A DNA stretch of 64,000 nucleotides. Origin: Actinomycetota bacterium. Its GTDB lineage: Bacteria > Actinomycetota > Geothermincolia > Geothermincolales > RBG-13-55-18. The notes under the pieces were generated by a model. The model saw only the letters and a list, made by a program, of their open reading frames with translations. It was not told where the DNA came from and ran no database searches. The stretch spans positions 292,715 through 356,714 of the forward strand of contig JACIXC010000001.1 of the NCBI GenBank assembly GCA_014360655.1. Direction: 5' to 3'. This document shows positions 1 through 64,000 of this stretch, one piece after another. The position numbers were made by a program, and so were the translations under genes. The number at the start of each line of letters is the position of its first letter. The stretch's first letter is position 1.

Positions 1-52
1 GGCAAGAAGTAGGAAAGCAGCATATCCGAGGCAGGAACGTGCTTTTGTCTTT

Positions 53-72
53 ACCGCCCCTTCGGGGGCGGT
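53..72 (+). terminator. GC-rich hairpin (accgcccc-ttcg-ggggcggt) followed by a T-rich tract; probable intrinsic terminator of a gene lying upstream of the window
   Basis: Perfect 8-bp stem with ttcg tetraloop, followed by agttcttt. Confidence 0.4.
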
Positions 73-162
73 AGTTCTTTCCGCGCTTCCGCGTCGCGCC
101 GCCCGCGACCGCGCCCACCTGCCTCCCCATGGGAACCTCGGCCGTCGCTGCGTTATTCCGTC

Positions 163-191
163 TTGCCTTTTGGGGCGGCGGCTCTCATAAT
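163..191 (+). promoter_or_regulatory. sigma70-like promoter for tRNA-Lys: TTGCCT, 17-bp spacer, CATAAT
   Basis: The -35 hexamer is at 163-168 and the -10 hexamer at 186-191. The tRNA 5' end at 201 lies about 10 nt downstream. Confidence 0.5.
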
Positions 192-200
192 ATATCGCGT

Positions 201-277
<77 letters not shown>

Positions 278-346
278 CCCTTTCAATGGGCGTTTTTCAG
301 CAGGGCGAGCATGCCTGCCGCCTGTGGCGGTTGCGCATCCCTTCTT

Positions 347-2017
347 CTACGCGCCGCCCTTGTAGTGGTCCTTGAACTCCTCGCGCGCCAGCCTCTTGGC
401 GATCTTCCCCACGGAGGTCTTGGGGATCTCGTCCACGAACAGGACATCGTCCGGAAGCTGCCACTTGGCGAACTTGGGGGCTATGAATCCCAGGATGTCC
501 TCCTTGGAGACCTTTCCCTTGTACTCCTCCCGGAGGACCACCAGGGCCAGGGGCCTCTCCTCCCACTCCGGGTGGGGAATGCCTATGACCCCCGCCTCCA
601 GCACGGCCGGGTGGGCCACGATGGCGTTCTCCAGGTCAACGGTGGATATCCATTCGCCCCCGCTCTTCACGAGGTCCTTGAAGCGGTCCACTATCTTTAT
701 GTAGCAATCAGGGTCGATGGTGGCCGCGTCGCCGCTCTTCCAGTACCCGTCCTCGGTGAAGGACTCGGCGCTGCGCGGGTCATTATAGTACGAAGCGGTC
801 ACCCAGGGGCCCCTGATGAGCAGCTCGCCGACGGATTGCCCGTCGCAGGGCAGCTCCTTCCCCTCCTCGTCCACGAGCTTCACGTCGATGCCCACCACGG
901 GGATGCCCTGCCTCCTCTTCATGTCCCACTTCTCTTCCTCGGAAAGGCCTTCCAGGGTGGGCTTGAGGAAGTTTATGGAAACCAGGGGGGTGGTCTCCGT
1001 GGCGCCGTAGGCGTGGATGACGTCCGCCTTCCCCAGCTCCCAGTACTCCTTCATCATGGCCAGGGGCGGCTCGCTGGCCCCGGAGACCATGCGGCATCCC
1101 TTGAGATCCGGCTTGGGGTCCATGGTGCGGATGTACTCCAGCATGGGCATGAAGATGGCCGGCGCCCCACAGGTCACCGTGACCCCCTCGGACAGGAGCA
1201 TGTCGACCAGCACGTTGGCCATCTCCAGGGTATACATCCCGGGGAAGACCAGCTTCGCCCCCACCAGGGGCCCGGTGATGAAGGCTCCCCAGCCCAACAC
1301 GTGGAACATGGGGGTTATCTGCATCATAACGTCGTTCCGGCTCAGGTTCAGGTTGATGGCCACGGCCAGCGTGTGGAGGTAGAGGGCGCGGTGGGACAGG
1401 TAGACGCCCTTGGGCTTGCCGGTGGTCCCGGTGGTATAGCAAGCGGAGCAGGCAGCCTTCTCGTCCACCATGGGCCAGTCCATCTCCGCGTCCGCTCCCT
1501 GCAGCAGCTCCTCGTACGCGTACAGCGGGCTGAGCTGCGTCTGGAAGGAATCCCTGGGGCGGTCGGTGATGAGCATGTAGCCCTCCACCGTCTTGAGCTC
1601 CGGCGCGATGGGCTCGATGAGCGGCACGAGAAGGTCGGAGGTACATACGAGCTTGGCCTCGCTGTGATTGATGACGTAGGCCCGGTCCTCCATGGACACG
1701 CGTGGGTTTATCTGCAGGAGCACCGCTCCCAGGCCGGAGATGGCATAGAACAGCTCCGCAAAGCGGTAGGTGTTGAACTCCAGGACCCCCACCCTGTCGC
1801 CGGGGCCTATGCCCAGGCCTTGCAACGCCTTGGCAAGGCGGCACACCCGCCGGTAGCATTCCCGGTAGTCGTAGCGGAAGACGCTTCCGTCCAGGTTGCG
1901 CGAGGCCACCTCCACCTCGCCGTAGGACCTCGCCGCGTGCCTCAGGATGGTGGGCACGTTGAGCTGGTAATCGTTGTTGGAAGTGGAAGGAAATCCCTGT
2001 ACGATCCGGTATCCCAT
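347..2017 (-). CDS. AMP-dependent acyl-CoA synthetase/ligase (long-chain fatty-acid--CoA ligase family)
   Basis: The 611-aa ORF was trimmed to the ATG at 2017 (MGYRIVQGF...), which is preceded by an AGGAGGTG RBS. It carries AMP-binding motifs (YTTGTTGKPKGV, GYGATE, the SGD...G...I.DR.KD box) and the C-terminal PKTSVGKI motif. Confidence 0.85.
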   Translation of the reverse strand: MGYRIVQGFPSTSNNDYQLNVPTILRHAARSYGEVEVASRNLDGSVFRYDYRECYRRVCRLAKALQGLGIGPGDRVGVLEFNTYRFAELFYAISGLGAVLLQINPRVSMEDRAYVINHSEAKLVCTSDLLVPLIEPIAPELKTVEGYMLITDRPRDSFQTQLSPLYAYEELLQGADAEMDWPMVDEKAACSACYTTGTTGKPKGVYLSHRALYLHTLAVAINLNLSRNDVMMQITPMFHVLGWGAFITGPLVGAKLVFPGMYTLEMANVLVDMLLSEGVTVTCGAPAIFMPMLEYIRTMDPKPDLKGCRMVSGASEPPLAMMKEYWELGKADVIHAYGATETTPLVSINFLKPTLEGLSEEEKWDMKRRQGIPVVGIDVKLVDEEGKELPCDGQSVGELLIRGPWVTASYYNDPRSAESFTEDGYWKSGDAATIDPDCYIKIVDRFKDLVKSGGEWISTVDLENAIVAHPAVLEAGVIGIPHPEWEERPLALVVLREEYKGKVSKEDILGFIAPKFAKWQLPDDVLFVDEIPKTSVGKIAKRLAREEFKDHYKGGA

Positions 2018-2257
2018 GCGCGCACCTCCTTTTTCCTGTGGCCGCATCATGCCGGCCCGCCGACAGCCGGTACCCCCGCCGGAAAGGGTCAAGACCTTTC
2101 GCGAGCGCGCCCATGAAACGGGCGTCGCAGGGCGTCGCAGGCTCCCTTCCCGCAAAAGCTCTTTATGAAAAGATTTTATCATAAGGCGTAACGCGTCACC
2201 CCCGGCGTCGCGCCCACGTGGCCGAGGGGCGCGGCCACAAGGGCTATGCTCCCGCCG

Positions 2258-3349
2258 TCACGCCCCTCCCTGCCCCTGCCGTTCACCCCTGCGTTCCGCC
2301 TTGCCCTTGAGGATGGCCAGGCCCATGTCCACCATGCGCGCGAAGGGCTCTTCCCGGTCCTCCCGCAACACCACGGAGATCGCCTCGCCCGGACAGCTTC
2401 CCGCGCAGAGTCCGCACCCGAGGCACCTCTCCCGGTCGACCACCGCCACCTCCTTTACCCGCACCGCCCCCACCGGGCAACGCTCCACGCACGACCCGCA
2501 GCCGGTGCATTCCTCCACGTCGACCACCGCCTCGAAGAGGGCGTTAAGGAAGAGGCGCTTGTCCATGCCCCTCCTGGTGATGCCCTTCATGGAGGCGCAG
2601 CAGCAGGGGCAGCAGTTGCAGATGTTGGAAAGGTGCCTGGTGTTGGCGCCCGCATGGACCAGCCCGGCCTCGTCCGCCCGCCTCAGGATATCTATGGCCT
2701 CCGCGGCGTCTATCTCCCGCCCGATGCCGTTCTCGATGTAGTACTCCGCGGCCGTCCCGAAGCTGAGGCAGGTCTCCATGGGAAAACCGCAGCCCTTCCC
2801 GGTAAGCGCCGCCTCCTTGCGGCAGATGCATTCCGCCACCGAGATAGCCCGCGCGGACCGCACCTGGTCCAGCAGGTCCAGGAACGGGTACACCGTGAGG
2901 TCGGCCACCACCCTTTCCCCGAGGGGGAGCACCTTGAAGCCGGGGACGCCGCTGGCGCCCATCTCCTCCATGTAGGCCGACTCGTAATACTCGCGGTAGA
3001 GTGCGGCCAGCTCCCCGTCCATCTTTCCCACCGAGTACTCGTAGAGGCCGATCATGAAGGGGGCGGTGTTGTAATAGGCACGGCCTTCCCTGCGCGAGCG
3101 GAACAGCAGCCCCTTGCGCGACATCTCCTCCAGCCTCTTATCCAGGTACGCGGCGTCGAGCCCGGCGCGCGCGGCGATGGCCTCCGCATCCTCCGGAAAG
3201 GGCGTGAGCAACGTGGCCAGCTCCGCCTCCTCCTCCGTGAAAAGCGCTTTCAGGATGCGTATCTCCACCCCGGAGGGGGTGGAAGGAAATCCCAGGGGCA
3301 TGCGGTCCAGGAACTCGCGCAATCTCCGGTAAGCGTCGTCTTTCGCCAC
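2258..3349 (-). CDS. Fe-S protein with a CxCCPCCC cysteine cluster plus two CxxCxxCxxxCP ferredoxin motifs and an N-terminal wHTH-like region (paralog A)
   Basis: 363-aa ORF. Motifs seen are ICNCCPCCC, CTGCGSCVERCP and CLGCGLCAGSCP. It is a paralog of the CDS at 28005..29063 with the same architecture. It lies immediately upstream of, and co-directional with, the acyl-CoA ligase gene. Confidence 0.75.
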   Translation of the reverse strand: MAKDDAYRRLREFLDRMPLGFPSTPSGVEIRILKALFTEEEAELATLLTPFPEDAEAIAARAGLDAAYLDKRLEEMSRKGLLFRSRREGRAYYNTAPFMIGLYEYSVGKMDGELAALYREYYESAYMEEMGASGVPGFKVLPLGERVVADLTVYPFLDLLDQVRSARAISVAECICRKEAALTGKGCGFPMETCLSFGTAAEYYIENGIGREIDAAEAIDILRRADEAGLVHAGANTRHLSNICNCCPCCCASMKGITRRGMDKRLFLNALFEAVVDVEECTGCGSCVERCPVGAVRVKEVAVVDRERCLGCGLCAGSCPGEAISVVLREDREEPFARMVDMGLAILKGKAERRGERQGQGGA

Positions 3350-3375
3350 GTCGGCTCCTTTCCCCGTGAAAGACC

Positions 3376-5514
3376 TCAGAAGAGCTGGACCACCAGGGCG
3401 TACGGTTGTGGGGCCATGGGGACGTTCGCGGCGGCTATCTCCAGCGTGTAGGTTCCCGGTTTCCCGGACACGTCCAGGACCACCCTCTCCACGTTGTTCA
3501 GGGGATCGCGGGAGGTCCTTCCGTTCGGGTAAGAGAACCCTCCCTCGGGATCGATGACCCTGAGGTCGAGGTCGTTCACCAGGTGAAGCCTGGCCTGGGG
3601 AAGGGAGGGGTAATCCGACCAGGCCAGGGTCACCCTGAGTTGGCTTCCAGTTTTTACCTCAACGCGGAAAACGCGCGACTCTCCGCTGCGCATCCCCTCG
3701 CCGTCGTCGATGACCCTTAACCAGGTTTCCCGGTCCGTGGGCGCAGTGAAGTCGCACTTCCCCCATCCCTCCACCGGGTTGGGCGCGCGCGGCACCTCCA
3801 AGCCCGCCTCGCCGTACTGGCCGGGATACAGGTCCAGCGCACCGTTCACCAGGAAGGCCTTCACGAGGGCGGCGGACGGGGGCACGCCCCTCGCCGCCGT
3901 GAGCTCGGACCTCAAGGAGGCCACCCTTCCCGCCACCAGCGCGGCAGCCACGCCGGTGCCGTAGACCACGCACGTGCGGTCGCCGACGGGAAACGCAGCG
4001 GGACGACCCGCGGTTCCCGCCGCGGCGAAGGTGACCACTCCCGTCGCGGCGGCGACCAGGTCCGGCTTTATCCTGCCGTCCGTGGTGGGACCCCGCGAAC
4101 TGAAAGCGGCCATCCCCGGGGTCGATCCTTCCGCCCTGTCTTCCTTCAGGGGAGAGGCGGGGAAGCGCCCCGCAAAGGCGCCTTCCAACTCGCCGTAGGT
4201 GGGGACGCGGTAGCTCCCGGCGCGGCCCGCACCCTCGCAGCCCCCCACCGCAAGCACGTTCTTGGCCGCCGCTCCCCCCAGCAGGCTCCCCCTGTCCACC
4301 ACCCCGTCCCCGTCAGCATCGGTGCCCTCGTTCCCCGCCGGCTCCACTATAGTCATGTCCGCATGGTCCCAGGCAAATGCATCCCTCTGAAAGCCGTAGA
4401 TCCCGTAGGCACAAAGGGATTCCCTGCCCTCAGGCACGCTGCCGTCGAGGAGCGACCTCGCCCCCTCCAGGTATGCCCTCTCCAGCAGCGCGGTCATGGA
4501 GGCCGGCTGCGGCAGGGGGCCGATCCCGTATCCGGTGGCATAGACGGCGAGCTCGACGGGGTTCGGGCGCGCCGTGTCGCCTTCCGAGGACAGCGAGTCG
4601 CCCGCGAGCAGAACTCCCGCCAACGCCGTTCCGTGCCCGCTCACGTCCTCTCCCTCGTCTCCCCGGAAGGAGTAGACGCCGGTCACCCTGCTCCTGAGCG
4701 TCTGCGGCAGGCCGTCCGCGCCCGCGCTCGCCAGGCCGCTATCGGCGAGGGCGACCTTCTCCGGCCGAGTGGAGACGGCAGCGGCGTGATCGGGATGGAG
4801 ATCGCCCGCCGACGCGCCCCGCGGCGAGGCGACCGCGTTCCCGGCCAGGGTACCGCCGGTGTACAACTCCAGCCACTCCACGGCGCGCAGGGCGGCCACC
4901 TCGTCAAGCATGTGCGGCGCCACGCGCATGACCAGGATGCCGCACCACGCGTCCTTCTCCCCCTCCAGGACCTCCACGCCCATGTCGCGCAGCGCCCGCG
5001 CCGTCTCCTCCAGCAACGAACCGTCGTAGAGAAGGGCCGCCACCGTCGCCTCGCGTCCCTGCGAGAGCTGCAATTGCAGGGACGGGGACACCTTGAAATA
5101 GGGCTGGTATATTCCCGTCCAGGAAACGAATGGCAGGCCCTCCACCCCTGCGCGTTGCCGGTTGTCCACGGCCACCAGCAAGGCGTTGTAGGGGATGTAG
5201 CCGCAGACCTTCCCCCCCGCTTCCCGCACCGCCTCCAGCCACGATCCCTCGATGCTCCCCGCGCACTGCACGAGATAGAGACCGGACGACCGGTACCCGT
5301 CGACCCGGAAAGCGGGGGGGATGCGGCCCGCGTCATGGTCCCAGGGATAGATGGCGCCGTTCGTCAGGAGGACGGGGAAACCGGGCGACGGACCGGGCTC
5401 CTGCGCGCGTGCGGCGTCCCCCGAGCCGACCGCGCCGCACGCCGTGAGCAGGACCACCGCGAGGATCACGGCTTTCGCCCGGCGGCAAAGCCTCCCGTTA
5501 CGCGAGCACATCAT
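3376..5514 (-). CDS. Subtilisin-like (S8) peptidase homolog; lipoprotein; catalytic Ser apparently replaced by Gly
   Basis: Trimmed to the start MMCSRNG... The signal and lipobox read LLTACG. The S8 motifs for Asp (LADSGL), His (SGHGTALAG) and Asn (EPAGNEG) are present. At the Ser position the protein reads VVYGTGVAAALVAG instead of GTSMAAP. A FSSRGP motif precedes it. Confidence 0.75.
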   Translation of the reverse strand: MMCSRNGRLCRRAKAVILAVVLLTACGAVGSGDAARAQEPGPSPGFPVLLTNGAIYPWDHDAGRIPPAFRVDGYRSSGLYLVQCAGSIEGSWLEAVREAGGKVCGYIPYNALLVAVDNRQRAGVEGLPFVSWTGIYQPYFKVSPSLQLQLSQGREATVAALLYDGSLLEETARALRDMGVEVLEGEKDAWCGILVMRVAPHMLDEVAALRAVEWLELYTGGTLAGNAVASPRGASAGDLHPDHAAAVSTRPEKVALADSGLASAGADGLPQTLRSRVTGVYSFRGDEGEDVSGHGTALAGVLLAGDSLSSEGDTARPNPVELAVYATGYGIGPLPQPASMTALLERAYLEGARSLLDGSVPEGRESLCAYGIYGFQRDAFAWDHADMTIVEPAGNEGTDADGDGVVDRGSLLGGAAAKNVLAVGGCEGAGRAGSYRVPTYGELEGAFAGRFPASPLKEDRAEGSTPGMAAFSSRGPTTDGRIKPDLVAAATGVVTFAAAGTAGRPAAFPVGDRTCVVYGTGVAAALVAGRVASLRSELTAARGVPPSAALVKAFLVNGALDLYPGQYGEAGLEVPRAPNPVEGWGKCDFTAPTDRETWLRVIDDGEGMRSGESRVFRVEVKTGSQLRVTLAWSDYPSLPQARLHLVNDLDLRVIDPEGGFSYPNGRTSRDPLNNVERVVLDVSGKPGTYTLEIAAANVPMAPQPYALVVQLF

Positions 5515-5679
5515 ATCCACGTCCAAAAGCGATCTGCCGGTAAGGCTCCCAGGGAAGCCTCGTGGCACTGAGCCAGTGGGCCGGTCGAGTTCGCCCTCCG
5601 CCTCCCGCCGTCAGCCCTCCCCAGCTTGCCCTTTGGCCCGCCGGGTCGGCGCGACACCAATCCGCTTCCGCGTATCCAC

Positions 5680-6669
5680 CTAGGGGATGCGCTTCCAGGA
5701 GCGCACTTCCTCCATCATCGCCTCCAGGTTCTTCAGCGGCGCTTCCGGGGGCACATCGCATCCGGTGGAGAAGACGTAGTTCCTTATCGCCTTGGTGTTC
5801 CTGAGCAGCCGCCGCGTCTCCCAGCGCACGTCCTCGGCGGTCCCGCGGTGAACAACCCTCTTGGGGTCCAGGTTGCCCAGCACGACGACGCTCCTGGGAA
5901 GGCGTTCCGCCGCCTGGGCGATGTCCATGCGCGCATCCAGGAGCACGCCGTCTCCGCCGCAGCTGCCAATCTCATCCAGGAGGTGCGTCACGTCGCCGCA
6001 TATGTGCAGCATCCCGCACGCTCCCCCCGACCTTATGATGCCGAAAAGGGCGCTGAGATAAGGGCGGTAAACGGTGCGGAAAACCCTGGTATCGAGGGCT
6101 TCCGCCACCGGGTCCACCACCATGACCACGTGCGCCCGCGAGGCAAGGGCGGCGGCGTACTCCCCCACCACGGAGGTTGCGAAGGCAAGGGCGTCCTTCA
6201 TGTCGCTTCCCTTTCCCATCTCCGCGAGCATATCCGTCGTCCCCGCGAGCTGGGAGAGAAGGGTCAGCGGGCCGGTGACGAAAGCCCCGCACAGGCCCGT
6301 CCCGTCAGCCCGCAGCTCCTCCGCCACCCTGAGAAAGAGCGGCATGCGCGCCGTCCTCTCCGGGTCCGGCGGGTCCAGCTCCATGAACCTTTCAAGGCGC
6401 GGCAGTTCCTGCTGCGCGAGGTTGGGCGGCCTTCTCTCGAAGAACTCCACATCCAGGCCGAGCGCCTCCGCCTCCACGGTCGGGTCCAGGAGCGTGAAGG
6501 TTATGTCGGGCCGCAGGCGTTCCCGCAGGGCGCGCAATGCCTCCAGCTGCACCTCGGCATCGTTTACCGCGCCGCGTACCGACTTTCCCGCCAGCCTCAC
6601 CCCGGGGTATCCCACCAGGGGAGCCGCAAGCCTGCCGCTCTGGCTCACCACCCAGTCATAGAAGTTCAT
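5680..6669 (-). CDS. Uroporphyrinogen decarboxylase (URO-D) family protein, MtaA/CmuA-like methyltransferase type
   Basis: 329-aa ORF with the overall URO-D fold signature. It starts at the ATG at 6669, which is preceded by a GGGAAGGGAAGG RBS. Confidence 0.7.
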   Translation of the reverse strand: MNFYDWVVSQSGRLAAPLVGYPGVRLAGKSVRGAVNDAEVQLEALRALRERLRPDITFTLLDPTVEAEALGLDVEFFERRPPNLAQQELPRLERFMELDPPDPERTARMPLFLRVAEELRADGTGLCGAFVTGPLTLLSQLAGTTDMLAEMGKGSDMKDALAFATSVVGEYAAALASRAHVVMVVDPVAEALDTRVFRTVYRPYLSALFGIIRSGGACGMLHICGDVTHLLDEIGSCGGDGVLLDARMDIAQAAERLPRSVVVLGNLDPKRVVHRGTAEDVRWETRRLLRNTKAIRNYVFSTGCDVPPEAPLKNLEAMMEEVRSWKRIP

Positions 6670-6925
6670 GCCGCCTTCCCTTCCCTGAGCACCGCCGCCC
6701 GCCCGAACGACGCCTTTTCTCCTTCAAGACCGCCTCCCGATATCCCGCGCAATCCCGGGATGCCGCCTTCCTTTCCCCGGGCACCGCCGCCCGCCTGGAA
6801 ACATAATACCCCAATGCTTCCATGCCGACCAAGGAAAGGCGGAAACGCGAGGGGCGGCCGCCGGGGTGCCCCGGCCCGACCTACGCGCCTTCCTTCCCCC
6901 GCGGTGCGCATATATAATGTGACGC

Positions 6926-7267
6926 ATGAAAGTCGTCCATTACAGCGAGGTTCCCGCCGAGGATCCCGGCGGCGAGAGCGCGGGCGTCACCATAAGGTGG
7001 CTCATATCGCGGGAGGACGGCGCTCCCCATTACTACATGCGGGTCTTCGAGGTCTCCCCCGCGGGCTACTCCCCTCTGCACCGCCATCCCTGGGAACACG
7101 AGATCTACATCCTCTCGGGCGAGGGCGAGCTGGTATCGGAAGGGGGTTCCGTGCGGGTGGAGCCGGGGACGGCGATCTTCGTCGAGAGCGAAGAGCTGCA
7201 CCAGTTGAGGAACGTGGGGGAGCGAATCCTGCGCTTCATCTGCACCATACCGTCATCGGGGTCATGA
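6926..7267 (+). CDS. Cupin domain protein
   Basis: 113 aa with conserved cupin motifs (G..H.H...E.YIL.G.G and the second motif G....V..G). It is divergent from the URO-D gene. Confidence 0.7.
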   Translation: MKVVHYSEVPAEDPGGESAGVTIRWLISREDGAPHYYMRVFEVSPAGYSPLHRHPWEHEIYILSGEGELVSEGGSVRVEPGTAIFVESEELHQLRNVGERILRFICTIPSSGS

Positions 7268-7354
7268 CGCCCCGGGTCAACACGCGGGGCCAGGCGCGGG
7301 GTGTTGCCTGAGGCAATGGATGGGGTGCGACCTCGGGTGTCGCCCGGGCGACTC

Positions 7355-8254
7355 TCACGCCCGTTCCCTGGGGAGCAGGTCCTCGCCGTCTATGAGGTGG
7401 ATGACCTCCAGGCAGTTCTTCACCACTTCCTGGTATTTCTGGTGTTCCCTCCTCAGGTAGCCGACGGGGCAGCGCACCGCCCGTATGTTCCTCACCACGA
7501 TGTCCCTGCGATCGTGGATGTGTCCCGATATGGAAACGGTCACCTTGTCGTGGGAGGACAGCACGCCGCCGGTCTCCCGCGATCCCGGGAAGGGGATGCC
7601 CTCCACGGAGAGCTCGTCGAAGGGCGGGTAATGCGTGATCACCACCACCTCCCGCACCGCGGCTTCGCGGCTGAGGCCCTCTATATCCTGGTCAAGGCGG
7701 TAGTTGAACTCGCGCGCCACCTCGAAATCCACCCTCTTGACGGGAGCCCCTCCCTCCGCCACCATGGTCGAGATGTCCGTCCAGCAGGCCCAGCGCATGT
7801 CATTCCAGATGCTGTCGAGCAGGTAATGGTAATCTCTGGGAAAGGCGACCGCCGCGGTCCCCGTGCCGTGGGTGTGATCGTACCATCCTATGCTGCCCGC
7901 GAAACCGACTCCCCTGTACACCTGGGGCTCCATCCAGAGGGGGACGAAGTCGTTGCGGCGACAGACCTCGGGCAGGTAGAAGTAGTATTTCTCGTAGGAG
8001 TCGTGCCCCAGGTTCTGCATCTCCTCTGAAAGGACCCAGATATCCTGGTTGCCGGGGACGAAGAGCTTCGGGCAGCGCAGCGAAGCGAAGCAATCGAGGG
8101 CGTACTCCAGGTCTCCCAGTTCGGGACTCACGTCCCCCGCGATGACGAAGACGTCGGGGTCCACGATCTTGAGTACTTCGGCGAGGTAGGGAACGAGCTC
8201 CCAGTTCCGCTGCGAGATATCCACGTGGAGATCGCTGGTGTACGCTATCCTCAA
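7355..8254 (-). CDS. Metallophosphoesterase (calcineurin-like phosphoesterase)
   Basis: 299 aa with the motifs DLH, GDV (AGDVSPE), GNQD, ISGHIH and GH..D. Confidence 0.75.
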   Translation of the reverse strand: MRIAYTSDLHVDISQRNWELVPYLAEVLKIVDPDVFVIAGDVSPELGDLEYALDCFASLRCPKLFVPGNQDIWVLSEEMQNLGHDSYEKYYFYLPEVCRRNDFVPLWMEPQVYRGVGFAGSIGWYDHTHGTGTAAVAFPRDYHYLLDSIWNDMRWACWTDISTMVAEGGAPVKRVDFEVAREFNYRLDQDIEGLSREAAVREVVVITHYPPFDELSVEGIPFPGSRETGGVLSSHDKVTVSISGHIHDRRDIVVRNIRAVRCPVGYLRREHQKYQEVVKNCLEVIHLIDGEDLLPRERA

Positions 8255-8414
8255 GCTCGGCCTCCCCCTCCGGTCCGCAAGGGTGTATCTCTATTCTAAG
8301 GGATAACCGCGTGATAAATCTTCCGCAAAGGCGAGCCGCCCCTCCGCGTGATATAAAACAGCTGGCCACGCCGGAAACACGGCGTTTCCCTGCTCCGGCG
8401 CCGCCGTCGCCCGC

Positions 8415-11400
8415 TCAGGCCCTCAGGGCACCGCCGTCATAGAGGGGAAGCGCGTTCTCCCCATCGGGCTGAGGGATATGCACCGTAAAGACGGAACCCT
8501 TGCCGCGTTCGCTCCTCACCTCGATGCGCCCGTCGTGCGCTTCCACCAGTTTGTTTACGATGTAGAGTCCCAGCCCCATCCCCTTTATGGTGCCCCCTTC
8601 CTTTCCTTCCCCCTTGCGGAAAGGCTGAAATATGAGGTTCACGTTCTCCTCGCTGATGCCCTGTCCCTCGTCCCTCACCCCCAGGACGACCTCCCTCCCT
8701 TCCCTGTGGGCGAAGACCTCGATCCTGGAACCGGGAGGCGAATACTTGGCCGCGTTGTCCATGAGATTGAAGAGGACGATCTCCAGCTTGTCGCGGTCGG
8801 CAATCACGCTGGCGGCATCCTCCGCTATGTCCACCTCCACGACGTTATCTGAGGACCTGGCGCGAAGTTCCTCCACCAGGCTCCCCACCATGGTCACGAG
8901 GTCCACTTCCTCCAGGTCCACCGCCAGCTTGCCCGACTCCAGCCGCGAGACTTCCATCATGTTGATGACGCTGCGCCGCAGGCGGTCCGCGGCCTTGCGC
9001 AGCTTCTCTATGATCTCCCGGCTCTCCCTGCCGTCCAGCGTCTGCCCGTATTCGCGGAGCACCTCCGAAAAGCCCATGATGAGGGTGAGGGGGTGGCGCA
9101 ATTCGTGTGAGGCCATGCTGATAAGATCCGTCTTGGTCTTGAGGTTCTCTTCCTGGCGGCGGCACATGTCCTCCAGAAGACCGATGCGGGCCTGCAGGGC
9201 CTCCACGCGCAGGGGAACGGAAACCGCCATGCCGAGCAGGCCCGCCGCCCTCTCTATCAACTCCGTCTCCCGCTCCGCGAAGGCCCCTCCCCTGACGCTT
9301 CCTACCAGCAGGATACCCTTGATGCCCTCTCCGAGAAGGGGCACCGCGACGTAGGACCTTATCCCCCGCAGTGCCAGCCTGTCCTCTCCCGGCCCCCACA
9401 GGAAGGTGTTCAGGTTGTTCCTCACCAGTTTCCCGCTACGGGCCAGGGAAAGGGCGAGCGCTCCCTGGGGGTCGACGATGGCGGCGAACTCCTCCTCGTC
9501 CAGGGCTTCTCCCTTCATCCATCCCACGTGCCTTGCTCCCGTCTTTCCCTGCAAAGATGCCAGGAACAGGTCAACGGAGGCGACGCTCTCGAGCTCCCTG
9601 TAGAGACCCCCGCACGCTTCCTCGAGGGAAACGGCCGCGGAAAGACGCCTGGAGATGCGCAACAGTATCTTGCTCACCTGGAGATGGTCGCCGCTGCGCG
9701 CCCTTTCCTGCATGGACTCGAGCACGGAAACAGCCTGTCCCGCAAGGAAACAGGCCAGCCTCAGGTGGAATTCCCGGAAGGCCTCCCGGCCGTCGTTGCG
9801 CTCCAAGAGGATGGCGCCCAGAATGCCCTTTCTCCCCGCCAGGGGTACCGCTATGCGCCATCCCGAATCCCCTTCACCGCTCTCCCCAGCGGGGACGCCG
9901 TTACGCAGCGAACAATTCCCCTGTAGCGCCTCCACCATCTCCGGCCTCGTGAGGAGGGTCATGTCAAGGCTTTCCTCCCCCGTGCCGCAGTCCATCACGC
10001 CCTCGAATCTCTGCGCCTCACCGTCTATCACCGCGACCACCGCGCGGTCGCAGCCGAAGAGCTCCCTCCCTCCGCGTGCCAGTATACGCAGGGCCCTCCC
10101 CTGATCGTCGCACGCGGCCAGCTCTCCTTCCAGCTCCGCCAGCATCTCGAGCGAACGGCGGTACTCCTCCGCGCGCAGCCTCTCATCCACGCCTCCCGCA
10201 AGGTGCAGCATCAACCCCGCCAGGGAGGGAAGGGAGTCCAGCTCCGACTTGGTGAACCTGCTGTCGCCGGGCAGGTAAAAGCCGCAGAGAAGGAACCTCG
10301 TACCTGCGCGTGCCGGGACCAGGAGCAGGGTCAGGCCGCCGGCCGTCGCCAGCTCCGAGGCGGGCATCTCCTCCATGGCGGGGCTTTCGGGTTTCACCAC
10401 CGACATGCGCTGCAGGCCTATGGCAGCTTTTTCCAGCCCGCCCGTAGTGCGAAACAGCTTCTCGCCGCCGTATACGGCGTCGGCATACCAGAGAAACGAC
10501 CTCTCCTCCGTCCCCCGCCCGCCCATGTAAGCGAAACCCATGCGCGCGGACAGTTCCACGCATACCTTGCGCAGCCCCGACGAGAGGAACCCCTCGCTGT
10601 CCGCAGCTTCCTCGGCGATACGGGTCAGGTCCTCTATCATGGCGGGCAGATCCCACGCGGATGACCTCCGCGCCTCCCGCTGGGTGGAGACTCCCTCCTC
10701 CGCGAAGAGCTCGCCCAGACGGTGCGTGACCTGGACAAGCAGCTCCATGTCCTGCGGTCCCATGGCCGTGTACGTGCGCCCGAAGAGGGTGAGGATGCCC
10801 ACCAGCTGATCCTCGCGAAAGATCGGGGTGAGCAGGAAAGACTTCACCTGGTTGGCGTGGAAATACGGCTTGACGGCGGGGAAAAACTCGCTGATGCGGT
10901 TCGCGTCCAGGCTCAGCTCCCTGTCCCCCGAACGGCGCAGCGACTGCAGGAGCTCGGGCAGGTTCTCCTCGAAGAGATGCTCGATCAGGTCAGGCATGCC
11001 GCCCCATCCACGGGAGGCGATGAGCACGGCCATCTTCTCCTCCTCCGGACCGCGCAGGCGGTGGACGGTCCCCCCGTCCACGTTGAAAAGCTTGATGAGG
11101 AGATCGAGGCTGAGGGAGGCGGCCCGCACGCAGTCCGTCCTCCCTATCACGTAATCGGAAAGTATCCCCAGCTCAACTTCCGGGCCTTCCTTGGCCCCGG
11201 CGATCTCCCCCAGCCGGTCCTCCAGGGCGAAGAGCTCCACCATGCGTTCCAGCACGACGCTGACCGCCGCCGCCTTGAAAGACTGGGGGTCGGGGAGGGG
11301 GGCATGGGGGGCGAGGGCGACCAGGAGCACCGCCGTAAGGTAAGCGTGGCTGCGGATGGGGAAGAGGAGAACGTGCTCGACCGGCGTGACGGTGATCTCC

Positions 11401-11696
11401 TCCAGGCCGAGCTCGGCGAGCCCCTTCCTGTCCACGGCGATGAAGCGCCGCGCGGCCTGGCGCGAGACCCATTCCACGGGCAGCAGCCTCCCCCTGATCG
11501 CCTCCCTGGCACCCGCGTCCAGGTTCCAGGCCAGCCTGGGCTCCAGGAAGGAGGAGGCCTGTTTGCGCGAGAAAAGCACCGCGCGCTCTCCCCCCACCGC
11601 TTCCGCGATGGCTCCCAGCACTTCCTCCAGGGAGAAACCCGAAGAGTAGCGCCTAAGCACCTCGCGGTACAGGTCCACCGCATCCCGCAGCTCCAT
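8415..11696 (-). CDS. Cytoplasmic multi-GAF domain sensor histidine kinase (orphan)
   Basis: Trimmed to the ATG at 11696 (MELRDAV...), preceded by a GAGGGGAG RBS. The C-terminus has HisKA (MASHELRHPLTLIMGF) and HATPase (N-box NLMDNAAKYS, G-boxes DEGQGI, GLGLYIV) regions. The long N-terminus has GAF-like repeats and no transmembrane segments. No response regulator is adjacent. Confidence 0.85.
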   Translation of the reverse strand: MELRDAVDLYREVLRRYSSGFSLEEVLGAIAEAVGGERAVLFSRKQASSFLEPRLAWNLDAGAREAIRGRLLPVEWVSRQAARRFIAVDRKGLAELGLEEITVTPVEHVLLFPIRSHAYLTAVLLVALAPHAPLPDPQSFKAAAVSVVLERMVELFALEDRLGEIAGAKEGPEVELGILSDYVIGRTDCVRAASLSLDLLIKLFNVDGGTVHRLRGPEEEKMAVLIASRGWGGMPDLIEHLFEENLPELLQSLRRSGDRELSLDANRISEFFPAVKPYFHANQVKSFLLTPIFREDQLVGILTLFGRTYTAMGPQDMELLVQVTHRLGELFAEEGVSTQREARRSSAWDLPAMIEDLTRIAEEAADSEGFLSSGLRKVCVELSARMGFAYMGGRGTEERSFLWYADAVYGGEKLFRTTGGLEKAAIGLQRMSVVKPESPAMEEMPASELATAGGLTLLLVPARAGTRFLLCGFYLPGDSRFTKSELDSLPSLAGLMLHLAGGVDERLRAEEYRRSLEMLAELEGELAACDDQGRALRILARGGRELFGCDRAVVAVIDGEAQRFEGVMDCGTGEESLDMTLLTRPEMVEALQGNCSLRNGVPAGESGEGDSGWRIAVPLAGRKGILGAILLERNDGREAFREFHLRLACFLAGQAVSVLESMQERARSGDHLQVSKILLRISRRLSAAVSLEEACGGLYRELESVASVDLFLASLQGKTGARHVGWMKGEALDEEEFAAIVDPQGALALSLARSGKLVRNNLNTFLWGPGEDRLALRGIRSYVAVPLLGEGIKGILLVGSVRGGAFAERETELIERAAGLLGMAVSVPLRVEALQARIGLLEDMCRRQEENLKTKTDLISMASHELRHPLTLIMGFSEVLREYGQTLDGRESREIIEKLRKAADRLRRSVINMMEVSRLESGKLAVDLEEVDLVTMVGSLVEELRARSSDNVVEVDIAEDAASVIADRDKLEIVLFNLMDNAAKYSPPGSRIEVFAHREGREVVLGVRDEGQGISEENVNLIFQPFRKGEGKEGGTIKGMGLGLYIVNKLVEAHDGRIEVRSERGKGSVFTVHIPQPDGENALPLYDGGALRA

Positions 11697-12029
11697 CTCA
11701 CATCTCCCCTCACATACCGGCAACCCGCGTGCTGCGGCGTTTTCCCGGGAGGACCTCCTTGCGCGCGCAGGGTCGCCCTAACGCCTCACCCGACCTGGTC
11801 ATCGTTATTCATCATTATCATATAATTATTTTGCCCGCGTTCGTTTAATCCTTCCCCGGGTCAGCGCGGCGCGGCACCCCCTTGTCCCCGCAAGGCAACG
11901 ACCCCTCGCGTCAGCCCGACATGCCATGGTGCGGAATCGGAGCCGGGCATGCCCGTGCAGTGCGGAACGCCTCCGTGATCTCCACCCCCTGGAGAATGGA
12001 AACGGTAGGGGCTTCCCCGCCTGAAACCC

Positions 12030-15000
12030 TCATTCGCCGGCGCTTCTCAGGAGCCTTTCCAGCTCCTGCGCGCCCCGGATCTCCTCGAGGAGAAGCGCGG
12101 CCATCTCCCTCACCTCGGGATCCTCGTCCTCCCGCACGGATGCGAGAGGCTCCACCGCCGCTTCCCCGATCCCGGCGATCCTGTTCCAGCGACGCGTGGC
12201 GATGAAATAGCGCGCCCTCTCCGCATCGTCCGCGGGCTCCCACGCGAGCCTGTCCAGCGCCTCGGCCGCCTTCGCCCGCACGTCCGCGTCCCCGTCACGC
12301 AGCCTCATTACCAGCTCCGCCACCGCCCGCCTGTCGCCCAGCTTTCCAAGGGCCCAGGCGGCCCTCCACCTCACCTCCCTGTCCTCGTCCGCCAGCGCGG
12401 AGATGAGGGGTGGCACCGCCTCCGTATCGCCCAGCAGGCCCAGCGCGGAAGCAGCCCTCCTCCTCTTGTCCGCTCCCGCATCCTTCAGGGCGCGCGTGAG
12501 CGGCTTCAGGGCCGGTTTGCCCATGCGCGTGACGTCGTCCCACTTTCCCTGGGCCAGCAGGCTCTCCGCCTTCGCCTCTTCGTCCCCTGTCTCCCAGCCC
12601 ATCTTCTTGAGTATGTCCCGTGCGAGGACGCGCACGGCCTCATCGCGGTGTTGAAGCGCCGCGCGCAAGGGCTGCACCGCAGCCTCGCCTATTTCGCGCA
12701 GTATCCAGGCCACCTTGCGGCGCACGCCGCTGTCGCGATCGGCTAGCGCGCCTACCAGCGCGGGCACCGCTCCCCCTCCGAGTTCCAGCACCTCCCGCCA
12801 GCGTCTCTGCGCGATCAAGCGCTCGGCCGCCTCCGCACCTTCCGCGACGGGGACGGGGGCTACTTCCTCCACCGCCGCCTCCGGGACGGGCGCTTCCGCT
12901 TCCGCGACGGGGACGGGGGCTTCCTCCGCTTCCACCGCGGCAACGGGAGCTCCTTCCTCCACCGCGGCAACTTCCCGTTCCTCCACCGCTTCCTCCGCCA
13001 AGGGGACAGCGGCGGCCTCCACGGCCTCCGGCACTTCCGCGACGGGGACGGGGGCTTCCTCCGCTTCCACCGCGGCAACGGGAGCTCCTTCCTCCACCGC
13101 GGCAACTTCCCGTTCCTCCACCGCTTCCTCCGCCAAGGGGACAGCGGCGGCCTCCACGGCCTCCGGCAAGGGGGCCTCCTCCACGACCAGCGGCTCCACG
13201 GGAACGGGACGCCATCCTATCTCCTCGAGCGCCCTCGCGGCGGCGTCACGCACTCCCTCGTCCTCATCTTCCCTCGCCTTCAGCAATCCATCCACCGCCT
13301 TCTCGTCGCCCAGCCGGCCCAGGGCCCAGACAGCCTTCTCCCTCACCCTGCCGTCACCGTCCAGCAGCGCATCCAAGAGGGGATCGAGCGCCCTGGCGTC
13401 GGCGATCTCCCCCAGGGCCCAGGCGGCCTTGAGGCGCGTCTCGCCGTCTCCCGTGCGCAGCGCATCGATGAGGGATTCCACCGCCACGTCTCCCATGCCG
13501 GCCAGCCTGTCCCACTCCCGGTCGGCGATGAGCCTCCTGATCTCCTCCTCCTCCACAGGTTTCCAGCCCAGCTTCTCCAGAACCAGGAAGGCGACCCTGC
13601 GCACGTCCTCGTCGGGGTCCTTCAGGGCCGCCGTCAAGGAATCCACCGCCCTTCCGTCTCCGATCTCCCCGAGGGCCCAGGCCGTTTTACGCCTCACCTC
13701 CGCGTCCTCGTCCGAGAGCGCCTCCGTGAGCGGGAGCACGGCCCTCGCGTCACCGATGACCCCCAGGGCCCAGGCGGCTCCGCGCCGCACCGAGACGTCC
13801 GTGTCCCCAAGGCGCTCAATCAAGGGTTCCGTGGCCCTCTCGTTCCTGATGACGCCCAGGGCCCAAGCCGCACCCCTGCGCACCTCCGCGTCCCCATCTC
13901 CGAGGGCTGCGAGCAGGGGCTCCAGGGCACCCTCGCCCATGGTGGCGACTTCCTCCCAGTTCCCCTCCTTGATGAGTTCCCTCGCCCTTTCCTCTACCGC
14001 CTTCTCCGGCACGGGCAGCTCCTCCGCGGATACCGCGAGCTCCGAGGGCTTCCACCCCAGCCTCGTTAGGACGGAAGCCGCCAGCGCGCGGGCGTTCTCG
14101 TCCCCCTTCTGCAGCGTGTCCTGGAGCGCCTCCACCACCGGCTCGCCCATCTTCTCCAGGGCGTTCGCCGCCCTTCCCCTGACCTTTTCGTCCGGGTCGC
14201 TCAGGGCTTTTACCAGCGGCGGTATGGCCCTCAGGTCGCCTATGTCACCCAGGACCCTCGCCGCCTCCCTGCGCAGCTCGTCCCCTCCTTCCACGAGGGC
14301 ATCGATAAGGTCGTCGACGGCCGGGTATCCGATCTTCTTGAGGGCTCCCGCCGCCTTTACCCTCACGTCCCTGACATTATCCTCGAGGCGCTTGACCAGC
14401 GCGTTCACGGCGTAGACGCTTCCGATGACCCCCAGGGCCCATGCCGCCCTTCCCCGCACGTCCTCGTCCTCGTCCTCCAATGCCTGGATCAGCGCATCGA
14501 CCGCGGATTCACCCAGCTCCGTTACCTTATCCCACTCCCGCTTGGCGATGTAATGGCCCGCTTTATCCTCCTCTTCATGGGGCTTCCAACCGAGTTTTCC
14601 CAGCACCTCCGAGGCGGCCAGCGCCCCCGCCTCTTCCTCCTCCGGCACTTCCGGCGCGGGAGCGACCATCTCCTGCGTGATCCCCAGCAGGTCCGCGGGC
14701 GTCAGGAAGGGGGCCTCCTCCTGGGCCACCTCCACCGCTTCCTTCTCCTCCTCCGCAAGCGCAGGTTCGCGGCCGGTCTCCACCCTGCCCAATATGTCCT
14801 CGACCATCACCCGCACGCCTTCCTCATCCGCCACACCAGAGAGGGAGGCCGCGGCGCTCTCGCCGATCTCCGAAAGGGCCCATGCCGCCCCGCGCCGCAC
14901 GTCCTCGTCCTCGTCCCTGAGGGCCTCCACCAGGGCATCGGAGGCGCGCTCGTCGCCGATGACCCCCAGGGCCCAGGCGGCTCCCCTCCGTTCCTCGACA

Positions 15001-16283
15001 CCGCCTTCCCTCAGCACCTCGAGCAATGGCTCGACCGCTATCACGCCAAGTCTCCCCAGGGCCCACGCCGCCGCCCTGCGCACGTCCTCGTCCTCGTCTT
15101 TGAGGGCCCCGATGAGGGTCTCTACCGACCTCTCTTCCTGGACCTCACCCAGCGCCAGCGCCGCACTGCGGCGCACGAACCAGTCGCTGTTGTCCAGGGC
15201 TTTCAGCAGGATGTCGAGGATGCTCTCGTCCGCCATCTCCTTGAGGAGCAACGACGCCTCGCGGCGGATGTCCTCGTCTTCCGCGGTGAGGACGTCGGCA
15301 AGGGAATCCACCAGGAGCGCGCCTTGCGCCTTTATAACGGATGCCACCTTGCTCCTCGCCTCCCAGCTCTCCTTTTTCAAGGCCCTCAGAACCGATGGCA
15401 TGGAATCTGGCCCCAGCTCAGCCAGTTTTTCCCATTGGCGGTTGGCGAGGTAGAAGGTGGCCTTGTCCTCATCCCTGACCGGCTGCCAGTCCAGCTTGGC
15501 CAGGACCGCCGCGGCCAGCTTGCGCACATCGTCCTCGCCCTCCCGCATATAACGTTCGAGGGCCGGGATCGCCCTGCGCTCGTGCAGGCTTATCAGGGCC
15601 GCCGCCGCCTCCCTGCGCACCTCCTTGTCCTCATCCTTCATCGCCGCCAGCAGATGTTCCACCGCCGTCTTGTCGCGTATCACCCCCAGGGCGATGGCCG
15701 CGTCCTTCCTCACCGAGGCTTCCTCGGATCCCAGGGAGTTGATGAGGTATTTCGAGGCGACAGCGCCCAGCTTCTCCAGGGCCCACGCCGCCGCCCATCT
15801 CACGTTGTCGTCCTCTTCCTTCAGGGCCTGCACCAGCGGGCGCACGGCCCTGACGTCGCCTATGGACCCCAGCACCAGGGCCGCCTTCGCCTTCGCCTCC
15901 CCTTCCTCCGTCCTCAACGCCTGTACCAGGGAATCGACGACCGATTTGCCTATCTTTTCCAGGCTCCATGCCGCCTTCCACCTGACGTCGCTGTCCTCGT
16001 CGCTCAGCGCCTGGATAAGGGGCCTCGCGGCCGGTTTTCCTATCTCGCCCAGGGCCCACGCCGCCGCCCAGCGGACGTCCTCGTCCTGATCATGCAGGGC
16101 CTCGATAAGTGGCGCCACCGCGCGTGCTCTCTTCAGCTTGCCCAGCGCCAGGGCGGCGTTGATGCGCAAGTTGACGTCCTCGCTCTTGAGGGTCTGTATC
16201 AGCCCGTTGACATCCCTCTTCGCCTCCATCTTCTCGATATTGGGCTTGATCAGCTTTGTCCTGGAAGGCTTGAAGATTTTCAC
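12030..16283 (-). CDS. Giant HEAT-repeat (PBS-lyase HEAT-like) protein with acidic Pro/Ala/Glu/Val-rich low-complexity linker
   Basis: 1417 aa. It contains more than 25 repeats of the ...D.VR..AA.ALG.IGD..A...L..AL.D.D..VR... pattern. A GTG start at 16283 is preceded by AAGGGGAG. An internal linker reads EEAPVPVAE... Confidence 0.85.
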   Translation of the reverse strand: MKIFKPSRTKLIKPNIEKMEAKRDVNGLIQTLKSEDVNLRINAALALGKLKRARAVAPLIEALHDQDEDVRWAAAWALGEIGKPAARPLIQALSDEDSDVRWKAAWSLEKIGKSVVDSLVQALRTEEGEAKAKAALVLGSIGDVRAVRPLVQALKEEDDNVRWAAAWALEKLGAVASKYLINSLGSEEASVRKDAAIALGVIRDKTAVEHLLAAMKDEDKEVRREAAAALISLHERRAIPALERYMREGEDDVRKLAAAVLAKLDWQPVRDEDKATFYLANRQWEKLAELGPDSMPSVLRALKKESWEARSKVASVIKAQGALLVDSLADVLTAEDEDIRREASLLLKEMADESILDILLKALDNSDWFVRRSAALALGEVQEERSVETLIGALKDEDEDVRRAAAWALGRLGVIAVEPLLEVLREGGVEERRGAAWALGVIGDERASDALVEALRDEDEDVRRGAAWALSEIGESAAASLSGVADEEGVRVMVEDILGRVETGREPALAEEEKEAVEVAQEEAPFLTPADLLGITQEMVAPAPEVPEEEEAGALAASEVLGKLGWKPHEEEDKAGHYIAKREWDKVTELGESAVDALIQALEDEDEDVRGRAAWALGVIGSVYAVNALVKRLEDNVRDVRVKAAGALKKIGYPAVDDLIDALVEGGDELRREAARVLGDIGDLRAIPPLVKALSDPDEKVRGRAANALEKMGEPVVEALQDTLQKGDENARALAASVLTRLGWKPSELAVSAEELPVPEKAVEERARELIKEGNWEEVATMGEGALEPLLAALGDGDAEVRRGAAWALGVIRNERATEPLIERLGDTDVSVRRGAAWALGVIGDARAVLPLTEALSDEDAEVRRKTAWALGEIGDGRAVDSLTAALKDPDEDVRRVAFLVLEKLGWKPVEEEEIRRLIADREWDRLAGMGDVAVESLIDALRTGDGETRLKAAWALGEIADARALDPLLDALLDGDGRVREKAVWALGRLGDEKAVDGLLKAREDEDEGVRDAAARALEEIGWRPVPVEPLVVEEAPLPEAVEAAAVPLAEEAVEEREVAAVEEGAPVAAVEAEEAPVPVAEVPEAVEAAAVPLAEEAVEEREVAAVEEGAPVAAVEAEEAPVPVAEAEAPVPEAAVEEVAPVPVAEGAEAAERLIAQRRWREVLELGGGAVPALVGALADRDSGVRRKVAWILREIGEAAVQPLRAALQHRDEAVRVLARDILKKMGWETGDEEAKAESLLAQGKWDDVTRMGKPALKPLTRALKDAGADKRRRAASALGLLGDTEAVPPLISALADEDREVRWRAAWALGKLGDRRAVAELVMRLRDGDADVRAKAAEALDRLAWEPADDAERARYFIATRRWNRIAGIGEAAVEPLASVREDEDPEVREMAALLLEEIRGAQELERLLRSAGE
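12841..13168 (-). repeat. In-frame 135-bp tandem duplication (two perfect copies at 12899-13033 and 13034-13168, plus a degenerate third unit) inside the HEAT-repeat gene linker
   Basis: The two DNA copies are identical. They encode a duplicated 45-aa EAAAVPLAEEAVEEREVAAVEEGAPVAAVEAEEAPVPVAEV segment. Confidence 0.85.
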
Positions 16284-16793
16284 CTGCCATCTCCCCTTGT
16301 CATCCCGCGAAAGACCTCTCCAATGACAACGCGCGAAGGTGCCGGCCCTCTCTCGTCATTTCCGTGTCCCGCAGCGAACAGGGTCCTCGCCGCCCGGGTG
16401 ATGCCCATTTCCTGCCGTGAAGGTCCAGGCACTCTACATCTTATTAAACATCCATTATATACGGCCTTCGTGTCAACCCTGACGACCCCCCTCCTTGCCG
16501 CCCCGGCTTTCGGCGCGAGCACCCCGCCGCCCTTCCCGTCGTGCCGTTGCATATGCCTGGAGGATTTACTTTGCCGAGAAAGAATTATATTGTATGGCAG
16601 GTGAGAATTCTAACGTGCCAGCTGCCGTAAGGCTCCGCTTCGGGGCATGTCGTGATCCGTGGGATTCGTTCATTATCGATGACATGGCCATGTGGTGGCG
16701 AAATCTATGTGCAGAATTTATACTTAGGTTTTGAGGCAAGGGGACTGCCTCACGAGAGGCGATGGATCGGATCTTCTGAAGGAGGAGATGGTA

Positions 16794-17441
16794 ATGGCGA
16801 TCAGCCCAATGGACATCCATCTTAAGGAATTCAGCGTCGTCAGCACCGGGGGCTACGACAGGCAGGAGGTCGATTCCTTTCTTGACTCCGTGGCGGACGA
16901 GCTGGAAAGGCTGGAAAGCCGGAACAAGGAGCTGGAGGATCTCATCGCCCGCATGCATCAGAAGGTCTCCCAGTTCGACGAGATGCAGAAGATGCTGCAG
17001 ACGGCGCTTACCAATGCTCAGAAGAGCGCCGGCAACATACTGCAGGAGGCAAGGAGCCAGGCAGCGGCCATCATAAAGAGGGCCCAGGAAAGAAGTGAAC
17101 GCATCGTGAAAGAGATGGAGCGCGAGAGGGAACGCATCATCTCCTCCGTCGCCTCGGTACGCGAGCAGATCATGGAGCAGATCCCGCGCATGCGCGAGCT
17201 GCTCGAAAAGAGCCGGCAGCTTCTCGGGGAGTACGAGGAATGCACCCTGAAAGCGGATATCTCGTCGGAGTCCAAGGCGGTGAGCGAAGAGCCGGAGACC
17301 GTGGAGGAAGGGGAGGTCCAGGCGGCAAGCGAGCAGGCCGAGGTGGCAAAGGAAGAGGCCGCGCCCGTCGAGGAAGAAGCCGGGGCCGCCGCGTCCGCGG
17401 AAACTCCCGGCGAGGATAAGGAGAAATACATCTGGGACTAG
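16794..17441 (+). CDS. DivIVA domain protein (cell-division/polar scaffold)
   Basis: The start MAISPMDIHLKEF... resembles a canonical DivIVA N-terminus. A GGAGGAG RBS lies 6 nt upstream. The remainder is coiled-coil-rich with an acidic C-terminal tail. Confidence 0.8.
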   Translation: MAISPMDIHLKEFSVVSTGGYDRQEVDSFLDSVADELERLESRNKELEDLIARMHQKVSQFDEMQKMLQTALTNAQKSAGNILQEARSQAAAIIKRAQERSERIVKEMERERERIISSVASVREQIMEQIPRMRELLEKSRQLLGEYEECTLKADISSESKAVSEEPETVEEGEVQAASEQAEVAKEEAAPVEEEAGAAASAETPGEDKEKYIWD

Positions 17442-17646
17442 CCGCGGCGAAAGGGATCGCGGAAAAAGGGCGCGTGCGCAACGCGCCCTTTTCATCGCCC
17501 CCGATCATCGTCCCGGGGACCAAACAGCCGCCCATCGCCTGCGGCGCGGTGGGGTCACCCGGCATCAACGCTCACGCATTTGCAGAATCTGCTCACCGCC
17601 CCCAACCCTCACGGCGTGGCACCGTGGGGTCACCCGGCATCAACGC

Positions 17647-18135
17647 TCACGCACCCTCGGGCTTGATGCGCTCGTCTACGGGGTCCCGCGAATCACGGAT
17701 ACGCGTCTCCCCCGCCCTCACCACGAAAACGGTGGTCATGCCCGCAGCGACCAGGTTGCCTTCCTCGTCCCTCACCTCCCCCTGGCCCACGCCGGTGTAG
17801 CGCCCCTTGTGCAGGGCCTTCCCCTCGCCGTAAAGGACCCCGCCGCTCACGTTGGAAATGAAGTTGATGCGCTGGTCCAGCGTCACCGCGGCCTCGCCCT
17901 CACCGAGAAGCGTCCCCACGGCGATGGAACAGGTCGAGTCGAGGAGGGCGGCGAGAACACCCCCGTGCAGGATGCCGTAGAGGTTCTTGTGCTCCTCCCT
18001 AACCTCCAGGCGCAGCCTCGCCCGCCCCTCGCCCATCTCCAGCACCTCCATGCCCAGGTGGCGGTAGAAGGGTGAGTTGTTTAGGAGCGAGAAGATGCCC
18101 TCCCTCAGGTCACGCAGGCCGCCCTCTTCGCTCAT
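17647..18135 (-). CDS. PaaI-family hotdog thioesterase
   Basis: The motif HGG.LAAL.DS....A and the hotdog-fold length of about 160 aa support the call. The ATG at 18135 is preceded by AAAGGTGG. Confidence 0.7.
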   Translation of the reverse strand: MSEEGGLRDLREGIFSLLNNSPFYRHLGMEVLEMGEGRARLRLEVREEHKNLYGILHGGVLAALLDSTCSIAVGTLLGEGEAAVTLDQRINFISNVSGGVLYGEGKALHKGRYTGVGQGEVRDEEGNLVAAGMTTVFVVRAGETRIRDSRDPVDERIKPEGA

Positions 18136-18144
18136 GTTTCCACC

Positions 18145-18214
18145 TTTCACTCCGAGACTTTCACTCCGAGACTTTCACTCCGGGACTTTCACTCCGGGAC
18201 TTTCACTCCGGGAC
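18145..18214. repeat. 14-bp tandem repeat x5 (tttcactccgRgac) in the 5' UTR/promoter of the thioesterase gene
   Basis: Five head-to-tail units, two with gag and three with ggg. The first unit overlaps the RBS. On the coding (minus) strand each unit reads gtcYcggagtgaaa and carries a GGAG. Confidence 0.85.
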
Positions 18215-18328
18215 GCGGAGGCGGCACCGCCGCTAGCGACGCGGTCCCCTCCGCCGGGTCACCCAGGATTCACGCCCCACCGGTCCCCGACCGCGTTCGC
18301 CCGTATCCTTTCGCACGTACCCGTTCGC

Positions 18329-19354
18329 TCATATTATCTCCTGCAGGGGCCTCACCTCGATCATGTCCAGGTTCTCGAAGCTCAGGGGATATCTCCCCTC
18401 CTGGATACCGCGGATGATGTCGGTGACCCTGTCGTTCACCGGGGTGGGAACCCCCACTTCCGCCGACCTGGCCGAGAGATACCCGTTCAGCGTCTCCACC
18501 TCGCAGGGCAAGCCCTTGCGCAGGTCCTGCAGCATGCTGGCGACGAGGTCGCGGTGCCTGCCCCACACCATGCGGATGACGTTGAGCGCGTTCTCCTCGC
18601 TCTCCCTGATGATGTCCAGGAGGATGCCGGGATCCACGCCCTGCATGGGCTCCATGGTTATACCCAGGGCACGCGCCGTCTTGATGGTCTCCACGATGAT
18701 GGACGTCGCCGCCACCAGGGCCTTCTCGTTGTCGAGGATCTCCCCATAGGTGCAGTTAAGGGCCGCTCCGACGCCGCTGAAAGATACGTTGGCCATGAGC
18801 TTGGTCCAGCGTATACCGGCCAGGTTGGTGGTGATCTCCGGCTTTCCGGCCTTCTCGAGGATGGCCTTGATCGCCTGCAGCCGTTCGGTCACCGTGCCGT
18901 CAAGCTCCCCGATATCGTAGGTCATGGCCTCCGTCTCGCTGGTCAGCTCCGACACCCCGGGCTCCAGGAGGGTGGCCCCCCAGCCGATGGCCCCTCCCAG
19001 TGTCCTCTCCCTCCCCACCACCGCGGCGACCCTGTCTTCGGGAACGCCGTTCTGCAGGGTGATGACGGCGCTCTCCTCCCCGATGTAAGGGAGGATCTCG
19101 GGGAGGGCAACGTCGTCGTAGGTGGTCTTCACCACGTAAATGACCAGATCGTATATCCCCTGCATCTCCGCTGGGGTTATGGCCCGCACCGGCACGGTCA
19201 GTTGCATGTGACCGGTTACACGCGCCCCCTTCTCGTTCATGGCTCTCACGTGGGCCTCGTTCACGTCCACCAGGACGATGTCCTCCCCTCCCCGCGTGAG
19301 CAGGGCGCCGATGACGGTGCCCATGGAGCCCGCTCCCACCAGAGCTATCCTCAT
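18329..19354 (-). CDS. panE: 2-dehydropantoate 2-reductase (ketopantoate reductase, PanE/ApbA family)
   Basis: N-terminal Rossmann motif IALVGAGSMG. A family-typical Lys is in the TTYDDV region. The C-terminal PanE domain contains ETLNG. The start was chosen at the ATG with a GGGAGGG RBS. Confidence 0.7.
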   Translation of the reverse strand: MRIALVGAGSMGTVIGALLTRGGEDIVLVDVNEAHVRAMNEKGARVTGHMQLTVPVRAITPAEMQGIYDLVIYVVKTTYDDVALPEILPYIGEESAVITLQNGVPEDRVAAVVGRERTLGGAIGWGATLLEPGVSELTSETEAMTYDIGELDGTVTERLQAIKAILEKAGKPEITTNLAGIRWTKLMANVSFSGVGAALNCTYGEILDNEKALVAATSIIVETIKTARALGITMEPMQGVDPGILLDIIRESEENALNVIRMVWGRHRDLVASMLQDLRKGLPCEVETLNGYLSARSAEVGVPTPVNDRVTDIIRGIQEGRYPLSFENLDMIEVRPLQEII

Positions 19355-19690
19355 ATCCATCCCTCCCTCGCTCGCGACACGGACCTCCCGTCTTTAACTT
19401 CCGCCCCTTCGGCCGGCCTCCCTCCCGTGAAGTAACGCGCCCGTGTCTCCTTCTCTCGTGCCACGCTCATATTATAAGCGTATGGGCGCCCCGGGCGCCC
19501 TGTGCGTCGCCCGCGGCCGCGTTCCACCCCGGCGACCGCCCGGCGATGCAATGCCGCGTGCTGCGACCGTTGCGATGGCACGTGCTGCGACCGTTGCGAT
19601 GGCGCGCCGCCGCAGAAGCGCGCCTGCTGCGTGACCGCGCGGCCGCGTTCCTTCCCATCTGGTAGAATCTTTTTACGGAGGTGGGAACAG

Positions 19691-20341
19691 GTGAAGCTTC
19701 GCGGGACCCTTCTCCCGACGATCGTTTTCCTCATTGCCGCATCGCTACTGGCATTTCCAGCCGGCGGATGCCTCGGCGGCAGCGTTTCCGGCACGCAGGA
19801 ACGCAACGCCGAGGACAGCGCGCGCCTGGCGCTGGAGCTCGCGGAGCACGTGCGGTACGTGAGGGACAACGCGTCCCAGCTCGCCTCCCTGATCCACAGG
19901 TACATAAACGAGGAGAGGAAGAAGCGCGGCCTGCGCGACCTGCAGTGGGACCAGCAGCTGGCCCAGATCGCCTACGCCCACAGCAAGGACATGTCGGACC
20001 GGGACTACTTCGACCACGTCAGCCCGGAGGGCGAGGACTTCTCCGCCCGCTACCGCAAGAACGGCTACACCCTGCAGACGCGCGTGGGGGACCAGGTCTA
20101 CGTGGGAGGGGAAAACCTCTTCCTCAACAACGTGGTGGCCTCCTACACCTACGACCAGCTCAGCGGGGAGGTGCTCTCCTATACGTTCAACGACCTCGAA
20201 AAGCTGGCACGCTCCACCGTGGACGGCTGGATGGACAGCCCCGGACACCGCGAGAACATCCTCACCCCCTTCTCGCGAGAGGGGATCGGCATCTTCGTCA
20301 ACGGCGAGGGCGAGGTCTATATCACGGAGAACTTCTCATGA
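19691..20341 (+). CDS. CAP (SCP/PR1-like, YkwD-type) domain lipoprotein
   Basis: A GTG start has a GGAGGTG RBS 8 nt upstream. The signal peptide and lipobox read LLAFPAGGC. The CAP motifs LQWDQQLAQIAYAHSKDM and GENL...GHRENIL are present. Confidence 0.7.
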   Translation: MKLRGTLLPTIVFLIAASLLAFPAGGCLGGSVSGTQERNAEDSARLALELAEHVRYVRDNASQLASLIHRYINEERKKRGLRDLQWDQQLAQIAYAHSKDMSDRDYFDHVSPEGEDFSARYRKNGYTLQTRVGDQVYVGGENLFLNNVVASYTYDQLSGEVLSYTFNDLEKLARSTVDGWMDSPGHRENILTPFSREGIGIFVNGEGEVYITENFS

Positions 20342-21564
20342 ACCAGGCTCGAGGGTTGCAAGCGCATGCGCCTGCCGCCGGGGATGACCACGGCGAAAGG
20401 CTGCTGGTCAGGGATTTCGTGCTCGTGTGCGTCAGCAATTTCCTGGCATTTTTTTCTATATACATGATCATCCCCGTGCTCCCCGTCTTCCTGGAGGATA
20501 GGGGCTACAGCAATGCCCTCATCGGGGCCATCATGTCCATGGCCACGGTGGCCGCCCTGCTGCGCCCCATGCTGGGGCGAGCAGCGGACCGGCATGGCCG
20601 CAAGCTCGTCTTCGCCTGGGGGACCGCCTTGCTGGGGGCCTCCACCTTCCTCTACGCAGCCTTCGGGTCCGCCCTCCCCCTGTTCATCATCCGTTTCCTC
20701 AACGGCCTGGGCCTGGCAGCCTTCCATACCGCGGCCTACGCCATGGTGGGCGACCTGGCTCCTCCGCGGCGCCGCCTGCAGGCCATCGCCCTCTTCTACA
20801 TATCCGTCGACGTGACCATCGCCCTGGCTCCCCTGGCCGCGGAGGCCATGAAGGAGAGCTGGGGCTTCACGCCCCTCTACCTCGTCGCGGGATCCGTCGC
20901 CGTGCTCTCCTTCCTCTCCACGCTGATAATCCGGGAGAGCGGTGCGCAGGGCGAAGGAACGGGCCCCGGCAGGGAGCGCCACGCACGCATCACGAGCCTG
21001 CAGCGGGCCATATACACGGCGGTACTGGGATTCACCATGACCTTTGGCGCCCTGCAGACCTTCATCGTCCTCTCGTCGCTGGAACACGGCATCGAGCAGG
21101 GCGAGCTCTTCTTCACGGTCTTCGCCGCCACCCTCATCGTGTTCCGGTTGGGCGTGGGGAAGAGGGCGGACCGCATCTCCCGCCGACCCCTCATCCTCTT
21201 CTCCGCCTTCGTGACCCTTGCCGGGCTGATCGTACTCGCCTTTTCCGCCAACCTGGCCCTGCTCATCCTGGGAAGCTTCATCTACGCCGTCGGGTTCGCC
21301 TACCTGCCCACCACCCTCTCCGCGCTACTCCTCGACCACACCCCGCCCGATTCCAGGGGCCTCGCCCTGGGGATATTCATGGCGGTCTTCGACGGCGGCA
21401 TCGGCCTGGGCGGCATCGCCCTGGGCCCCCTCGCCGACCTCTGGGGATACGCAGCGATGTACGTGACAAGCGGTTGTCTTGCGGCCGCAGGCCTCCTCTA
21501 TTTCTACGCGCGGACATCGGGACGGCTCGAGGCATCCGCTGAGAAGGCTGGCGTGGAGGGCTAG
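20338..21564 (+). CDS. MFS transporter
   Basis: The ATG at 20338 overlaps the CAP-gene stop (ATGA). There are about 12 hydrophobic segments and the MFS motif GRAADRHGRK. The track ORF 19681..21564 is an in-frame read-through artefact. Confidence 0.75.
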   Translation: MNQARGLQAHAPAAGDDHGERLLVRDFVLVCVSNFLAFFSIYMIIPVLPVFLEDRGYSNALIGAIMSMATVAALLRPMLGRAADRHGRKLVFAWGTALLGASTFLYAAFGSALPLFIIRFLNGLGLAAFHTAAYAMVGDLAPPRRRLQAIALFYISVDVTIALAPLAAEAMKESWGFTPLYLVAGSVAVLSFLSTLIIRESGAQGEGTGPGRERHARITSLQRAIYTAVLGFTMTFGALQTFIVLSSLEHGIEQGELFFTVFAATLIVFRLGVGKRADRISRRPLILFSAFVTLAGLIVLAFSANLALLILGSFIYAVGFAYLPTTLSALLLDHTPPDSRGLALGIFMAVFDGGIGLGGIALGPLADLWGYAAMYVTSGCLAAAGLLYFYARTSGRLEASAEKAGVEG

Positions 21565-21687
21565 ACCGGGAGGGTCATTGTGGCCGTTCCCCACAGGCGT
21601 TAAACTAACCCCATCAACATGCCATACGGCAGCGCGGGCAGGCAGGGTCAGCGGTCTTTCGCTGTCCGGGGAAGAGGGAGGTACGCC

Positions 21688-22512
21688 TTGGCGGTCGCTT
21701 ACAGTGAAAGATCGGTCGAGGTCAACGGACTGGAGATATACTACCGCGAGTACGGTCCCGGCGATCGCTCCCGCGAGCCGCTGCTGCTCATCATGGGCCT
21801 GAGCGGCAACGCCGACTGGTGGGACCCCCTCCTCCTGGAACTCCTGTCGCAGCGCTTTCACGTGGTCACCTTCGACAACCGCGGAGCCGGCAGGTCGGGC
21901 AAGCCGTCTGGACCTTATTCCATCGCGCAGATGGCGGAAGACGCGGCGGGCCTCATGGACCACCTGGGCTGGGCCTCTGCACACGTGCTCGGGATGTCCA
22001 TGGGGGGGATGATCGCCCAAGAGCTCGCCCTCCAGTACCCCGACCGCGTCAGGAAGCTCGTGCTGCTGGTAACCACCTGCGGCGGCAGGGAACACGTGCA
22101 GCCCGGACAGGAAGTCCTGAAGATGCTCCTCCCCGAGGAGGGCATGAACCTCGAGCGCATGGCCGAGACCACCTTAAAGCTGCTCTTCCCCCAGTCCTTC
22201 ATCGACGCGAACCCGGTGGCCGCGGAGGAGATGAAGCGAGCCGTGCTCAGGGCGCCTATTCCCACGCGGTGTTTCCTCGCCCAGTTCAACGCCATCGTCA
22301 CCTGGTCGGACTTCCCGCGCCTGAAGGATATCCGGCAGGAGACCCTTATCATCACCGGATCGGAGGACATCCTGGTCCCGCCCGAAAATTCTCGTATCCT
22401 GGCGAGGGAGATACCGAACAGCCGCCTGCTGGAGTTCCCCGGCGGAGGTCACGGCCTCATAGGGCAGTTTCCGCGGGAGGTGGCGGAGGAGGTCATCGCT
22501 TTCCTGGCCTGA
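21688..22512 (+). CDS. Alpha/beta hydrolase fold protein
   Basis: The nucleophile elbow GMSMGG and the HGG-like LIMGLSGN motif are present, with a C-terminal GGHGL. The TTG start at 21688 (GGGAGG RBS) is preferred over the RBS-less ATG at 21619. Confidence 0.65.
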   Translation: MAVAYSERSVEVNGLEIYYREYGPGDRSREPLLLIMGLSGNADWWDPLLLELLSQRFHVVTFDNRGAGRSGKPSGPYSIAQMAEDAAGLMDHLGWASAHVLGMSMGGMIAQELALQYPDRVRKLVLLVTTCGGREHVQPGQEVLKMLLPEEGMNLERMAETTLKLLFPQSFIDANPVAAEEMKRAVLRAPIPTRCFLAQFNAIVTWSDFPRLKDIRQETLIITGSEDILVPPENSRILAREIPNSRLLEFPGGGHGLIGQFPREVAEEVIAFLA

Positions 22513-22599
22513 AGCCGCTCGTTTCTGGCCCAGAATCTCTCGTTTCTGGCACAGACTATATTCACCCCGCCTGCGGGCGCGCCTGCCCGCCCCGAAAAG

Positions 22600-23030
22600 C
22601 TCCTTTTGCTCTCGGACCTGTCATCGCGAGCGTCCTTACCTGTCATCGCGAGCGTCCTTACCTGTCATCGCGAGCGGAGCGAAGCAATCTCAAAGAAGCA
22701 TGTCATCGCGAGGAGGGGTTTGAATGTCATCGCGACGTCCTTACCTGTCATCGCGAGGAGCGGAGCGACGAAGCGATCTCATCCGGAAAAAACGTCTCCG
22801 CCGTGAAGGCGCTGCCGGGCAACATGTCCCATTATGCGTACGAGATTGCTTCGCCGGCGCTTCGCGCCTCCTCGCAATGACATTCTGAAGAACACGCCTT
22901 CGCGCCTCCTCGCAATGACATTCTGAAGAACACGCCTTCGCGCCTCCTCGCAATGACATTCTAAAGAACACGCCTTCGCGCCACCGTGCCATGACTTTCT
23001 TGTAACGCGCGACCACGCGATGACATCGTT
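22600..23030. repeat. Dense array of GTCATYGCGAG-family repeats in both orientations: 3 x 22-bp units, variants, then 3 x 38-bp units
   Basis: ctgtcatcgcgagcgtccttac occurs three times contiguously at 22617-22680. The full 34-bp element lies at 22747-22780. Three tandem 38-bp units cgcctcctcgcaatgacattctgaagaacacgccttcg lie at about 22870-22985. The array sits in a convergent intergenic region. Confidence 0.85.
22747..22780 (+). repeat. Dispersed 34-bp element GTCATCGCGAGGAGCGGAGCGACGAAGCGATCTC, copy 1
   Basis: Identical to the 34 bp at 50398-50431. Confidence 0.9.
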
Positions 23031-23051
23031 TGATTCAGCCCAGCATGTGCG

Positions 23052-24248
23052 CTAAGCCTGCCCCTCCATTTTCCTCAACCGCAGGGTGGGCACCTCCTCG
23101 CAGGTGATCACCTCCTCCAGCCGTGCCCTCCGCGACTCGTCGAGGGAACCGCTGGAGAGCAGGGAAGCGAGCTTCTGCGCGTTGAGGACGCTGACTTTTT
23201 CCCACACGCCCTCACGCTTGAGCGCCTCCTCCACGGCCTCCCTTTCCGCGCTGCCGGGAGGCGGCAGCTTCGGTCTCATCTCGCGCCTTATGCTCAGGAC
23301 CTTGAAGCTGCCCCGGATGTTGTCCACGCCGTGGAAGTCGGCGAACTCCAGCAGCTCCCGGCGCAGCAGCTCTATCTGGTCCTCCGCCTCTTTCTTTCTC
23401 GCCTGCCACTCCGCGTACTGGTCCACGAGCTGTATGCCCCTGTCCATCCCCAGCTCGCGCACGGGGAGGGAGGCGGTCATGAAAAGGTGCTTGCGCCTGG
23501 GGCAATACTCCTGAAACTCGCACCACTCGCAGAGCTCGCTCTCCCGTGGTGGAAATTCCTGGGAGCTCTCGATGCGCTGCACCACCTCCACGGCTGCGGC
23601 GGCCACCCCGTCAAGGTCGCGCCGCTCTCTCTTCAGGCGCAGTTCGCGCCCGAAGACCAGGTAGTGCCAGACCAGCTCCACCTCCCGGGCATCGGGGAAG
23701 GCCTTCTCCACGGCGAGCTGGTAGAGGCTGAGCTGCCGGTCTTTCTCCAACTGTTCCCGGGTGGGCAGTGTCTGGGAGGTCTTATAGTCATGGATCTCGT
23801 AGCGTCCTTCCTCCAGCCCGTCCAGCCTGTCCAGGACTCCCACGAAATCGATCTGCCTTCCCTCCGCGTCGTAGAGGGGAATCCTGACCATCTTCTCGAG
23901 CCAGATGGGGACACCGCCGGTGAACGGGTGATAACGGGCGTAGTATTCCTGCACGCAGCGCAGGCCCGTTTCCCGGTAATCCTCGGCCCGGTACTCGCTC
24001 CTCACGATGAAGATGTCGTCACCGAAACCGGCCTCCCACTGGTCGAGGAAATACCTGCCCACCTCCTCCGGACCCGGCAGGCGGGACATGCGGAGGTCCC
24101 TGTACAGCTTCTCCAGCGTGGCATGGACCACGGAGCCCATGAAAGCTTCGATGCCGCGCCGGCCCGCCTTTATGCGCTCCAGGTATTGCAGCCTGTACTT
24201 GAGCGGGCAGGCCTCGAAGGTCTCCAGCTGGCTGTGCGAGTAAGTCAC
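23052..24248 (-). CDS. PD-(D/E)XK nuclease superfamily protein (RecB/Cas4-like, Fe-S cysteine cluster)
   Basis: The GTG start (MTYSHSQLETFEACPLKY...) is preceded by AGGAGGTG. A Cys sits in the N-terminal motif and a C-terminal CEWCEFQEYC cluster is typical of Cas4/AddB-type nuclease domains. Catalytic-like D...EIHDYK-type residues are present. Confidence 0.7.
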   Translation of the reverse strand: MTYSHSQLETFEACPLKYRLQYLERIKAGRRGIEAFMGSVVHATLEKLYRDLRMSRLPGPEEVGRYFLDQWEAGFGDDIFIVRSEYRAEDYRETGLRCVQEYYARYHPFTGGVPIWLEKMVRIPLYDAEGRQIDFVGVLDRLDGLEEGRYEIHDYKTSQTLPTREQLEKDRQLSLYQLAVEKAFPDAREVELVWHYLVFGRELRLKRERRDLDGVAAAAVEVVQRIESSQEFPPRESELCEWCEFQEYCPRRKHLFMTASLPVRELGMDRGIQLVDQYAEWQARKKEAEDQIELLRRELLEFADFHGVDNIRGSFKVLSIRREMRPKLPPPGSAEREAVEEALKREGVWEKVSVLNAQKLASLLSSGSLDESRRARLEEVITCEEVPTLRLRKMEGQA

Positions 24249-24472
24249 CGCGCTTTCACCTCCTGAGAGAATGATACCCCGCACCCATGACAAGTCAGTA
24301 AGCCCCTCGTCTTCCCTCGCCTCACCTTCTCCTGCCCTCCCGGCAGGGCGGGCGACCTTCCCTCCGGGCAAGCGCCGTGGGAGCGAGGCGAACGCGGAGA
24401 TGCGTCAAGAGTCTGCAAGAAAAAAGCGGCGGGCCCGCATCCGGCCCGCCGCCACGTTCTCCCTGGGTCTCG

Positions 24473-25078
24473 TTACGCCTCTTCCAACTCCTTGACCATC
24501 TTCAGCAGCCTCCTGCGGCGTGCTTTCACCACCCCCTTGACCACCCGATACCCGAGGTAGGCGCCGACCAGGTAGGGAAGGACCGGCTTCACTTGCCGTA
24601 TCACCTCCTGGACCTGCCTCTGTTTTTCCTCGGCTTCCTGCCTGGCGATCTCCTGCAGCTCCCCGACGGTCTCCTTCATCTCCTCCGTGGTTCCCTTGAT
24701 CTCCTCCACGAACTCGGATCCCACCACGGGCATCTCCCTGGCGCCCTTCTTTATGGTCTTCACGCCCACTGCTACCACCACGCCTCCGAAGAGAAAGGCG
24801 CCGATGACCACGATGAGCGAGGAGAGCCACAGCCGGTCCAGGGCGATGTTCAAGAGGAGCATCAGCACCGCCAGGATGTACACCGCGGCCACCGCTATCA
24901 CCGAAACCCCGAAGATGGCGATGGCCACCCCTATACCGATGCGCTTGCCCCCCTCCTTAGCCTTCTCCTTGACTTGCTTCCCCTCGGGGCCGCTGAGCCT
25001 GGCGACCTGGCTGCGAATCCTTGCGGTCAAGTGCATCAGGTGCTGCACCCGCGACTTCACCTCGGATATCCTGCTCAC
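24473..25078 (-). CDS. Phage-holin-family-like small membrane protein (Actinobacterial holin-X type)
   Basis: The GTG start is preceded by AAAGGAGG. The N-terminus is charged. Two adjacent transmembrane helices (IGIGVAIAIFGVSVIAVAAVYILAVLMLLL / LIVVIGAFLFGGVVVAVGV) are followed by a charged coiled-coil C-terminus. Confidence 0.6.
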   Translation of the reverse strand: MSRISEVKSRVQHLMHLTARIRSQVARLSGPEGKQVKEKAKEGGKRIGIGVAIAIFGVSVIAVAAVYILAVLMLLLNIALDRLWLSSLIVVIGAFLFGGVVVAVGVKTIKKGAREMPVVGSEFVEEIKGTTEEMKETVGELQEIARQEAEEKQRQVQEVIRQVKPVLPYLVGAYLGYRVVKGVVKARRRRLLKMVKELEEA

Positions 25079-25297
25079 GCAACCTCCTTTCTTCGCGTTC
25101 CCCTCCTACCGGCACCGATAGCGAGCGGCGCCGACATCTTCGCCTGCCCCGGCCTCCGTAGCGCCGCGGCGCCGCGTAAATCTCCTCACGTGAGGCCGGC
25201 AAGCCCGGGTATAACTTCGCCCGGGACAGAACGATGACCTTTTCGCCCCTTGCAGCCCACGAGAGGTCCTGTCCAGCCAACCCACGTGCTTCCTGTT

Positions 25298-25399
25298 CCC
25301 GCGGGCCTGTTTCCGGTTTAATGCAACCCAGCTTGCTCAGTCTGCCCCGAACCCTAACGAGGTCCCGGCTTGCGCCCGCGGGCCTGTTTCCAGTTTAAT
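25298..25399. repeat. Two 25-bp direct repeats (cccgcgggcctgtttccRgtttaat) spaced 77 bp apart, upstream of the membrane-protein gene
   Basis: The copies lie at 25298-25322 and 25375-25399 with one mismatch. The second copy ends 21 bp before the ATG at 25421. Confidence 0.8.
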
Positions 25400-25420
25400 A
25401 CCAGAGGGTATAAAAAAGCT

Positions 25421-25834
25421 ATGTCGCAGGGAAACTGGATAGTATTCGTGCACTTCATCGCCATTTGGCTCAGCGTGATCACCAGCCTGGTGGCGGGATG
25501 GTCCCTTTCCATCCACAACTACGTCTCCTTTCCCGTCGGTTGCATGGTCTGGTTGCTGGGGCTGCTGATCAACCTGCGCCAGCTGCGTGATTTCCGCATG
25601 TCACCCACGACCCGTCGCAGGCAATATTCCCAGATCAGCCACCAGAGGATCGCCGCCCGCACCATCATGAACGTGGGCATAGCCCTCGCCTTCCGCTCGT
25701 GGTTCACCTTGCTCGTGGCCGGGCTCCTCATCCCCATGTACATATCCGCGGCCAGGAAACGCAGGGCTTACCTCGATTACCTGCGCACGGGGATGCTCAG
25801 CGACGCCTTTCCCCACCGCGTGAAGCGACACTGA
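25421..25834 (+). CDS. Hypothetical small membrane protein (4 predicted TM segments)
   Basis: ORF trimmed to MSQGNWIVFV... Hydrophobic segments are visible. There is no family assignment. Confidence 0.5.
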   Translation: MSQGNWIVFVHFIAIWLSVITSLVAGWSLSIHNYVSFPVGCMVWLLGLLINLRQLRDFRMSPTTRRRQYSQISHQRIAARTIMNVGIALAFRSWFTLLVAGLLIPMYISAARKRRAYLDYLRTGMLSDAFPHRVKRH

Positions 25835-25859
25835 TCCACGGGGCCCGGGGCGAGCGCTC

Positions 25860-27182
25860 TTACCGCTCTCCCTGGTTGTCTCCGGTTATTTCCGGCCAGA
25901 AGCGGGCCACCATGTCCAGGGCCAGGGCCGGCCAGCAGAAATCGGGGATGCGCCTGCCGGACCCGTCCCGCGAGTCGTAGAACTCCCAGAAACCCTCTCG
26001 GAGCACCATCCTCACCACCCGCCGCGTGATCTCCCGCGCCACGTCCCGGTACCCGTACTCATCCAGGGCGATGGCCAGCATCCAGCAGAAGTTAACCCAC
26101 ACGCAGTGGCCGGCCCAGAGGCGGCTCTCCACCCACCTCCCCTCCCTCTCCAGCTCGTCCAGGGGGTTGAAGGGAACAGGGTAGGGGGTGAAGAACTCCC
26201 TTGGGTTCAGGAGGTGGTCCTCGATGAGACGGCCCGCCCTCTCGCCGCCGCACAGGCCCCCGAAGAGGGGCATGAGGGAATCGGCGGTCTTCCTCCTCGC
26301 CAGGCGGGGATCGCGGAAGCCGAAGCGCGGGAAGTAGCAACCCACCGTTTCGTCCCAGCACAGCTCGTCCAGGGCCTCCATCATCGCCCGGGCCCTTTCC
26401 CCATACCGCCTCTCCCTCTCCGCGTCACCCAGCTCGTGCGCCAGCTCGGCCATGCTGCGGCAGGCGCGCACGGTCAGGCAGTTGACGGTGAGCTCCTGGC
26501 ACACGAAGCGGTCGGCCCGGGCCAGCTTTCCGGGATCCCACCCGTGGACGCGGTTGAAGGCGAAGAGGACGGTGGGGTAGAGATCGGAGCGCAGCAGGCT
26601 CCGCATCTCTCCCCTTTCCAGCCCCATGGCGCTGAAGAACTGTGGGGACATGTCCGTCCCCGATTCCCAGGGGTGGAAGATGGTCACCAGGCCGTCGCCG
26701 AAGACGTTCCGTTCCTCCAGGAGGAAGTCAAGGCTCCGGCACATGTTGGGCCACAGCCCCTTCAGCCACCCCCGGTCCCCGGTGCTCTCGTACACCAGCT
26801 GCGCGGCGTAGTGGTAGCTGGGGGGGTCGATCATGTAGGAGGCCCCCCGGCGGTCGAACTCCCAGCGCACCAGCCAGGTCTGCAGGTGGCGCAGGCGGGG
26901 GTGCTCCGTGCGGTGGGGCAGCAGCACCTCGTGGGGGAGGTGGCCGTCCTCCCGCACCTGGCGGAAGAGGGTCTCCAGCTCCCGGGCCGCCTTGCGGGCG
27001 TCGATGTGGCGCATGGCCACGGCGTGGAAGCCGCTGTCCCACCCGAAGAGGGATGGGTAGTGGTGGTAGGAGGGCATGTGGTAGTAGATGTCCCCCTCGT
27101 CCACCTCGTTCAGGGCGAGGACGCGCCCGGATTCCTCCAACAGCCTCCGCCAGTCCTCACGCGTCAGCGGCGCGCGGTCCAT
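25860..27182 (-). CDS. Glycoside hydrolase family 63-like (mannosylglycerate/glucosylglycerate hydrolase-like, six-hairpin) protein
   Basis: Trimmed to MDRAPLTREDW... The length and motifs (ESGTDMSPQF, WAGHCVWVNFCW) fit GH63/MGH-type enzymes. Its start overlaps the stop of the upstream small ORF (TGATG). Confidence 0.6.
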   Translation of the reverse strand: MDRAPLTREDWRRLLEESGRVLALNEVDEGDIYYHMPSYHHYPSLFGWDSGFHAVAMRHIDARKAARELETLFRQVREDGHLPHEVLLPHRTEHPRLRHLQTWLVRWEFDRRGASYMIDPPSYHYAAQLVYESTGDRGWLKGLWPNMCRSLDFLLEERNVFGDGLVTIFHPWESGTDMSPQFFSAMGLERGEMRSLLRSDLYPTVLFAFNRVHGWDPGKLARADRFVCQELTVNCLTVRACRSMAELAHELGDAERERRYGERARAMMEALDELCWDETVGCYFPRFGFRDPRLARRKTADSLMPLFGGLCGGERAGRLIEDHLLNPREFFTPYPVPFNPLDELEREGRWVESRLWAGHCVWVNFCWMLAIALDEYGYRDVAREITRRVVRMVLREGFWEFYDSRDGSGRRIPDFCWPALALDMVARFWPEITGDNQGER

Positions 27183-27409
27183 CACTGCGCGGGCGGCTCC
27201 TGGTAGGCCGGTACCCCGTACACCTTCTCGTAGGCGCGGCACCAGGGGCAGACCTTGAGACCCGCCTCCAGCTTGACCAGCTGGTAGAAGATGCCCTTCC
27301 CCTTCTTCCTCCCCAGCTTGCATAGGGTGCACTTGTCACGGCAGAAGGCAGCCCTCCGCAAGGTCTTCTCATCCCACTGCCCGCTCTCGACCCTCTCGCC
27401 GCTCTCCAT
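27182..27409 (-). CDS. Small Cys-rich (zinc-ribbon-like) protein, translationally coupled to the GH63-like gene
   Basis: 75 aa (MESGERVESGQW...) with the Cys pattern CRDKCTLC...CPWC. A strong GAGGGGAGGAG RBS precedes it. The stop overlaps the downstream ATG. Confidence 0.55.
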   Translation of the reverse strand: MESGERVESGQWDEKTLRRAAFCRDKCTLCKLGRKKGKGIFYQLVKLEAGLKVCPWCRAYEKVYGVPAYQEPPAQ

Positions 27410-27448
27410 GTCTCCTCCCCTCGGAGTCGCGTCTTCAACCTTCGACCC

Positions 27449-27481
27449 AAGTTTACATCCTTTCCCCGCCTTCCCCGCAAG
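27449..27481 (-). promoter_or_regulatory. Conserved 33-bp upstream motif, copy 1 (minus-strand sense CTTGCGGGGAAGGCGGGGAAAGGATGTAAACTT)
   Basis: It matches copy 2 at 29117-29149 at 32 of 33 positions. It sits about 40 bp upstream of the small-ORF/GH63 operon start. Confidence 0.6.
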
Positions 27482-28004
27482 TCGCAATTCATCAGCATTT
27501 CCGATAATCCGATGATCGGAGGTGTGGCGAATGAACCGGGGGGAGGCCGTAAGGGTGGGCAAGCGCGGGGTAGCTGTTATTCCCGCCTCTCTTCGCAGGG
27601 CCTATCATCTGGATTAGGGTTCTTTGCCGGCAACGGAGCCTTGCGAGGAAAGGATCATGCCCAGACCGGCGATGGTATACCCCGTCGAGATATATGCGCC
27701 GGAGAGGAGGGCGGGGTTCTTCCGTAAAGTCGCAACGGTGCCGGGGCAAGCGGTGGGCGAAACCCGTCTCATATCCCTCGAGGGGAAAGACATTCCTGTT
27801 TTTTCGACCGCCCCTTCATCCAAGGGAACGCACTTCACAACCGGAGCCATTCGCCATTTCGGCGAAAATCTCCGAAAATCGTCGAAGGCGTTCTCATGGG
27901 CGCTCCTGTGGAGGCTATTTGAAAACGAGACGACAACGGCCGAACAAGGAAAACGCCCCCCCTACCGCGCCGTCCCCGGTGTTCATGAGATCTTCGGGAT
28001 GCGC

Positions 28005-29063
28005 CTATGCCAGGCCCCGCTCCTCCAGGATGCGCCGCATGGTCTCCAGCCTGTCCCGGGGCGGGACCACGGCATCCTCCCTCTCTTCCAGGGTTATGGC
28101 GCCCTGCCCGCAGGTCGGCACGCAGACACCGCAACCGATGCACCTCCGGGGGTCGATGGCCGCTACCCCGCCGTCAACCGCGATGGCATCCATGGGACAG
28201 CGCTCCACGCATACCCCGCAGCCGTCGCATGCATCGGCGTTGAGCAGGGAGCGGTAGTTGGAGTGCAGGATCTCCCCCGGGTTGGGAAGGACCTTCATTA
28301 TCCTCAAGCCCGAGCAGCAGCAGGGACAGCATGAGCACACGAACCTGATCTCCCGGGCGTTCTCCGCCAGGAGCACCAGCCCCAGCTCCTCCGAGCGTTC
28401 GAGTAGCCCCAGGGCTTCATCCACGCCGATCCTCCGGCCGGGCCAGCCGTTCTCCAGGTGATAGCGGGCGAAGTCACCGAACATGAGGCAGATCTCCAGG
28501 GGGTAATGGCAGCGGCGTCCCAGCAATCCCTGCTGCCTGCGGCAGATGCATTGCTTGACGCCTAAGAATTCGTGCTCGCGCACCAGGTCCCTTATGCGGT
28601 CATAGGCGGCGACGGCGTGGGACGCGTCCACCGCCGACCCCACGGGGATGAATCGCGTCTGCAGCGTCTTCGCCCCTGCCATGGCCAGCCCCACGTAGGG
28701 GATGTACTCCTCGACCATCTCCGCCAGCTCGCGGTCCATGGTCCCCAGGTTGTACTCGTATATGCCCACGATGAACTGCTCCAGGCGGTAGCGGGCATCC
28801 CCGCCCTCCCCTTCCCTGTAGATCAACCCCCGGGAGGCCATGGAGGCGAGCCTCTCCGCCGCTTCCGCCTCCTCTATGCCGTGCCGCCGTGCGATCTCTT
28901 TCGGTGAGCGGGGCTCCCGCTCCAAACAAACGGCCAGCTCCGCTTCCTCGGGAGAGAAGAGCTTGGAGAGGATCTTCATCTCCACGCCGCTCTCGGTGGC
29001 GGGGAATCCCCCCGGCATCTTGTCCAGCAGTTCCTTCAGCCTCGCATATGTCTGCTCGCTCAC
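28005..29063 (-). CDS. Fe-S protein with CxCCPCCC cluster plus two ferredoxin-type motifs (paralog B)
   Basis: 352 aa. The GTG start is preceded by AAGGAG. Motifs are CSCCPCCC, CDGCGVCVERCP and CIGCGVCVPTCG. The architecture matches the CDS at 2258..3349. Confidence 0.75.
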   Translation of the reverse strand: MSEQTYARLKELLDKMPGGFPATESGVEMKILSKLFSPEEAELAVCLEREPRSPKEIARRHGIEEAEAAERLASMASRGLIYREGEGGDARYRLEQFIVGIYEYNLGTMDRELAEMVEEYIPYVGLAMAGAKTLQTRFIPVGSAVDASHAVAAYDRIRDLVREHEFLGVKQCICRRQQGLLGRRCHYPLEICLMFGDFARYHLENGWPGRRIGVDEALGLLERSEELGLVLLAENAREIRFVCSCCPCCCSGLRIMKVLPNPGEILHSNYRSLLNADACDGCGVCVERCPMDAIAVDGGVAAIDPRRCIGCGVCVPTCGQGAITLEEREDAVVPPRDRLETMRRILEERGLA

Positions 29064-29116
29064 GTTCTCGCTCCTTGATTCGCTCTCCCCCGGGTCGTGC
29101 CTTCTATCCTCGGTTA

Positions 29117-29149
29117 AAGTTTACATCCTTTCCCCGCCATCCCCGCAAG
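29117..29149 (-). promoter_or_regulatory. Conserved 33-bp upstream motif, copy 2 (CTTGCGGGGATGGCGGGGAAAGGATGTAAACTT)
   Basis: It lies about 55 bp upstream of the GTG start of Fe-S paralog B. Confidence 0.6.
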
Positions 29150-29625
29150 CTGCAGCTTCTCCCCGCATCGCTGTGCCGAACCTCGCCGCTGCCCTTTGAT
29201 TCTTCGATTCACCAGGCCATGACTTTCTACCTTCAGAACTCGAATCTCTATTCCCTCGATGTGCCAGCGGAAACGGGTCAAGTCCCAAAACGTCTGTAAA
29301 CATGATCTGGCATATACCATATCGATCGTTGTTCCTGCCAATATAAGAAAAACCCATCAAGAATGACACCTTTCATGCATCATCATACGAGGGCCGGCAA
29401 CCCACGCCGCGCGAAGCCATCAGCGGGGTGATCCATGTACCTGGAGCCCAGCCCTGTTGATGATGTTCCCTGTTTTCTGCCGTTGATGTTCGTTCGCCTG
29501 AGGCTCAGGCGGAGCCGGCGAAACCGGCGCTTTCGGCCCTCTTGCGACTCCCATCTACCGCCTTATTCATCTCGACGTATTTGTCAAGGAGATTGCGCTC
29601 TATATCCGTAAAACGCACCCTCTGA

Positions 29626-30661
29626 TCAGCGCTCCGACTCCCGCCAGAGAACCGCGAAGACCAGCTTCAAGCACTCCCTCTCTCCCCGGAAGCGCAGGAT
29701 GACCTTGGCCCTCCTGCGCTCCTCTAAAAAGCTGCGCTCCACCAGGTTGGTGGCGCGGATGTTCCTGCGGTGCACGGAGGGGAGCTTTAGGTGGGCCAGG
29801 GAGGCCTCCAGGTCCTCGGCGAAGCTCTTCATGGCGGAGGAGAACTCGGGTGAGAACCTCTTCGCTGTGACCTGGGCCATCATTTTCCCCGCCTCGTAGT
29901 CTGGGGCGTCCCGCACAGCCTCCAACCAGGGCTTGAGGAGGGGCCGGACGTTTTCAGGCACTTTATCCAGGACGTTTCTCATCTTGTACACCCAGCAGCG
30001 TATCCTCTCCGCCTCCGGCTCATGCGGCCTCCGCCGCCTTGGTGAGGCCGGGAGCGCCATCGGTGGTTACGGTCAAGGGGGGCTTGAGGCCCCGGGAGAC
30101 CATGTCCCTGAAGTGGGAGAGCCAGTCCTCGTAGGATTCCTTTCCGCCCAAGGTCATGGAGAGGAGCACCTTGGCGCCGCAAGAGAGGATGGCCCAGGAG
30201 ACCAAGACTCCCTCCTTTAAGCCCGCCTGGGCCCGGAGCGATTCGTAGACGGCGTCGGAGAAAAGGTAGACGACATCGAGGCCGGAGAGGTCCCGCCCCT
30301 GGAACTCCTCGTATTCCTCCCACAGGACCTCGGTCAGGCGGCTCACAGAAGAGCGGGAGAGAAGCGATTTCCCGCCCCGGGATATCTCGCACAAGTGGTC
30401 CTCTGCCTCCCGGGTGGACAGTCCGCCGGCGTACATCTCGACCACCAGCCTTTCCGAGACGTCGGTGCGCAGCTTGAGCGCCTCCCAGAGCTCCAGGCGG
30501 AAGGTCTCCCCCGTCCCCCTCATCTGGGGTAGGTCTATCTCGAGCCTGCCCTCGGCGCAGTCTATATGCCTCTGCTTGTAGCCGTTGCGCCAGCCGGGCG
30601 ATTCCCCGCCTGAGCACTGGTAGCGCTCCCTGCTCAGCCCTTCCGAAACCTCGGCCTCCAA
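29626..30661 (-). pseudogene. IS256-family (Mutator-type) transposase, frameshifted and N-terminally truncated remnant
   Basis: Two overlapping ORFs in different frames cover the gene. ORF 30020..30661 is the N-proximal part (GWRNGYKQRHIDCAEGRLEIDLPQMR) and ORF 29626..30060 is the C part (CWVYKMRNVLDKVP...RFRGERECL). Intact IS256 transposases are a single ORF of about 400 aa. No canonical N-terminus is found upstream. Confidence 0.75.
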
Positions 30662-31088
30662 CGCCTCCCAGATCAGCTTTCCCGCTCCATCCTTATCAGC
30701 TCGCTGTCAGATTCTCTGCCTCGTTCTCTTCTATGAGCTCTTTTTGCCTTCTTCTCCAGCAACTCGCTCGGTGATATTCTTTTCATAGGTCTGGACTCCT
30801 TTCGTCGGTTGCTTTGGTTGTGCATAACAACCGATATGGTAGTCCAGACCGCTTAGAATTTACAGACAGTTTAGGACGTAGCCAGCCGAGAGATGGGCCA
30901 CAGGTTCGCTTTAGCGATATCTCCAAGATCAGCAGCCACTTGGGCAACAGGCCCTTTTGGTTACACTAATCACACGTCTGGATAACCCGGCAAGGAAGTG
31001 AGCTGCGTTACTGTAAATGCCATGCATGCACAAGCTACCAGACCTGAATTTGAGTGGGGGAAGTGACCTCTATTTCTGTACAAAATTT

Positions 31089-31649
31089 CTATGACGGCCA
31101 TTCGCCCTTTTCCCAGACAGTGGGCTCCAGGTCGTAACGCATGCTAATCGTCTTGCCTCTAGGATCTGCTTCATTTTCATGGTGATTTTCAAGGAAGCCA
31201 AGTTTTTCGTAGAAGTCCCGACTGTCTTGGTAGGCATCAACCGAAATAAAGCGTAACCCGATCCATTCTTGAATCTCTAAAGCTAGACCTATTACGTCAT
31301 AGACCATTGTGCGACCTATGCCCTTGCCTTGGAAGTCTTTTTGTACGCCGAGCCTGCATATCTTAAGGGCAGGGTATTCGCTGTATGGGATATTATATTC
31401 TCTTTTAATTCTATCTTTTTCCTCTTTGGCGAGGCTTATGCAGTCAGTCGCCAAGCTATAAAAACCTACGGTTTTCCCCTTGTATTTTACCAGAGTAGTC
31501 ATGGCCACATTGGCGTTCTGGTGGCGAAGTGCGTCATTGATAATAAAGTCGTTGAGGTCTTCGTCACCACAATCAAAATCCGAGGGGATATTCTCCTCGG
31601 ATAGTGGTTCAGAAGTCAAATCTTGCAGGGAGATATTCTCATCCATCAC
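31089..31649 (-). CDS. GNAT-family acetyltransferase, TacT/AtaT-like toxin type
   Basis: 186 aa. The N-terminal motif is FDCGDEDLNDFI. The GNAT A-motif reads QGKGIGRTMV. The gene is low-GC and overlaps an upstream small ORF by 11 bp. Confidence 0.6.
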   Translation of the reverse strand: MMDENISLQDLTSEPLSEENIPSDFDCGDEDLNDFIINDALRHQNANVAMTTLVKYKGKTVGFYSLATDCISLAKEEKDRIKREYNIPYSEYPALKICRLGVQKDFQGKGIGRTMVYDVIGLALEIQEWIGLRFISVDAYQDSRDFYEKLGFLENHHENEADPRGKTISMRYDLEPTVWEKGEWPS

Positions 31650-31827
31650 GCCCCTTTAGGGTAGTTGGAAAGGGCTGACGATGCTTCTTAAGCTCCCTGT
31701 GAATTTCCCGCGCTTCCTTCAGGAGTCGCTCTTTCTGCGGGCTGTATTTCACCTTGGTGATACTCTGACAGAAGAGATCTATGCTCTTGCCCTTGAGTGT
31801 AGGTGTCGGTTCTATCGGTCTTGCCAT
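31639..31827 (-). CDS. Putative cognate small antitoxin (62 aa; weak RHH/DUF1778-like resemblance)
   Basis: The ATG is preceded by GGAGG. The ORF overlaps the GNAT gene start, which is the typical toxin-antitoxin arrangement. Similarity to TacA-type antitoxins is weak (KSIDLFCQSI ~ SLTDFVVSNI). Confidence 0.4.
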   Translation of the reverse strand: MARPIEPTPTLKGKSIDLFCQSITKVKYSPQKERLLKEAREIHRELKKHRQPFPTTLKGRDG

Positions 31828-32130
31828 TTCTGCCTCCGTCGAAAAACTAAGAGAGTGTACCTTATGGTAAATTCTTCAGGCTCTCCGTTTCCTCCTTTTC
31901 TATATTCTAAATATTTATATCGTGCCCATCGATTAATTATTTTAACCTATTTCGTCAACCCTGAAACACGTTCAGCCTGCCAGACCTGAGTAAGATCCCG
32001 GGCTGCTTCCGATTCTTTATGCAATCCCGGAGTCCCTGTCCAGGCATGCCCGCTTCTCCAGGCTTTTAAACGGGAGCCCACGCACTATCCTAGCAACAAC
32101 CATGGACAGCAACAAGTGACAGGGTTGGTA

Positions 32131-32523
32131 AAAAGGGGAGGGAGTGGGCCTGTAAGCCGGATTCTGTACCCGGGGGGATGCCCCGGGCGGTGGTCATCCA
32201 TCTGGGACCGCCGTTACCGGCGGCCTCATGCGGCCTACCCGAGCCTCGAGCGCCGCGGGCCACGGCATCGGCTCCTATTTGGCCTTGCTCCGGGAGGGGT
32301 TTACCAAGCCGGCCCCGTCACCGGGACCGCTGGTGGGCTCTTACCCCACCTTTTCACCCTTGCCCCTGCCCCCATGGGGGGCGGTGGGCGGTTTCCCTTT
32401 CTGTGGCACTTTCCGTCGGGTCACCCCGCCTGGGCGTTACCCAGCTCCCTGCCCTGCGGAGTCCGGACTTTCCTCGAGCGCGCCGGCCGGCGCACCCGCG
32501 ACCACCCGGCCTACTCCCTCCAC
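32131..32523 (-). ncRNA. rnpB: RNase P RNA, bacterial type A
   Basis: Three universally conserved segments are seen on the minus strand. GAGGAAAGUCCGGACUCC is the P4 5' strand (plus 32458-32478). ACAGAAUCCGGCUUACAG is the P4 3' strand (plus 32152-32169). GGUGGGGUAAGAGCCCACC matches the GGUGCGGUAAGAGCGCACC region. The P1 stem GGAGGGAGUAGGCC pairs with GGCCCACUCCCUCC, followed by a U-run. Confidence 0.85.
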
Positions 32524-32788
32524 ATTCCATTATATTCGAGCGCCGGCCGGGGATAAACGTTCCCGGGGAGAGCGCGCCTTTCCCGTTGAATCCCAGGTTG
32601 GATCCGACCCTGCCGGGAGCAGGGAATGCTTCGCCCGTCCCGGGGGAGCACCGTTCGCAGAAGGTCTTACCCGTGGGGCGCTTGCCGCCTGACCAGGACA
32701 TATCAAAGCCCGGCTCCCTGCATCGGTCCGAGTTTTCCATCCCGGGCGTCTCCCGCACCGCTCGGGGACCACCACCCGGGGCACGCGC

Positions 32789-33073
32789 TCAGGAACCGCG
32801 CTGCTTCCTCTCCTCTTCCTCCGCCATCGCGATGTATTCCGCCCAGTTCTCGGAGAGCCTGGCCTCGCCCTCGTAGCGCCCCATGGGCGTGATCACCGGC
32901 TGAGGCCCCGAGCCGTCCCATTCCTTCTCGGCGGGTTCGAAGCTGTGGCCGGTCACCTTGCCCTCCTCGTCGAAGTGGAACCAGACCCTCTGGCCGGGGT
33001 TTTCCTCCGACGAGAGAAAGGCCTTCATGGTGAACAGGTGCTGCGTTTTCAGGTAATCCCTTACGGCGGACAT
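32789..33073 (-). CDS. Hypothetical small protein (94 aa)
   Basis: The ATG is preceded by GGAGGTG and the codon usage is coding-like. No known family. Confidence 0.5.
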   Translation of the reverse strand: MSAVRDYLKTQHLFTMKAFLSSEENPGQRVWFHFDEEGKVTGHSFEPAEKEWDGSGPQPVITPMGRYEGEARLSENWAEYIAMAEEEERKQRGS

Positions 33074-33291
33074 GGCTCACCTCCTCGAGCGCGACGCTTT
33101 TACCCCTTCACATTCTATCCTCCCTGACGGCACGTCTTCCACTTACCGCGGGTAGGCGAACACGCCGCGCTACCCCTGCCGGGGGCGCGATCGCGGGAGG
33201 AAGGGCACAGGCGGCGACGCTTCACGGCAGTGTCCGCGGGAGGCGCTTTTCCGCCCCAGCGGGGGGAAGGCGCGGCGCTCCTGGGACGGCC

Positions 33292-34317
33292 TCACTCGCC
33301 CGGGGCGGGCAGCTTCTCCGCCAGGTGGCCGAAACCGCAGCGGGCGAGGAGGTTCTTCGCCGCCCCCGCCAGCAGGTCCTCCTCGATCCCTTCGTCGAAC
33401 CCGAAGAAGCGCAGGTCCTCCAGGAGGGCGGGGTGGTACCCGAACCCCACGGGGAAGTCCGTGCCGTACATGATGCGGTCGGAGAAGTCCTCCAGCAGGC
33501 GGTGGAACCAGGGCAGGTTCTTCTCCACCTCCTCCACCTCCAGGCTGGAGGCCGAATCCGGGAGGGAGCTCCCCTGGGACTTCAGGTGATGGTGCAGGCG
33601 CAGGCAGGAGATGGTGTTGGTCATGTCCAGCCAGAAATTGGGATATTCTTCCATGAGGCGGTGGGCTAGGCGGAAGCGGGGGAAGAGCGCGTGCACCGCC
33701 ACCACCTGCATGCGCGGGTGGTCGCGGATGGTGCGCTCCATCTCCTCCAGGTCCATGTACATGCCGTAGAAGGCGTCGAAGCCGGTGTGCACGAGGAGCG
33801 GCCTGCCGTGCTCGTCGAGCACCCGGAAGAGCGGCCGCATCTCCTCGCCGAAGGCGGGAAAGCGCTGCGCGTAGGGGTGCAGCTTCATGCCCACGAAGCC
33901 GTATTCCTCGATGCAGCGCCGCGTCTCCCCCTCCTTGTCCGGCGTTTCGATGTGCAGGGAGCCGAAGGGCACCGCCTCCGGGATCCCCGCGCAGAGGTCG
34001 CGGTTGAAGCGGTTGAGGTCCTCCGTCTCCTCCTCCCACAGGGGGAAGACGAGGTTGAAGAAGAGGGGGATGCCCGAGGAGCGGAGGGAGGCCAGGATCT
34101 CCTCCGTGGAGATGTCCTCGCTCACCGGGAATCCGGGGGTGAACTTCTTCACCCAGCGCACCAGGCCGCGCATGCGCCGCGGCGGCAGGATGTGCACGTG
34201 GGTGTCCACCCAGGGCGCGCCCCCTACCCCGGGGCCGTCCCCGGCGCTATCCCAGCGCATGGGGATGTCCGCCGCCTGCCAGGCTTCCCCTTCCCCGTTT
34301 CGGTCACCGGATGCCAT
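33292..34317 (-). CDS. Amidohydrolase-2-type TIM-barrel metal-dependent hydrolase
   Basis: The motifs DTHVHIL, a HxH-like site and the downstream metal ligands (HTGFDAFYG...D) fit the amidohydrolase 2 family. The ATG is preceded by GGGAGGG. Confidence 0.6.
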   Translation of the reverse strand: MASGDRNGEGEAWQAADIPMRWDSAGDGPGVGGAPWVDTHVHILPPRRMRGLVRWVKKFTPGFPVSEDISTEEILASLRSSGIPLFFNLVFPLWEEETEDLNRFNRDLCAGIPEAVPFGSLHIETPDKEGETRRCIEEYGFVGMKLHPYAQRFPAFGEEMRPLFRVLDEHGRPLLVHTGFDAFYGMYMDLEEMERTIRDHPRMQVVAVHALFPRFRLAHRLMEEYPNFWLDMTNTISCLRLHHHLKSQGSSLPDSASSLEVEEVEKNLPWFHRLLEDFSDRIMYGTDFPVGFGYHPALLEDLRFFGFDEGIEEDLLAGAAKNLLARCGFGHLAEKLPAPGE

Positions 34318-34456
34318 CGTCCCTCCCGTTTGCCGTTTCCGTCGTTATCTACCGTCCTTTCCATCGCTGGCGCCGCCGCGCCGCAAGGGGCATCCGGCAG
34401 GGCTAAGCGGATTATACAACATCCACTGGGATGCACGAGGGAACGGGCACGTCGCC

Positions 34457-34598
34457 GTGCCCGCGGAAGTGCCCCGCGGATGTGCCAGCGGACGTGCCCC
34501 GCGGATGTGCCAGCGGACGTGTAGGCGGACGTGCCCGCGGACGTACCACCTGAAGTGCCAGCGGAAGTACCCCACGGACGTGCCATCGGACGTGGCCG
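34457..34598. repeat. 12-bp imperfect tandem repeat (gcggaYgtgccM), about 12 units, in a divergent promoter region
   Basis: Visible periodicity. The spurious ORF translations show the repeated peptides GTSAGTSA and HVRWHVRG. Confidence 0.8.
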
Positions 34599-34783
34599 CT
34601 CAGATGACCGCGTGGGCGAACGCGGACAAGCGCCGCTCCCCGGCGCGTGCCGATAGCGCCTGACGGCGAAAGGACGTGAGGCCTCCCGCCCGCTCCGTAC
34701 GCGGGAAGCCCCGGCGGGAGGGATTGTATAATTGTGCGGGAAGCGAGGTAAGGGAGGGGAAAGACGAAGGAGGAAGAAAGCGC

Positions 34784-35983
34784 GTGAGGGGGATATCCCG
34801 CCTGCTCCTGGCCATCGTGGTGCCATCTATTATGGTAATAATTTCCATATACGGCGCCGCGGGCTGCGCCGGCGAGGATCTCACCGCCAGGGTGATCGGG
34901 CTGCTGCAAGAAAAGGCCGGGACCTTCACCGCCCTCGACTACACCTGCATCACGGAGGACGGGGAAAGCGTCTACCGGGAGGAGTTCTTCCTGCGCTTTC
35001 CCGACGGATACCGCTACCGCTTCCTCGACGTCTCCCGGGGGGAGGCGCGCCTGCTGCAATACACGGCGCAATCCGGCAACCGGGTCTACCGCGTGCGCAC
35101 GCAGAGCGATGACGCCGGCGCCGCCTACCTCCAGGCCGAGCTGTTGCTGGACGTGCCTCCCCTGCGCAACACCGGCGCGTACCTCTCCCTCTACAACCTC
35201 TGCGGCAACGCGGATTATTACTCCTCCCTGGCCTCCCTCCTCCAGGGCGGGAGCCTGCAGGTCCTCGCGCGCTCGTCGCTCGGGGGCAAGGACGCCTTTC
35301 ACCTGAAATCGCCCCCCGGACTCTCCCCGGAAACGGAGCTGTGGATAGACGCCGGGAGCGGCCTGCCGCTGCGCAAGGAGGTCTCCCTCGCCGGGGACAG
35401 GCGCATCTCCTTCTCTTACCAGGACTTCAGGATCGACGCGTACGGGGAACTGGAGCCCTTCCCCTCCGGCATCCCGCCCGGCTTCGATGCCTCCCTCCCC
35501 GTGAGGGAAGCGACCCGCAACGGGGCGTGCCTTCCCCTGGACCCGGCGGACGCGGCATCGGCGCTGGGTTTCGCGCCCCTGACGGTGGAAATAGAGGGGT
35601 TCGCGCTGGCGGGGGCGTACGTGAGGGACCCCACCGCCTCCGACCTCTTCCCCTCCGAGCGGTCCGTGGCCTTCCCCCAGGGTTTCCGGGAGCTTTACCT
35701 GGTTTACCGCAGCGGCAGCCGCCAGTGCGAGGTGCGGGAGGTGCCCGTGGTGGAGGGCTTCGCCGCCTACACCACCGGACTGGGAGCCCTCTCGGGCGCT
35801 TACCTCACGCAGCAGGAGATCCTGGGGGGTCCGGAGGCGAAGGCCTACTACACCGCCGCCCTCGGTTTCCAGGAGATGCGCCTGGCGACAGGGAGCCTGG
35901 AGATCACGGTGACCGGCGACCTCTCGCGCAACGAGCTGGAAGGGCTTTCCGCGGCCTTCCATGAACTGGCCGCGGGCAGGTAG
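34784..35983 (+). CDS. Hypothetical lipoprotein (signal peptide + lipobox AAGC)
   Basis: A GTG start is preceded by a GAAGGAGGAAG RBS. The signal peptide reads LLLAIVVPSIMVIISIYGAAGC. The rest is coding-like with no clear family. Confidence 0.55.
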   Translation: MRGISRLLLAIVVPSIMVIISIYGAAGCAGEDLTARVIGLLQEKAGTFTALDYTCITEDGESVYREEFFLRFPDGYRYRFLDVSRGEARLLQYTAQSGNRVYRVRTQSDDAGAAYLQAELLLDVPPLRNTGAYLSLYNLCGNADYYSSLASLLQGGSLQVLARSSLGGKDAFHLKSPPGLSPETELWIDAGSGLPLRKEVSLAGDRRISFSYQDFRIDAYGELEPFPSGIPPGFDASLPVREATRNGACLPLDPADAASALGFAPLTVEIEGFALAGAYVRDPTASDLFPSERSVAFPQGFRELYLVYRSGSRQCEVREVPVVEGFAAYTTGLGALSGAYLTQQEILGGPEAKAYYTAALGFQEMRLATGSLEITVTGDLSRNELEGLSAAFHELAAGR

Positions 35984-36308
35984 CCCGACGCCTCGGCCCC
36001 GGCGCCCGCTTCTCTCCCCTGCTTCGGTACCCGCTCCTCCCGTCCCGGTGGCGTACCGGCCCAATCGCCCGCGTCCCACCGGGAGACCGCGTCGAGAGGA
36101 CGAGGTGTCCTTTTAACCAGTGGTGTTGCATGGGGAGATCTCGTCGAGGTACGTCGAGGTAACAACACGTAACAAAACGATCCTTCGTCGCATGGCGTCC
36201 CACCGGGAGACCGCGTCGCGGGAACGGGGGTATCTACCTCAGCAGGGCTCCGTCAAGCGCTCCGTCCGGCGCATGAGGCGCCCATGCAAGAAGGGGCATG
36301 CGCGGGCT

Positions 36309-37229
36309 TCAGCGGCTGGGCTCTATCAGGCGCAGCGTCCAGCCCAGGGGGGTGTGGTAAGGGGGCTCTCCCTTGAGGGCCGCCTCCATGCGCTCCACCA
36401 CCTCGTCCGTGAAGGCGGCGAGCATGCGCTCGCCGGCCTCCGGGTCGGCGGCGCGGGGCTCGCCGATGTAGTTGGGCGGGTGCTTTTCCGTGACCCAGGA
36501 GAGCATGAGCCCCACGTAAGCCAGGTCCCCGCCCAGTTCCCTCGCCCCCAGCAGCCCCAGCAGCTTCCCCAGCGAGCCGAGCGCCAGGTGGGGCCAGCGC
36601 CGGGGGTTGATGGAGGTGCGTTCCAGTTCCTTCCAGGCGGGGCGCACCCTCTCCGGCATGGCCCGCAGCGCGAGCGAGGTCTCGTTGAGCCCCGCGTGGC
36701 AATCCTGGGCGTCCCCGCAGGAACCCTGGCCCCTCCCGAGCCGGGAGAGCAGGGCGGGGTCCAGCTCCACCATGCGCCGGTAAAAGGAGAGGAAGGGGGC
36801 GACGACGTGGAAGCCCCTCTCCCGGTAAAGGCGCCGCACCGCCTTCGCGGTGGCGATCTGGTGGCGCGGTCCCCCGTGGTTGTCCACCACCAGGAGGTAG
36901 TGGAACCCGCGGTCCGCGAGAAAGGAGGCAACCCCGCGGAGCAGAAGGTTCACCGCCCGGCTGTCCACCTCCAGCGAGCCCGGGATGGTGTCGCTGCCCA
37001 TGAAGAAGGGGGGGAGCACCACGAAACGCAGCCCGGGGTGGGTCCCGGCGAGCCTGTCCAGGGCGCGGTCCCTCACCTCCCTGGCTATCATCACGTCGGT
37101 CCCCAGGGGCAGGTGGGGCCCGTGCACCTCGATGGGGCTGAGGACCATCACGAAGACGGTGCGCTCCCGGTCCAGGGAATCGATCTCCTCCCCGGTCATC
37201 TCCACCAGCTCAAGCGCTTTTTTGCCCAT
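36309..37229 (-). CDS. Creatininase-family (creatinine amidohydrolase-like) protein
   Basis: The motifs HGPHLPLGTD, DNHGG and D....E fit the creatininase fold. Confidence 0.65.
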   Translation of the reverse strand: MGKKALELVEMTGEEIDSLDRERTVFVMVLSPIEVHGPHLPLGTDVMIAREVRDRALDRLAGTHPGLRFVVLPPFFMGSDTIPGSLEVDSRAVNLLLRGVASFLADRGFHYLLVVDNHGGPRHQIATAKAVRRLYRERGFHVVAPFLSFYRRMVELDPALLSRLGRGQGSCGDAQDCHAGLNETSLALRAMPERVRPAWKELERTSINPRRWPHLALGSLGKLLGLLGARELGGDLAYVGLMLSWVTEKHPPNYIGEPRAADPEAGERMLAAFTDEVVERMEAALKGEPPYHTPLGWTLRLIEPSR

Positions 37230-37546
37230 GGCCGGATTATAGCACCCACGCGGCGACCTTTCGCGGCTTCCGGCCCCCCAAGGCGCCCTCGTCCGGACCC
37301 GTATGACAGGGCGACCGGGGGTATCCTCCCTGGAGCCAGGGGATGCAATCGCCGGCTGGAGGTCCGGGTCAGCGGCCGGCAGGGAATCCTGGATGCCGCC
37401 GGCCGAAGGGGGTGATAATATCTAAGGAAACCGGGGAAATCGGGGTCCCGGCAAGGAACCCAGGAAATCCGCCCCGGTAAGGAGATCAAGAAACCGGGGA
37501 CCCGGTACGCGGATACGGGAACGCAGCCCACGGGGAGGTGACGAGG

Positions 37547-37858
37547 ATGGCTTTCAGGGCGGCCTTCATAGCCCACGCGCCGGACGCCGATCCCGCGACC
37601 CACAGGGCCGTGGTGGAGACGCCGAAGTACAAGCTCCTGGTGGTCGTGGTCAGCGGCCAGGAGCAGGCGGTCGCGGAGTGCAGGCGTCTGGTCGAGGAGG
37701 AGGACATCCACGCCGTGATGCTCTGCCCGGGGTTCACGCACCGGGACGTGGCGGAGATCGCGGAGGCCGTTGGTGAGAAGGTGAGCGTGAACGTCGCCAG
37801 GGGGGACGGCCCCGGCAACAGGATAGCCATGGAGGTAATCCGCAGGGAGTGGGCCTGA
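37547..37858 (+). CDS. Hypothetical small protein (103 aa)
   Basis: The ATG is preceded by GGGGAGGTG. It is co-directional with the downstream CoA-binding gene. Confidence 0.5.
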   Translation: MAFRAAFIAHAPDADPATHRAVVETPKYKLLVVVVSGQEQAVAECRRLVEEEDIHAVMLCPGFTHRDVAEIAEAVGEKVSVNVARGDGPGNRIAMEVIRREWA

Positions 37859-37876
37859 CCCACAGGAAGCGAGGAC

Positions 37877-39298
37877 GTGGTCGCATTGCCCACGGAATTC
37901 GAGGAAATAGACGCCGTCATCAACGCACGCTCGCTGGCCATCGTGGGCGCCTCGGGCAAACCCATGAAGTTCGGCTCGCTCTTCACCGCCGCCCAGCTCA
38001 CCTACGGTTTCTCCGGCCCCGTGTACCTCGTCAACCCAGGTGAAAGTGAGATCATGGGCCTTCCCTGCTACGCGGACCTCGCCTCCCTCCCCGAGGTCCC
38101 GGACCTAGTGTACCTGGCCATCCCCGCCCACCGTTCCATGGACATCCTCGAGGAATGCGCGCGCCTCCGCGTCAAGGGCGTGGTGATGCTGGCCTCCGGG
38201 TTCCGGGAGGCCGGCGAAAAGGGAGAGGCCCTGGAGAGGGAGGCCATCTCGCTGGCCCGCCGCGGCGGTTTCCGCATCGTCGGGCCCAACTGCTTCGGCA
38301 TCTACAACCCGCGCAACCGCCTGACCCTGCTTCCCGGCCACGACTTCAGCGACAGGGTGGGCGACGTGGCCTTCATCTCCCAGAGCGGTGGTTTCTCCGT
38401 GCACGTGGGGCGCACCTGCGGGGACCTGGGGATACATTTCAGCGCCATCGTGAGCTACGGGAACGGCGCGGACCTCGACGAGTCGCACCTGTTGCGCTAT
38501 TTCTCCGCGGACCCCTGCACGAGCACCATCGCCGCTTACCTGGAGGGGGTGCGGGATGGAAGGGTCTTCCTCGAGGCCCTCAGGGAGGCCGCCTCCCGCA
38601 AGACGGTGGTCATATGGAAGGTGGGCAAGGCGGATTCCTCCCGTCGCGCCGCCGCCTCCCACACCGGTTCCCTGGCCGGCTCCTCGGCCATCTGGGAAGG
38701 CGTCCTCCGCCAGTGCGGGGTCATCGAGGCCTGCGGCGTCGACGAGATATGCGACGTGCTCCTGGCCCTCAAGCACATGGGGCGCAGGCCGGGAAGGCGC
38801 CTCCTGCTGAGCGGGGGAGGCGGGGGCCTGGGGGCCTATGCAGGCGACCTCGCGGAGGCGGAGGGGCTGACGGTGCCCCCCATGGGGGAGGAGACCGCGT
38901 CGCGCCTGCGCCCCATCCTGGACTACCCCGGTACCGCGGTGGGAAACCCCCTGGACATCGGGACCCCGCTCACCCATCCCTCCGTCTTCGAGGCCGCCAT
39001 GCGGGAGGCCGCCCGTGACCCGGACACGGACATCCTCGTCTTCGACCTGGCCCTGAACTTCGGCTACGGCCTGGTGGGAGAGGAAGGCGCACTGGCCGCC
39101 ACGGACTCGCTGGTCAGGGTGCGCCGGGAGACGGGGAAGCCCGTGGTGCTCGTGCTTTACTCACGCGCCATAGGCCACCGCGACCTCGCCCTGGAGGAAC
39201 TCGCGCGCAGGCTGCGCGACCGGCTGCTCGCGGGCGGGGTGGCGGTATTCCCCTCCATGCAACGGGCCATGCGCGCCCTGCGCCTGGTCAATACCTGA
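37877..39298 (+). CDS. CoA-binding domain protein, acetate--CoA ligase (ADP-forming) alpha-subunit-like / succinyl-CoA synthetase alpha-like
   Basis: The CoA-binding motifs SLAIVGASGKP, GPNCFG and SQSGG are present. The region around SHTGSLAG contains a phospho-His-loop-like His. It is a paralog of the CDS at 43348..44829. Confidence 0.7.
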   Translation: MVALPTEFEEIDAVINARSLAIVGASGKPMKFGSLFTAAQLTYGFSGPVYLVNPGESEIMGLPCYADLASLPEVPDLVYLAIPAHRSMDILEECARLRVKGVVMLASGFREAGEKGEALEREAISLARRGGFRIVGPNCFGIYNPRNRLTLLPGHDFSDRVGDVAFISQSGGFSVHVGRTCGDLGIHFSAIVSYGNGADLDESHLLRYFSADPCTSTIAAYLEGVRDGRVFLEALREAASRKTVVIWKVGKADSSRRAAASHTGSLAGSSAIWEGVLRQCGVIEACGVDEICDVLLALKHMGRRPGRRLLLSGGGGGLGAYAGDLAEAEGLTVPPMGEETASRLRPILDYPGTAVGNPLDIGTPLTHPSVFEAAMREAARDPDTDILVFDLALNFGYGLVGEEGALAATDSLVRVRRETGKPVVLVLYSRAIGHRDLALEELARRLRDRLLAGGVAVFPSMQRAMRALRLVNT

Positions 39299-39433
39299 CT
39301 CCATCCCGCGCCTTGATAGCACCCCTCCCGGGTTCCCCCTGCCTGTGCCCCCGCGGGGTACGCGCCCAAGATGCCCTTTGTTCATGGCAAGTCCCCATAC
39401 CCGGCAGGGAAATCTGAAACAAGCTTAAAAGGT

Positions 39434-39463
39434 CTTGACATATACATCAGGTATATGTTACAT
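39434..39463 (+). promoter_or_regulatory. Putative sigma70-like promoter (TTGACA, 18 bp, TACATA) in an AT-rich tract upstream of the HTH gene
   Basis: A cttGACAt -35 element and an AT-rich -10 candidate about 35 bp upstream of the ATG at 39500. Confidence 0.3.
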
Positions 39464-39499
39464 AACGTGATACAACGTATTTATTCCCTGGAGGGTACG

Positions 39500-39937
39500 A
39501 TGCGCAACTACCTGAGCACTTACCAGGTCGCGAAAAACCTGGGCGTGAACATACAGACGGTCAGGCATTACATACGCAAGGGGGAGTTGAAGGCGGCTCG
39601 CGTCGGGAAGAAATACATCATCTGCCAGGAGGACCTCGACGCCTTCCTGGCGGGGAGGAAGGAGGTGAGGGCCCTCGAGAGGATAGGCCTTACCGAGAAG
39701 GGGAGCCAGAAGGTCCGCGAGATAAAGAAGCACGCCGAGAGCATCCTGACCTATCTCGAGGAATGCCCCGGAGCGGACGCGGGCGAACTGGCGGAATCCC
39801 TCGGCCTGGGCCGCAGGGAAGTCCTGCGGGCGCTGCGGCGCCTGGAGGAGAAGAACCTTGCGTATTGCGAGGCAAGTGGCGAGAGGTTGGACAGGCAGAA
39901 CGACCCCTGGTTCGCCGCGCCCCGGCGGACGGCGTGA
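39500..39937 (+). CDS. Helix-turn-helix DNA-binding protein (MerR/excisionase-type HTH at N-terminus)
   Basis: The HTH reads YLSTYQVAKNLGVNIQTVRHYIRKGELKA. A GGAGGG RBS is present. Confidence 0.6.
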   Translation: MRNYLSTYQVAKNLGVNIQTVRHYIRKGELKAARVGKKYIICQEDLDAFLAGRKEVRALERIGLTEKGSQKVREIKKHAESILTYLEECPGADAGELAESLGLGRREVLRALRRLEEKNLAYCEASGERLDRQNDPWFAAPRRTA

Positions 39938-40020
39938 AACGCCGCGGAGGATAAGGGGTCGCGGAGACTTGACCGCGGGGGAAGCGCCCGTCCAGGGAAA
40001 GACGAAAGGGGGGATTGCAG

Positions 40021-40560
40021 GTGGCGGAAAACGTCGTCGGCCTGCAGGAATATCTCGAATCCTACATTCCTTCGCTCATCTCCAAGCGGCTGGAGGAAAA
40101 GCCCCTGCCGAACATGGAGGGGACCAACTTCACCGTGCAGTTGACCATCAAGGGCGAGAAGACCCTGGTTTACGGGTTCGCCGTCAAGGACGCCCGGGAG
40201 ATAACCGTGTCGCCTGGGGGCATCGCGGATCCCATGCTCGACGTGGTCATCCCCGAAGACGTCATCCGTCCCCTGGTGGACATGGTCACCTCGTTCACCG
40301 GCCGCAAGCAGTACGACGCGGCGAGCACTTCCAAGGGCCTGCTGCGCCTGGAGCTGGCCATGCCCGGTGACTGGACCCTGCCGGTGAGCGTGAAGTTCAA
40401 CGGCGCGGATTCCCCCAGCGTGACCATCTCTGCCTCAGCGGAGGACTTCGCCAAGATGGCCACCGGCGAGATGAGCGGCCCCACGGCCTTCATGCAGGGG
40501 AAGATCAAGATGGACGGCGACATGTCCTTCGCCCTTTCCCTGGCCAACATCATGCCGTAG
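40021..40560 (+). CDS. SCP2 sterol-binding domain protein
   Basis: The C-terminal motifs TGEMSGPTAFMQGKIKMDGDMSFALSL are characteristic of SCP2. The GTG start is preceded by AAGGGGGG. Confidence 0.65.
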   Translation: MAENVVGLQEYLESYIPSLISKRLEEKPLPNMEGTNFTVQLTIKGEKTLVYGFAVKDAREITVSPGGIADPMLDVVIPEDVIRPLVDMVTSFTGRKQYDAASTSKGLLRLELAMPGDWTLPVSVKFNGADSPSVTISASAEDFAKMATGEMSGPTAFMQGKIKMDGDMSFALSLANIMP

Positions 40561-40740
40561 GGCAAGGAACCCGGGCCGGCCCCCCTCCTTTTCGGCCCAT
40601 ATCCCCGCATGGACTCTCGTACACCGCAGCGGGTACATCGCGCTCGGGGGGGCCGGCCCTTTACCTGTCCCGTCCGGTGATACGCCCATCCCGCGATGCG
40701 GAGGGCTCCGCGATGCGGAGGGCTCCGCGGCGGCGGCCCC

Positions 40741-42405
40741 TCACAGGTCGCGCAGGCGTTCCTTCATGATCTTGCCCCCGGGGTTCATGGGCAGGGGCAT
40801 ATCGGAGACGACCACGAAGTCGGGCACCTTGTAGTCGGCTATCTTTCCCCGGCAGTACTCCACCACCTCTTCCGGGGTTATGGAGTGCCCGGGCATGGGA
40901 AAGACCACGGCCTTGATCTTCTCCCCCAGCACCTGGTCGGGGACGCCCACCACCGCCACCTGCAGGACCTTGGGGTTCATGAGGATGAGGTTCTCCACCT
41001 CAACGGAGTAGACGTTCTCCCCCCCGCGCAGGATCATGTCCTTCTTGCGGTCCACGATGGTGTAGAAACCCTCCTCGTCCTTCACCACCACGTCCCCCGA
41101 GCGGTGCCACCTGCGTCCCTCGGCGTCGATGACGAAGCTCTCGCTGGTCTTGTCGGGCAGGTTCCAGTAACCGCGGCACACGCCCGCGCCGCTGATGAGG
41201 AGCTCCCCCGGTTCCCCCACCGGCACCTCCCGCAGGCGGTCGTCCACCACCTTGAAGAGCGTGGGCGGGGTCGGCCACCCGATGGAGGAACCCCTCCTTA
41301 TGACCTCCTCCGGCGGCAGGAGTGAGCCCGCCCCGATGCTGGTGGTCTCGGTCATCCCGAAGCCGTTCCCTATCTTGGCGTGCGGGAAATCCTTGAGCAT
41401 CAGCTCCCCCAGCTCGGGGGGCATGGGGGAACCGCCCTGGAACATCACCTCGATGTTCCCCGCCTCTACCAGTTTATGGTAATTGGGTTGCATGCGCAGC
41501 AGCCAGAACATGGCGGTCACGCCCACGAAGAAGTTCACCCGTTCCTCGACCATGCTCTCGATGACCTGGTCCGCCTGGAAGACGGGAAGCACCACCGCGC
41601 CGGCGCCCAGCAGGCAGAGGTTGAAGAGAGTGTGCAGGGCGGTGACGTGGAAGAGGGGCACGGAGATCATCTGCTTGATCTGGTATATGTCTTCCATGGT
41701 GTACTTCTCGGGGATGAGGTAGGGCATGCAGCTCAGGAGGGCCTGGGCGTTGGTGGCCACGTTGCGGTGGGTGATGACGCTCCCCTTGGGGCGACCCGTG
41801 GTCCCTGAGGTGTAACATATGCTGCAGGTGTCCTTTTCGCCCACCTCCACGCCGATGTGGGGGGGCGCCTCCCTGGCCATGAGGCTGGTGAAGGGCACGG
41901 TACCGTCCATGCCCTCGTCGCCGGTGGTCACGAAGACCTCGAGGTTCTCCAGCTTGCCGCGCAGGGGTTGCACCCTCTCGTAGAGGTCGTTCTCCACGAT
42001 GACCACCCGGGAGCCCGAATCCCGCAGCTGGAAGGCCAGCTCCTCCGTTTCCAGGCGCGCGTTGATGACCACGGAGATGGCGCCCACGGCGGCGATGGCC
42101 AGGTAGCTTATGCAGAACTCCGGGTTGTTGAGGAGGATCATGGCCACACGGTCGCCCTTCTTCACGCCGCAATCGTCCACGAGAGACGCGGCGACCTTCC
42201 TCACCGCTTCGTCCAGTCGGCGCCGCGTGTACCTCTGCCCCAGGGTCGGGAAGACGAAGATCTCCTCGTCGGGAAACCTCGCCAGACCCTCCTTGAAGAT
42301 GGCGTAGAGGTTAGGGTACCTGCGTGCGTAGGCGGTTTCCAGGGCTCCCTCGAACCACTCGTCTATGACGCCCTCGCGTGGCCAGCCTCCCCTGAGCATC
42401 ATCAC
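40741..42405 (-). CDS. AMP-dependent acyl-CoA synthetase/ligase
   Basis: The AMP-binding motifs YTSGTTGRPKG, GFGMTE and SGD...DEEGF.TIVDRKKD are present, with the C-terminal PGGKI motif. Confidence 0.85.
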   Translation of the reverse strand: MMMLRGGWPREGVIDEWFEGALETAYARRYPNLYAIFKEGLARFPDEEIFVFPTLGQRYTRRRLDEAVRKVAASLVDDCGVKKGDRVAMILLNNPEFCISYLAIAAVGAISVVINARLETEELAFQLRDSGSRVVIVENDLYERVQPLRGKLENLEVFVTTGDEGMDGTVPFTSLMAREAPPHIGVEVGEKDTCSICYTSGTTGRPKGSVITHRNVATNAQALLSCMPYLIPEKYTMEDIYQIKQMISVPLFHVTALHTLFNLCLLGAGAVVLPVFQADQVIESMVEERVNFFVGVTAMFWLLRMQPNYHKLVEAGNIEVMFQGGSPMPPELGELMLKDFPHAKIGNGFGMTETTSIGAGSLLPPEEVIRRGSSIGWPTPPTLFKVVDDRLREVPVGEPGELLISGAGVCRGYWNLPDKTSESFVIDAEGRRWHRSGDVVVKDEEGFYTIVDRKKDMILRGGENVYSVEVENLILMNPKVLQVAVVGVPDQVLGEKIKAVVFPMPGHSITPEEVVEYCRGKIADYKVPDFVVVSDMPLPMNPGGKIMKERLRDL

Positions 42406-42631
42406 CCTCCCGGTCCGTTTTCCCCTTCAATGCCGCTGAACAAGCAACACTTCCTTTCAATCCTACCACAGCTACCGCGCGAAACCCATCCCGCCCGCGA
42501 GAGGGGTAGCGCAGGGGACCATCGCAAGGCCTTAACCGCTCGTGGCGGGGCCGGCGGCTTCCGCCCGTTGCGGCCGTGGAGTCCCCCAGCCGCTGGAGGG
42601 AAGGGGTGAAAGACCCGGGCTGGGAACGCGC

Positions 42632-43273
42632 TCAGGCCTCGAGTTCCCGGCCCAGGTCCCCGAGAAATTCCCCGCCGGGCTCAATGAGGTCGAAGACCTC
42701 CTGCAGCAGGCTGAACACGGACCTCTTGCCCTCGCTCTCCATCCAGATCCTGCGCGCCGTCGTCCACGCCGCGACCGCGATGGCGGCGATGAGGCGGGGG
42801 CGGGGGTCGGATGCGGGATCGACGTTCATCCTCTGGGCCAGCGCCTGGCAGACCGTGTCCTCGAAACCGGGGTAGATCACGTTGCGCTCGTAATCGCCGA
42901 GGCGGCGCGAATCCCTGGCCAACCTGCGTATGAGCATGATGCGCTCCTCGCTGTCCCGGTCCAGTTCCGCCAGGAGCCGAGCGGTGGCGTAAAGGGTGGC
43001 CAGCACCGGCTCTCCCTGCGGACGGGAGAGGATGAGCTCCCTGACCAGGTTGAGTTGATCGCGCCAGTCTCCGAAGAGCACGGCCTCCTTGGAATCGAAG
43101 TAGCGGAAGAAGGTGCGCAGGGAAACGTCCACGGTCTCCGTGATCTCCTTTATGGTGGTCTTATCGTAGCCCTTTTTCTTGAAGAGCTTGAGTGCGGTGG
43201 ACTCCAGGGCGTCGCGCGTCTGTTTCTTCTTGCGCTCACGCCTGCCGATCGGTCCCGCCTTCTCCTTGTCCAT
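42632..43273 (-). CDS. TetR-family transcriptional regulator
   Basis: The N-terminal HTH reads TRDALESTALKLFKKKGYDKTTIKEITETVDVSLRTFFRYF. It lies between the CoA-binding and AMP-ligase genes. Confidence 0.8.
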   Translation of the reverse strand: MDKEKAGPIGRRERKKKQTRDALESTALKLFKKKGYDKTTIKEITETVDVSLRTFFRYFDSKEAVLFGDWRDQLNLVRELILSRPQGEPVLATLYATARLLAELDRDSEERIMLIRRLARDSRRLGDYERNVIYPGFEDTVCQALAQRMNVDPASDPRPRLIAAIAVAAWTTARRIWMESEGKRSVFSLLQEVFDLIEPGGEFLGDLGRELEA

Positions 43274-43347
43274 GCGCTGATTATAACAGACGCGGCACCC
43301 CTGCTCACACGAGCGCTCCACCGTCGTGTGCGCGCGGCCGGCGCGCG

Positions 43348-44829
43348 TCAACGCGGCCCCGGGCTCGCCGCGGCCCGCGACACCCTTTCCTCCGCATCCG
43401 CGAGGCGCTCTTTCAGCTCCCGGTAGTGCAGGAGGCCCTTCATGGCCCTGACCGCTCGCGAAGCCGAGGTGAAGACGGGCAGGTCGTTTTCGACCAGGGT
43501 GCGGACGGTCGCGCTTCCCGTGCCCAGGTACGACATCGCCAGGAGCGGCTTGCCGTGCTCGTGCGGCACCCTCGCCAGGTGGGGCAGGAAGGCCAGGAAT
43601 TTCTCGTCCCAGGCGCTCTCCATGGGGGCCAGCTCCGGCATCCGTTTCTTGATACTCACGCCCATGTCCGCCGCCCCGAATATCCCGTAGATGAAGGCGC
43701 CGTCGACCTCGCCGGACGCGAAGACGGCCTCCAGCAGGTCCTTGTAAAGGTAGATATTGGTGGTGAAGGTGATATCCACGGGATTGGCGACAGCGCTCAT
43801 GGTGCCCGCGAGTTCCCGCAGACGCTCCTGCAGGCGCTCAGAGAAGAGGGGTACCCGCAAGCCGGCCTTCTCCAGGTTATAGGCGAGGGAGGTGCCCGGG
43901 CCTCCCGAGTTTGTGATCACCGCCATGCGGTTTCCCGGGGGTAGCGGTTGCGTCGAGAGCGCCCAGAGGCAGTCGATCATCGTGTCCATGTCCTCCACGC
44001 GCATGACTCCCGCCTGCCGGAAGAGGCCGTCGTAGAGCCCGTCGGGACCGGTGACCGCGCCGGTGTGGGAGAGGGACGAACGCGAGCCGGCCTCGTTACC
44101 CCCCACGTAAACGGCCAGGACGGGCTTGCGCGCCGCCGTTCTCCTGGCCGCGGAGATGAAATCACGGGGCCTTCTCACGGCCTCCACGTAAAGGCCGACG
44201 GCCCGCACCTCGTCGCATTCCGCGAAGTATTCCAGGCAATCGACGATATCGATGTCCGCCTCGTTCCCCACGCTGACGGTCTGGCATATCCTAATCCCCT
44301 GGGAACGGAGGTAAGGGTTGAGCATGGAGGTGTAGGCGCCCGACTGCGAGGCGACGGCGAAGCCTCCCCCGAAGGGAGGATCCGGGATGGTGGTGGTGTT
44401 GAGCCGGAAAAGGGCGTTCTGCACACCCACGCAGTTGGGCCCCAGGAAGCGGATGCCGTACCTCGCCGCTATCTCCCTGATCTCCCGCTCGAGACGCCTG
44501 CCATCCTCGGCGAGGGTCTCCGCGAACCCGCCGGAAATGATGATGGCGTGACGGATGCCGTACCTCCCACATTCTTCCAGTACTCCCGGCACCACCTTCG
44601 TGGGCAGGACCAGCTGCGCCAGGTCCACCTCCCTGCCGATCTCCTCCAGGTCCCGAAAGGCCTGTAAGCCCATCACCCGTTCCTCGCTGGGATGCATGGG
44701 GTAGACCTCGCCACGGTAACCGCTTTCCAGTAGGTTGGCAAGCTGCATGGTTCCCATCTTAAGTGGGTTGTTGGAGGCGCCGTAAAACGCTATCGACCGC
44801 GGATTCATGATCCTTTCCAGCGGATTCAC
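43348..44829 (-). CDS. CoA-binding domain protein, ADP-forming acyl-CoA synthetase alpha-like (paralog)
   Basis: The GTG start is preceded by GAGGAGG. The motifs SIAFYGASNNP, GPNCVG, SQSG and SHTGA.TG are present. Confidence 0.7.
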   Translation of the reverse strand: MNPLERIMNPRSIAFYGASNNPLKMGTMQLANLLESGYRGEVYPMHPSEERVMGLQAFRDLEEIGREVDLAQLVLPTKVVPGVLEECGRYGIRHAIIISGGFAETLAEDGRRLEREIREIAARYGIRFLGPNCVGVQNALFRLNTTTIPDPPFGGGFAVASQSGAYTSMLNPYLRSQGIRICQTVSVGNEADIDIVDCLEYFAECDEVRAVGLYVEAVRRPRDFISAARRTAARKPVLAVYVGGNEAGSRSSLSHTGAVTGPDGLYDGLFRQAGVMRVEDMDTMIDCLWALSTQPLPPGNRMAVITNSGGPGTSLAYNLEKAGLRVPLFSERLQERLRELAGTMSAVANPVDITFTTNIYLYKDLLEAVFASGEVDGAFIYGIFGAADMGVSIKKRMPELAPMESAWDEKFLAFLPHLARVPHEHGKPLLAMSYLGTGSATVRTLVENDLPVFTSASRAVRAMKGLLHYRELKERLADAEERVSRAAASPGPR

Positions 44830-44919
44830 GCCTTTACCTCCTCACCGCTGCGGCCCGCATATCCTTGCCCCGACGCCTTGCCCCGACGCCCGGGTCGCCT
44901 CCCTCGCCCGGGCAGTCCG

Positions 44920-47679
44920 TCATCCGGAAGGGAGGTAGCGCACCGTCAGGCTCACGGTGCGCACGTTGCCCGGCATGGCGGCGTCGCGGAACTGCACGTA
45001 GACCCGCCTCTTCCCCGGCAAACCCCCGGCAAGCCTCCAGGGAAGGGTGACGGTCTTCCCGTCCCGGCAGGGGATCCACTCCGCGCCGGCGAAGTCGCGG
45101 CGGTTGGAGACGCGCAGGTCCATGAGCCCGGCCCCCTCGTCGTGGGCGCGCAGGGTAAGCGTCACGTCCAGGGAAGGCACGGTGGACGCGCCGCCGTTGA
45201 CGGAGGCCTCGTCGACGACCGGTTTCGCGCCGTCGCTGCCCGCGGCGTAGACCCGCACCGGGAGCACGCTCCCGCCTGGGACGTCCGCCTTCACCACCAC
45301 CATGCGCAGGCCGGAATCGGTATCGTACTGCTCCAGGATGGTGCCGTTCTGCGCGGCGTAATACCCGCCGCCGGAGAGCCGGCGCATGGGGAACTCGATG
45401 CGGCAACCGGAGAGGTCCAGGACCGCCCCCGGTTGGGCGAGGGTGTTCTTCACCTTGCACGTCACGTCGTCGTAAGGCCCGGTTCCCCCGGGCCCGGTGC
45501 CGTCCAGGGGGAGCGGCCGGTCGAAGGCGCCTTCACCGTTGACGATGTGCGGGCGCCGGTAGGCGGGATTGGATGAGTCCTCCTGCTCCATCCACTGCAG
45601 CACGGGGCGGTTGGTGCGGTAGACGTCGTAACCGTTCACGGCCCCCGCCCCCACCCGCAGGCCCTCCCAGCCGGGGATGGACCACCTGCGTTCGGCATCG
45701 CCGCCGGCTCCCGCGAAACCCCATTCCCGGAGCTCCCCGTCCCGGATGGTGATGAGGCGGTAACCGCCGTAGTTCTCGGAGGTCTTGTCCATGAGGAGGG
45801 ACTTGCCGTCGACGGGCGGCTCGGCGCCCGTGGTGTTTATGGACACCACCCGCCCGGGGCCGTCCCCGTAGGGCTCCCAGTCCACCGCGTTGATGGCGTC
45901 GCTGTGGGTGTGGCCGGAAGCCACGAAGGCGACCTCGTGCCTGCGCAGCAGGTACATGAGCGCCTGCGAACCTTCCCCCTGTCCCGCGGACAATTCGAGG
46001 AGGCCGAACTCCTTGGTGTTGTCCCAGGTTTCCGGCGGCGCACCGGCCGGGCGCAGGGGGTCGTGGTGCAGGAAAACGCCCTTGAGGCGCTTTCCCTCCG
46101 CCTCGGCACGCGCCAGCTCGCCTTCGATCCAGGCCAGTTGCCCGTCGAACCCGTCCTCCCCCGGGTCGGGACCCCAGGGCCACGCCTGCCAGTCCCAGGG
46201 GTCGCCGCCGCCCCGCACCTGACCGTGCCACTTGTGGGGGGTGATGATCCTCAAGGGCAGGAGTATCCTGTGCAGGTCCACCAGGAACCCGTTGCGGTCA
46301 TCGTAGTCCTGGGCCATTTCCGGGTAGAGGTTCACGGCCACCGCCCACAGCAGGGGGTTCATGTCCTGCGGGGTGAATGGCTCGGGGCCGTCCGCATCCA
46401 TTTTATCCCAGTCCATGCTGTTCACCGCAAGGAAGGTCATGTCCCCGTAATCCCAGGAATAGTAGAGGGGGCCGAAGAGGTCCTGCCATATCTCCTGGCC
46501 GTCGTCGTGGGCCGCCTCGTGCCCGTCCCAGCAGTAGCTGTCGTGGTTGCCGGGCACGCAGAATACGGGCACGTTCAAGGCCAGGAGCTCGTCGTACCAC
46601 CAGGTGTACTCGAAGCGGTATTCCGTGCCGGGGTCTCCGTTCACGTCGCCCCACAGCAGGGTATCCTTGGGGTAGGTGTTGAAGTTCTTCTGCGCGAACA
46701 CGGAATCGCCGGTGAAGACCACGAAGTCGGGATCCATGAGGTTGATGGCCTGCAGCTCCTCCTGCAGGTAGATGGCGCCCTCGTTGCGCTTGCCGTCCCC
46801 GTCCAGGTCCATGGGGAAACCGGGGTATCCCAGGAAGCCGAGGTCGATGCGCGGCGGGGTGCCGGGACGGGGCTCCCGCAGCTCGAAGGAGTTGTAGTCG
46901 AGGTTCAGGCCGTTCTTGATCTCCGGCCCGTAGACGTGGGTGTCCGTGATGTGCACGATCTTCAAATCGTCGCCGAAGGATTCGATTACCTGCAGGGCGT
47001 GGGGCTGCGCGTCCTCCACGAGGAACCCGGGGCCCACGCGGTCCGAGACGCAGCGCACGTGCACGTCGTAGAGGTCCAGGGGGACGTTCACGGGCAACGC
47101 GACCTCGATGTGGTCCACCTCGAAGGCGGCCTGGCCGAAGATCTCCGGCCAGCGCCGGCTGGGGCCGCGGCTCACCCCCTTCACCGGCAGGCGGCGGGTG
47201 TTTACCGTCCTGTGCACCGGTCTCTCGTAGGTCCCGTAGGAGGGGCCGCCATAGCGGTACCACGCCTCGGGCGGGTTCTCGGCCTCCCCGGGGACGGAAC
47301 CGTCGTAATTCCGCACGTTGGCGGCCACGGAGGTGGTGATCCATACCTCCCAGTCCTGCGGGCGGTCGACCTGCGCGAGCTCCGGCCGGGGGTTCGCGGC
47401 CACGCTCTTGCGCCAGTCCCACTCTATGACCAGTTCCTCTCCACGGGGCAGTATGGCCGGGCAGCCGAAGGTGGGGTAGATTAGCTGGTTTATCCTCTTG
47501 GCCACCTCGGGCAGGGAACCCTCGGGGTGGAAGGCCGCCTCCGCCGTAGCTCCCGTTCCGGGACCGGAAAGACAGCCGTACATGGTAGCCAGGGCGACGA
47601 AAAGAACCGTGAGCGCGCGAACCGCGGGGGCCGTAAAGCCGCGCAGCCTCCCGCCGTAAGAGGTACCCCCCCTATGCAT
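44920..47679 (-). CDS. Large secreted calcineurin-like metallophosphoesterase lipoprotein
   Basis: The signal peptide and lipobox read LATMYGC. The phosphoesterase motifs are DTH, GDSV and GNHD, with a later GHTH. The C-terminal region is Gly-rich. The ATG is preceded by AGGAAGGAG. Confidence 0.7.
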   Translation of the reverse strand: MHRGGTSYGGRLRGFTAPAVRALTVLFVALATMYGCLSGPGTGATAEAAFHPEGSLPEVAKRINQLIYPTFGCPAILPRGEELVIEWDWRKSVAANPRPELAQVDRPQDWEVWITTSVAANVRNYDGSVPGEAENPPEAWYRYGGPSYGTYERPVHRTVNTRRLPVKGVSRGPSRRWPEIFGQAAFEVDHIEVALPVNVPLDLYDVHVRCVSDRVGPGFLVEDAQPHALQVIESFGDDLKIVHITDTHVYGPEIKNGLNLDYNSFELREPRPGTPPRIDLGFLGYPGFPMDLDGDGKRNEGAIYLQEELQAINLMDPDFVVFTGDSVFAQKNFNTYPKDTLLWGDVNGDPGTEYRFEYTWWYDELLALNVPVFCVPGNHDSYCWDGHEAAHDDGQEIWQDLFGPLYYSWDYGDMTFLAVNSMDWDKMDADGPEPFTPQDMNPLLWAVAVNLYPEMAQDYDDRNGFLVDLHRILLPLRIITPHKWHGQVRGGGDPWDWQAWPWGPDPGEDGFDGQLAWIEGELARAEAEGKRLKGVFLHHDPLRPAGAPPETWDNTKEFGLLELSAGQGEGSQALMYLLRRHEVAFVASGHTHSDAINAVDWEPYGDGPGRVVSINTTGAEPPVDGKSLLMDKTSENYGGYRLITIRDGELREWGFAGAGGDAERRWSIPGWEGLRVGAGAVNGYDVYRTNRPVLQWMEQEDSSNPAYRRPHIVNGEGAFDRPLPLDGTGPGGTGPYDDVTCKVKNTLAQPGAVLDLSGCRIEFPMRRLSGGGYYAAQNGTILEQYDTDSGLRMVVVKADVPGGSVLPVRVYAAGSDGAKPVVDEASVNGGASTVPSLDVTLTLRAHDEGAGLMDLRVSNRRDFAGAEWIPCRDGKTVTLPWRLAGGLPGKRRVYVQFRDAAMPGNVRTVSLTVRYLPSG

Positions 47680-47902
47680 CCCCCATCACTCCTTCCTCTT
47701 TGCCGGCATCCCTCCCGTCGATAAGATTGTAATACGGGCGGCGGCCGTACACCAGGCATACTCCGCGGGTCTGCGCCGTCTTTCTACCTGGAAATAACTG
47801 CCATGGTATCAGGCCGACCAGGGCCCGAGTCCCGGGGAAACGTGCGGTCCCCTATGCCCGCCCCCAGCGGGGAGACGTCGGGCCGTCCGCCGTTATGGAG
47901 TA

Positions 47903-48394
47903 TCACGGGGTCGAGGAAAGGGCCTTCTCCACCGCCTTGAGGGCCGCTTTCTGGCTGGCGGAAGCACCGCTGACCAGGTCCACCTGCAGGGACTGCTCCT
48001 CCACCACGCGTGCCATGGTTTCCTGCACCCGGGCCGCATCGGCCCGCTGCATCTTCTCCGCGTTTACCAGCTCTATCTCCACGATCTTCCCTTCCGCCAC
48101 CCACACCCGCACCCTGGCGTAGACGTGGAACACGCGGTATTCGCCCTCGTATTCTCCATCCGCGAGATCACCCACCGTGATCTCCCCCGGGACCAGCTCC
48201 CGCACGGCGCTGGTGAAACGCCAGGAATAGACACCGCAGCTGGCCATGGAAACCAGGAGCAGGGAGAGGATGGCGAGCAAAGCCATCCTGGTTTTCCTAA
48301 GCCTTTTCCCGGGAGGCGGATAATAAGGGACCTTGTCGCTCACCATTCTTCTTTTAAAGCGTGAAAGGCGGAATCGTGAGTTCTTCCCCGTCAT
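47903..48394 (-). CDS. FMN-binding domain lipoprotein
   Basis: The C-terminus matches the FMN_bind pattern (EYEGEYRVFH...GKIVEIELV...DLVSGASASQKAALKAVEKAL). The signal and lipobox read LLLVSMASCG. The chosen start (ATG preceded by GAGGGAGGG) gives a long basic N-region. Alternative starts lie at 48346 and 48286. The 809-aa track ORF containing it is an artefact. Confidence 0.55.
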   Translation of the reverse strand: MTGKNSRFRLSRFKRRMVSDKVPYYPPPGKRLRKTRMALLAILSLLLVSMASCGVYSWRFTSAVRELVPGEITVGDLADGEYEGEYRVFHVYARVRVWVAEGKIVEIELVNAEKMQRADAARVQETMARVVEEQSLQVDLVSGASASQKAALKAVEKALSSTP

Positions 48395-48537
48395 CTCGAC
48401 CCTCCCTCGAATCGGCTGCGTTCGGCCAAGAACCACCATGATTATATTGCGGGAGGCGTTTCCTGTCATAATATCCAAATGGATATCAAGGGGCGCCCCG
48501 TGATCATACCCGGCATCTTCCACGGGGCTCTTCTTCG

Positions 48538-48768
48538 CATCTTTCTCTGTATCTTTCTCCGCGTCTTTCTCTGTATCTTTCTCCGCGTCTTTCTCCTCTT
48601 CTTTCCTCCCGTCTTTCTCCCGCAAAGAGGAAAACGCGGCTGAGCGGTGCGGCGCCCCGGAGCGCGGGCTTTCCGGGGATGCATCTTTTCTTCTGCCTTT
48701 TCTTCTGCCTTCTCTTCTGCCTTTTCTTCTGCCTTTTCTTATGCATTTTCTCGTGTCTTTTCTTGTGC
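48538..48768. repeat. Two blocks of CT-rich 12-bp tandem repeats (gYRtctttctcY x about 7 and tgccttttcttc x about 7) in a divergent intergenic region
   Basis: The blocks lie at 48538-48621 and 48681-48768. Strong pyrimidine strand bias is evident on the plus strand. Confidence 0.85.
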
Positions 48769-48940
48769 GCTCCTGTCCCCGGAGGTATGGGCTTTCCATC
48801 CACACGGGTTCCGGAAGGAAACGGGGCGCGGTCCTTTGAAGTATTGTAGGAAGATTATGGTGAGGGAAGGGTGGCTTTCTCCGCCCCCGGAAAGTCTGTC
48901 GAAACATGAAGGCCCGTGGTGCGTCCTCGAGGAGGGTGAG

Positions 48941-50191
48941 ATGGAGCGGGAAGAAGAACACGCGGTTTACGGTTTCCGCTGGGTGGTCCTGGCCTCCTTC
49001 ATGCTCGTGGCCGCCGTCACCCAGTTGATGTGGCTGAACTACGCCCCCATAACCTCGCAGACCCAGGAGCTCATGGGAGTCAGCGAGTTCAGGGTGGTCC
49101 TGCTGGCGACCATGTTCCCCCTCGTATACATACCCGTTTCCATCCCCGCCGGCTTCATCATCGACCGCAAGGGCTTCCGCTTCGCCGTGCTCATCGGGGC
49201 CCTGCTTACCACGGCCTTCTCCTTCCTGCGCCTCTTCGCGGACAACTACGCCCTGGTGCTCGTGGGCATGATCGGCATCTCGCTGGGCCAGCCCTTCGTG
49301 CTCAACAGCATCACCAAGATGGTGAGCACCTGGTTCCCCACCGACGAATCCGCGCTGGCCAACGGGCTGGCTTCCCTCTCCCTCTTCCTGGGGATGATCG
49401 TCGCCCTGGCCGCCACGCCCCCCCTGCTCAAGGCCCTGGGCGAAAACGAAATAAGCTCGCTCCGCTGGGTGGTGCTTATCTACAGCCTTATCTCCCTTGC
49501 CGGACTGGTGCTCTTCGCCCTCCTGGGAAGGGCTCGTCCCCCCAGGCCTCCCAAGCGCACGGAGAAGGAGGCGCTGGGCGAGGAGGCGGCCATCAACCTG
49601 AAGGGCCTGCGTTCCCTCTTCGCCCTGCACGACTTCCGCCTCCTCTGCCTGATCATCTTCATCGGCAACGGCAGCTTCGTGGGCCTCATGCAGCTCATCG
49701 AGAAGATCCTCAAGCCCAAGGGCATAGGGACGGGGACGGCGGGGAACATCGGCGCGGTCATCGTGCTGGCGGGCGTGGTCGGCTGCATCGTCCTGCCCTC
49801 CATATCCGACAGGATCATGCGGCGCAAGCCCTTCATAGTCCTCGCTGCCCTGGCGGCGGCGCCCACCCTTTTCCTCGTGGGCGCCCTGGAAAACACCGCC
49901 CTGATCTTCATCGTCGGGGGCGTACTGGGCTTCTTCCTCCTGAGCGCCCTCCCCGTGCTCCTGGCCCTCGCCGAGGAGACCACCGGCGCCGCCCTCACGG
50001 GCACGGCAACCAGCATGCTCCTGCTGCTGGGGAACGCCGGCGGGGTGGTCATCACCATGATCATGGAAGGGATCAAGGGAGCCACCGGTGGACCCGGCGA
50101 GTCCTTCTTCTGGGCCATGGTGTTCCTTGCCCTCGCCTTCGTCGCAGCCTTCCTCGTCGCCCTGCGCCTGCGGGAAAGCGCCGAGGCCTGA
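48941..50191 (+). CDS. MFS transporter
   Basis: The ATG is preceded by GGAGGG. There are about 12 transmembrane segments. The MFS loop motif lies near DRKGFR. Confidence 0.7.
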   Translation: MEREEEHAVYGFRWVVLASFMLVAAVTQLMWLNYAPITSQTQELMGVSEFRVVLLATMFPLVYIPVSIPAGFIIDRKGFRFAVLIGALLTTAFSFLRLFADNYALVLVGMIGISLGQPFVLNSITKMVSTWFPTDESALANGLASLSLFLGMIVALAATPPLLKALGENEISSLRWVVLIYSLISLAGLVLFALLGRARPPRPPKRTEKEALGEEAAINLKGLRSLFALHDFRLLCLIIFIGNGSFVGLMQLIEKILKPKGIGTGTAGNIGAVIVLAGVVGCIVLPSISDRIMRRKPFIVLAALAAAPTLFLVGALENTALIFIVGGVLGFFLLSALPVLLALAEETTGAALTGTATSMLLLLGNAGGVVITMIMEGIKGATGGPGESFFWAMVFLALAFVAAFLVALRLRESAEA

Positions 50192-50397
50192 TACGCACGG
50201 TCGGACACCGTTGCCTGTCGATGCCTTCATTCTTCGTACCGGGTGCGTGGTCACCGTTGCCTGGAGGAGCCCCACCCTCCCGCCGCATGAGTATCCCGCC
50301 ATGAAAACACGGAGCGGATCTGGCATGAACACTCGTCTCGCTGGATGTGCATCTAATTCTTGCCCCGAAACGCCATTGCGGGGAGCCTCGATGGAAC

Positions 50398-50431
50398 GTC
50401 ATCGCGAGGAGCGGAGCGACGAAGCGATCTC
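50398..50431 (+). repeat. Dispersed 34-bp element GTCATCGCGAGGAGCGGAGCGACGAAGCGATCTC, copy 2
   Basis: Exact match to 22747-22780. It lies in a convergent intergenic region. Confidence 0.9.
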
Positions 50432-50511
50432 CTCCGCGCCTTTGCCGTTCCTACCGGCGAGATGGCAACATCCCGTTGCCTGATCCCGCCTGTCGACGCG
50501 GGGAGGTCTTA

Positions 50512-51447
50512 TTACCCGTGGCTTTCGAGGAAGCGGAGGGCGCCGTCCATGGCCAGCGCGGCGCCGCGCGTGTACCAGAAATTGAGAAAACCGTGGTAGG
50601 TGAGGGGGTGCTCTCTCCTGGTAAGATTCAACAGCTCATGCTCCACGCCGTTCTCCGCCAGCGCGCGCACGAAGTCGAGGGTCTGGGAGTGCAGCTGGTC
50701 TATCTCGCTGGTGGCCAGGTAACAGGGCGGGAACTGCGGGGTGACGTAGCGGACGGGCGAAGCCAGCTCGGCCCCCTCGCGGAACAACCCCGGGTCGCGC
50801 CCCAGGAACCCGGTGATGAGCATGCGCCCGAAGGGGAAGCCGGTGTCGCCCACGGTGACCAGGTCGTACACACCGTAGAAGAGCAGTAACCCCCGGATGC
50901 ATGACGCGGGAATGCAGGTGGGGATGGACAGGGCCCGCCGCAGGTCAGGGTGCAGCGCCTCCGCCGCGTACATGGCCGCGTGATAGGCGCCGGCTGAGTC
51001 CCCCGCCAGGAAGACCCGCCCCGGGTCGCCGCCGTAGTCTTGCGCGTGCGCGTAGGCCCAGTTCACCGCCGCCGCCGTGTCCTGCAGCTGCTCCCGGTAG
51101 CCGAAACGCGGTGCCATGCGGTAGTTGGCGTTGAACACCAGGTAACCCGATGAGGCGAAGACGCGACAGATGCGGTCGTAGGTGCGCTTGTCGCCCACGT
51201 GGTTCCCTCCCCCGTGGACGTAGACCAGGACGGGGTAAGGGGGCTCGGAAGGCGGGATGAAGACGTCCAGCTTCTGGAGGCGACTCCCCTCCTCCACGTA
51301 GGGGAGGTCACGCTCTATGGCCCCCACCTCCGGGGCGCGCCGGTTGAGGAGGAGGGCGCGCAGTATCCTCTCCCCCACCGCCCAGTTGAACTTGAACAGG
51401 TAGGCGAAGGCAGTGCCGTAGGGCAGTTTTTCCCCGTTCATGCGCAT
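50512..51447 (-). CDS. Alpha/beta hydrolase (esterase/lipase, hydrolase_3 type)
   Basis: The oxyanion-hole HGGG motif, a GDSAG nucleophile elbow and a later conserved His are present. The start was chosen at MRMNGEK... with low certainty. Confidence 0.65.
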   Translation of the reverse strand: MRMNGEKLPYGTAFAYLFKFNWAVGERILRALLLNRRAPEVGAIERDLPYVEEGSRLQKLDVFIPPSEPPYPVLVYVHGGGNHVGDKRTYDRICRVFASSGYLVFNANYRMAPRFGYREQLQDTAAAVNWAYAHAQDYGGDPGRVFLAGDSAGAYHAAMYAAEALHPDLRRALSIPTCIPASCIRGLLLFYGVYDLVTVGDTGFPFGRMLITGFLGRDPGLFREGAELASPVRYVTPQFPPCYLATSEIDQLHSQTLDFVRALAENGVEHELLNLTRREHPLTYHGFLNFWYTRGAALAMDGALRFLESHG

Positions 51448-51644
51448 ATGGTAACGCCATCCAGCGGAGCGGGCAACCGTGCCCCCCTTAAACCAGAAAT
51501 GCCGCTTGGATAGAAGGGTATGTGTGTAAGCATTCGCCAACCTTCCCGCCCATCTACGCCCGCGAGATACGAAGAGGCCTGCAAACCCATGGGGTACGCG
51601 AGTGCCGTGCTTGCCCTGCCGGTGGGTCGCGCCGCCGGAGAAGC

Positions 51645-52739
51645 TCAGGCGCTGGCCGTTTCCCGTCCTGCCTGGCCCACCGGCGTCACGGATATCTCCA
51701 GCTCGCCCTCCTCCGAGAAGCTCCATTCCAGGTGGGTGTCCACGTCATAGGTAAGCTCGTACAGCCCCTGCACCAGGCCGACCAGCATGAGGTGGAGGAA
51801 GGCGTTCTCTATGCGGAAATAGAGGCCGCTCTGGTTGGACCTCAGCTCGCGCAGGTTGCCCAGGCCGCGCATGGCCAGCTGGTCGCGCATGTCCAGCCTT
51901 CCCATGCCCTCGATGCTGTAGAACCCGGCCCGCACGAAACGGCGCTGGGCCTCGATGACCGACTCCGGGAAGATCTCCCCCAACTCGTTCTCCAGCTCGC
52001 CGAAAACGGCATCCACCTCCATCCCGGTGAGGATCATGCGCCTGCCCGTGGTGACGCCCGCGATGATGCCGCGCTCCGGGTACCAGCGGTAATGCGAAAG
52101 GGCCAGCGGGCCCCCGCAGCTCGCGCATCTCTCCAGCTCGATATCCCCGTCGCGGAGCGGGAAGTGGCGGAAGCGCAACCTGCCCTTGAGTTCCTGGGGA
52201 TGGTTGGCCACGAAACAAGTCAGCTCGTAGAGGTTCTCCGAGATCTGCTTGTATTCCGCGCCCAGCTCGCAGCCGAAGAGGATCTCGAAGGCGGCGGCCA
52301 TGTCCCCGCAGGCCAGGGGCACCGAGTAGGGTTCGGAGATGGTCTCCACGACGTAATCGTTCACGTCCTTCTCGAAACGGTAGTCGACCAGTTCGAATTT
52401 CCCGTAGCCGTCAAGCATCGCCGTCAGCCGCAGTCCGTCGTTCACCGGCCGCCAGTCGATCTCCCGCTTGCGCAGCAGCTCCTTGGTGACGTCGGGGATG
52501 AGGCTCTCCAGGTAAGAACGTACCGCACGGCGCTTGGCGGTGATCAGGGCATGCTCGATGGGCACACCGATCAACTCCTGGATGCCCCTGAAGAGGGGGT
52601 CGAGGTTCTCGCTCTCCACGAAGACCATGCGGTTACGACGGTCCCGGCTCTGCACGATGACGCCGTTGTCGAGCCAAGTGTGCTCGGAGGTGATGTGCCT
52701 GGGGACCCCGCACTCGGGGCAAAGATCGACCTGGTTCAT
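51645..52739 (-). CDS. Hypothetical protein with two CxxC zinc-ribbon-like motifs (possible V4R-like C-terminal domain)
   Basis: The motifs CPECG...H and CASCGG are present. The sequence is coding-like. The start is uncertain between 52739 and 52766. Confidence 0.45.
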   Translation of the reverse strand: MNQVDLCPECGVPRHITSEHTWLDNGVIVQSRDRRNRMVFVESENLDPLFRGIQELIGVPIEHALITAKRRAVRSYLESLIPDVTKELLRKREIDWRPVNDGLRLTAMLDGYGKFELVDYRFEKDVNDYVVETISEPYSVPLACGDMAAAFEILFGCELGAEYKQISENLYELTCFVANHPQELKGRLRFRHFPLRDGDIELERCASCGGPLALSHYRWYPERGIIAGVTTGRRMILTGMEVDAVFGELENELGEIFPESVIEAQRRFVRAGFYSIEGMGRLDMRDQLAMRGLGNLRELRSNQSGLYFRIENAFLHLMLVGLVQGLYELTYDVDTHLEWSFSEEGELEISVTPVGQAGRETASA

Positions 52740-53065
52740 GCCGTTGCCTGCCTTTCTCGTCATCCGTAACCAGATACAAGCCAGGTATTTGCTCCCAGAG
52801 CCCCGAGGCTCCGCAGCATACCATGCCACCAAGGTTTTTCTCGACCGACAGCGCTTTAAGGTAAAGACGTCCGGGCCGCGAATGTTCACCTGGAGTGAAC
52901 GCATTCCCGCGGGCGCACGGGGGCGACGGCGTGCACCCGCCCTCGACCACGGCTAGATGCGCGCCTGCCCGGGATTATCCCGCCCCCCCGCCGGCCCGGC
53001 CCGCCTTCTGCCCATCACCCCCATCCCGCTGCGCGGATCGCTTCCGCAAGGAATGCATGCGGCGA

Positions 53066-53629
53066 CTACAGGGAATATTCCTCCTTGAGGAACTGCACCC
53101 AGGGCTTGAAGGACTCGATCTCTTCCGGGGTCATCTCGTCGAGGAAGATGGTGTCCACCATGCCCACCAGCTCCGTGAGGCGGGTGGCCGCCTTGACGTA
53201 GCGCACGATGGTGGGCAGGTCGCCCTTGAGCTTGATCCTTCCCTGCATCATGCCCTTGACCGCGTCGAGCTCGCCGGTCATCACCTGCTTCCAGCGGTCG
53301 TAGGGGGCGGTGAGCACGTAGTCCCCGCTCTCGCCGACATCCCTGGGCACCAGGCGCACGGAGCGGCAGTCCCCGTGCCACAGGTCGAGCATGAGGTACA
53401 TGTCGTCATCCAGCCCCACCTGGGGTTCTGGAAGAATATGGATGACCACCGAGCCTTCCCAGCCCTTGGCCAGCTTGCGGTAGGTCTCGTCTCCCTGGAT
53501 GAGCTTTTCGTAGGCGCCGATCCACGCGGGGGTGCCCATTATGTAGGGCTTGTTCTCCACCTCGAGCAGGTCCTCCACCAGGGCGGCGAATGAATCCTCC
53601 CACTCCTTGGTCCCGTAAACGTACGGCAT
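53066..53629 (-). CDS. SCP2 sterol-binding domain protein
   Basis: The C-terminal motif MTGELDAVKGMMQGRIKLKGDL is SCP2-like. A strong AAAGGAGGAGG RBS precedes the ATG. Confidence 0.6.
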   Translation of the reverse strand: MPYVYGTKEWEDSFAALVEDLLEVENKPYIMGTPAWIGAYEKLIQGDETYRKLAKGWEGSVVIHILPEPQVGLDDDMYLMLDLWHGDCRSVRLVPRDVGESGDYVLTAPYDRWKQVMTGELDAVKGMMQGRIKLKGDLPTIVRYVKAATRLTELVGMVDTIFLDEMTPEEIESFKPWVQFLKEEYSL

Positions 53630-53843
53630 ATCCTCCTCCTTTCGCCGATGCGGGACGAACGTTAGTCCCTCCTACCCTTATCTCCCTGGCGGCGAAAGGT
53701 GCCGATACGCCTTATCTTTAAATTACGCAGCCGCAGGCACTCCCCCGCGCATTATAGCGCGAGGCGGCATCCCGTGGAATACCTGTGCTGAGAAGCCGCT
53801 CTTTGGTCCTCGCCGGGGCTACGGGCAGACGCTCCCCGCCATG

Positions 53844-55133
53844 TCAATAGCAGGGATACCAGGGCGGCGGCTCGATCCCCGTGCCCAGGTCAACCCCGTG
53901 CCAACCCCTGGCATCCCTTTTCATGATGACCAGGGGGGCATCGATATCCTGGTTGGTGCAGAGGGCCACCCCGACCGCCTCGTTTCCCTTTATCAGCAGG
54001 CCGCTTATCTCGAACTCCAACCCCGCTGCGGCATTGGCCTTGGTGTAGGCCAGCATGGCCGCTTCCACCTCCGTAAGCCTTGACTCGTACCAGGCGGGCA
54101 GCTCCAGGTCGGTGCCCACGTCCACCCCGTGCCAACCCCTGGCATCCCTTTTCATGATGACCATGGGGGCATCGATATCCTGGTTGGTGCAGAGGGCTAA
54201 CCCGACCGCCTCGTTTCCCTTGATAAAGAGGTTGAATATCTCGAAATCCAACCCCGCTGCGGCATTGGCCTTGGTATAGGCCAGCATGGCCGCCTCCACC
54301 TCCGCCAGTTTCTCCGCTTCATCGTAGCCTTCGTCCTCGCTAACGCCGCTATCGCCGTTGTCCGTGGTCCCGTTGCGGTCCGGTTCATCCAGGCTCAGGC
54401 CTTCCAGCACATGCGGGTCGATCACCGACTCTCTAAGATAATCGCCAGACAGGTACCACTCCCCGTCCACCCTCACCAGCCGCACGGGCTCCACGTCGTC
54501 CTCTGAAGCCTCCTCGGTCACCACGTCTCCGTATTCGTCGGTATAGGTCATGGTGCCGTCCACGATGGTCACGGTTGCGGTGTCCCCGCGTATCTCGGTC
54601 TCCATCTCCCTGATCTCCACCTCCAGGTCCTCCGGGAAGTCCTGGAAGAAATAGTCCTCGAAGAAAGTCCGGTAGTTCTTTCCCAGCGCGTCCTCGAGTT
54701 CGGCGCGGAACGAAGGTTCGATGATCTCCAGGAACAGGTCCGCGTCCTGCGTCTCCATGGCGCGGTAGAATTTCCTCACCACCTCTTCGGGGCCGGAGGT
54801 GTCGCCGGTGCCGTTTCCCGCGAAGACCACGAATACCAGCACCAGGACTACGGCTATCGCCGCCAGCACCCCGATGCCGCCCATCACCCAGGGCAGGGGT
54901 GATTTTTTGGGGGTTGGGGCATAAGGAGTTGCCTGCGGGGCGGGCCCTTGCGGAAGGCCTGCGGGAGGAACCCCCGCCGGCGGGGAAGGCGGCACGTATA
55001 CCTGGTGATCGGGGGGGACAGGAGGCTGTCCCTCCTGTCCGGTGCCGGCAGATGCAGAGCTCACCGTTGCTCCACAGTAACCGCAGAACAGGCTATCGTC
55101 CGCTATCTCTTTTCCGCATTTTTCACAGAACAT
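53844..55133 (-). CDS. Zinc-ribbon membrane protein with internally duplicated C-terminal domain
   Basis: The start MFCEKCGKEI...CGYCG is preceded by GGAGGGAG. A Pro-rich linker is followed by one transmembrane segment. Two tandem copies of about 77 aa each are about 90 % identical (EVEAAMLAYTKANAAAGL.FEI...KRDARGWHGVD). Confidence 0.65.
   Translation of the reverse strand: MFCEKCGKEIADDSLFCGYCGATVSSASAGTGQEGQPPVPPDHQVYVPPSPPAGVPPAGLPQGPAPQATPYAPTPKKSPLPWVMGGIGVLAAIAVVLVLVFVVFAGNGTGDTSGPEEVVRKFYRAMETQDADLFLEIIEPSFRAELEDALGKNYRTFFEDYFFQDFPEDLEVEIREMETEIRGDTATVTIVDGTMTYTDEYGDVVTEEASEDDVEPVRLVRVDGEWYLSGDYLRESVIDPHVLEGLSLDEPDRNGTTDNGDSGVSEDEGYDEAEKLAEVEAAMLAYTKANAAAGLDFEIFNLFIKGNEAVGLALCTNQDIDAPMVIMKRDARGWHGVDVGTDLELPAWYESRLTEVEAAMLAYTKANAAAGLEFEISGLLIKGNEAVGVALCTNQDIDAPLVIMKRDARGWHGVDLGTGIEPPPWYPCY
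53884..54304. repeat. Tandem duplication of about 230 bp inside the zinc-ribbon membrane protein gene
   Basis: Two DNA copies are about 90 % identical over about 190 bp each. Confidence 0.8.
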
Positions 55134-55235
55134 CTTACGGCTCCCTCCATCACGCACGGCCCTCCTCGAGAATGCCCTGGGCCCACGCGCCTGGTCGGGT
55201 GGCAAGTCCGCGGGAGATGGGCATGGAGGCCCGCA

Positions 55236-56126
55236 TCAATATATCTTTCTCCCGCACCTACGGCAGAAACGCTCGCCGCTTCCCAGCCTGTTGCCGCACC
55301 CGGGGCAGAAAACCAGCGGCTCGGCCTCCCCCTGCACCGGCTTACCGCAAGCCCTACAGAATCTAACCCCCTCTTCCAGTTCGCTTCCGCAGGCGGCGCA
55401 GACGACCGGTGGCCTCCCTGCGGGTCTCCCGGCGTGTCTCCCACAGGCACTGCAGAAGCTTGCACCCTCCATAAGTTCCTTGCCGCAGCCGACGCAGAAA
55501 AGGCGAGCCGTGGGCGCCTGTCCTTCCGCCAGCTTCCCGGCTTCCGGTTCCTCTTCCTCGATCCCCGCAAGCTCTTTCATCTCAGCCAGAAAATCCCAGA
55601 AGGCGTCGTCCGCGGGTTGGCTGGCGGCCACGGCATCCAGCAAGCGATAGGCCTCGAGGTACTCGCCCTGCTCGGCATAAAGGCGGGCGGCGAGCAGGCA
55701 GACCAGGGGGTTCCCGGTGCCTTCGGGATCTTCGAGCACGACCTCGTATTGCTCAAGTGCGTCCTCTTTCCGGCCCTGCAATTGCAGGACCAGCGCATAA
55801 CTGGAGCGCAACGGAAGGCTGTCGGGATTGGCACCCAGGCCTATCTCGAGGTAATGCGAAGAATCTTCCATGTTGCCCTCCATGCCCGCCTTCATCCCCG
55901 CCATCCAGGTAAGGGTCTCGATGGTCCCGGCGTAGAGATCCTGGAAGTCAGGGTATTCCTCGAGGAAGACAAGGAGCTCTTCCAGGAGCAGATCTACGAG
56001 TACCTCTTCTCCTCCGAATACCTCTCGCTCCACCTCACGCCTTACGGGTACGGGCAGCAGTTCGGCCCCGTAGGCCTGCAGCGCCTGGTCCTCGAATCTG
56101 TAGAACGCGTACTCGCCCAAGTGCAT
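55236..56126 (-). CDS. TPR-like protein with three C-terminal zinc-ribbon motifs
   Basis: The three motifs are CVGCG...CSACG, CAACG...CRACG and CPGCG...CRRCG. The N-terminal region is helical and TPR-like. Confidence 0.6.
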   Translation of the reverse strand: MHLGEYAFYRFEDQALQAYGAELLPVPVRREVEREVFGGEEVLVDLLLEELLVFLEEYPDFQDLYAGTIETLTWMAGMKAGMEGNMEDSSHYLEIGLGANPDSLPLRSSYALVLQLQGRKEDALEQYEVVLEDPEGTGNPLVCLLAARLYAEQGEYLEAYRLLDAVAASQPADDAFWDFLAEMKELAGIEEEEPEAGKLAEGQAPTARLFCVGCGKELMEGASFCSACGRHAGRPAGRPPVVCAACGSELEEGVRFCRACGKPVQGEAEPLVFCPGCGNRLGSGERFCRRCGRKIY

Positions 56127-56143
56127 CTCTCCCCCGCGTCAAC

Positions 56144-58657
56144 TCAAGGCGTCAACCCCCTGTAGATATCGGCTACCTCCTTGGCCAGCTCCTCGGCAGA
56201 TGTCCCCCTGGACCTCAAGAAATCGTCCACCTCCACGGGTGAGGCGCCCCTGTTGATCATCCTGTTCATATCGTCGATGGTTCCCTCGACATCCGCGATC
56301 TTCCTGCTCACGGCGGCTGCTTTTCCCGGATTCGTCCGTTCGAGGTACTGGACACGCCCTCTTACCTGGTTGTTGAACGCCTTTACGATCTCGCGCTGTC
56401 CCAGGTAGCGTCGCTTCAGCGCCGATGTCATATCCCCTGACCTGGCTAATCTATCAGCCTCCGCGAAAGCCTCGTCAGCCTTGTATTGCATGGTCCTGCT
56501 CACCGTGTCCGTATGCGAGGTGCCCTTTCCGAGCTGCATATCCTGCCAGTCGTCCGGCGACATGCCGAAGGCCTCGGCGGAATGCCGGTCCACGGCAACG
56601 TTACGACAGTCGCGTCCCAACTGCGCCGGGGTGGTGCCCTCCGGGCTGCCCGCGGCACGGTAGAAGCTCTCGTCGTATATCTTCTGCACCTTGTCCGCGG
56701 GCACGTCGCGGATCTTGCCATCAGCTCCCTTGATGCGCACGGTAATGTCCTGGTCCATGGCTGCCTTGGCCTTGGCGCCCGGAACCTTGGGGTTGGTAGC
56801 CCTGAACACATCCACCTGATCCGGGCTTACCCCGAACTCACTCGCGATCTGCCGCCTTGCGTCCTCCATGGCCTTATCCTGAAGATCTCTCAGTTGTTTA
56901 TTGAAGCTCCTGATGACGCTCCTGTCCTTGGCGTTGAGCTTCTGGATGGCCAGGGGATCCTTCTGTATCTCCAGAATAGCCTCGGTCCGTATGCGCACGT
57001 CGCCGGACTTCATGGCTTTCTTGAACCTCTTGATCTTGGATTCCGCCTTCTGCAGATCGCTGGCCCATATCGTCTTCAACCTGCCCTTTTCGGCCTTGCC
57101 GAGTTTATCGAAGAGCCCTGGTTTCGCCTTTACCTTTCTGACCCTGGCAAGGTCGTCGAGCTTATCGTCCACGAGCCCTGCCGCCCTGGCGGCATCGTCC
57201 AACTTGTCTTTGCCGGCCGAGATCAGGGCCTTGCCCGCTTGCCTGCTCCCCCCTCCGAAGAGCCACCTGCCGAGCCCCGAGATACCCTCGAGCAGGCCGA
57301 TGGTGTTCAAGGTCGCCAGGGCCGAATAGGCGAAGCGGTCTGGCAGGGGCTTGTTGGGATCTATGGCGTTTTTCCACAGCTCCGTTCCCAGGATGGTCTT
57401 CAACGTGCCGAGAGGGTCCTGCAATACGGGAATGATGATATTCTCGGCGATGTACTTGGTGGCATCTTTCTTGGCTTCCTCCAGGTCCATGACGGGCTTA
57501 AACGGATCCTTCAGGCTGTTTGCGAAGTATTCCACCGCTGCCTCCGCCTGTTCCTTTTTCCACTTTTCGAAGTTCTCGTGCGTTTTTTTGATCTTGTCCA
57601 TCATGTCCTTGAGGTTTTCCACGTCGGTAACCCCATCCCATATCCATTTGGCCTTATCTGAGAGATAACCGGGGACGGTCTCGACATCGTCCCCGATGTT
57701 CCTTATGGTCTGGACGAGCACGTTCTCCGGCGCTTGCTGGTATGGATCCACCTGGGAGGAAAAGGGCTCCGCGGTACCGCCGGCGATTCCCGCCGGAAAC
57801 GGCTCCATGCCCGGGGGAGCCGCGGGTGGCGATGCAGGCTTTCCGGGAGGGGCCAGCGGCGTGACGGGCACGGGCGGCAGCGCGAGGAGCGAATTAAGAA
57901 ATCCTGTCACCGCCGCGATGATGCCGGCTATCACCGTGCCTACAAGCCATTTCCACCAGCTCCCGGGCCCCGGTATCTTGCCGGCTTCACCCTCCCTCTC
58001 GCTCTCTCCACCAGGCGTCGAGACGACATCCCCACCGGGACCCACTTCCACCCACCCCGACTGGTGTTCATAAGAAGCCAGCGTCTCCTCGAGGGTAGCC
58101 TCCATCTCGGAGACCGCCCTTTCCATCCCCGAACCGTATTTATCAGGCGGGATCTCGACCTCCACGCTGTCGCTCTTGGTGTTGCCGGTACCGGTCTCTT
58201 CCAGTGGCTGATCGGTCCCACCCACCCACGACGTCGACTCCAGGAAGGCTACGTCATTATATAAGATCTTGTCTGCAGCCGATTCATCCAGGGGTACGAT
58301 CATGCCGTCCTTGACGACTGCCTTGGTGGATGTGGTGTAGATGACGTACAGGTAATATCTCACGAATACCGTTCCGTCGTCGTGTTTCACTATCTCGGTG
58401 GTCTTTACCGTCTTTACTATCTTGAACGGGGGATCGCTCATTATTTCTCCCGTCATAAAACATGCCATATCCCCCTCCCCGTTTCTTATTTTCTCGATGA
58501 AATCCTCAGCCTGTTCTTCCGTCGGGGGCTTGATATTGTCCGCGAAACAGGGGCTGGAGCAGGAGAGCATGATGGCTCCGGTCAAAGAGATCAAGACGGC
58601 CAGGGCGAGCGGCCAGGGTGGCCGCCATGTTCCGCCCAACCGTCCCGGTATCGCCAT
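56144..58657 (-). CDS. Large (838 aa) signal-peptide/membrane-anchored protein of unknown function
   Basis: The N-terminal signal reads LALAVLISLTGAIMLSCSS. An internal hydrophobic helix reads WWKWLVGTVIAGIIAAVTGFLNSLL. A Pro-rich linker follows. The long helical C-terminal half has no recognisable family. Confidence 0.55.
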   Translation of the reverse strand: MAIPGRLGGTWRPPWPLALAVLISLTGAIMLSCSSPCFADNIKPPTEEQAEDFIEKIRNGEGDMACFMTGEIMSDPPFKIVKTVKTTEIVKHDDGTVFVRYYLYVIYTTSTKAVVKDGMIVPLDESAADKILYNDVAFLESTSWVGGTDQPLEETGTGNTKSDSVEVEIPPDKYGSGMERAVSEMEATLEETLASYEHQSGWVEVGPGGDVVSTPGGESEREGEAGKIPGPGSWWKWLVGTVIAGIIAAVTGFLNSLLALPPVPVTPLAPPGKPASPPAAPPGMEPFPAGIAGGTAEPFSSQVDPYQQAPENVLVQTIRNIGDDVETVPGYLSDKAKWIWDGVTDVENLKDMMDKIKKTHENFEKWKKEQAEAAVEYFANSLKDPFKPVMDLEEAKKDATKYIAENIIIPVLQDPLGTLKTILGTELWKNAIDPNKPLPDRFAYSALATLNTIGLLEGISGLGRWLFGGGSRQAGKALISAGKDKLDDAARAAGLVDDKLDDLARVRKVKAKPGLFDKLGKAEKGRLKTIWASDLQKAESKIKRFKKAMKSGDVRIRTEAILEIQKDPLAIQKLNAKDRSVIRSFNKQLRDLQDKAMEDARRQIASEFGVSPDQVDVFRATNPKVPGAKAKAAMDQDITVRIKGADGKIRDVPADKVQKIYDESFYRAAGSPEGTTPAQLGRDCRNVAVDRHSAEAFGMSPDDWQDMQLGKGTSHTDTVSRTMQYKADEAFAEADRLARSGDMTSALKRRYLGQREIVKAFNNQVRGRVQYLERTNPGKAAAVSRKIADVEGTIDDMNRMINRGASPVEVDDFLRSRGTSAEELAKEVADIYRGLTP

Positions 58658-58665
58658 GCCCTTCA

Positions 58666-59151
58666 TTACGCGACCGCCTTGCTGAAGATGGCCGAGTAGG
58701 CTATCCAGATGCCGGAGAAGACAAAAGACCCTGCCATGGGGATGACCATGAGGCGCATCTGCTGACCGGATGAGCGCATCAGCTCGGCCCCCACCGCCGC
58801 TCCCGAGGTCATGATGGTCGCCTGGATGAAGGCGGTGGCCGCGTTCCAGCCGAAGGCGAGGTCCGCCAGGAGGGCGAGCGCGGTGAAGGGTATGGCGATG
58901 AGGTAGCCCCGCGCCACGGCGTCAAGGCCTCCCACATACCCCGGTCCCCGGCGTAGGGGGGGATGGACCGCCAGCACCAGGCCGGCGAGGCCGGCCAGGC
59001 AGGCCGCTATGACGAGCAGGCCCAGGATCGTGTAGAGGGCTACCTGGCCCGCGCCCACAACGACGTACCTGCCGTTGAGCCATGCCAGGACGGTGAAGCA
59101 GGCCAGGATGAGCAGGCCGCAAACGATCCTCTCCGTCAGTGCTCTGTCCAC
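58666..59151 (-). CDS. Integral membrane protein (about 5 TM)
   Basis: The GTG start is preceded by TAGGAGG. The protein is hydrophobic throughout. Confidence 0.5.
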   Translation of the reverse strand: MDRALTERIVCGLLILACFTVLAWLNGRYVVVGAGQVALYTILGLLVIAACLAGLAGLVLAVHPPLRRGPGYVGGLDAVARGYLIAIPFTALALLADLAFGWNAATAFIQATIMTSGAAVGAELMRSSGQQMRLMVIPMAGSFVFSGIWIAYSAIFSKAVA

Positions 59152-59164
59152 GGCGTTTCGCCTC

Positions 59165-59674
59165 CTATATCCCCAGCAAGGCCCAACCGCAGAGGATAAG
59201 CGCCCCGCAGATGGTGGAGAGGGTCAGGGAGGCTATCACCTTCTCCCCGGTCATCTCCCGGCAAATGGCAATGATAGGGTACAGCGCCCAAAGTGCCCCG
59301 GTGATCCCGAAGGCCACGGCGGTGTTCCAGCCCGCGGTCAGGTTTGCGATCAACCCCACCAAGCAGAAGATGAGGGTAGGGGTGTAGGCGAGGCAGAAAG
59401 CCCGCACCGTCCACCCCAGGGAGCGGTCGTTTCCGAAGAGGCGCGAAGCGGCCCAGGCCAGCGCCGCCACCAGGGCTACCCCTGCGGTGCCCATGGCGGT
59501 TCCCAGGAAGGTGAAGCCCACCGCGGCCCCGGTGCTTGCGGTGCCCACGCGGTGCATGTCCAAGCCGGTCTGCAGGAAGAAGAGGGTGAAAGAAATCCCG
59601 GATATGGCGAGGCAGAAGGGCCAGGGGATGCTCTCCATGGCTCCCTTCAGCACCCGGGTGGGGTTCAAGATCAT
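59165..59674 (-). CDS. Integral membrane protein (Yip1-like topology); start uncertain
   Basis: Five hydrophobic segments. Several in-frame starts exist (59824 TTG, 59674, 59634) and none has a strong RBS. Confidence 0.4.
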   Translation of the reverse strand: MILNPTRVLKGAMESIPWPFCLAISGISFTLFFLQTGLDMHRVGTASTGAAVGFTFLGTAMGTAGVALVAALAWAASRLFGNDRSLGWTVRAFCLAYTPTLIFCLVGLIANLTAGWNTAVAFGITGALWALYPIIAICREMTGEKVIASLTLSTICGALILCGWALLGI

Positions 59675-59862
59675 GGAAAGGGCTGTACTCAGTGACGAAG
59701 ATGCTCTTGTGCCCGCAACCTCCACTCCCCGCTCCTTGATGTCGTTGCCCCCAGATGTTCTGTGGCATCCCCGAAACATGGCACGGTATATCCATATCAT
59801 CTCAATTCTTAGGGGATATTTCAACAGGACACGCTACCGTTGGCAGCGCGTAAGATAGATCT

Positions 59863-60273
59863 GTGGGCACAAATTCCTTGAAGCTATCTCTAGTGATAGA
59901 CGGGCCCCTACTCGAGCCGCTCAATATCGACGCCGACACGCCCCTGGAAATAACCACCAACGGAGAGGCGTTGATCATCACGCCCGTGCGCGATAAGAAG
60001 CGCCGTCAGGACTTCGAGGCAGCCCTGGAGAAAGCCGATCGCCAGTACGGCAGGATGCTCAAGAACCTGGCGGGCTGGATTGCCGGGCTTGTATCCCTTA
60101 CCCTGGCCCGGGTGATCGAGATACACCGGGACCAGATGTGTCGCTGCGGCGGCAGCCCCGGCACACGAGACCTCGATCTTCTTAAACCCGCCCTGACCAC
60201 GCCCCGGGCTGGCATGGGAGGGCAATATATCAAGGGATCCGGCTTAAGAAAAAGGCCACGAGGGGCCCGTTGA
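59863..60273 (+). pseudogene. Decayed TA locus: AbrB/SpoVT-type antitoxin-like N-terminus fused in-frame to the first 45 aa of a Doc/Fic-type toxin, then truncated
   Basis: Residues 20-75 resemble AbrB-family antitoxins (LEITTNGEALIITPV...ALEKADRQYGRMLKNLA). They continue without a stop into LTLARVIEIHRDQMCRCGGSPGTRDLDLLKPALTTPRAGMGGQY, which matches the Doc N-terminal pattern (iH..li..fGG..GiRD.glLesAl.rP). The Doc core HxFxDGNKR is absent. The ORF ends 2 bp before direct repeat 1. Confidence 0.5.
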
Positions 60274-60275
60274 TC

Positions 60276-60308
60276 GGTGGGCGTTAAGGGATCTGGAAGA
60301 CCTTTCCC
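60276..60308 (+). repeat. 33-bp direct repeat, copy 1 (GGTGGGCGTTAAGGGATCTGGAAGACCTTTCCC)
   Basis: Matches 61075-61107 at 30 of 33 positions. Together the copies flank the RHH/RelE cassette. Confidence 0.85.
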
Positions 60309-60465
60309 TGTTTACTGTCCTGCTTGAGATGGGTATTACGCCGCCGGCAAAGGAGGATTCACATGGTGCGTCACCTCGATGGGATAGGATGATATCTATA
60401 GGCATGGTAAAATACATGTGATACAATAACATACATAGAATACTTACTGGGATCGGAGGTACAAA

Positions 60466-60684
60466 GTGAGTAAGGCGATCTCGATCAGGCTGGATGAACA
60501 GGTGTTGAAAGAACTGGAGGACCTGTCTAGGGCAACGGAGCGCTCCCGTACCTTTCTCATCAATGAGGCCATAAAGACTTACATTGCGGAATACGGCGAT
60601 TACCGCGTGGCGCTCGACCGTCTCCTGGATAAGGACGATGAGCTGATCAGCGGCTCGGAGCTGAGGAGAAGGCTTGGGCTTTAA
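60466..60684 (+). CDS. RHH-type antitoxin (RelB/DinJ/ParD/CopG family)
   Basis: The GTG start is preceded by GGAGGT. It begins with an RHH beta-strand (MSKAISIRLDEQVLKELEDLSRATERSRTFLINEAIKTYI). Its 3' end overlaps the toxin gene. Confidence 0.75.
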   Translation: MSKAISIRLDEQVLKELEDLSRATERSRTFLINEAIKTYIAEYGDYRVALDRLLDKDDELISGSELRRRLGL

Positions 60685-60928
60685 GGTAGTATACAAAGCC
60701 TCGGTCGAGAAGGATCTCAAGAAGATAGATAAAGCCGAGGCGAAAAGGATCTTGAACGGAATAGAAGGCGACTTGGCGAAGGATCCCGATAAGGGAGCTG
60801 CCTTAAGCGGAACATTCCAGGGGTTATACAGATACAGGATCGGCGATCACAGGGTCATATACGCCAAGACGATTGATGGGGTATTGGTGTTGCGCATCGG
60901 CCACAGAAAAGACATCTATCGCGTCTAG
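60674..60928 (+). CDS. RelE/ParE-family toxin
   Basis: 84 aa. The sequence fits the RelE/ParE pattern (...KDLKKI...GLYRYRIGDHRVIYAKTIDGVLVLRIGHRKDIYR). A TTG start overlaps the antitoxin stop. Confidence 0.75.
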   Translation: MGFKVVYKASVEKDLKKIDKAEAKRILNGIEGDLAKDPDKGAALSGTFQGLYRYRIGDHRVIYAKTIDGVLVLRIGHRKDIYRV

Positions 60929-61074
60929 GATGAAGCCGGTGATCAAGCCGGAATGAGGAGTCGCCAGACGGGTATGCGAGGCAAGTCGGAAACTGTAGAA
61001 GCCGTTAATTGGCGGACTGGCAGATACGCCAGAGATATTAGGAAGCCGGGCACAGAGCCCGGCTTCTATTGCTT

Positions 61075-61107
61075 TGGTGGGCGTTAAGGGACTTGGAAGA
61101 CCTATCC
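61075..61107 (+). repeat. 33-bp direct repeat, copy 2 (GGTGGGCGTTAAGGGACTTGGAAGACCTATCCC)
   Basis: See copy 1. It ends 37 bp before the stop of the HEPN-like gene. Confidence 0.85.
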
Positions 61108-61143
61108 CCACTAGTAGTCCTCGATGAGGTGGTATGAACGGCT

Positions 61144-62550
61144 TCAGCTTTCCTGCACCAAGACCCCCCTGAGCTTGGTCTTATGCAACTTGCTTAGCGG
61201 CCCCTCAATGATTTTTATCTTCTCCTTTTCAATCATCGATGCATCAATGAGGTCTATAAGGTCCTTCTTTTGGAGGTTTAGAAATGCAGCCACTAAGATG
61301 GAAATTCGAAGAATGTTGGCCAGACTTCGCATATAAAGCCGTATATCGCCCCGCCGATTTTCAAACCTCCTTCTTTCTTTTTCATCCAATAGCTCCCCAT
61401 GAACATATCTACTTCTGATATCGTATGCATCATTTATCTCGTCCTGTATTTCATTTGCATTAAATCCCAACATGGAAAACAGCTTTGCGACTCTGCTCTT
61501 CAGGCGATACTTCAGCTCCATGTTCTCTTGCAGGAAAAGGCTCTCCATGCCCATGACAAGGTTGGCAATTCTCGCCTCCTCTCTGTTCCCCCTTAACAGA
61601 TAATCACAATAGGACGAATAAGCAATTGACAAATGTATTGACGTCTTATCGGAGAAGCTGAGTTTCTCCCAAAGCCGCATCTTGCGACACTCATTCCAAA
61701 ATTTACGGAGTATGCGGAAATCGCTTTCTTGTAAAACGTATTCTTCATATACGGATATGAGCGATATTGGTCCTATTTGTTTACCCGGATAGTATTTGGC
61801 AACAGAGTCCGTGTACTTATGATCACGAATTCTTTGAACACTACCTACCCGGAATAGCCTTAAAACCGTTTCAGCTAATTGGATGTCTTCCTCTAAGCCG
61901 ACGGTATCATAATAGTCGCCCTTAATCTCCAGAATCATTGTTGGATTCATAAAATCATCGAATTGCAAGTGTTCGTAGGCAGCGACTTTCTTCTCTAGGT
62001 CCTTTGCCGTTAACTGCCTTAGAATGAAGGTGGTTCCATCTATAATGAATTTCTTCCTAACTGTTAGAATCGAAACACCCAATAACTCTGATATCGAATG
62101 ATGTTTCCTGGGCTTTTTGTTCAAGTCTTTGATACATGAGCCAACCAATTTGGCCACGTATCTTTTGTCCAACCTCCCTTTCTTAAGAACGTCCTCCGAT
62201 AAAAAGTGCATGAAATTCCATAACAACCATTGCTCTACATTGTCGTTATCTGGAAATAAGCCTCTCAGGGTGCGTACGGAATCTTTGTAGGCGCTCTGTT
62301 TTATGTACTCCTTTACGAAACGATTCGCTTCGCCCGCGAATGATTCCCTACAATATTCTTGATAGTTGATGCCATCGCATTTTAGTTTGCCATCATCATT
62401 CATTGGCTGTGGCGGCTTTCTGGATATATACGATTGCTTCGATTTATTTAATCTCCCCTCCCGGATTAGGCATTCCAATTCATGGGCGATATTTCCTGCA
62501 AGTTCCATCAGGCAATTTGTTGCGGCTTCTTCTCGGGATAGCCGTGCCAT
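61144..62550 (-). CDS. 468-aa protein with C-terminal HEPN-like domain (Rx4HG motif), Abi/ApeA-like; low-GC
   Basis: The C-terminal 150 aa show the HEPN pattern (...MESLFL...E.KYRLKSRVAKLFSML...IQDEINDAYDIRSRYVHGEL..., where R-S-R-Y-V-H is Rx4H). The N-terminal 300 aa match no family I recognise. GC is about 40 % versus about 66 % for the flanks. It lies 12 nt downstream of the GGCT-like gene. Confidence 0.6.
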   Translation of the reverse strand: MARLSREEAATNCLMELAGNIAHELECLIREGRLNKSKQSYISRKPPQPMNDDGKLKCDGINYQEYCRESFAGEANRFVKEYIKQSAYKDSVRTLRGLFPDNDNVEQWLLWNFMHFLSEDVLKKGRLDKRYVAKLVGSCIKDLNKKPRKHHSISELLGVSILTVRKKFIIDGTTFILRQLTAKDLEKKVAAYEHLQFDDFMNPTMILEIKGDYYDTVGLEEDIQLAETVLRLFRVGSVQRIRDHKYTDSVAKYYPGKQIGPISLISVYEEYVLQESDFRILRKFWNECRKMRLWEKLSFSDKTSIHLSIAYSSYCDYLLRGNREEARIANLVMGMESLFLQENMELKYRLKSRVAKLFSMLGFNANEIQDEINDAYDIRSRYVHGELLDEKERRRFENRRGDIRLYMRSLANILRISILVAAFLNLQKKDLIDLIDASMIEKEKIKIIEGPLSKLHKTKLRGVLVQES

Positions 62551-62564
62551 AACCCATCAACCTT

Positions 62565-63035
62565 TCATTGTGGTGCCCGCAACCTTTTCAACATCTCAAG
62601 ATAATCTTCGGGCAGTTCCCAATGCGTTGCCCCGGATATAATATGGCGTAAATAGTCTTCAGCAGGAGTATGCTCTTTGTCAGATTTATTTGCAGCAACA
62701 TAGATGAATGCTCCTAACGGTCGATCTTCATCTCCATTCACAAGCACGCTGGTGCAACAACGCTCGTAGGCGTTATTCTCACCCTTGCCATAATAGCCCT
62801 CATAGGTATCGAGTCTCTTCAATTCCTCTTTCGAGATGTCATATACAACCCCCCAAACACCCGGGCTGGCATCATCCTCTACGACATCGGCAACCCAGCT
62901 TCTGCGCTTTTCTGAATATCTCGTGAATGCGAGCCGGAAGCGCGGGAGAAGGGCCAGGCATCTGAATTGGTAGGATGGGCAACGCTCCTTCATCTGCTTG
63001 GGGTCCAAGTTGGAGCCGTAGGCGAAGTACAGCAT
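62565..63035 (-). CDS. Gamma-glutamyl cyclotransferase-like (GGCT/AIG2-like) protein
   Basis: The N-terminus MLYFAYGSNL is the hallmark YGSNL motif of GGCT/AIG2 folds. A strong AAAGGAGGTG RBS precedes the ATG. The catalytic-Glu candidate cannot be confidently assigned by eye; checking it is the first test. Confidence 0.65.
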   Translation of the reverse strand: MLYFAYGSNLDPKQMKERCPSYQFRCLALLPRFRLAFTRYSEKRRSWVADVVEDDASPGVWGVVYDISKEELKRLDTYEGYYGKGENNAYERCCTSVLVNGDEDRPLGAFIYVAANKSDKEHTPAEDYLRHIISGATHWELPEDYLEMLKRLRAPQ

Positions 63036-64000
63036 CTTCCCACCTCCTTTTACCTTCTGATTATATATGCTGCCGAAGACAGACTCTTGCTATGCCTTTA
63101 TCGCCGGGCGAATCGCGGCATTGCCGGCGTCCCATCGATGTCTCGCCTTGCGGGGCATTGCTATCTTCCCCCATAAAACACAGGCGCGCATGGCTTCGCC
63201 TTCCCCCTCGCCTCGCCGGGCACCGCTCACCTATCCCGGCCCTCCCGGGAGAGGCGGAGGCCGCGCCTCGCGGCGCCCCGCCTTGCGGGGCACGGATGGG
63301 CCTCCCCGCAAGGCGCACCAGCGTGGGGCTTCGCCCCATCGCGCCCGGCCTCGCCCATCCCATGCGGCGAGGCCAGCCCCTTGCCGGGCTTCGCGTCACG
63401 GCTTGCGGCGAAGCCCGGCCGGCCCGGCATGGCGGATGCGATCCGCGCATCGCCGGGAGGCGAGGCGCAAGCCTTGGAGGAACGTGCAAACGGCTTTGAG
63501 CCTGGCTGGCGCGCACGCATAGTACGCAAGCTGTGTGGAAATAAGCCCATCGCATCACGCATGACGGTGCCGTTCATGGGAGGATAGGTGGAGGAGTTTG
63601 AGGGGGTTGCGGAGCCGAGCGCGGCCGTTTTCCGGGGGGTTTCCCCGCCCCGCAGGCATGGCCTCTGGGCTGGGATTATGCCCTTCCCGGCCCTCCCGCT
63701 CCCGGCGCCGTTTTTTTTAGCCGCTCTGCGTGGGGAACATTTGGCCTCGCATACGGTCGCCCCTTTTCCCCACCTAGTTCCCAGCCTTCTTCCCTATAAG
63801 CATCTGCGCACCGCCCCGCCGAAATCTTGTGGCCACATTCTCACATGGCGATTCGGTTGCCTGCCCGCGGATGGCCGCTCGGGGTTCCCTGCGGCCGAGA
63901 GGTGCCGGAACGAGCCTCTGCTAAACGCAAGAAAACAAAAGTAAAACCCAGAAAACCCCAAAAACTACAAAAACCCCAAAAACCAAAAAAGATAAAACAT

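Follow-up and report, generated by a model that had tools for sequence, protein, structure and literature searches.

Organization of the Locus

The 33-bp motif CTTGCGGGGA(A/T)GGCGGGGAAAGGATGTAAACTT occurs exactly twice in the window, by which we mean the whole 64-kb stretch of DNA that was analyzed, and both copies lie on the minus strand (27449-27481 and 29117-29149). The genes and features that surround the two copies, together with the paralog of one of the downstream genes, are as follows.

2258-3349, minus strand: Fe-S paralog A, 40% identical to Fe-S protein B
25860-27182, minus strand: GH63/MGH1-like glycoside hydrolase, start ATG at 27182
27182-27409, minus strand: small Cys-rich ORF of 75 aa (C-x3-C-x2-C ... 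C-P-W-C), a conserved small-protein family
27410-27448, minus strand: leader of copy 1, homologous to the leader of copy 2, with the SD GGAGGAG before ATG 27409
27449-27481, minus strand: core copy 1, with the -35-like TTGCGG at 27480-27475 and the -10-like TAAACT at 27455-27450
27478-27471 and 27469-27462, minus strand: direct repeats in copy 1, GCGGGGAA at both positions
27482-28004, no strand assigned: degenerate spacer of ~520 bp, with a truncated AbrB/SpoVT-like ORF at 27531-27617 on the plus strand
28005-29063, minus strand: Fe-S protein B, 352 aa, with a wHTH-like N-terminus, a 10-Cys middle domain and a C-terminal 2x[4Fe-4S] ferredoxin domain
29064-29116, minus strand: leader of copy 2, with the SD AAGGAG before GTG 29063
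29117-29149, minus strand: core copy 2, with the -35-like TTGCGG at 29148-29143 and the -10-like TAAACT at 29123-29118
29146-29139 and 29137-29130, minus strand: direct repeats in copy 2, GCGGGGAT and GCGGGGAA, respectively
29282-30877, minus strand: IS256-like element, its Mutator-family transposase split by a frameshift
32137-32517: RNase P RNA gene (Rfam, 295 bits)

The stop codon of the small Cys-rich ORF overlaps the ATG of the GH63/MGH1-like gene as TGATG, and the same coupling is present in relatives, in agreement with the translational coupling of these two genes described in the initial annotation. No Pfam or NCBIfam model matches the small ORF. Fe-S protein B, which is preceded by the other copy of the motif, belongs to a different family from either the small Cys ORF or the GH63 hydrolase, with no coding similarity reported between them. 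Its paralog A lies 25 kb from the motif copies, ~25 nt after an S8 peptidase gene, and is followed by the gene for an AMP-binding ligase, which bears out its earlier placement directly upstream of an acyl-CoA ligase.

Comparison with four relatives (GH63 at 81–86% identity) reveals that both copies of the motif lie in DNA that has been rearranged. The gene order in the relatives is RNase P RNA, a CCG-domain gene, the small ORF and GH63, with Amidohydro_2 and a 94-aa gene preceding the RNase P RNA wherever the contigs reach that far; the CCG-domain gene is intact in three of the four and reduced to a 69-aa remnant in the fourth. In the window, the 4.7 kb from the RNase P RNA to the small ORF (27380-32126) differ from this arrangement and replace the CCG-domain gene. 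In the segment, a low-GC GNAT toxin, preceded by a small ORF, is followed by the IS256-like element, copy 2 with Fe-S B, the ~520 bp of degenerate DNA with its truncated AbrB-like ORF and finally copy 1, such that the two copies share the segment with an IS256-like element, toxin-antitoxin remnants and pseudogene fragments. The degenerate spacer at 27482-28004 was considered as a remnant of the lost CCG gene and rejected, as no trace of that gene was found in it; no minus-strand terminator is predicted within the spacer.

The IS256-like element lies upstream of copy 2 and is bounded by 19-nt terminal inverted repeats (29282-29300 and 30859-30877). The terminal repeat ends at 29282, leaving 133 nt between the element and copy 2, so that the motif is not an IS end, and the possibility that it forms part of the element was discarded. 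An outward promoter-like site is present at the same end of the IS (29340-29369) and could also drive Fe-S B.

Orthologs of Fe-S B in other MAGs (72–83% identity) are found beside PadR-cupin-hcp or other genes and not beside GH63, and we infer that the locus adjacent to hcp, the hybrid-cluster protein gene, is the ancestral place of the Fe-S B gene. A protein identical to Fe-S B is encoded in an NCBI Actinomycetota MAG and also on two short contigs from farmland metagenomes, both of which are 100% identical to the window; the strain is present in the farmland samples ERZ1761208 and SRR11866714.

Extent and Conservation of the Two Copies

The two copies are identical at 32/33 positions, the sole difference being the A/T at motif position 11. 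Their coordinates and their location upstream of start codons, as reported in the initial annotation, were confirmed; the distance, which had been put at 40–55 bp, was measured as 39 nt from copy 1 to the ATG at 27409 of the small Cys-rich ORF and 53 nt from copy 2 to the GTG at 29063 of Fe-S protein B. None of 100 dinucleotide-preserving shuffles yielded even one match to the 33-bp motif (expected number, 0), and no third copy is present in the 64-kb window even when 9 mismatches are allowed.

The length of 33 bp holds for the core, but the homologous unit is longer. A repeat finder aligns 72 nt at 78% identity (27415-27486 versus 29083-29154), and blastn gives 82.1% over 67 nt (27415-27481 versus the copy-2 region on contigs L001 and L002). 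All of the similarity beyond the core is on the downstream (leader) side, where 22/39 positions match without gaps (shuffle p about 4e-4), a level reached by 10 of the 16,037 purine-rich 39-mers in all sequences in hand. Upstream of the core, 15 of 60 nt match (25%), as for random sequence, and the homology ends at the 5′ edge. Conservation is significantly higher in the core than in the leader (32/33 versus 22/39 identical, i.e. 1 versus 17 differences; Fisher p=6e-5), and the core is either more constrained than its own leader or homogenized by a short gene-conversion tract, two origins that cannot be separated with two copies.

The copies repeat in direct orientation at a distance of 1668 bp, with Fe-S B and degenerate DNA enclosed between them, which raises the question of whether they are a neutral scar, a short segment copied in the recent rearrangement and left as direct repeats flanking an inserted 1.67-kb Fe-S B segment. 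Such an origin is consistent with this bracketing, with the location of both copies in the lineage-specific replacement at 27380-32126, with its IS, toxin-antitoxin genes and pseudogene fragments, and with the absence of the motif from all relatives examined (see below). However, one neutral duplication does not explain 1/33 differences in the core versus 17/39 in the leader (p=6e-5), and in both copies the strand, the distance and the arrangement of -35, -10 and SD with respect to a real start codon are the same. We therefore consider a purely neutral origin improbable.

Membership of a dispersed REP/MITE-like family of intergenic repeats is highly improbable. The 5′ word of the motif, CTTGCGGGG, does recur in a hairpin-rich intergenic region (63140-63420), but the full motif is found only twice in 64 kb, contains no palindrome, hairpin or terminal inverted repeats, has no inverted partner and shows the same orientation relative to the genes in both copies, and database scans found nothing. 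The initial annotation had pointed out that a REP family would be expected at many positions unrelated to gene starts, and no such scatter is seen within the 64-kb window.

Resemblance of the Core to a Promoter

When read on the coding strand, the core consists of TTGCGG at positions 2–7, a spacer of 19 nt and TAAACT at positions 27–32. Promoters of the sigma-70/SigA type carry a TTGACA-like -35 element and a -10 element of the form TANNNT/TATAAT at a spacing of 16–18 nt. In both copies TAAACT fits this -10 type, and TTGCGG agrees with the -35 consensus at 3/6 positions; the spacer being 19 nt, the site was not called by a consensus scan that covers 16–18 nt only. With the pattern TTGNNN-N16-19-TANNNT, the motif is the only match in either upstream region. 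A CGA common to both copies is located 6–8 nt beyond TAAACT, at the predicted start site, and from these positions transcription would be expected to start near G27443/A27442 for copy 1 and G29111/A29110 for copy 2.

The organism clearly uses sigma-70-like promoters, judged from the RNase P RNA gene (TTTATC-17-TATAAT) and a tRNA gene (TTGCCT-17-CATAAT) of the same window. Among the chance matches to the 18-mer core, in unrelated metagenome contigs, GGATGTAAACT happens to precede a tRNA by 13 nt, and TTGAGC lies 18 nt ahead of the TAAACT; the string thus fits a -10 region well. An ECF-type promoter, GGAAA-N16-CGA, was also considered and is a conceivable reading of the motif. ECF-type promoters usually carry a CGT -10 element, and this is missing from the motif.

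Within the spacer, GCGGGGAW-N-GCGGGGAA forms a direct repeat of 9-bp period, which overlaps the -35 element and spacer in both copies. An activator or repressor would be expected to act from a site so placed, and the G-rich, internally repeated character of the spacer suggests factor dependence.

The same stretch could in principle act after transcription, as a cis-regulatory RNA in which a G-rich leader presents the SD-like GGGGAAAGGA followed by an ATG-TAA start-stop, or else folds into a riboswitch-like structure. An ATG-TAA does lie at motif positions 24–29, directly after the SD-like purine run, and paralog A uses the same run as its SD. Against this, there is no Rfam match at the gathering threshold or at E<=1, the folding z-scores of −0.05 and −1.4 come with no structure shared between the copies, and the spacing from SD to ATG is approximately zero. 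Furthermore, an element of this kind needs a promoter upstream, yet the similarity stops at the 5′ edge. We give an RNA element very little credence, and it is disfavored together with the REP-type repeat and the neutral scar.

Taken together, the element is real, non-random and probably functional. The best reading of the 33-bp core, as judged from its sequence, is a shared promoter/operator, because it is non-coding DNA on the coding strand at a promoter-like distance from two start codons, has -35/-10-like hexamers and is more conserved than its leader. The shared operator or promoter element put forward in the initial annotation is retained in part: the hexamers, the distance and the conservation of the core fit a promoter, but a dedicated regulator is not needed, as duplication explains the identity of the copies.

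Absence of the Motif from Orthologous Loci and Databases

The motif was sought in nine orthologous upstream regions from relatives (72–86% protein identity), five of them upstream of Fe-S B orthologs (L015, L019, L020, L044 and L045) and four upstream of GH63-operon orthologs (L023, L024, L027 and L043). It is absent from all nine, the best ungapped matches being at most 22/33, which is the noise level, and local alignments of these regions to the motif are no better than those of shuffles. There is thus no phylogenetic footprint. A resemblance in L023 (CTTGCAGGGAGGCGG...) was rejected as it is not significant against shuffles (68/300 and 20/300). The motif is also absent upstream of paralog A.

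Wider scans, of collections that do not contain the source genome, gave a similar result. The 20-mer GCGGGGAAAGGATGTAAACT has no match in 185,579 species genomes, the 18-mer core has 12 matches in metagenome contigs, all of them unrelated and due to chance, and the 5′ half of the motif has 13 chance matches in species genomes, from unrelated phyla. The element is lineage-specific, since it is absent from the nine orthologous regions and the database scans return chance matches alone, and both of its copies are in recently remodelled DNA.

Fe-S Protein B and Its Fitness as a Regulator

Homologs of Fe-S B number at least 1600. Most of them go under the names "4Fe-4S binding protein," "ferredoxin" or "RnfB," and the family is uncharacterized rather than rare. 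An alignment of 40 members reveals ten conserved Cys, invariant or nearly so, before the ferredoxin domain (C172, C174, C185, C192 and C243-x-C-C-x-C-C-C250), and the ferredoxin domain of Fe-S B holds eight further conserved Cys. The octa-Cys CxCCPCCC cluster of the initial annotation has to be corrected, as the run holds six Cys, C-x-C-C-x-C-C-C, and its Pro is not conserved. A literature search on the Cys run (CCPCCC) found nothing relevant.

The C-terminal ~60 residues are the only part of Fe-S B to match Pfam, NCBIfam or PDB sequences above cut-off. The first ~270 residues have no Pfam/NCBIfam match above cut-off, and no PDB sequence or fold match except for the wHTH piece. The C-terminal ferredoxin domain is canonical and resembles the 2x[4Fe-4S] domains of RnfB/polyferredoxins, and automated annotations call homologs "RnfB." However, the score of Fe-S B against TIGR01944 is 32.9 bits versus a cut-off of 68.7, with the ferredoxin domain alone aligning, and its scores against RnfB and the other NCBIfam models are all far below the cut-offs. 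A family that is large, usually mislabelled and without a characterized or solved relative for its first ~270 residues may merit more attention.

In the AlphaFold model of Fe-S B, which is confident (pLDDT 89.9), the N-terminus has a wHTH-like fold, as had been proposed from the sequence, and a Foldseek search of the PDB returned the ferredoxin part and weak MarR/ArsR-like winged-helix matches only. The Pfam scores of this region, on the other hand, are below threshold (MarR_2, 25.9 versus 27; TrmB, 19.1 versus 25.6), and helix 3, which would have to recognize the DNA, is acidic throughout the family (mean net charge −1.8 in 40 homologs). With sub-threshold Pfam scores and no basic recognition helix, Fe-S B does not classify as a MarR/TrmB-type DNA-binding regulator, and its wHTH looks poorly suited to DNA binding. 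The same two observations weaken the earlier hint that the Fe-S proteins act as sensors or regulators. Fe-S B is likewise not favored, as judged from sequence, as the regulator of its own motif, on the basis of the acidic helix 3, the sub-threshold HTH and the absence of the motif at paralog A and at the orthologs.

A Regulon or a Reused Promoter

The near-identity of the two copies had led the initial annotation to conclude that they define a regulon. In that case the G-rich direct repeats would be the binding site of a dedicated transcription factor, the motif would be its operator and more copies would exist in the genome. The overlap of the direct repeat GCGGGGAW-N-GCGGGGAA with the -35 element and spacer in both copies is in keeping with this, as is the conservation of the core beyond that of the leader. 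Moreover, the word CTTGCGGGG is over-represented (7 occurrences versus 1.1 expected, 6 of them intergenic), and a GAF histidine kinase is preceded by a partial match in two halves (11843-11894). The conclusion does not follow from the data, however. The 64-kb window holds only two full sites, which are adjacent to each other, nothing similar is present upstream of the orthologs in nine relatives or of paralog A, and the genome and metagenome scans give chance matches alone. The third site, at 11843-11894, is spaced and built differently from the two copies, the motif has no candidate regulator linked to it, and the wHTH of Fe-S B looks poorly suited to DNA binding. A dedicated operator of a wider regulon is therefore unlikely, and it is quite doubtful that the element is a composite promoter-operator in which a factor on the 9-bp-period repeats ties Fe-S B to the GH63 operon and to further members elsewhere in the genome. 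If a regulon were nonetheless present, it would be a small one that joins redox and osmolyte functions in an uncultured, deep-branching lineage of actinobacteria, its GH63 operon being of the compatible-solute type (mannosyl-/glucosylglycerate hydrolase-like).

On balance we lean toward promoter reuse as the best explanation, that is, a duplicated promoter-leader cassette that co-expresses two units. This lineage would then carry two copies of a ~72-bp cassette made up of a promoter and its leader, of which the 33-bp sequences are the conserved core. The core itself would be a promoter for the housekeeping sigma factor (sigma-70/SigA-type), composed of TTGCGG, the 19-nt G-rich spacer and TAAACT. 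Transcription would start at the conserved CGA ~7 nt downstream of the -10 element, to give leaders of ~34 and ~48 nt before good SDs, and the direct repeat in the spacer is a plausible operator for some factor. The location of both copies in a rearranged, IS-bearing segment means that duplication ancestry explains their identity without a dedicated regulator.

The pair may have arisen via duplication or promoter capture during the local rearrangement, the putative steps of which, in an order that is itself conjectural, are the insertion of the IS256-like element, the insertion of the toxin-antitoxin genes, the loss of the ancestral CCG-domain gene and the relocation of Fe-S B from its hcp-adjacent locus. 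The cassette would in this way have come to stand both before the relocated Fe-S B and before the small-ORF/GH63 operon, which had been bereft of its upstream neighbor. After the duplication of the cassette its core would have stayed nearly invariant, and the two adjacent units would thereby be co-expressed. Should this account hold, the locus would offer a clean natural example of promoter reuse, with a near-invariant core and leaders that have drifted, and it would aid the reading of expression in uncultured Actinomycetota and of how rearranged genes regain expression.

Comparison with Known Systems

The motif resembles a sigma-70/SigA-type promoter in the combination of TTGCGG and TAAACT, the purine at the predicted +1 and a leader of 34–48 nt with an SD, and it is also similar to the promoters found in the window before the RNase P RNA gene and a tRNA gene. 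It differs from them in its weak -35 element, in its G-rich repeated spacer and in the length of this spacer, 19 nt as opposed to the 17 nt of the local housekeeping promoters.

Promoter capture mediated by an IS offers a second parallel, given the rearranged locus and the IS256-like element directly upstream of the relocated Fe-S B. In the present case, however, 133 nt separate the motif from the IS, and copy 1 has no IS adjacent to it.

The third parallel is with putative mobile promoters, defined as sequences with at least 80% identity over at least 50 nt upstream of non-paralogous genes, within the interval −150 to −50 (PMC3575422). The families described are mostly pairs, and whether selection or recent duplication accounts for them was left undecided in that study (Matus-Garcia, Nijveen & van Passel 2012; PMC3575422). 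The two units here are 82.1% identical over 67 nt, above the identity threshold of that definition (PMC3575422), and precede non-paralogous genes, Fe-S B being unrelated to the small ORF/GH63. They span −39 to −110 and −53 to −124, and so overlap the interval in part. The motif pair is therefore like the putative mobile promoters (PMC3575422) in being closely similar non-coding DNA before non-paralogous genes of one genome with an IS nearby, and unlike them in that its units are not strictly within −50 to −150, its copies are 1.7 kb apart and its mobility is putative. Promoter reuse at this locus would represent a new instance of a known phenomenon rather than a new class of mechanism.

Small Cys-rich protein and its upstream region

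Motif copy 1 precedes a small Cys-rich ORF, which was located as follows.

27182-27409, minus strand: small Cys-rich ORF in the window
L023 1807-2025, L024 4017-4235, L027 5786-6004 and L043 1236-1481: the same ORF in relatives carrying the GH63 operon

The encoded protein (72-81 aa) has the pattern C-x3-C-x2-C ... CPWC. In all four of these relatives, as in the window, its ORF and the GH63/MGH1-like gene are translationally coupled. The family comprises 71 clusters at 50% identity, and neither Pfam nor NCBIfam contains a model for it. In the closest relative, the region 5' of the small ORF (L023 1620-1790) carries two similar promoter-like stretches ~100 nt apart, containing ...GAAAAATATAGGATGGGAAGGAA... 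and ...GTGAAATATAGAATAAGGAAGGAA..., which hints that promoter duplication is recurrent at the small ORF/GH63 locus.

Elements within the motif, partial matches and their surroundings

27453-27458 and 29121-29126, minus strand: ATG-TAA "start-stop" within the motif, directly 3' of an SD-like GGGGAAAGGA
11843-11894, minus strand: CTTGCGGGGA, 26 nt, then CGGGGAAGGATTAAAC, 5' of the gene for a multi-GAF histidine kinase
12030-16355, minus strand: gene for a 1441-aa protein, nearly all HEAT/PBS-lyase-type repeats, adjoining the GAF histidine kinase
63140-63420: GC-rich intergenic region with many hairpins and CCTTGCGGGG in both orientations, e.g. CCTTGCGGGGcacggatgggcctCCCCGCAAGG

With practically no spacing between the SD and the start, the start-stop is probably a coincidence. 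Both motif halves are present at 11843-11894, wider apart than in the 33-bp motif and followed by an AT-rich promoter-like stretch. The 9-mer CTTGCGGGG is over-represented (7 observed against 1.1 expected), an excess to which the region 63140-63420 contributes; possibly, this region is a REP-like element with no relation to the 33-bp motif.

Genomic context of Fe-S B orthologs

L015 6605-11059, L019 7841-11059 and L044 1144-3104: Fe-S B orthologs in other MAGs beside genes for PadR, a cupin and the hybrid-cluster protein (Prismane/hcp)

These neighbors suggest an ancestral link between the Fe-S B family and Hcp, to which the family is possibly a redox partner.

RNase P RNA, IS256-like element and toxin-antitoxin-like genes

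32137-32517, minus strand: bacterial RNase P RNA class A (295 bits)
29282-30877, minus strand: IS256-like element, Mutator-family transposase, 19-nt terminal inverted repeats
27531-27617, plus strand: truncated 28-aa AbrB/SpoVT-like ORF, MNRGEAVRVGKRGVAVIPASLRRAYHLD
31089-31827, minus strand: GNAT acetyltransferase gene and an overlapping 62-aa ORF ahead of it, GC low (~0.5)

The RNase P RNA gene, with TTTATC-17-TATAAT as its promoter, was first spotted as a stretch retaining 88-95% DNA identity to relatives, against only 75-80% in adjoining genes.

The transposase gene of the IS256-like element is broken into two pieces, the ORFs at 30020-30661 and 29626-30060. Close to the element's end, a promoter-like GTGTCA-18-TATATT (29369-29340) faces outward to Fe-S B.

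Divergent to motif copy 1, the AbrB/SpoVT-like ORF has its own SD and a -10-like box, GATAAT (27503-27508), and is probably an antitoxin pseudogene. The GNAT acetyltransferase gene looks to be of foreign origin, and its arrangement with the 62-aa ORF resembles that of a GNAT-toxin/antitoxin pair.

Follow-up and report, generated by a model that had tools for sequence, protein, structure and literature searches.

A conserved five-gene cassette of Yip1-like, zinc-ribbon and bitopic membrane proteins is probably an undescribed envelope-to-cytoplasm system

Related systems and the gene set

In B. subtilis the Yip1-like protein YknW assists the ABC exporter YknXYZ, an example of a bacterial Yip1-family membrane protein that shares an operon with other membrane proteins and presumably binds them. 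Receptor Ser/Thr kinases, membrane-bound cyclases and anti-sigma factors share a layout of signal or anchor, variable ectodomain, transmembrane (TM) helix, linker and conserved cytoplasmic domain. Eukaryotic Yip1-family proteins are reported to work as heterodimers in membrane trafficking (PMC6682643). In the membrane protein GltJ of the Myxococcus Agl-Glt focal adhesions, a bacterial GYF domain binds a proline-rich sequence and a zinc ribbon (ZnR) serves as a protein-protein switch; the authors of that study proposed transmembrane signalling by ZnR/GYF proteins encoded with receptor-like TM proteins (PMC11135422).

The window, the 64,000-nucleotide stretch of actinomycetotal DNA analysed here, contains a cassette of five genes, all on the minus strand. 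They encode a Yip1 protein, a divergent 161-aa Yip1 paralogue, an 840-aa bitopic protein, a protein with a TPR and three zinc ribbons, and a zinc-ribbon-TM-ectodomain protein (Table 1). Like the eukaryotic Yip1-Yif1 (YIPF) pair, these include two paralogous small polytopic Yip1-domain proteins, a putative heterodimer whose genes strictly co-occur. In contrast to Yip1-Yif1, the setting is bacterial, the two are partnered by a bitopic protein whose cytoplasmic domain is novel, and no Rab/Ypt-type small GTPase gene was present in the cassettes examined. Cytoplasmic zinc ribbons on membrane proteins, proline-rich linkers and operons with receptor-like TM proteins are shared with GltJ-type ZnR/GYF modules. 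Here, however, ZnR and GYF are not found on one window protein, GYF_2 being limited to Yip1 orthologues elsewhere, and a separate TPR protein carries several zinc ribbons. The cassette also lacks MglA/MglB, AglZ and gliding-machinery genes, and Glt systems lack the central DxD…K domain. Unlike YknW-YknXYZ, it includes neither an ABC transporter nor a membrane-fusion protein. The big protein has the layout of the single-pass receptors and, like them, invariant acidic and basic cytoplasmic residues and multiple paralogues per genome, but its C-terminal domain (C-domain) matches none of their output families by sequence or fold. The fifth protein recalls the Rv0361/DUF4878/SnoaL-like (NTF2-like) proteins, with a TM helix followed by an ectodomain whose matches are all resemblance only, below the curated cutoffs (Rv0361_Cterm, 7.2e-7; Rv0361 family NF051431, 29.5 vs 37 bits; SnoaL_2, 2.3e-4 and 22.1 vs 27 bits). 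Its orthologue in locus L004 gives a faint DUF4878 match. From those proteins it differs in its N-terminal zinc ribbon and two 77-aa modules.

Table 1. Positions of the cassette genes and their features in the window
Feature	Position	Strand	Basis or remark
Open reading frames	59165-59824 Yip1; 58666-59151 161 aa; 56144-58666 840 aa; 55236-56126 296 aa; 53844-55205 last gene	-	
Promoter-like site, TTGAAA, 17 nt spacer, TG-GATGAT	59796..59824	-	Consensus scan, weak; ~70 nt upstream of likely Yip1 start
Yip1-family polytopic membrane protein, 186 aa	59165..59725	-	From GTG 59725; ORF open to TTG 59824
161-aa membrane protein, divergent Yip1 paralogue	58666..59151	-	4-5 TM; between Yip1 and big gene in all loci that have it
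840-aa bitopic membrane protein	56144..58666	-	ATG shares one base with the stop of the gene before it
Signal peptide or N-terminal anchor, residues 16-42 (...SSPCFA)	58541..58621	-	Hydropathy; kept in homologues
Variable alpha/beta ectodomain, residues 43-231	57974..58540	-	Low conservation; AF2 pLDDT 60-85 in parts
Invariant juxtamembrane KIPGPGSWW and TM helix, residues 231-262	57881..57976	-	Best-conserved stretch of N-terminal half
Proline-rich cytoplasmic linker with conserved APPGKP, residues 263-315	57722..57880	-	Invariant P/G columns
Helical middle region, residues 316-535	57062..57721	-	AF2 helices, low confidence
Novel conserved cytoplasmic domain, residues ~536-838	56153..57061	-	223 clusters; AF2 pLDDT 92.7
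Codons of D638-x-D640, start of second beta strand	56747..56755	-	Both Asp invariant, 89/89
Codon of K729	56480..56482	-	Invariant, 89/89
TPR and 3 zinc-ribbon protein, 296 aa, cytoplasmic adaptor (type A partner), acidic N-terminal TPR domain	55236..56126	-	Pfam
Fifth protein: zinc ribbon, proline-rich linker, TM, NTF2-like ectodomain (sub-threshold matches), two 77-aa modules	53844..55133	-	Homologous gene at the same place in other loci
Pair of C-terminal ectodomain modules, recently duplicated in tandem (period 231 nt, 89% identity)	53857..54304	-	DNA copies 53857-54073 and 54088-54304

A preliminary description of this DNA had placed the open reading frames and their strand as we find them; it spoke of six genes, whereas five are counted here and its own list likewise names five. 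The operon with short gaps that it proposed, the last gene lying about 100 bp downstream, agrees with the spacing: 13 nt between the Yip1 and 161-aa genes, a 1-nt TAATG stop-start overlap between the 161-aa and 840-aa genes (or, with Met4 as start, a gap of ~8 nt), 17 nt before the TPR/zinc-ribbon gene, and then 102 nt up to 55133, the true ATG of the last gene (MFCEKCGK...). Shine-Dalgarno-like sequences precede the likely true starts. Translational coupling is likely, given this overlap, the 13-17 nt gaps and the Shine-Dalgarno-like sites. The Yip1 gene probably begins at GTG 59725, for a product of 186 aa, in agreement with its homologues; AAGGAG lies 6 nt upstream of this codon.

The first membrane protein matches Pfam Yip1 (PF04893) at 32 bits against a gathering cutoff of 28.6, over profile positions 19-171 of 173, and its five hydrophobic segments (hydropathy) correspond to a small polytopic protein with about five TM helices, as in the Yip1 family. 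It is 50-85% identical to members of 214 clusters in Actinomycetota and Firmicutes, homologues that also match PF04893. Pfam and NCBIfam searches with the 161-aa protein gave no match. Aligned with Yip1, it scores an hhalign probability of 92.8% (E 3.9e-7), and the two have in common the motif GWN(T/A)A.AF. The two small membrane proteins are thus Yip1-family paralogues, which the preliminary description had not recognised for the second of them. Among Yip1 orthologues of other genomes there are GYF_2-Yip1 fusions; a Pfam search found no GYF domain in the window proteins.

Conservation of the cassette and its zinc-ribbon partners

Homologous loci compared with the window cassette are labelled L001-L025. 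Co-conservation of the genes, a check set beforehand, was borne out across phyla. The order Yip1, 161-aa, big protein, zinc ribbon and, in part of the loci, ZnR-TM recurs in more than 13 independent Actinomycetota loci. This order is seen in the window, L001, L003, L004, L005-7, L009-L012 and L017, and the truncated contigs L008, L014, L015 and L018 are consistent with it. An identical five-gene order is found in the Firmicute-type loci L019, L022 and L025 (Dehalobacter sp. DCM, cultured), where Yip1 and its paralogue match at E 1e-61 and 2e-21, respectively.

The fourth protein contains zinc ribbons in three stretches (Zn_Ribbon_1, PF13240, 59.7 bits, 1.9e-16; DZR, PF12773, 47 bits; all above threshold) and a TPR at residues 133-182 (TPR_19, 31.5 bits against a cutoff of 25), as had been read from the sequence beforehand. 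Its orthologue comes immediately 3' of the big gene in all type-A loci, and likewise in the fused variants L020 and L024. The fifth protein has one zinc ribbon (Zn_Ribbon_1, 31.4 bits, above threshold) and one TM helix, and the duplicated domain previously ascribed to it proves to be the 77-aa module in two copies. Homologues occupy the same position in L003, L004, L005-7, L014, L017 and L019, and the ZnR-TM partner in L021 bears a Peripla_BP_6 ligand-binding domain.

In all, a zinc-ribbon gene adjoins the C-domain gene in ~21 of 23 non-redundant loci. P0055 and P0121 have N-terminal zinc ribbons fused to the C-domain, and a TPR+DZR gene comes after each of them. Type-A (TPR) partners occur solely with subtype-A big proteins and type-B partners solely with subtype B, and both partner types coexist in the MAGs CAYHAT01 and JABLXL01. 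This co-variation could reflect shared ancestry of whole cassettes and not direct contact.

The bitopic protein and its C-terminal domain

The signal peptide, single internal TM helix (residues 238-262), proline-rich linker and helical C-terminal half that were first ascribed to the 840-aa protein are all confirmed, and its C-terminal half does match no family; the protein is charged, as had been noted, but not extremely so (K+R+D+E = 28%). The IPGP-TM signature survives in distant giant homologues. Of 154 family members, 15 have a PPG motif beyond the TM helix, where chance would give about one; the motif is missing from the closest homologue, P0002, and from most of the 154.

The last ~300 aa define a wider family, represented by 223 clusters among 1.84 billion representative proteins. 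The preliminary description overlooked this discrete, widespread domain and its invariant DxD…K site. Since its carriers have a signal, an ectodomain and a TM helix, the domain is placed in the cytoplasm. Besides the three invariant residues, G650, E698 and D693 are 90-94% conserved in 89 members. The domain has no match in Pfam, NCBIfam, PADLOC or PHROGs, and its AlphaFold2 model (pLDDT 92.7, pTM 0.89) has no fold match in the PDB or BFVD by Foldseek. In profile searches its C-terminal helices weakly match bundles of talin and vinculin (E 1.3e-3 and 0.08), probably because of composition. Most likely the domain would serve as a metal-dependent enzyme or binding site, although its DxD…K residues may have a structural role or bind metal without catalysis.

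As the domain ends many long proteins, a polymorphic toxin C-terminal domain was considered. Its carriers have no Rhs, LXG or other toxin-carrier Pfam domains, and the downstream genes encode zinc-ribbon proteins and not small immunity proteins, so this candidate was rejected.

Possible functions of the cassette

The cassette is probably an undescribed envelope-to-cytoplasm system, because the central cytoplasmic domain, though confidently folded, matches no family or structure. Our reading of the gene content, held tentatively and with somewhat less than even confidence, is that the five genes form one operon for an inner-membrane complex linking the cell exterior to the cytoplasm, in receptor-like transmembrane signalling or scaffolding of an undescribed kind. 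By analogy with the eukaryotic Yip1-Yif1 heterodimer, the Yip1-like pair would form an intramembrane platform that grips the big protein by its invariant TM and juxtamembrane segment. Where Yip1 carries an N-terminal GYF domain, as in some genomes, that domain might bind the PPG-containing proline-rich linker. In both the big protein and the ZnR-TM protein, the variable ectodomains would sense or bind something in the envelope, and the cytoplasmic DxD…K domain would be the output, acting on, or regulated by, the multivalent zinc-ribbon/TPR adaptor. The putative contacts between Yip1 pair and TM helix, C-domain and zinc ribbons, and GYF and PPG are suggested by synteny, fusion and co-variation. 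Several genomes carry two or three divergent paralogous cassettes, a pattern more usual in receptor families. The variability of the ectodomains, the recent duplication of one ectodomain module and the Peripla_BP_6 domain of the L021 partner are receptor-like as well. Classical signalling outputs are missing from the cassette, which has no kinase, cyclase, GGDEF, HTH or sigma/anti-sigma domain. A bolder version, which we regard as rather doubtful, makes the C-domain a new enzyme fold and the output of an unrecognised transmembrane signalling class in monoderm anaerobes; it would modify, or be switched by, multivalent zinc-ribbon adaptors, while the Yip1/Yif1-like heterodimer would hold the receptor TM helix.

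The cassette might instead encode a scaffold for envelope biogenesis or trafficking, in which the bitopic protein works with the Yip1-like pair to organise the insertion, export or anchoring of a surface component in monoderms and the helical cytoplasmic part is a tether, not a signalling enzyme. We consider this unlikely, although the role of YknW in YknXYZ export is a bacterial precedent for it and the giant Firmicute versions of the big protein have repetitive cytoplasmic linkers of more than 1000 aa. The reported heterodimeric trafficking role of the eukaryotic Yip1 family (PMC6682643) points the same way. Envelope genes are also found nearby: dTDP-rhamnose genes, GT2 and a polysaccharide deacetylase in L001, Wzz and Poly_export in L020, MurJ and RodZ in L021, GT1 and PIG-L in L022, and LemA and DUF2207 in L019 and L025. 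These neighbours, however, vary by locus, are often on the opposite strand and lie outside the conserved cassette, which itself lacks any transporter, ATPase, glycosyltransferase or secretion component. The talin/vinculin matches would suit a tether but are weak, and a passive tether is less in keeping with three absolutely invariant charged residues than an active site or ligand site would be.

The preliminary description suggested an association with envelope stress or conflict, and an anti-phage system can be imagined in which a membrane sensor of infection at the envelope activates the DxD…K effector (e.g., a nuclease or nucleotide-modifying enzyme) and the zinc-ribbon proteins regulate it. 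The window cassette does adjoin an RHH-ParE pair and a low-GC island as well as a 468-aa protein without a family, and L004 has AbiEi, DUF3696, HATPase_c_3 and a DUF433/DUF5615 pair on its flanks. Only these two adjoin TA/Abi genes, however; the others lie amid sugar-nucleotide, polysaccharide or ordinary metabolic genes, most of them among rhamnose/glycosyltransferase, polysaccharide-export, MurJ/RodZ or catabolic genes. The patchy distribution over Actinomycetota, Firmicutes and Chloroflexota and the variable ectodomains, one recently duplicated, would suit such a system, but the presence of two or three divergent cassettes per genome and the ~50% identity of Yip1 between phyla, which implies strong purifying selection, would not. 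Folds considered for the C-domain were the PD-(D/E)xK nuclease, with its motif D…(D/E)xK, and the Pol-beta-type nucleotidyltransferase, with hG[GS]x9-13DxD and a third carboxylate. The alpha-beta-beta-beta-alpha-beta order of secondary structure around the DxD is on paper compatible with a PD-(D/E)xK-like core, yet the third strand has no (D/E)xK lysine and Foldseek gave no resemblance to a nuclease or NTase. PADLOC-DB 2.0 gave no match at E<0.01 to the five proteins or to those encoded beside them and none that is consistent among the 36 C-domains, PHROGs returned nothing beyond generic zinc ribbons, and phage records gave no match; the one match in a plasmid collection is a 2.6-Mb replicon that is probably chromosomal. 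A known defence system is not supported by this evidence, and we think the conflict interpretation quite improbable.

That the genes are chance neighbours, or share only the ancestry of close MAGs, is scarcely credible and largely refuted: most close loci do come from related Actinomycetota MAGs, but the order is kept from Actinomycetota to Firmicutes despite wholly different flanking genes, stop and start codons overlap, ZnR/C-domain and GYF/Yip1 fusions occur, and partner subtypes pair strictly.

With 223 clusters, three invariant residues and a confident model that has no structural neighbour, the C-domain merits a family entry even if its function is modest. Genetics and biochemistry are feasible because versions of the cassette are present in the cultured Dehalobacter sp. 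DCM and Acetoanaerobium noterae. If the signalling-or-scaffold reading of the operon holds, this would be a new multi-component membrane system common to Actinomycetota, Firmicutes and Chloroflexota, with a new fold at its centre, and would provide testable partners for the abundant, functionally blank Yip1-family, N-terminal zinc-ribbon and GYF_2 proteins. The bolder signalling version would, if true, give a first functional context to bacterial Yip1 proteins and to the "orphan" N-terminal zinc ribbons that are very common on Gram-positive membrane proteins.

Anatomy of the five-gene cassette

The minus strand at window 53844-59824 carries five consecutive ORFs, one fewer than in the preliminary description, which had counted six genes but was otherwise accurate. 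Intergenic gaps within this cassette are 13, -1, 17 and 102 nt from gene 1 to gene 5, and a Shine-Dalgarno-like sequence is found at each of the five proposed starts. Gene 1 is likely to start at GTG 59725, since AAGGAG is located six bases before it and the resulting product of 186 aa has the length of its homologues. A weak promoter-like site was detected, and an Rfam scan of 52.8-60.6 kb revealed no element.

Features of the cassette and its surroundings (window positions)
Feature	Position	Strand	Description
Gene 1	59165-59824	-	Pfam Yip1 match, 32 bits against a threshold of 28.6
Gene 2	58666-59151	-	161 aa, 4-5 hydrophobic segments
Gene 3	56144-58666	-	840 aa; ATG begins on the final base of the gene 2 stop (TAATG)
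Gene 4	55236-56126	-	296 aa; acidic TPR domain, then three zinc ribbons
Gene 5	real start ATG 55133	-	429 aa; zinc ribbon, Pro-rich linker, transmembrane (TM) segment, NTF2-like domain, two 77-aa modules
Gene 5 tandem repeat	53857-54073, 54088-54304		77-aa ectodomain modules
Promoter-like site	59796-59824		weak
ORF	51645-52904	-	419 aa; two CxxC pairs, no family match
SCP2 gene	53066-53629
ORF	59863-60273	+	no Pfam match
RHH antitoxin	60466-60684
ParE toxin	60674-60928
468-aa protein	61144-62550		no Pfam or PADLOC match
GGACT/AIG2-like protein	62565-63035

The large protein encoded by gene 3 has a signal/anchor segment at residues 16-42 and a TM helix at 238-262, then a Pro-rich linker, the long remainder being helical. 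The two modules of the gene 5 product, a zinc-ribbon membrane protein, result from a recent tandem duplication with a 231-nt period and 89% nucleotide identity. Two copies are likewise present in its orthologue at locus L004, and the gene at locus L006 has another kind of C-terminal module. The NTF2-like domain is recognised by matches to Rv0361_Cterm and SnoaL_2, both under their cutoffs.

The gene 2 protein has no family match in Pfam or NCBIfam, and the gene 3 protein none in Pfam, NCBIfam, PADLOC or PHROG. When all five proteins and 36 diverse C-terminal domains of the gene 3 family were compared with Pfam, NCBIfam, PADLOC and PHROGs, only Yip1, TPR, zinc-ribbon and sub-threshold NTF2-like matches were obtained. 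Cross-matches between the HMMs of Yip1 and the 161-aa protein prompted a profile-profile comparison, which aligned gene 2 with Yip1 over 83 columns (probability 92.8%, E 3.9e-7), including a common GWN(T/A)A.AF motif. By this match the 161-aa protein is a Yip1 paralogue, so that the cassette encodes two Yip1-family proteins. These may also pair, which would recall eukaryotic Yip1 and Yif1, reported to form a heterodimer (PMC6682643).

Past 60 kb, GC content falls from about 0.62 to 0.49-0.55 (window 59863-63035), and this segment, with its RHH-ParE genes, looks like an acquired island adjoining the cassette promoter region. On the other side, the 419-aa ORF lies downstream of the SCP2 gene and shares the strand of the cassette; none of the other loci showed it.

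Conservation of the cassette across phyla

A word-indexed set of 5.8 billion proteins contains only six relatives of the 840-aa protein, counting the protein itself, which an ‘Actinobacteria bacterium’ MAG annotates as hypothetical. All contigs bearing relatives show the order Yip1, 161-aa protein, large protein and zinc-ribbon protein, often followed by the zinc-ribbon membrane protein, with differing flanks. Ten further loci emerged when GTDB species genomes were scanned; all are from Actinomycetota MAGs, one of these being Candidatus Geothermincolia. An HMM-based synteny script recovered the cassette order in every locus long enough to reveal it. Close relatives of the Yip1-like protein form 214 clusters, from Actinomycetota and Firmicutes, the latter including Dehalobacter, Dehalobacterium, Gelria, Syntrophomonadaceae and Desulfotomaculaceae. 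The same five-gene order is found in L019 (metagenome), L022 and L025 (the complete genome of Dehalobacter sp. DCM, CP092282.1, near LPY66_13295), with matches to Yip1 (E ~1e-61) and its paralogue (E ~2e-21) as well as zinc-ribbon and zinc-ribbon membrane proteins. The large protein of L019 and L025 comprises 2,064-2,077 aa, and the gene call in L022 covers no more than a C-terminal fragment of 364 aa. In the two checks that the preliminary description had set, the genes are co-conserved, their order being kept across contigs and phyla, and they do not belong to well-characterised housekeeping families.

Individual loci show further variation. The closest homologous locus, L001, has GYD-domain genes (PF08734, 94 aa each) on either side of the cassette, at 3493-3777 and 9311-9595. 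In Firmicute-type loci LemA follows the cassette (L019 15989-18219, L025 20171-20570), accompanied in L019 by DUF2207, and extra genes encode a ~416-aa polytopic protein in L019 and a 461-aa protein in L025. These are possibly added components of the Firmicute-type version. In L016 (7352-8291, MAG84_tar_biofilm) the Yip1 and paralogue genes are intact and the large gene is represented by two short fragments only, possibly reflecting a pseudogene or an assembly problem.

A phage collection gave no match and a plasmid collection a single one, to a 2.6-Mb replicon. This locus, L026 (NZ_CP154629.1 1690974-1710008), is on a 2.63-Mb Acetoanaerobium noterae replicon that PLSDB lists as a plasmid, with only four annotated features; here two zinc-ribbon proteins precede a C-domain protein of 1,576 aa.

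The C-terminal domain

Searched exhaustively with HMMER, the family profile matched 223 clusters (120 at E≤1e-10). They have in common the final ~300 residues, corresponding to about 536-838 in the window protein (the C-domain). Family members of 350-2,100 aa usually consist of a signal/anchor, a variable ectodomain, a TM helix, a variable linker, a helical region and the C-domain; the large ones have no Pfam domains. Variants carry an N-terminal zinc ribbon and a polytopic membrane region (P0055, P0121) or an RDD domain (P0054), and in P0125 (L023 7001-10858) the C-domain forms the N-terminus of an ankyrin-repeat protein. L023 is rich in Ank and TPR genes, and no zinc-ribbon gene adjoins P0125, which places this C-domain in another context. 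HMMs gave no significant match that would identify the polytopic N-termini of P0049, P0055, P0121 and P0128 as fused Yip1 or 161-aa proteins. In the giants P0033, P0036 and P0045 (L019 6001-12219), of 1,500-2,100 aa, the cytoplasmic linker that joins TM helix and C-domain contains G[YF][DN]xx pentapeptides (GYDKDGYNREGF...) repeated tens of times.

Across 89 diverse aligned domains no substitution occurs at D638, D640 or K729, and G650 (94%), E698 (92%) and D693 (90%) are nearly invariant. AlphaFold2, given a 36-sequence alignment, predicted the C-domain confidently, with pLDDT 92.7 and pTM 0.89, as a small sheet with long helices packed around it and the TDxD motif opening the second strand. 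The order of elements is helix, strand, RTPG loop, DxD strand, [D/E]-V-P strand, helix and strand. Away from the C-domain the full-length model is of low confidence (pLDDT 68), and only its secondary structure was used.

Foldseek returned nothing at E<0.3, whether PDB and BFVD were searched with the model of the C-domain or PDB with that of the full-length protein. Sequence-profile searches of PDB gave only weak matches to talin and vinculin helical bundles, judged compositional, and a word-indexed search for homologues, started from the 36-sequence alignment, gave only 3 matches and was uninformative. The element order could be read as PD-(D/E)xK-like or minimal-NTase-like, but no search supported this; HAD and Toprim readings of the DxD site likewise found no support, and the polymorphic toxin reading is rejected on topology and neighbouring genes. 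The C-domain is without a sequence relative, and no structural relative was detected.

Fusions, co-variation and possible function

Of 23 non-redundant loci, about 21 have a zinc-ribbon gene directly adjoining that of the C-domain protein, among them L026 of cultured A. noterae and Anaerolineaceae L021, where the zinc-ribbon partner has a Peripla_BP_6 ligand-binding ectodomain. P0055 and P0121 carry a zinc ribbon in one chain with the C-domain, and their genes are immediately followed by a TPR+DZR homologue of gene 4. The fourth gene exists as type A (TPR and ribbons) or type B (a different ~370-aa domain and ribbons). The cytoplasmic half of the large protein also has two subtypes, A occurring only with partner A and B only with B, also where both cassettes are present in one MAG. 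This pairing suggests that the two proteins may recognise each other directly, the alternative being co-inheritance. The number of ribbons ranges from one to four, suggesting multivalent binding.

The best-conserved part of the large protein's N-terminal half is a juxtamembrane motif plus TM helix, KIPGPGSWWxWLxGTV(I/M/V)AG, and an IPGP-TM signature is retained by the giant homologues from Firmicutes. In 15 of 154 family members, compared with about 1 expected by chance, the TM helix is followed by a Pro-rich stretch with a PPG motif, and some Yip1 orthologues have an N-terminal GYF_2 domain. In GltJ, GYF binds a Pro-rich sequence and the zinc ribbon is a protein-protein switch; its authors proposed transmembrane signalling as a role for ZnR/GYF proteins whose genes accompany those of receptor-like TM proteins (PMC11135422).

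The ectodomains of the large and zinc-ribbon membrane proteins are predicted to face the wall, and a cytoplasmic location is predicted for the DxD…K domain, the TPR protein with three ribbons and the one ribbon of the gene 5 product. This topology follows from the positive-inside N-terminus with its signal-like segment, the cytoplasmic nature of zinc ribbons and the arrangement of P0055, in which the C-domain comes after a ribbon and TM segments that seem to be even in number. Tentatively, we suggest that the cassette encodes a receptor-like complex. The Yip1 pair would hold the TM segment of the receptor, the variable ectodomains would bind an envelope or external cue, and the DxD…K domain would provide the output by acting on, or together with, the zinc-ribbon adaptors. 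Anatomy, conservation, fusions and co-variation are observed directly; contacts between the parts, a catalytic nature of the DxD…K site and a signalling role are all things that we infer.

A scaffold or tether for envelope biogenesis seems rather unlikely. Neighbouring genes are frequently envelope genes and Yip1 has trafficking roles elsewhere, but the neighbours vary, the cassette lacks a transporter or enzyme of this kind, and the three invariant charged residues favour an active or ligand site. We consider a defence or conflict system more doubtful still: the window cassette adjoins RHH-ParE and the low-GC island and L004 lies among Abi/TA genes, whereas PADLOC and the phage collection were negative, ordinary or envelope-sugar genes surround most loci, genomes hold several paralogous cassettes, and Yip1 identity across phyla is about 50%. 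Adjacency of the genes by chance is effectively excluded.

The gene set matches no described system, and two of its five proteins are family-less; the Yip1, TPR, zinc-ribbon and NTF2-like parts are already-known building blocks. That the cassette is an uncharacterised membrane system crossing phyla is well supported, and its C-domain has a confidently predicted, new fold. Carriers in culture allow the system to be tested.

Follow-up and report, generated by a model that had tools for sequence, protein, structure and literature searches.

In Dehalococcoides, ssrA-specific islands are arranged in tandem downstream of the small RNA gene and are bounded by a direct repeat of about 20 bp that derives from the 3' end of the gene, with a conserved motif adjoining it; the insertion point was inferred to lie in the T-loop, and the region is the main zone of genome plasticity (PMC3146451). 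These islands usually carry a serine-recombinase module (dsiB), although some have no integration module and were proposed to be cis-mobilizable (PMC3146451). In the ICESt1/ICESt3 model, CIMEs are att-flanked units without integrase or transfer genes that lie in tandem at the 3' end of a tRNA gene, where newer arrivals insert at the att site holding the gene end, and they are regarded as decayed ICEs or IMEs of several kb (PMC5704250). The tycheposon islands of Prochlorococcus are found beside tRNA genes, with elements separated only by partial tRNA copies; they harbor fragmented integrases and extra partial tRNAs left by older events, and new elements push older ones inward (bioRxiv 10.1101/2020.12.28.424599).

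In the stretch of DNA analyzed here (64 kb, hereafter the window), the sequence GGTGGGCGTTAAGGGAYYTGGAAGACCTWTCCC occurs exactly twice on the + strand, at 60276-60308 and 61076-61108, as a 33-bp direct repeat whose copies are identical at 30 of 33 positions and start 800 bp apart. The original prediction was right about the two copies and their spacing, but its second start (61075) was one base off. No further copy was found in the window when up to 3 mismatches were allowed, 100 shuffles yielded no match to the repeat pattern, and the similarity of the two copies runs on to about 57 nt at 75%. The repeats are part of a conserved module of about 60-100 bp, here called ATT, that is made up of a GC hairpin, a tRNA-identical core and a conserved arm. 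The features of the region are the following:

59863-60273, + strand: AbrB/MazE-type antitoxin-Doc fusion pseudogene ORF (homology to an intact pair over 59888-60227)
60227-60275, - strand: orphan flank left 3' of a former tRNA-Val gene, still holding the intrinsic terminator (stem 60268-60253, then a T-run)
60275-60332, + strand: ATT copy 1 (core 19/21 to the tRNA-Val 3' end, then a diverged element-type arm, GGAAGACCT...)
60333-60465, + strand: cassette leader with promoter and operator (candidate promoters, conservation in five genomes)
60466-60684, + strand: intact RHH (RelB/CopG-type) antitoxin, 72 aa (PF01402, 29.6 bits, above cut-off)
60674-60928, + strand: intact ParE/RelE-superfamily toxin, 84 aa (PF05016, 50.6 bits, above cut-off)
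61041-61067, no strand assigned: GC-rich "type I" hairpin, GGAAGCCGGGC-ACAGA-GCCCGGCTTCT, part of the repeat module
61075-61132, + strand: ATT copy 2 (core 20/21, including CCA, then the canonical arm)
61144-63035, - strand: start of a neighboring integrated element (low-GC 468-aa protein and GGACT/AIG2-like protein)

Read on the + strand, ATT runs from the GC-rich hairpin through about 10 nt to the core, a 5-nt variable block and the arm, TGGAAGACCT-TA-CCCCACTTRTCRTCCT. The first 20 nt or so of the repeats correspond, in reverse complement, to the 3' end of tRNA-Val, from the T-loop to CCA. Against TGGTGGGCGTTAAGGGATTTG, which represents this tRNA-Val end (reverse-complemented) in the closest relative (L001) and in other loci, copy 2 agrees at 20 of 21 positions and copy 1 at 19 of 21. 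More generally, the core TGGTGGGCGTTAAGG(GATTTG) corresponds to the last 15-21 nt of tRNA-Val in reverse complement (mid T-loop to CCA), and many cores have only 15 nt in common with the tRNA. The earlier suggestion of att-like recombination sites delimiting a toxin-antitoxin (TA) cassette is supported, and a target-site duplication is not, the repeat core being a tRNA-Val end and the insertion target a tRNA gene and not the Phd/Doc locus. The type I hairpin is kept beside most ATT copies; on the + strand it looks like the terminator of the TA operon, and on the - strand like that of the tRNA in relatives.

Apart from the leader and the hairpin, the interval between the repeats (60309-61075) holds the RHH and ParE genes and nothing else, and the repeats do bracket an intact RHH/ParE-RelE pair, both genes of which (60466-60928) are supported by Pfam. 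The antitoxin gene lies upstream and overlaps the toxin gene by 11 nt, and the cassette resembles the type II RelBE/ParDE systems in having an RHH antitoxin that overlaps a ParE/RelE-fold toxin, as well as an autoregulation-type operator. The antitoxin also scored 44 bits with the NCBIfam RelB-like model NF048017, below the cut-off of that model. By sequence, the toxin could be either a ParE (a gyrase poison) or a RelE (an mRNA interferase): the Pfam ParE model was above its cut-off, and the NCBIfam RelE/StbE model (TIGR02385, 27.3 bits) was 0.6 bits under. The AT-rich promoter previously proposed, with ATACAT-type repeats and a TAGAAT element, falls in the leader: the ATACAT/ACATGT repeats and the leader sequence ATACATGTGATACAATAACATACATAGAATAC are kept in five genomes, and TAGGCA-17-TACAAT (60399-60427) and TAGAAT (60436-41) are candidates for the promoter. 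The TA pair is under strong purifying selection (dN/dS 0.06-0.16), with values of 0.06-0.10 for the antitoxin against four orthologues and of 0.09-0.16 for the toxin. By blastn, positions 60399-61121 of the window map to 4152-4864 of L001, and the cassette has the same boundaries in the window, L001, L041 and L044. In at least three other genomes, the RHH-ParE unit, with the arm on its left and the hairpin on its right, is flanked by ATT amid differing neighbors.

Genome and metagenome scans located ATT at some 30 loci in MAGs of the Actinomycetota, Ca. Solincola among them. Chance matches aside, the module is restricted to the region downstream of tRNA-Val(TAC) and tRNA-Val(CAC) genes in Candidatus Geothermincolia-type Actinomycetota MAGs, and it sits beside these genes in the orientation of the tRNA with the exception of one genome (L026/L053). 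A REP family or other dispersed intergenic repeat was rejected, since an HMM of the module (nhmmer) gave two matches in the 64 kb, copy 1 (45 bits) and copy 2 (63 bits), and the copies are locus-bound in relatives. There, every convincing match (32-70 bits) belonged to an array next to tRNA-Val, sat on a tRNA-Val-bearing contig, or fell among the same cassettes; the 33-bp repeat is thus not a REP sequence unrelated to cassette boundaries, the finding that would have counted against the original prediction. The remaining matches were weak and partial (15-22 bits) and corresponded to tRNA 3' ends themselves or to strays in other phyla. Pattern matches in other phyla (L015, L021, L025, L028, L034, L036 and others) had neither arm nor flanks and were dismissed as chance, and a scan of viral contigs with the ATT pattern gave no match.

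An intact tRNA-Val is present at the array in L001, L009-L011, L016-L019, L023, L027, L029, L032 and L044; in the 64-kb window we found none. In these arrays, ATT copies separate cassettes with TA systems, defence genes and some metabolic genes, and the order in L001 is ATT / AbiE / ATT ATT / RHH-ParE / ATT / AbrB-Doc / tRNA-Val(TAC). The RHH-ParE, AbrB-Doc and AbiE cassettes appear in differing order and with different neighbors across related genomes, so that cassette shuffling, as surmised earlier, is an apt term. Relatives also have the empty site: in L001, AbrB-Doc lies directly 3' of an intact tRNA-Val(TAC), and in all of L001-L004 the flank known from the window comes between AbrB-Doc and the intact tRNA-Val(TAC). 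In agreement with this, blastn matched 60227-60295 of the window with 5737-5804 of L001, i.e. the flank and 3' end of a true tRNA-Val(TAC). In the window, the tRNA body expected at the empty-site position is replaced by an element-type arm, and the terminator flank of the tRNA is retained.

Comparison of the arrays disclosed four types of junction (tRNA plus native flank, tRNA plus element hairpin, arm plus element hairpin, and arm plus native flank), which are those expected from site-specific recombination. In L038, L041 and L044 the left flank is identical up to the core and divergent after it, L029/L048 and L035/L056 have the right side in common and different left sides, and in L023 the element hairpin is joined straight to the tRNA. 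Sharp breaks at the core end were found in L041 (...GTTAAGGAG/CCCATC) and in L032, where the core is fused to a 3' fragment of doc. A resident ATT lies about 90 nt downstream of almost every tRNA-Val, even where there is no cargo, and this is not predicted by a simple model of integration at the tRNA. Some of the genes between ATT copies are housekeeping-like (amidohydrolase, FGGY kinase, PFL, P-type ATPase), so that ATT is not exclusively the border of mobile cargo.

The AbrB-Doc module in L001, with an AbrB-type antitoxin and a Fic/Doc toxin (68 bits with TIGR01550, DOC_P1), has the standard Phd/Doc-like architecture, whereas that of the window is a pseudogene. The two align by blastn over 59888-60227 of the window and 5038-5377 of L001 (87.6%), and the window doc has no equivalent of L001 5378-5736, a loss of 359 bp with its junction at about 60227. 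The missing segment includes the Fic motif of L001 (HPFIDGNKRT), and the window remnant accordingly has neither the motif HxFx(D/N)(A/G)NKR nor an intact antitoxin. The in-frame fusion previously noted is real, the AbrB stop having been lost (TAG to TGG at 60076-78) together with the doc start (ATG to ATT at 60079-81), but the Doc part comprises residues 1-50 and not the first 45 aa, and the antitoxin part, as had been missed, is itself damaged at its 5' end, where homology to the intact 75-aa relatives is lacking in the first 12 or so codons, the RBS and the promoter. Similarly, the ORF does end 2 bp before repeat copy 1, but this is coincidental, as its stop sits in the old tRNA flank. The remnant is under relaxed selection, with dN/dS of 0.41 in the abrB part and 0.63 in the doc part. 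That the insertion truncated doc is contradicted by the 49 bp at 60227-60275, which in L001 lie between doc and the tRNA, and by the internal position of the 359-bp loss. The decay of the module (loss of the 5' end, of the stop and start codons, and of the internal 359 bp) would then be an event separate from the insertion.

No integrase was found in the window, either in a motif scan of the 64 kb or with Pfam on the ORFs around the TA cassette. Among the related loci, L009 carries a 3' fragment of an integrase 90 nt from ATT, and a search for relatives of this fragment returned only the fragment itself. An intact integrase was present in one of about 45 related loci (L027), abutting tRNA-Val(TAC) and accompanied by DUF3631, an HTH_17 excisionase-like protein and a zinc finger of the CHC2 primase type; this tyrosine integrase is atypical in lying on the 5' side of the tRNA, and it found no match in a scan of viral contigs. 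To the right of copy 2, elements homologous to the neighboring one continue in L038, L061 and L063 into a Replic_Relax gene, small ORFs and type I or type III restriction-modification genes. The 468-aa protein had no match in PADLOC, NCBIfam or the PDB, and the metagenome contigs matching the right end of the window are short and all break at about 63.8-64.15 kb.

We believe, with a probability of about 0.7, that ATT is an attachment-site module and that the TA pair is an integrase-less cassette stacked in a tRNA-Val-linked island. DNA bearing ATT would have integrated into the 3' end of tRNA-Val by means of a tyrosine-type integrase acting in trans, and each integration would have regenerated the tRNA end and its terminator, pushing older material outward. 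Because of this outward displacement, copy 1 would represent the distal, attR-like junction (element arm, core and old tRNA flank), and copy 2 probably marks the junction of the TA cassette with a later, larger integrated element. The 800-bp TA unit would be an integrase-less, CIME-like mini-cassette, the tRNA body and any integrase would be expected past the right end of the window, and the TA pair probably stabilizes the array. On this reading, the arrays would have grown by a process already known, in which CIME-like islets accumulate in tandem at a tRNA gene.

The locus is like the ssrA islands of Dehalococcoides in that stacked units are bounded by repeats of a gene 3' end. However, the target here is tRNA-Val (two isoacceptor genes) and not tmRNA, the smallest units measure 0.8 kb where they hold a single TA operon and 90 bp where they are empty, and integrases are almost always missing, the only one found being a tyrosine recombinase. 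With CIMEs the TA unit shares attL/attR-type flanks and the lack of integrase and transfer genes, but here several species have the same compact TA cassettes with conserved borders, a pattern that resembles modular cassettes more than random decay; their mobilization is putative. Like the tycheposon islands, the arrays lie beside tRNA genes and have partial tRNA copies between elements as well as integrase remnants, but the host phylum is different, the cargo consists of TA and defence genes instead of genes for nutrient acquisition, the module of Geothermincolia is extended by a long conserved arm and a hairpin, and no intact tycheposon-like element was found in the window.

It is rather unlikely, in our judgement, that ATT is just repeated DNA of about 100 bp, tRNA-linked in origin, and that cassettes are reshuffled by RecA-dependent homologous recombination or gene conversion, including exchange between the two tRNA-Val loci, with no dedicated recombinase. 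The copies are indeed 80-95% identical over 60-100 bp, hairpin and flank types have been swapped between the TAC and CAC loci, and the variable block changes independently of both flanks (L035 vs L056). The near absence of integrases from the loci and the housekeeping-like genes between copies would also fit such exchange. Nevertheless, homologous recombination does not explain how the module was first gained on both sides of unrelated cargo, nor why every copy retains the tRNA 3' end and terminator, which is what a tRNA-integrating element must supply. Also left without explanation are the breaks exactly at the core end in L041 and L032, and the occurrence at such sites of an integrase remnant (L009) and an intact integrase (L027).

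We consider it very improbable that the minus strand of ATT encodes a functional RNA, as a tRNA-like small RNA gene or an RNA element (T-arm/acceptor minihelix, CCA end and own terminator), whose coincidence with cassette boundaries is incidental. In the tRNA sense the unit has the sequence AAGGTC-TTCCAAG-GGCCTT-AACGCCC-ACCA, with a hairpin and a T-run after it, and the T-arm-like helix is paired in 85% of cells, but Rfam and ARAGORN gave no match and the RNAalifold consensus was -2.4 kcal/mol with essentially no covariation. Pair counting likewise found no covariation: compensatory changes occurred in 0 pairs, and the variants break pairs uncompensated. Past the core, moreover, the arm is unlike tRNA; we rejected it as a degenerate tRNA 3' half because its alignment score was no better than that of shuffles, 716 of 2000 of which scored at least as high. 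An arm that is not tRNA-like past the core, together with the lack of RNA covariation, fits a DNA site recognized by protein.

The notion that direct repeats flanking a small cassette are a transposon target-site duplication, an integron attC pair or remnants of duplicated protein-coding sequence can practically be dismissed: 33-57 bp is far too long for the first, and terminal inverted repeats and transposase are absent; the GTTAAGG heptamer resembles the integron R' site (GTTRRRY), but a complementary R''/L'' partner upstream is lacking, as is IntI, and the cassette carries a promoter of its own; and, while the 3 mismatches of the 33-mer are all synonymous in one frame (by eye), neither copy is covered by an ORF, and both are homologous to a tRNA gene and not to a protein.

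Chromosomal integrons are arrays of small cassettes that end in a conserved recombination site, include TA cassettes with their own promoter, and have their order shuffled. The functional picture is similar here, but there is no attC structure (GTTAAGG ends in G and not in Y, no complementary RYYYAAC was found within 150 nt upstream, and there is no conserved fold) and no IntI/attI/Pc platform, since the window has no integrase and the arrays are anchored by the tRNA-Val gene and not by intI. It seems doubtful to us that Candidatus Geothermincolia has an integron-like system of its own that is anchored at tRNA genes and uses ATT as the site of cassette recombination. On such a reading, small TA and defence cassettes that provide for their own expression and have hairpin, core and arm at their end may be excised as circles and may re-insert at either tRNA-Val or at the ATT that resides about 90 nt downstream of it, through a trans-acting tyrosine recombinase encoded elsewhere, and the two tRNA-Val loci may be exchangeable libraries of cassettes.

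With attachment-site cassettes stacked at tRNA-Val as the preferred reading, an unexplained repeat becomes a defined recombination site that is open to testing, and two tRNA-Val genes stand out as the main hotspots for TA and defence integration in an uncultured actinobacterial class. The loci form a natural series, from empty site to single cassette, stacked cassettes and decayed module, that can be used to study the accretion of integrase-less mini-islands and the persistence of TA systems amid decaying neighbors. As known now, they are a further example of well-described genome plasticity in a little-studied actinobacterial lineage; if the cassettes were independently mobile, they would amount to a cassette system that resembles an integron but is based on a tRNA att site.

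The degenerate 33-mer matched the window exactly twice, and 0/100 dinucleotide-preserving shuffles gave any match. The two copies share 30/33 positions, their similarity extends to about 57 nt at 75% identity, and they bracket an RHH-ParE pair, as listed here with the other features discussed. The original prediction had described this locus correctly, except that copy 2 starts one base later and that about 50, not 45, residues of Doc survive in the fusion ORF.

Features of the window
201-277, plus strand: tRNA-Lys(CTT), housekeeping
32137-32517, minus strand: class A RNase P RNA (295 bits), housekeeping
59863-60273: AbrB-Doc fusion ORF, stopping 2 bp short of copy 1
60276-60308, plus strand: copy 1 of the 33-mer
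60399-60441: hexamers resembling a promoter
60466-60684: RHH protein, 72 aa (Pfam match above cut-off, NCBIfam RelB-like match just below)
60674-60928: ParE/RelE-fold toxin, 84 aa, overlapping the RHH gene (Pfam above cut-off, NCBIfam RelE/StbE just below)
61041-61067: hairpin resembling a terminator
61076-61108, plus strand: copy 2 of the 33-mer
61144-63035, minus strand: 468-aa low-GC protein and GGACT/AIG2 protein

The repeat contains, in reverse complement, the 3' end of tRNA-Val, matched at 20/21 positions by copy 2 and at 19/21 by copy 1. The att-like cassette proposed originally was right in spirit. When the pattern GGGCGTTAAG-N5-TGGAAGACC was scanned against species-representative genomes and metagenomes, about 30 loci were found in Actinomycetota MAGs, including Candidatus Solincola (class Candidatus Geothermincolia), and several single matches in other phyla, where the rest of the module was absent. 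The actinobacterial copies of this attachment-site module (ATT) form arrays beside tRNA-Val(TAC) or tRNA-Val(CAC) and follow the orientation of the tRNA in all genomes but one, whose two copies face each other about 150 nt apart (L026 5531-5790 / L053 9459-9720). This inverted pair, the sole case of non-uniform orientation, may have been left by two arrays undergoing inversion. A REP family, the alternative named in the original prediction, is ruled out: across all 64 kb of the window an HMM of core plus arm hit nothing but the two known copies, and the copies of relatives lie in tRNA-Val arrays, so that the repeat is locus-specific.

A consensus built from 43 distinct ATT copies begins with a hairpin, AAGCCGGGC-N4-GCCCGGCTT, followed by CTATTGCTC and the core TGGTGGGCGTTAAGG; then come a variable block of 5 nt (GCCCT or GCCCC most commonly, GGATT being the tRNA-like form) and the arm, TGGAAGACCT-TA-CCCCACTT-RTCRTCCT-N4-GAGGC, which is 90-100% conserved at most positions. 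On the left, copies are flanked either by this "type I" hairpin or by the tRNA's own terminator ("type II"). The part of the arm upstream of the shared block resembles the tRNA no better than shuffled sequence does. Together, core and arm make an imperfect inverted repeat of 9 bp around a 7-nt spacer. A structured RNA does not fit, as variants break pairs, no pair shows a double, compensatory change, and the RNAalifold consensus is only -2.4 kcal/mol; the pattern of conservation is instead consistent with a DNA site recognised by a protein. The arms also carry a conserved GGAGGC(G/A)G 40-47 nt from the core (e.g. window 61122-61134), often followed by ATG and resembling a Shine-Dalgarno sequence plus start codon, and no conserved ORF follows it.

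The history of the window locus was read against L001, a related locus (GCA_013178005.1) ordered ATT / AbiEi-AbiEii / ATT ATT / RHH-ParE / ATT / AbrB-Doc / tRNA-Val(TAC), the tRNA being on the minus strand. Three blocks align: L001 5038-5377, spanning the middle of abrB to about codon 50 of doc, with window 59888-60227 (87.6%); L001 5737-5804, comprising the terminator flank and 3' end of the tRNA, with 60227-60295; and the RHH-ParE cassette at L001 4152-4864 with 60399-61121 (86.6%). These alignments suggest that DNA entered at the 3' end of the tRNA, 49 bp downstream from the point at which doc sequence now breaks off, and that the missing 359 bp of doc, including the HPFIDGNKRT Fic motif, were probably lost by a separate internal deletion. 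The insertion was thus wrongly held, in the original prediction, to have truncated Doc. The orphan terminator of the tRNA is kept on the minus strand (60268-60253). In the nearest intact relatives of the fusion ORF, an AbrB/MazE-type antitoxin of 75 aa precedes a Fic/Doc toxin of 128 aa (DOC_P1 match of 68 bits for the L001 toxin). In the window, AbrB lacks its promoter and first ~12 codons, and the TAG stop of abrB and the ATG of doc are both mutated. Since dN/dS is 0.06-0.16 for RHH and ParE versus 0.41 and 0.63 for the AbrB and Doc parts, the RHH-ParE module is maintained whereas the AbrB-Doc module is a pseudogene.

If a tRNA site (B-O-B') recombines with an element site (P-O-P'), four kinds of junction are expected, and all four were found.

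Junction types
tRNA plus native terminator: many loci
tRNA plus type I hairpin: L023, with a 382-aa Fic cassette directly in the tRNA end
arm plus type I hairpin: between stacked units, including window copy 2
arm plus native terminator: window copy 1; L001 4031; L019, L024, L043 and others

Cassettes are also reshuffled among loci. L038, L041 and L044 have identical left flanks up to the core and similar arms, with unrelated DNA beyond, and L029/L048 and L035/L056 share the right side and differ in their left neighbours. In the window, L001, L041 and L044 the RHH-ParE unit, present at both tRNA-Val genes, keeps its borders (arm left, hairpin right) and has other neighbours in each. An ATT copy lies 88-98 nt (~90) downstream of nearly every tRNA-Val(TAC) or tRNA-Val(CAC) of the clade, even where there is no cargo, and empty 90-nt units of core, arm and terminator hairpin occur in tandem (L001 3933/4023, L014 2797/2887, L024 3027/3117, L040 1324/1414). 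L044 (9361-9520 and 11763-11837, reverse-complement coordinates) holds, 90 nt past an ATT, a decayed tRNA-Val that is the remnant of a whole tRNA duplicated inside the array; the functional tRNA-Val(CAC) lies 2.3 kb beyond.

Besides these empty ATT-ATT units, the cargo comprises toxin-antitoxin pairs (AbiEi/AbiEii, AbrB-Doc, RHH-ParE), defence-type or accessory genes (a long Fic protein, HTH + ABC_ATPase, GmrSD/HEC-05, an SLFN/AlbA-type protein, a group II intron RT) and metabolic or transport genes (amidohydrolase, FGGY kinase, PFL + activase, P-type ATPase, glycosyltransferases). The intron reverse transcriptase/maturase lies at L016 721-2127 (original coordinates), inside an array by tRNA-Val(CAC). 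The region is a plasticity zone rich in toxin-antitoxin and defence genes, though more than a defence island alone.

To the right of copy 2, orthologues of the GGACT gene adjoin an ATT in L038, L061 and L063, and after them come a Replic_Relax gene, small ORFs and a restriction-modification system of type I or type III. This identifies copy 2 as the distal att site of a larger integrated element, whose other end lies beyond the window and beyond every metagenome contig of the strain. Pfam, PADLOC, NCBIfam and PDB gave no match for the 468-aa protein, in which an RSRYVH motif (Rx4H, HEPN-like) was sighted by eye. The GGACT partner is an unrelated 808-aa protein at L038 173-3097 and L061 10001-12922, and a GmrSD/HEC-05 gene occupies the corresponding slot beside the ATT at L041 678-2627 (original coordinates). 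This looks like a variable defence slot ending a conserved integrated element with Replic_Relax and restriction-modification genes. Positions 63000-64000 have a GC content of 0.67-0.72, several short repeats, a 9-nt tandem repeat (AAAACCCCA-like, 63943-63987) and no convincing ORF. As all metagenome contigs of the strain break at ~63.8-64.15 kb, repeated sequence just past the right end is suggested.

A motif scan detected no integrase in the window. Among relatives, L009 (2158-5963) retains a 3' fragment of a tyrosine integrase gene, coding for the final ~45 residues, which lies 90 nt away from an ATT and adjoins a 1167-aa HmaA helicase of the Hma defence system. L027 carries an intact tyrosine integrase (PF00589, 83.5 bits), accompanied by DUF3631, an HTH_17 excisionase-type protein and a CHC2 primase zinc finger; its module (135-4015, original coordinates) abuts the 5' side of tRNA-Val(TAC), opposite the ATT array, and this tRNA-Val copy may belong to the element itself. 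We therefore infer integrase-mediated recombination at ATT, the main rival being that the ~100-bp modules recombine with one another by homology.

Among published systems, the nearest are the tandem ssrA islands of Dehalococcoides, which have a 20-bp 3'-end repeat next to a conserved motif and an insertion point in the T-loop, and some of which lack an integrase (PMC3146451); CIME accretion at tRNA 3' ends (PMC5704250); and islands built by tycheposons, in which partial tRNAs separate the elements, integrases are fragmented and older elements are pushed inward by newer ones (bioRxiv 10.1101/2020.12.28.424599). The likeness to integrons is functional only, because their defining features were tested and not found. 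The finding is real and an instance of an already described type of process; what is unusual are the very small, recurrent, self-contained toxin-antitoxin cassettes, the long conserved arm, the involvement of both tRNA-Val genes and an almost complete lack of integrases. These traits leave some room for a more integron-like cassette system mobilised in trans, unlikely as we consider it.
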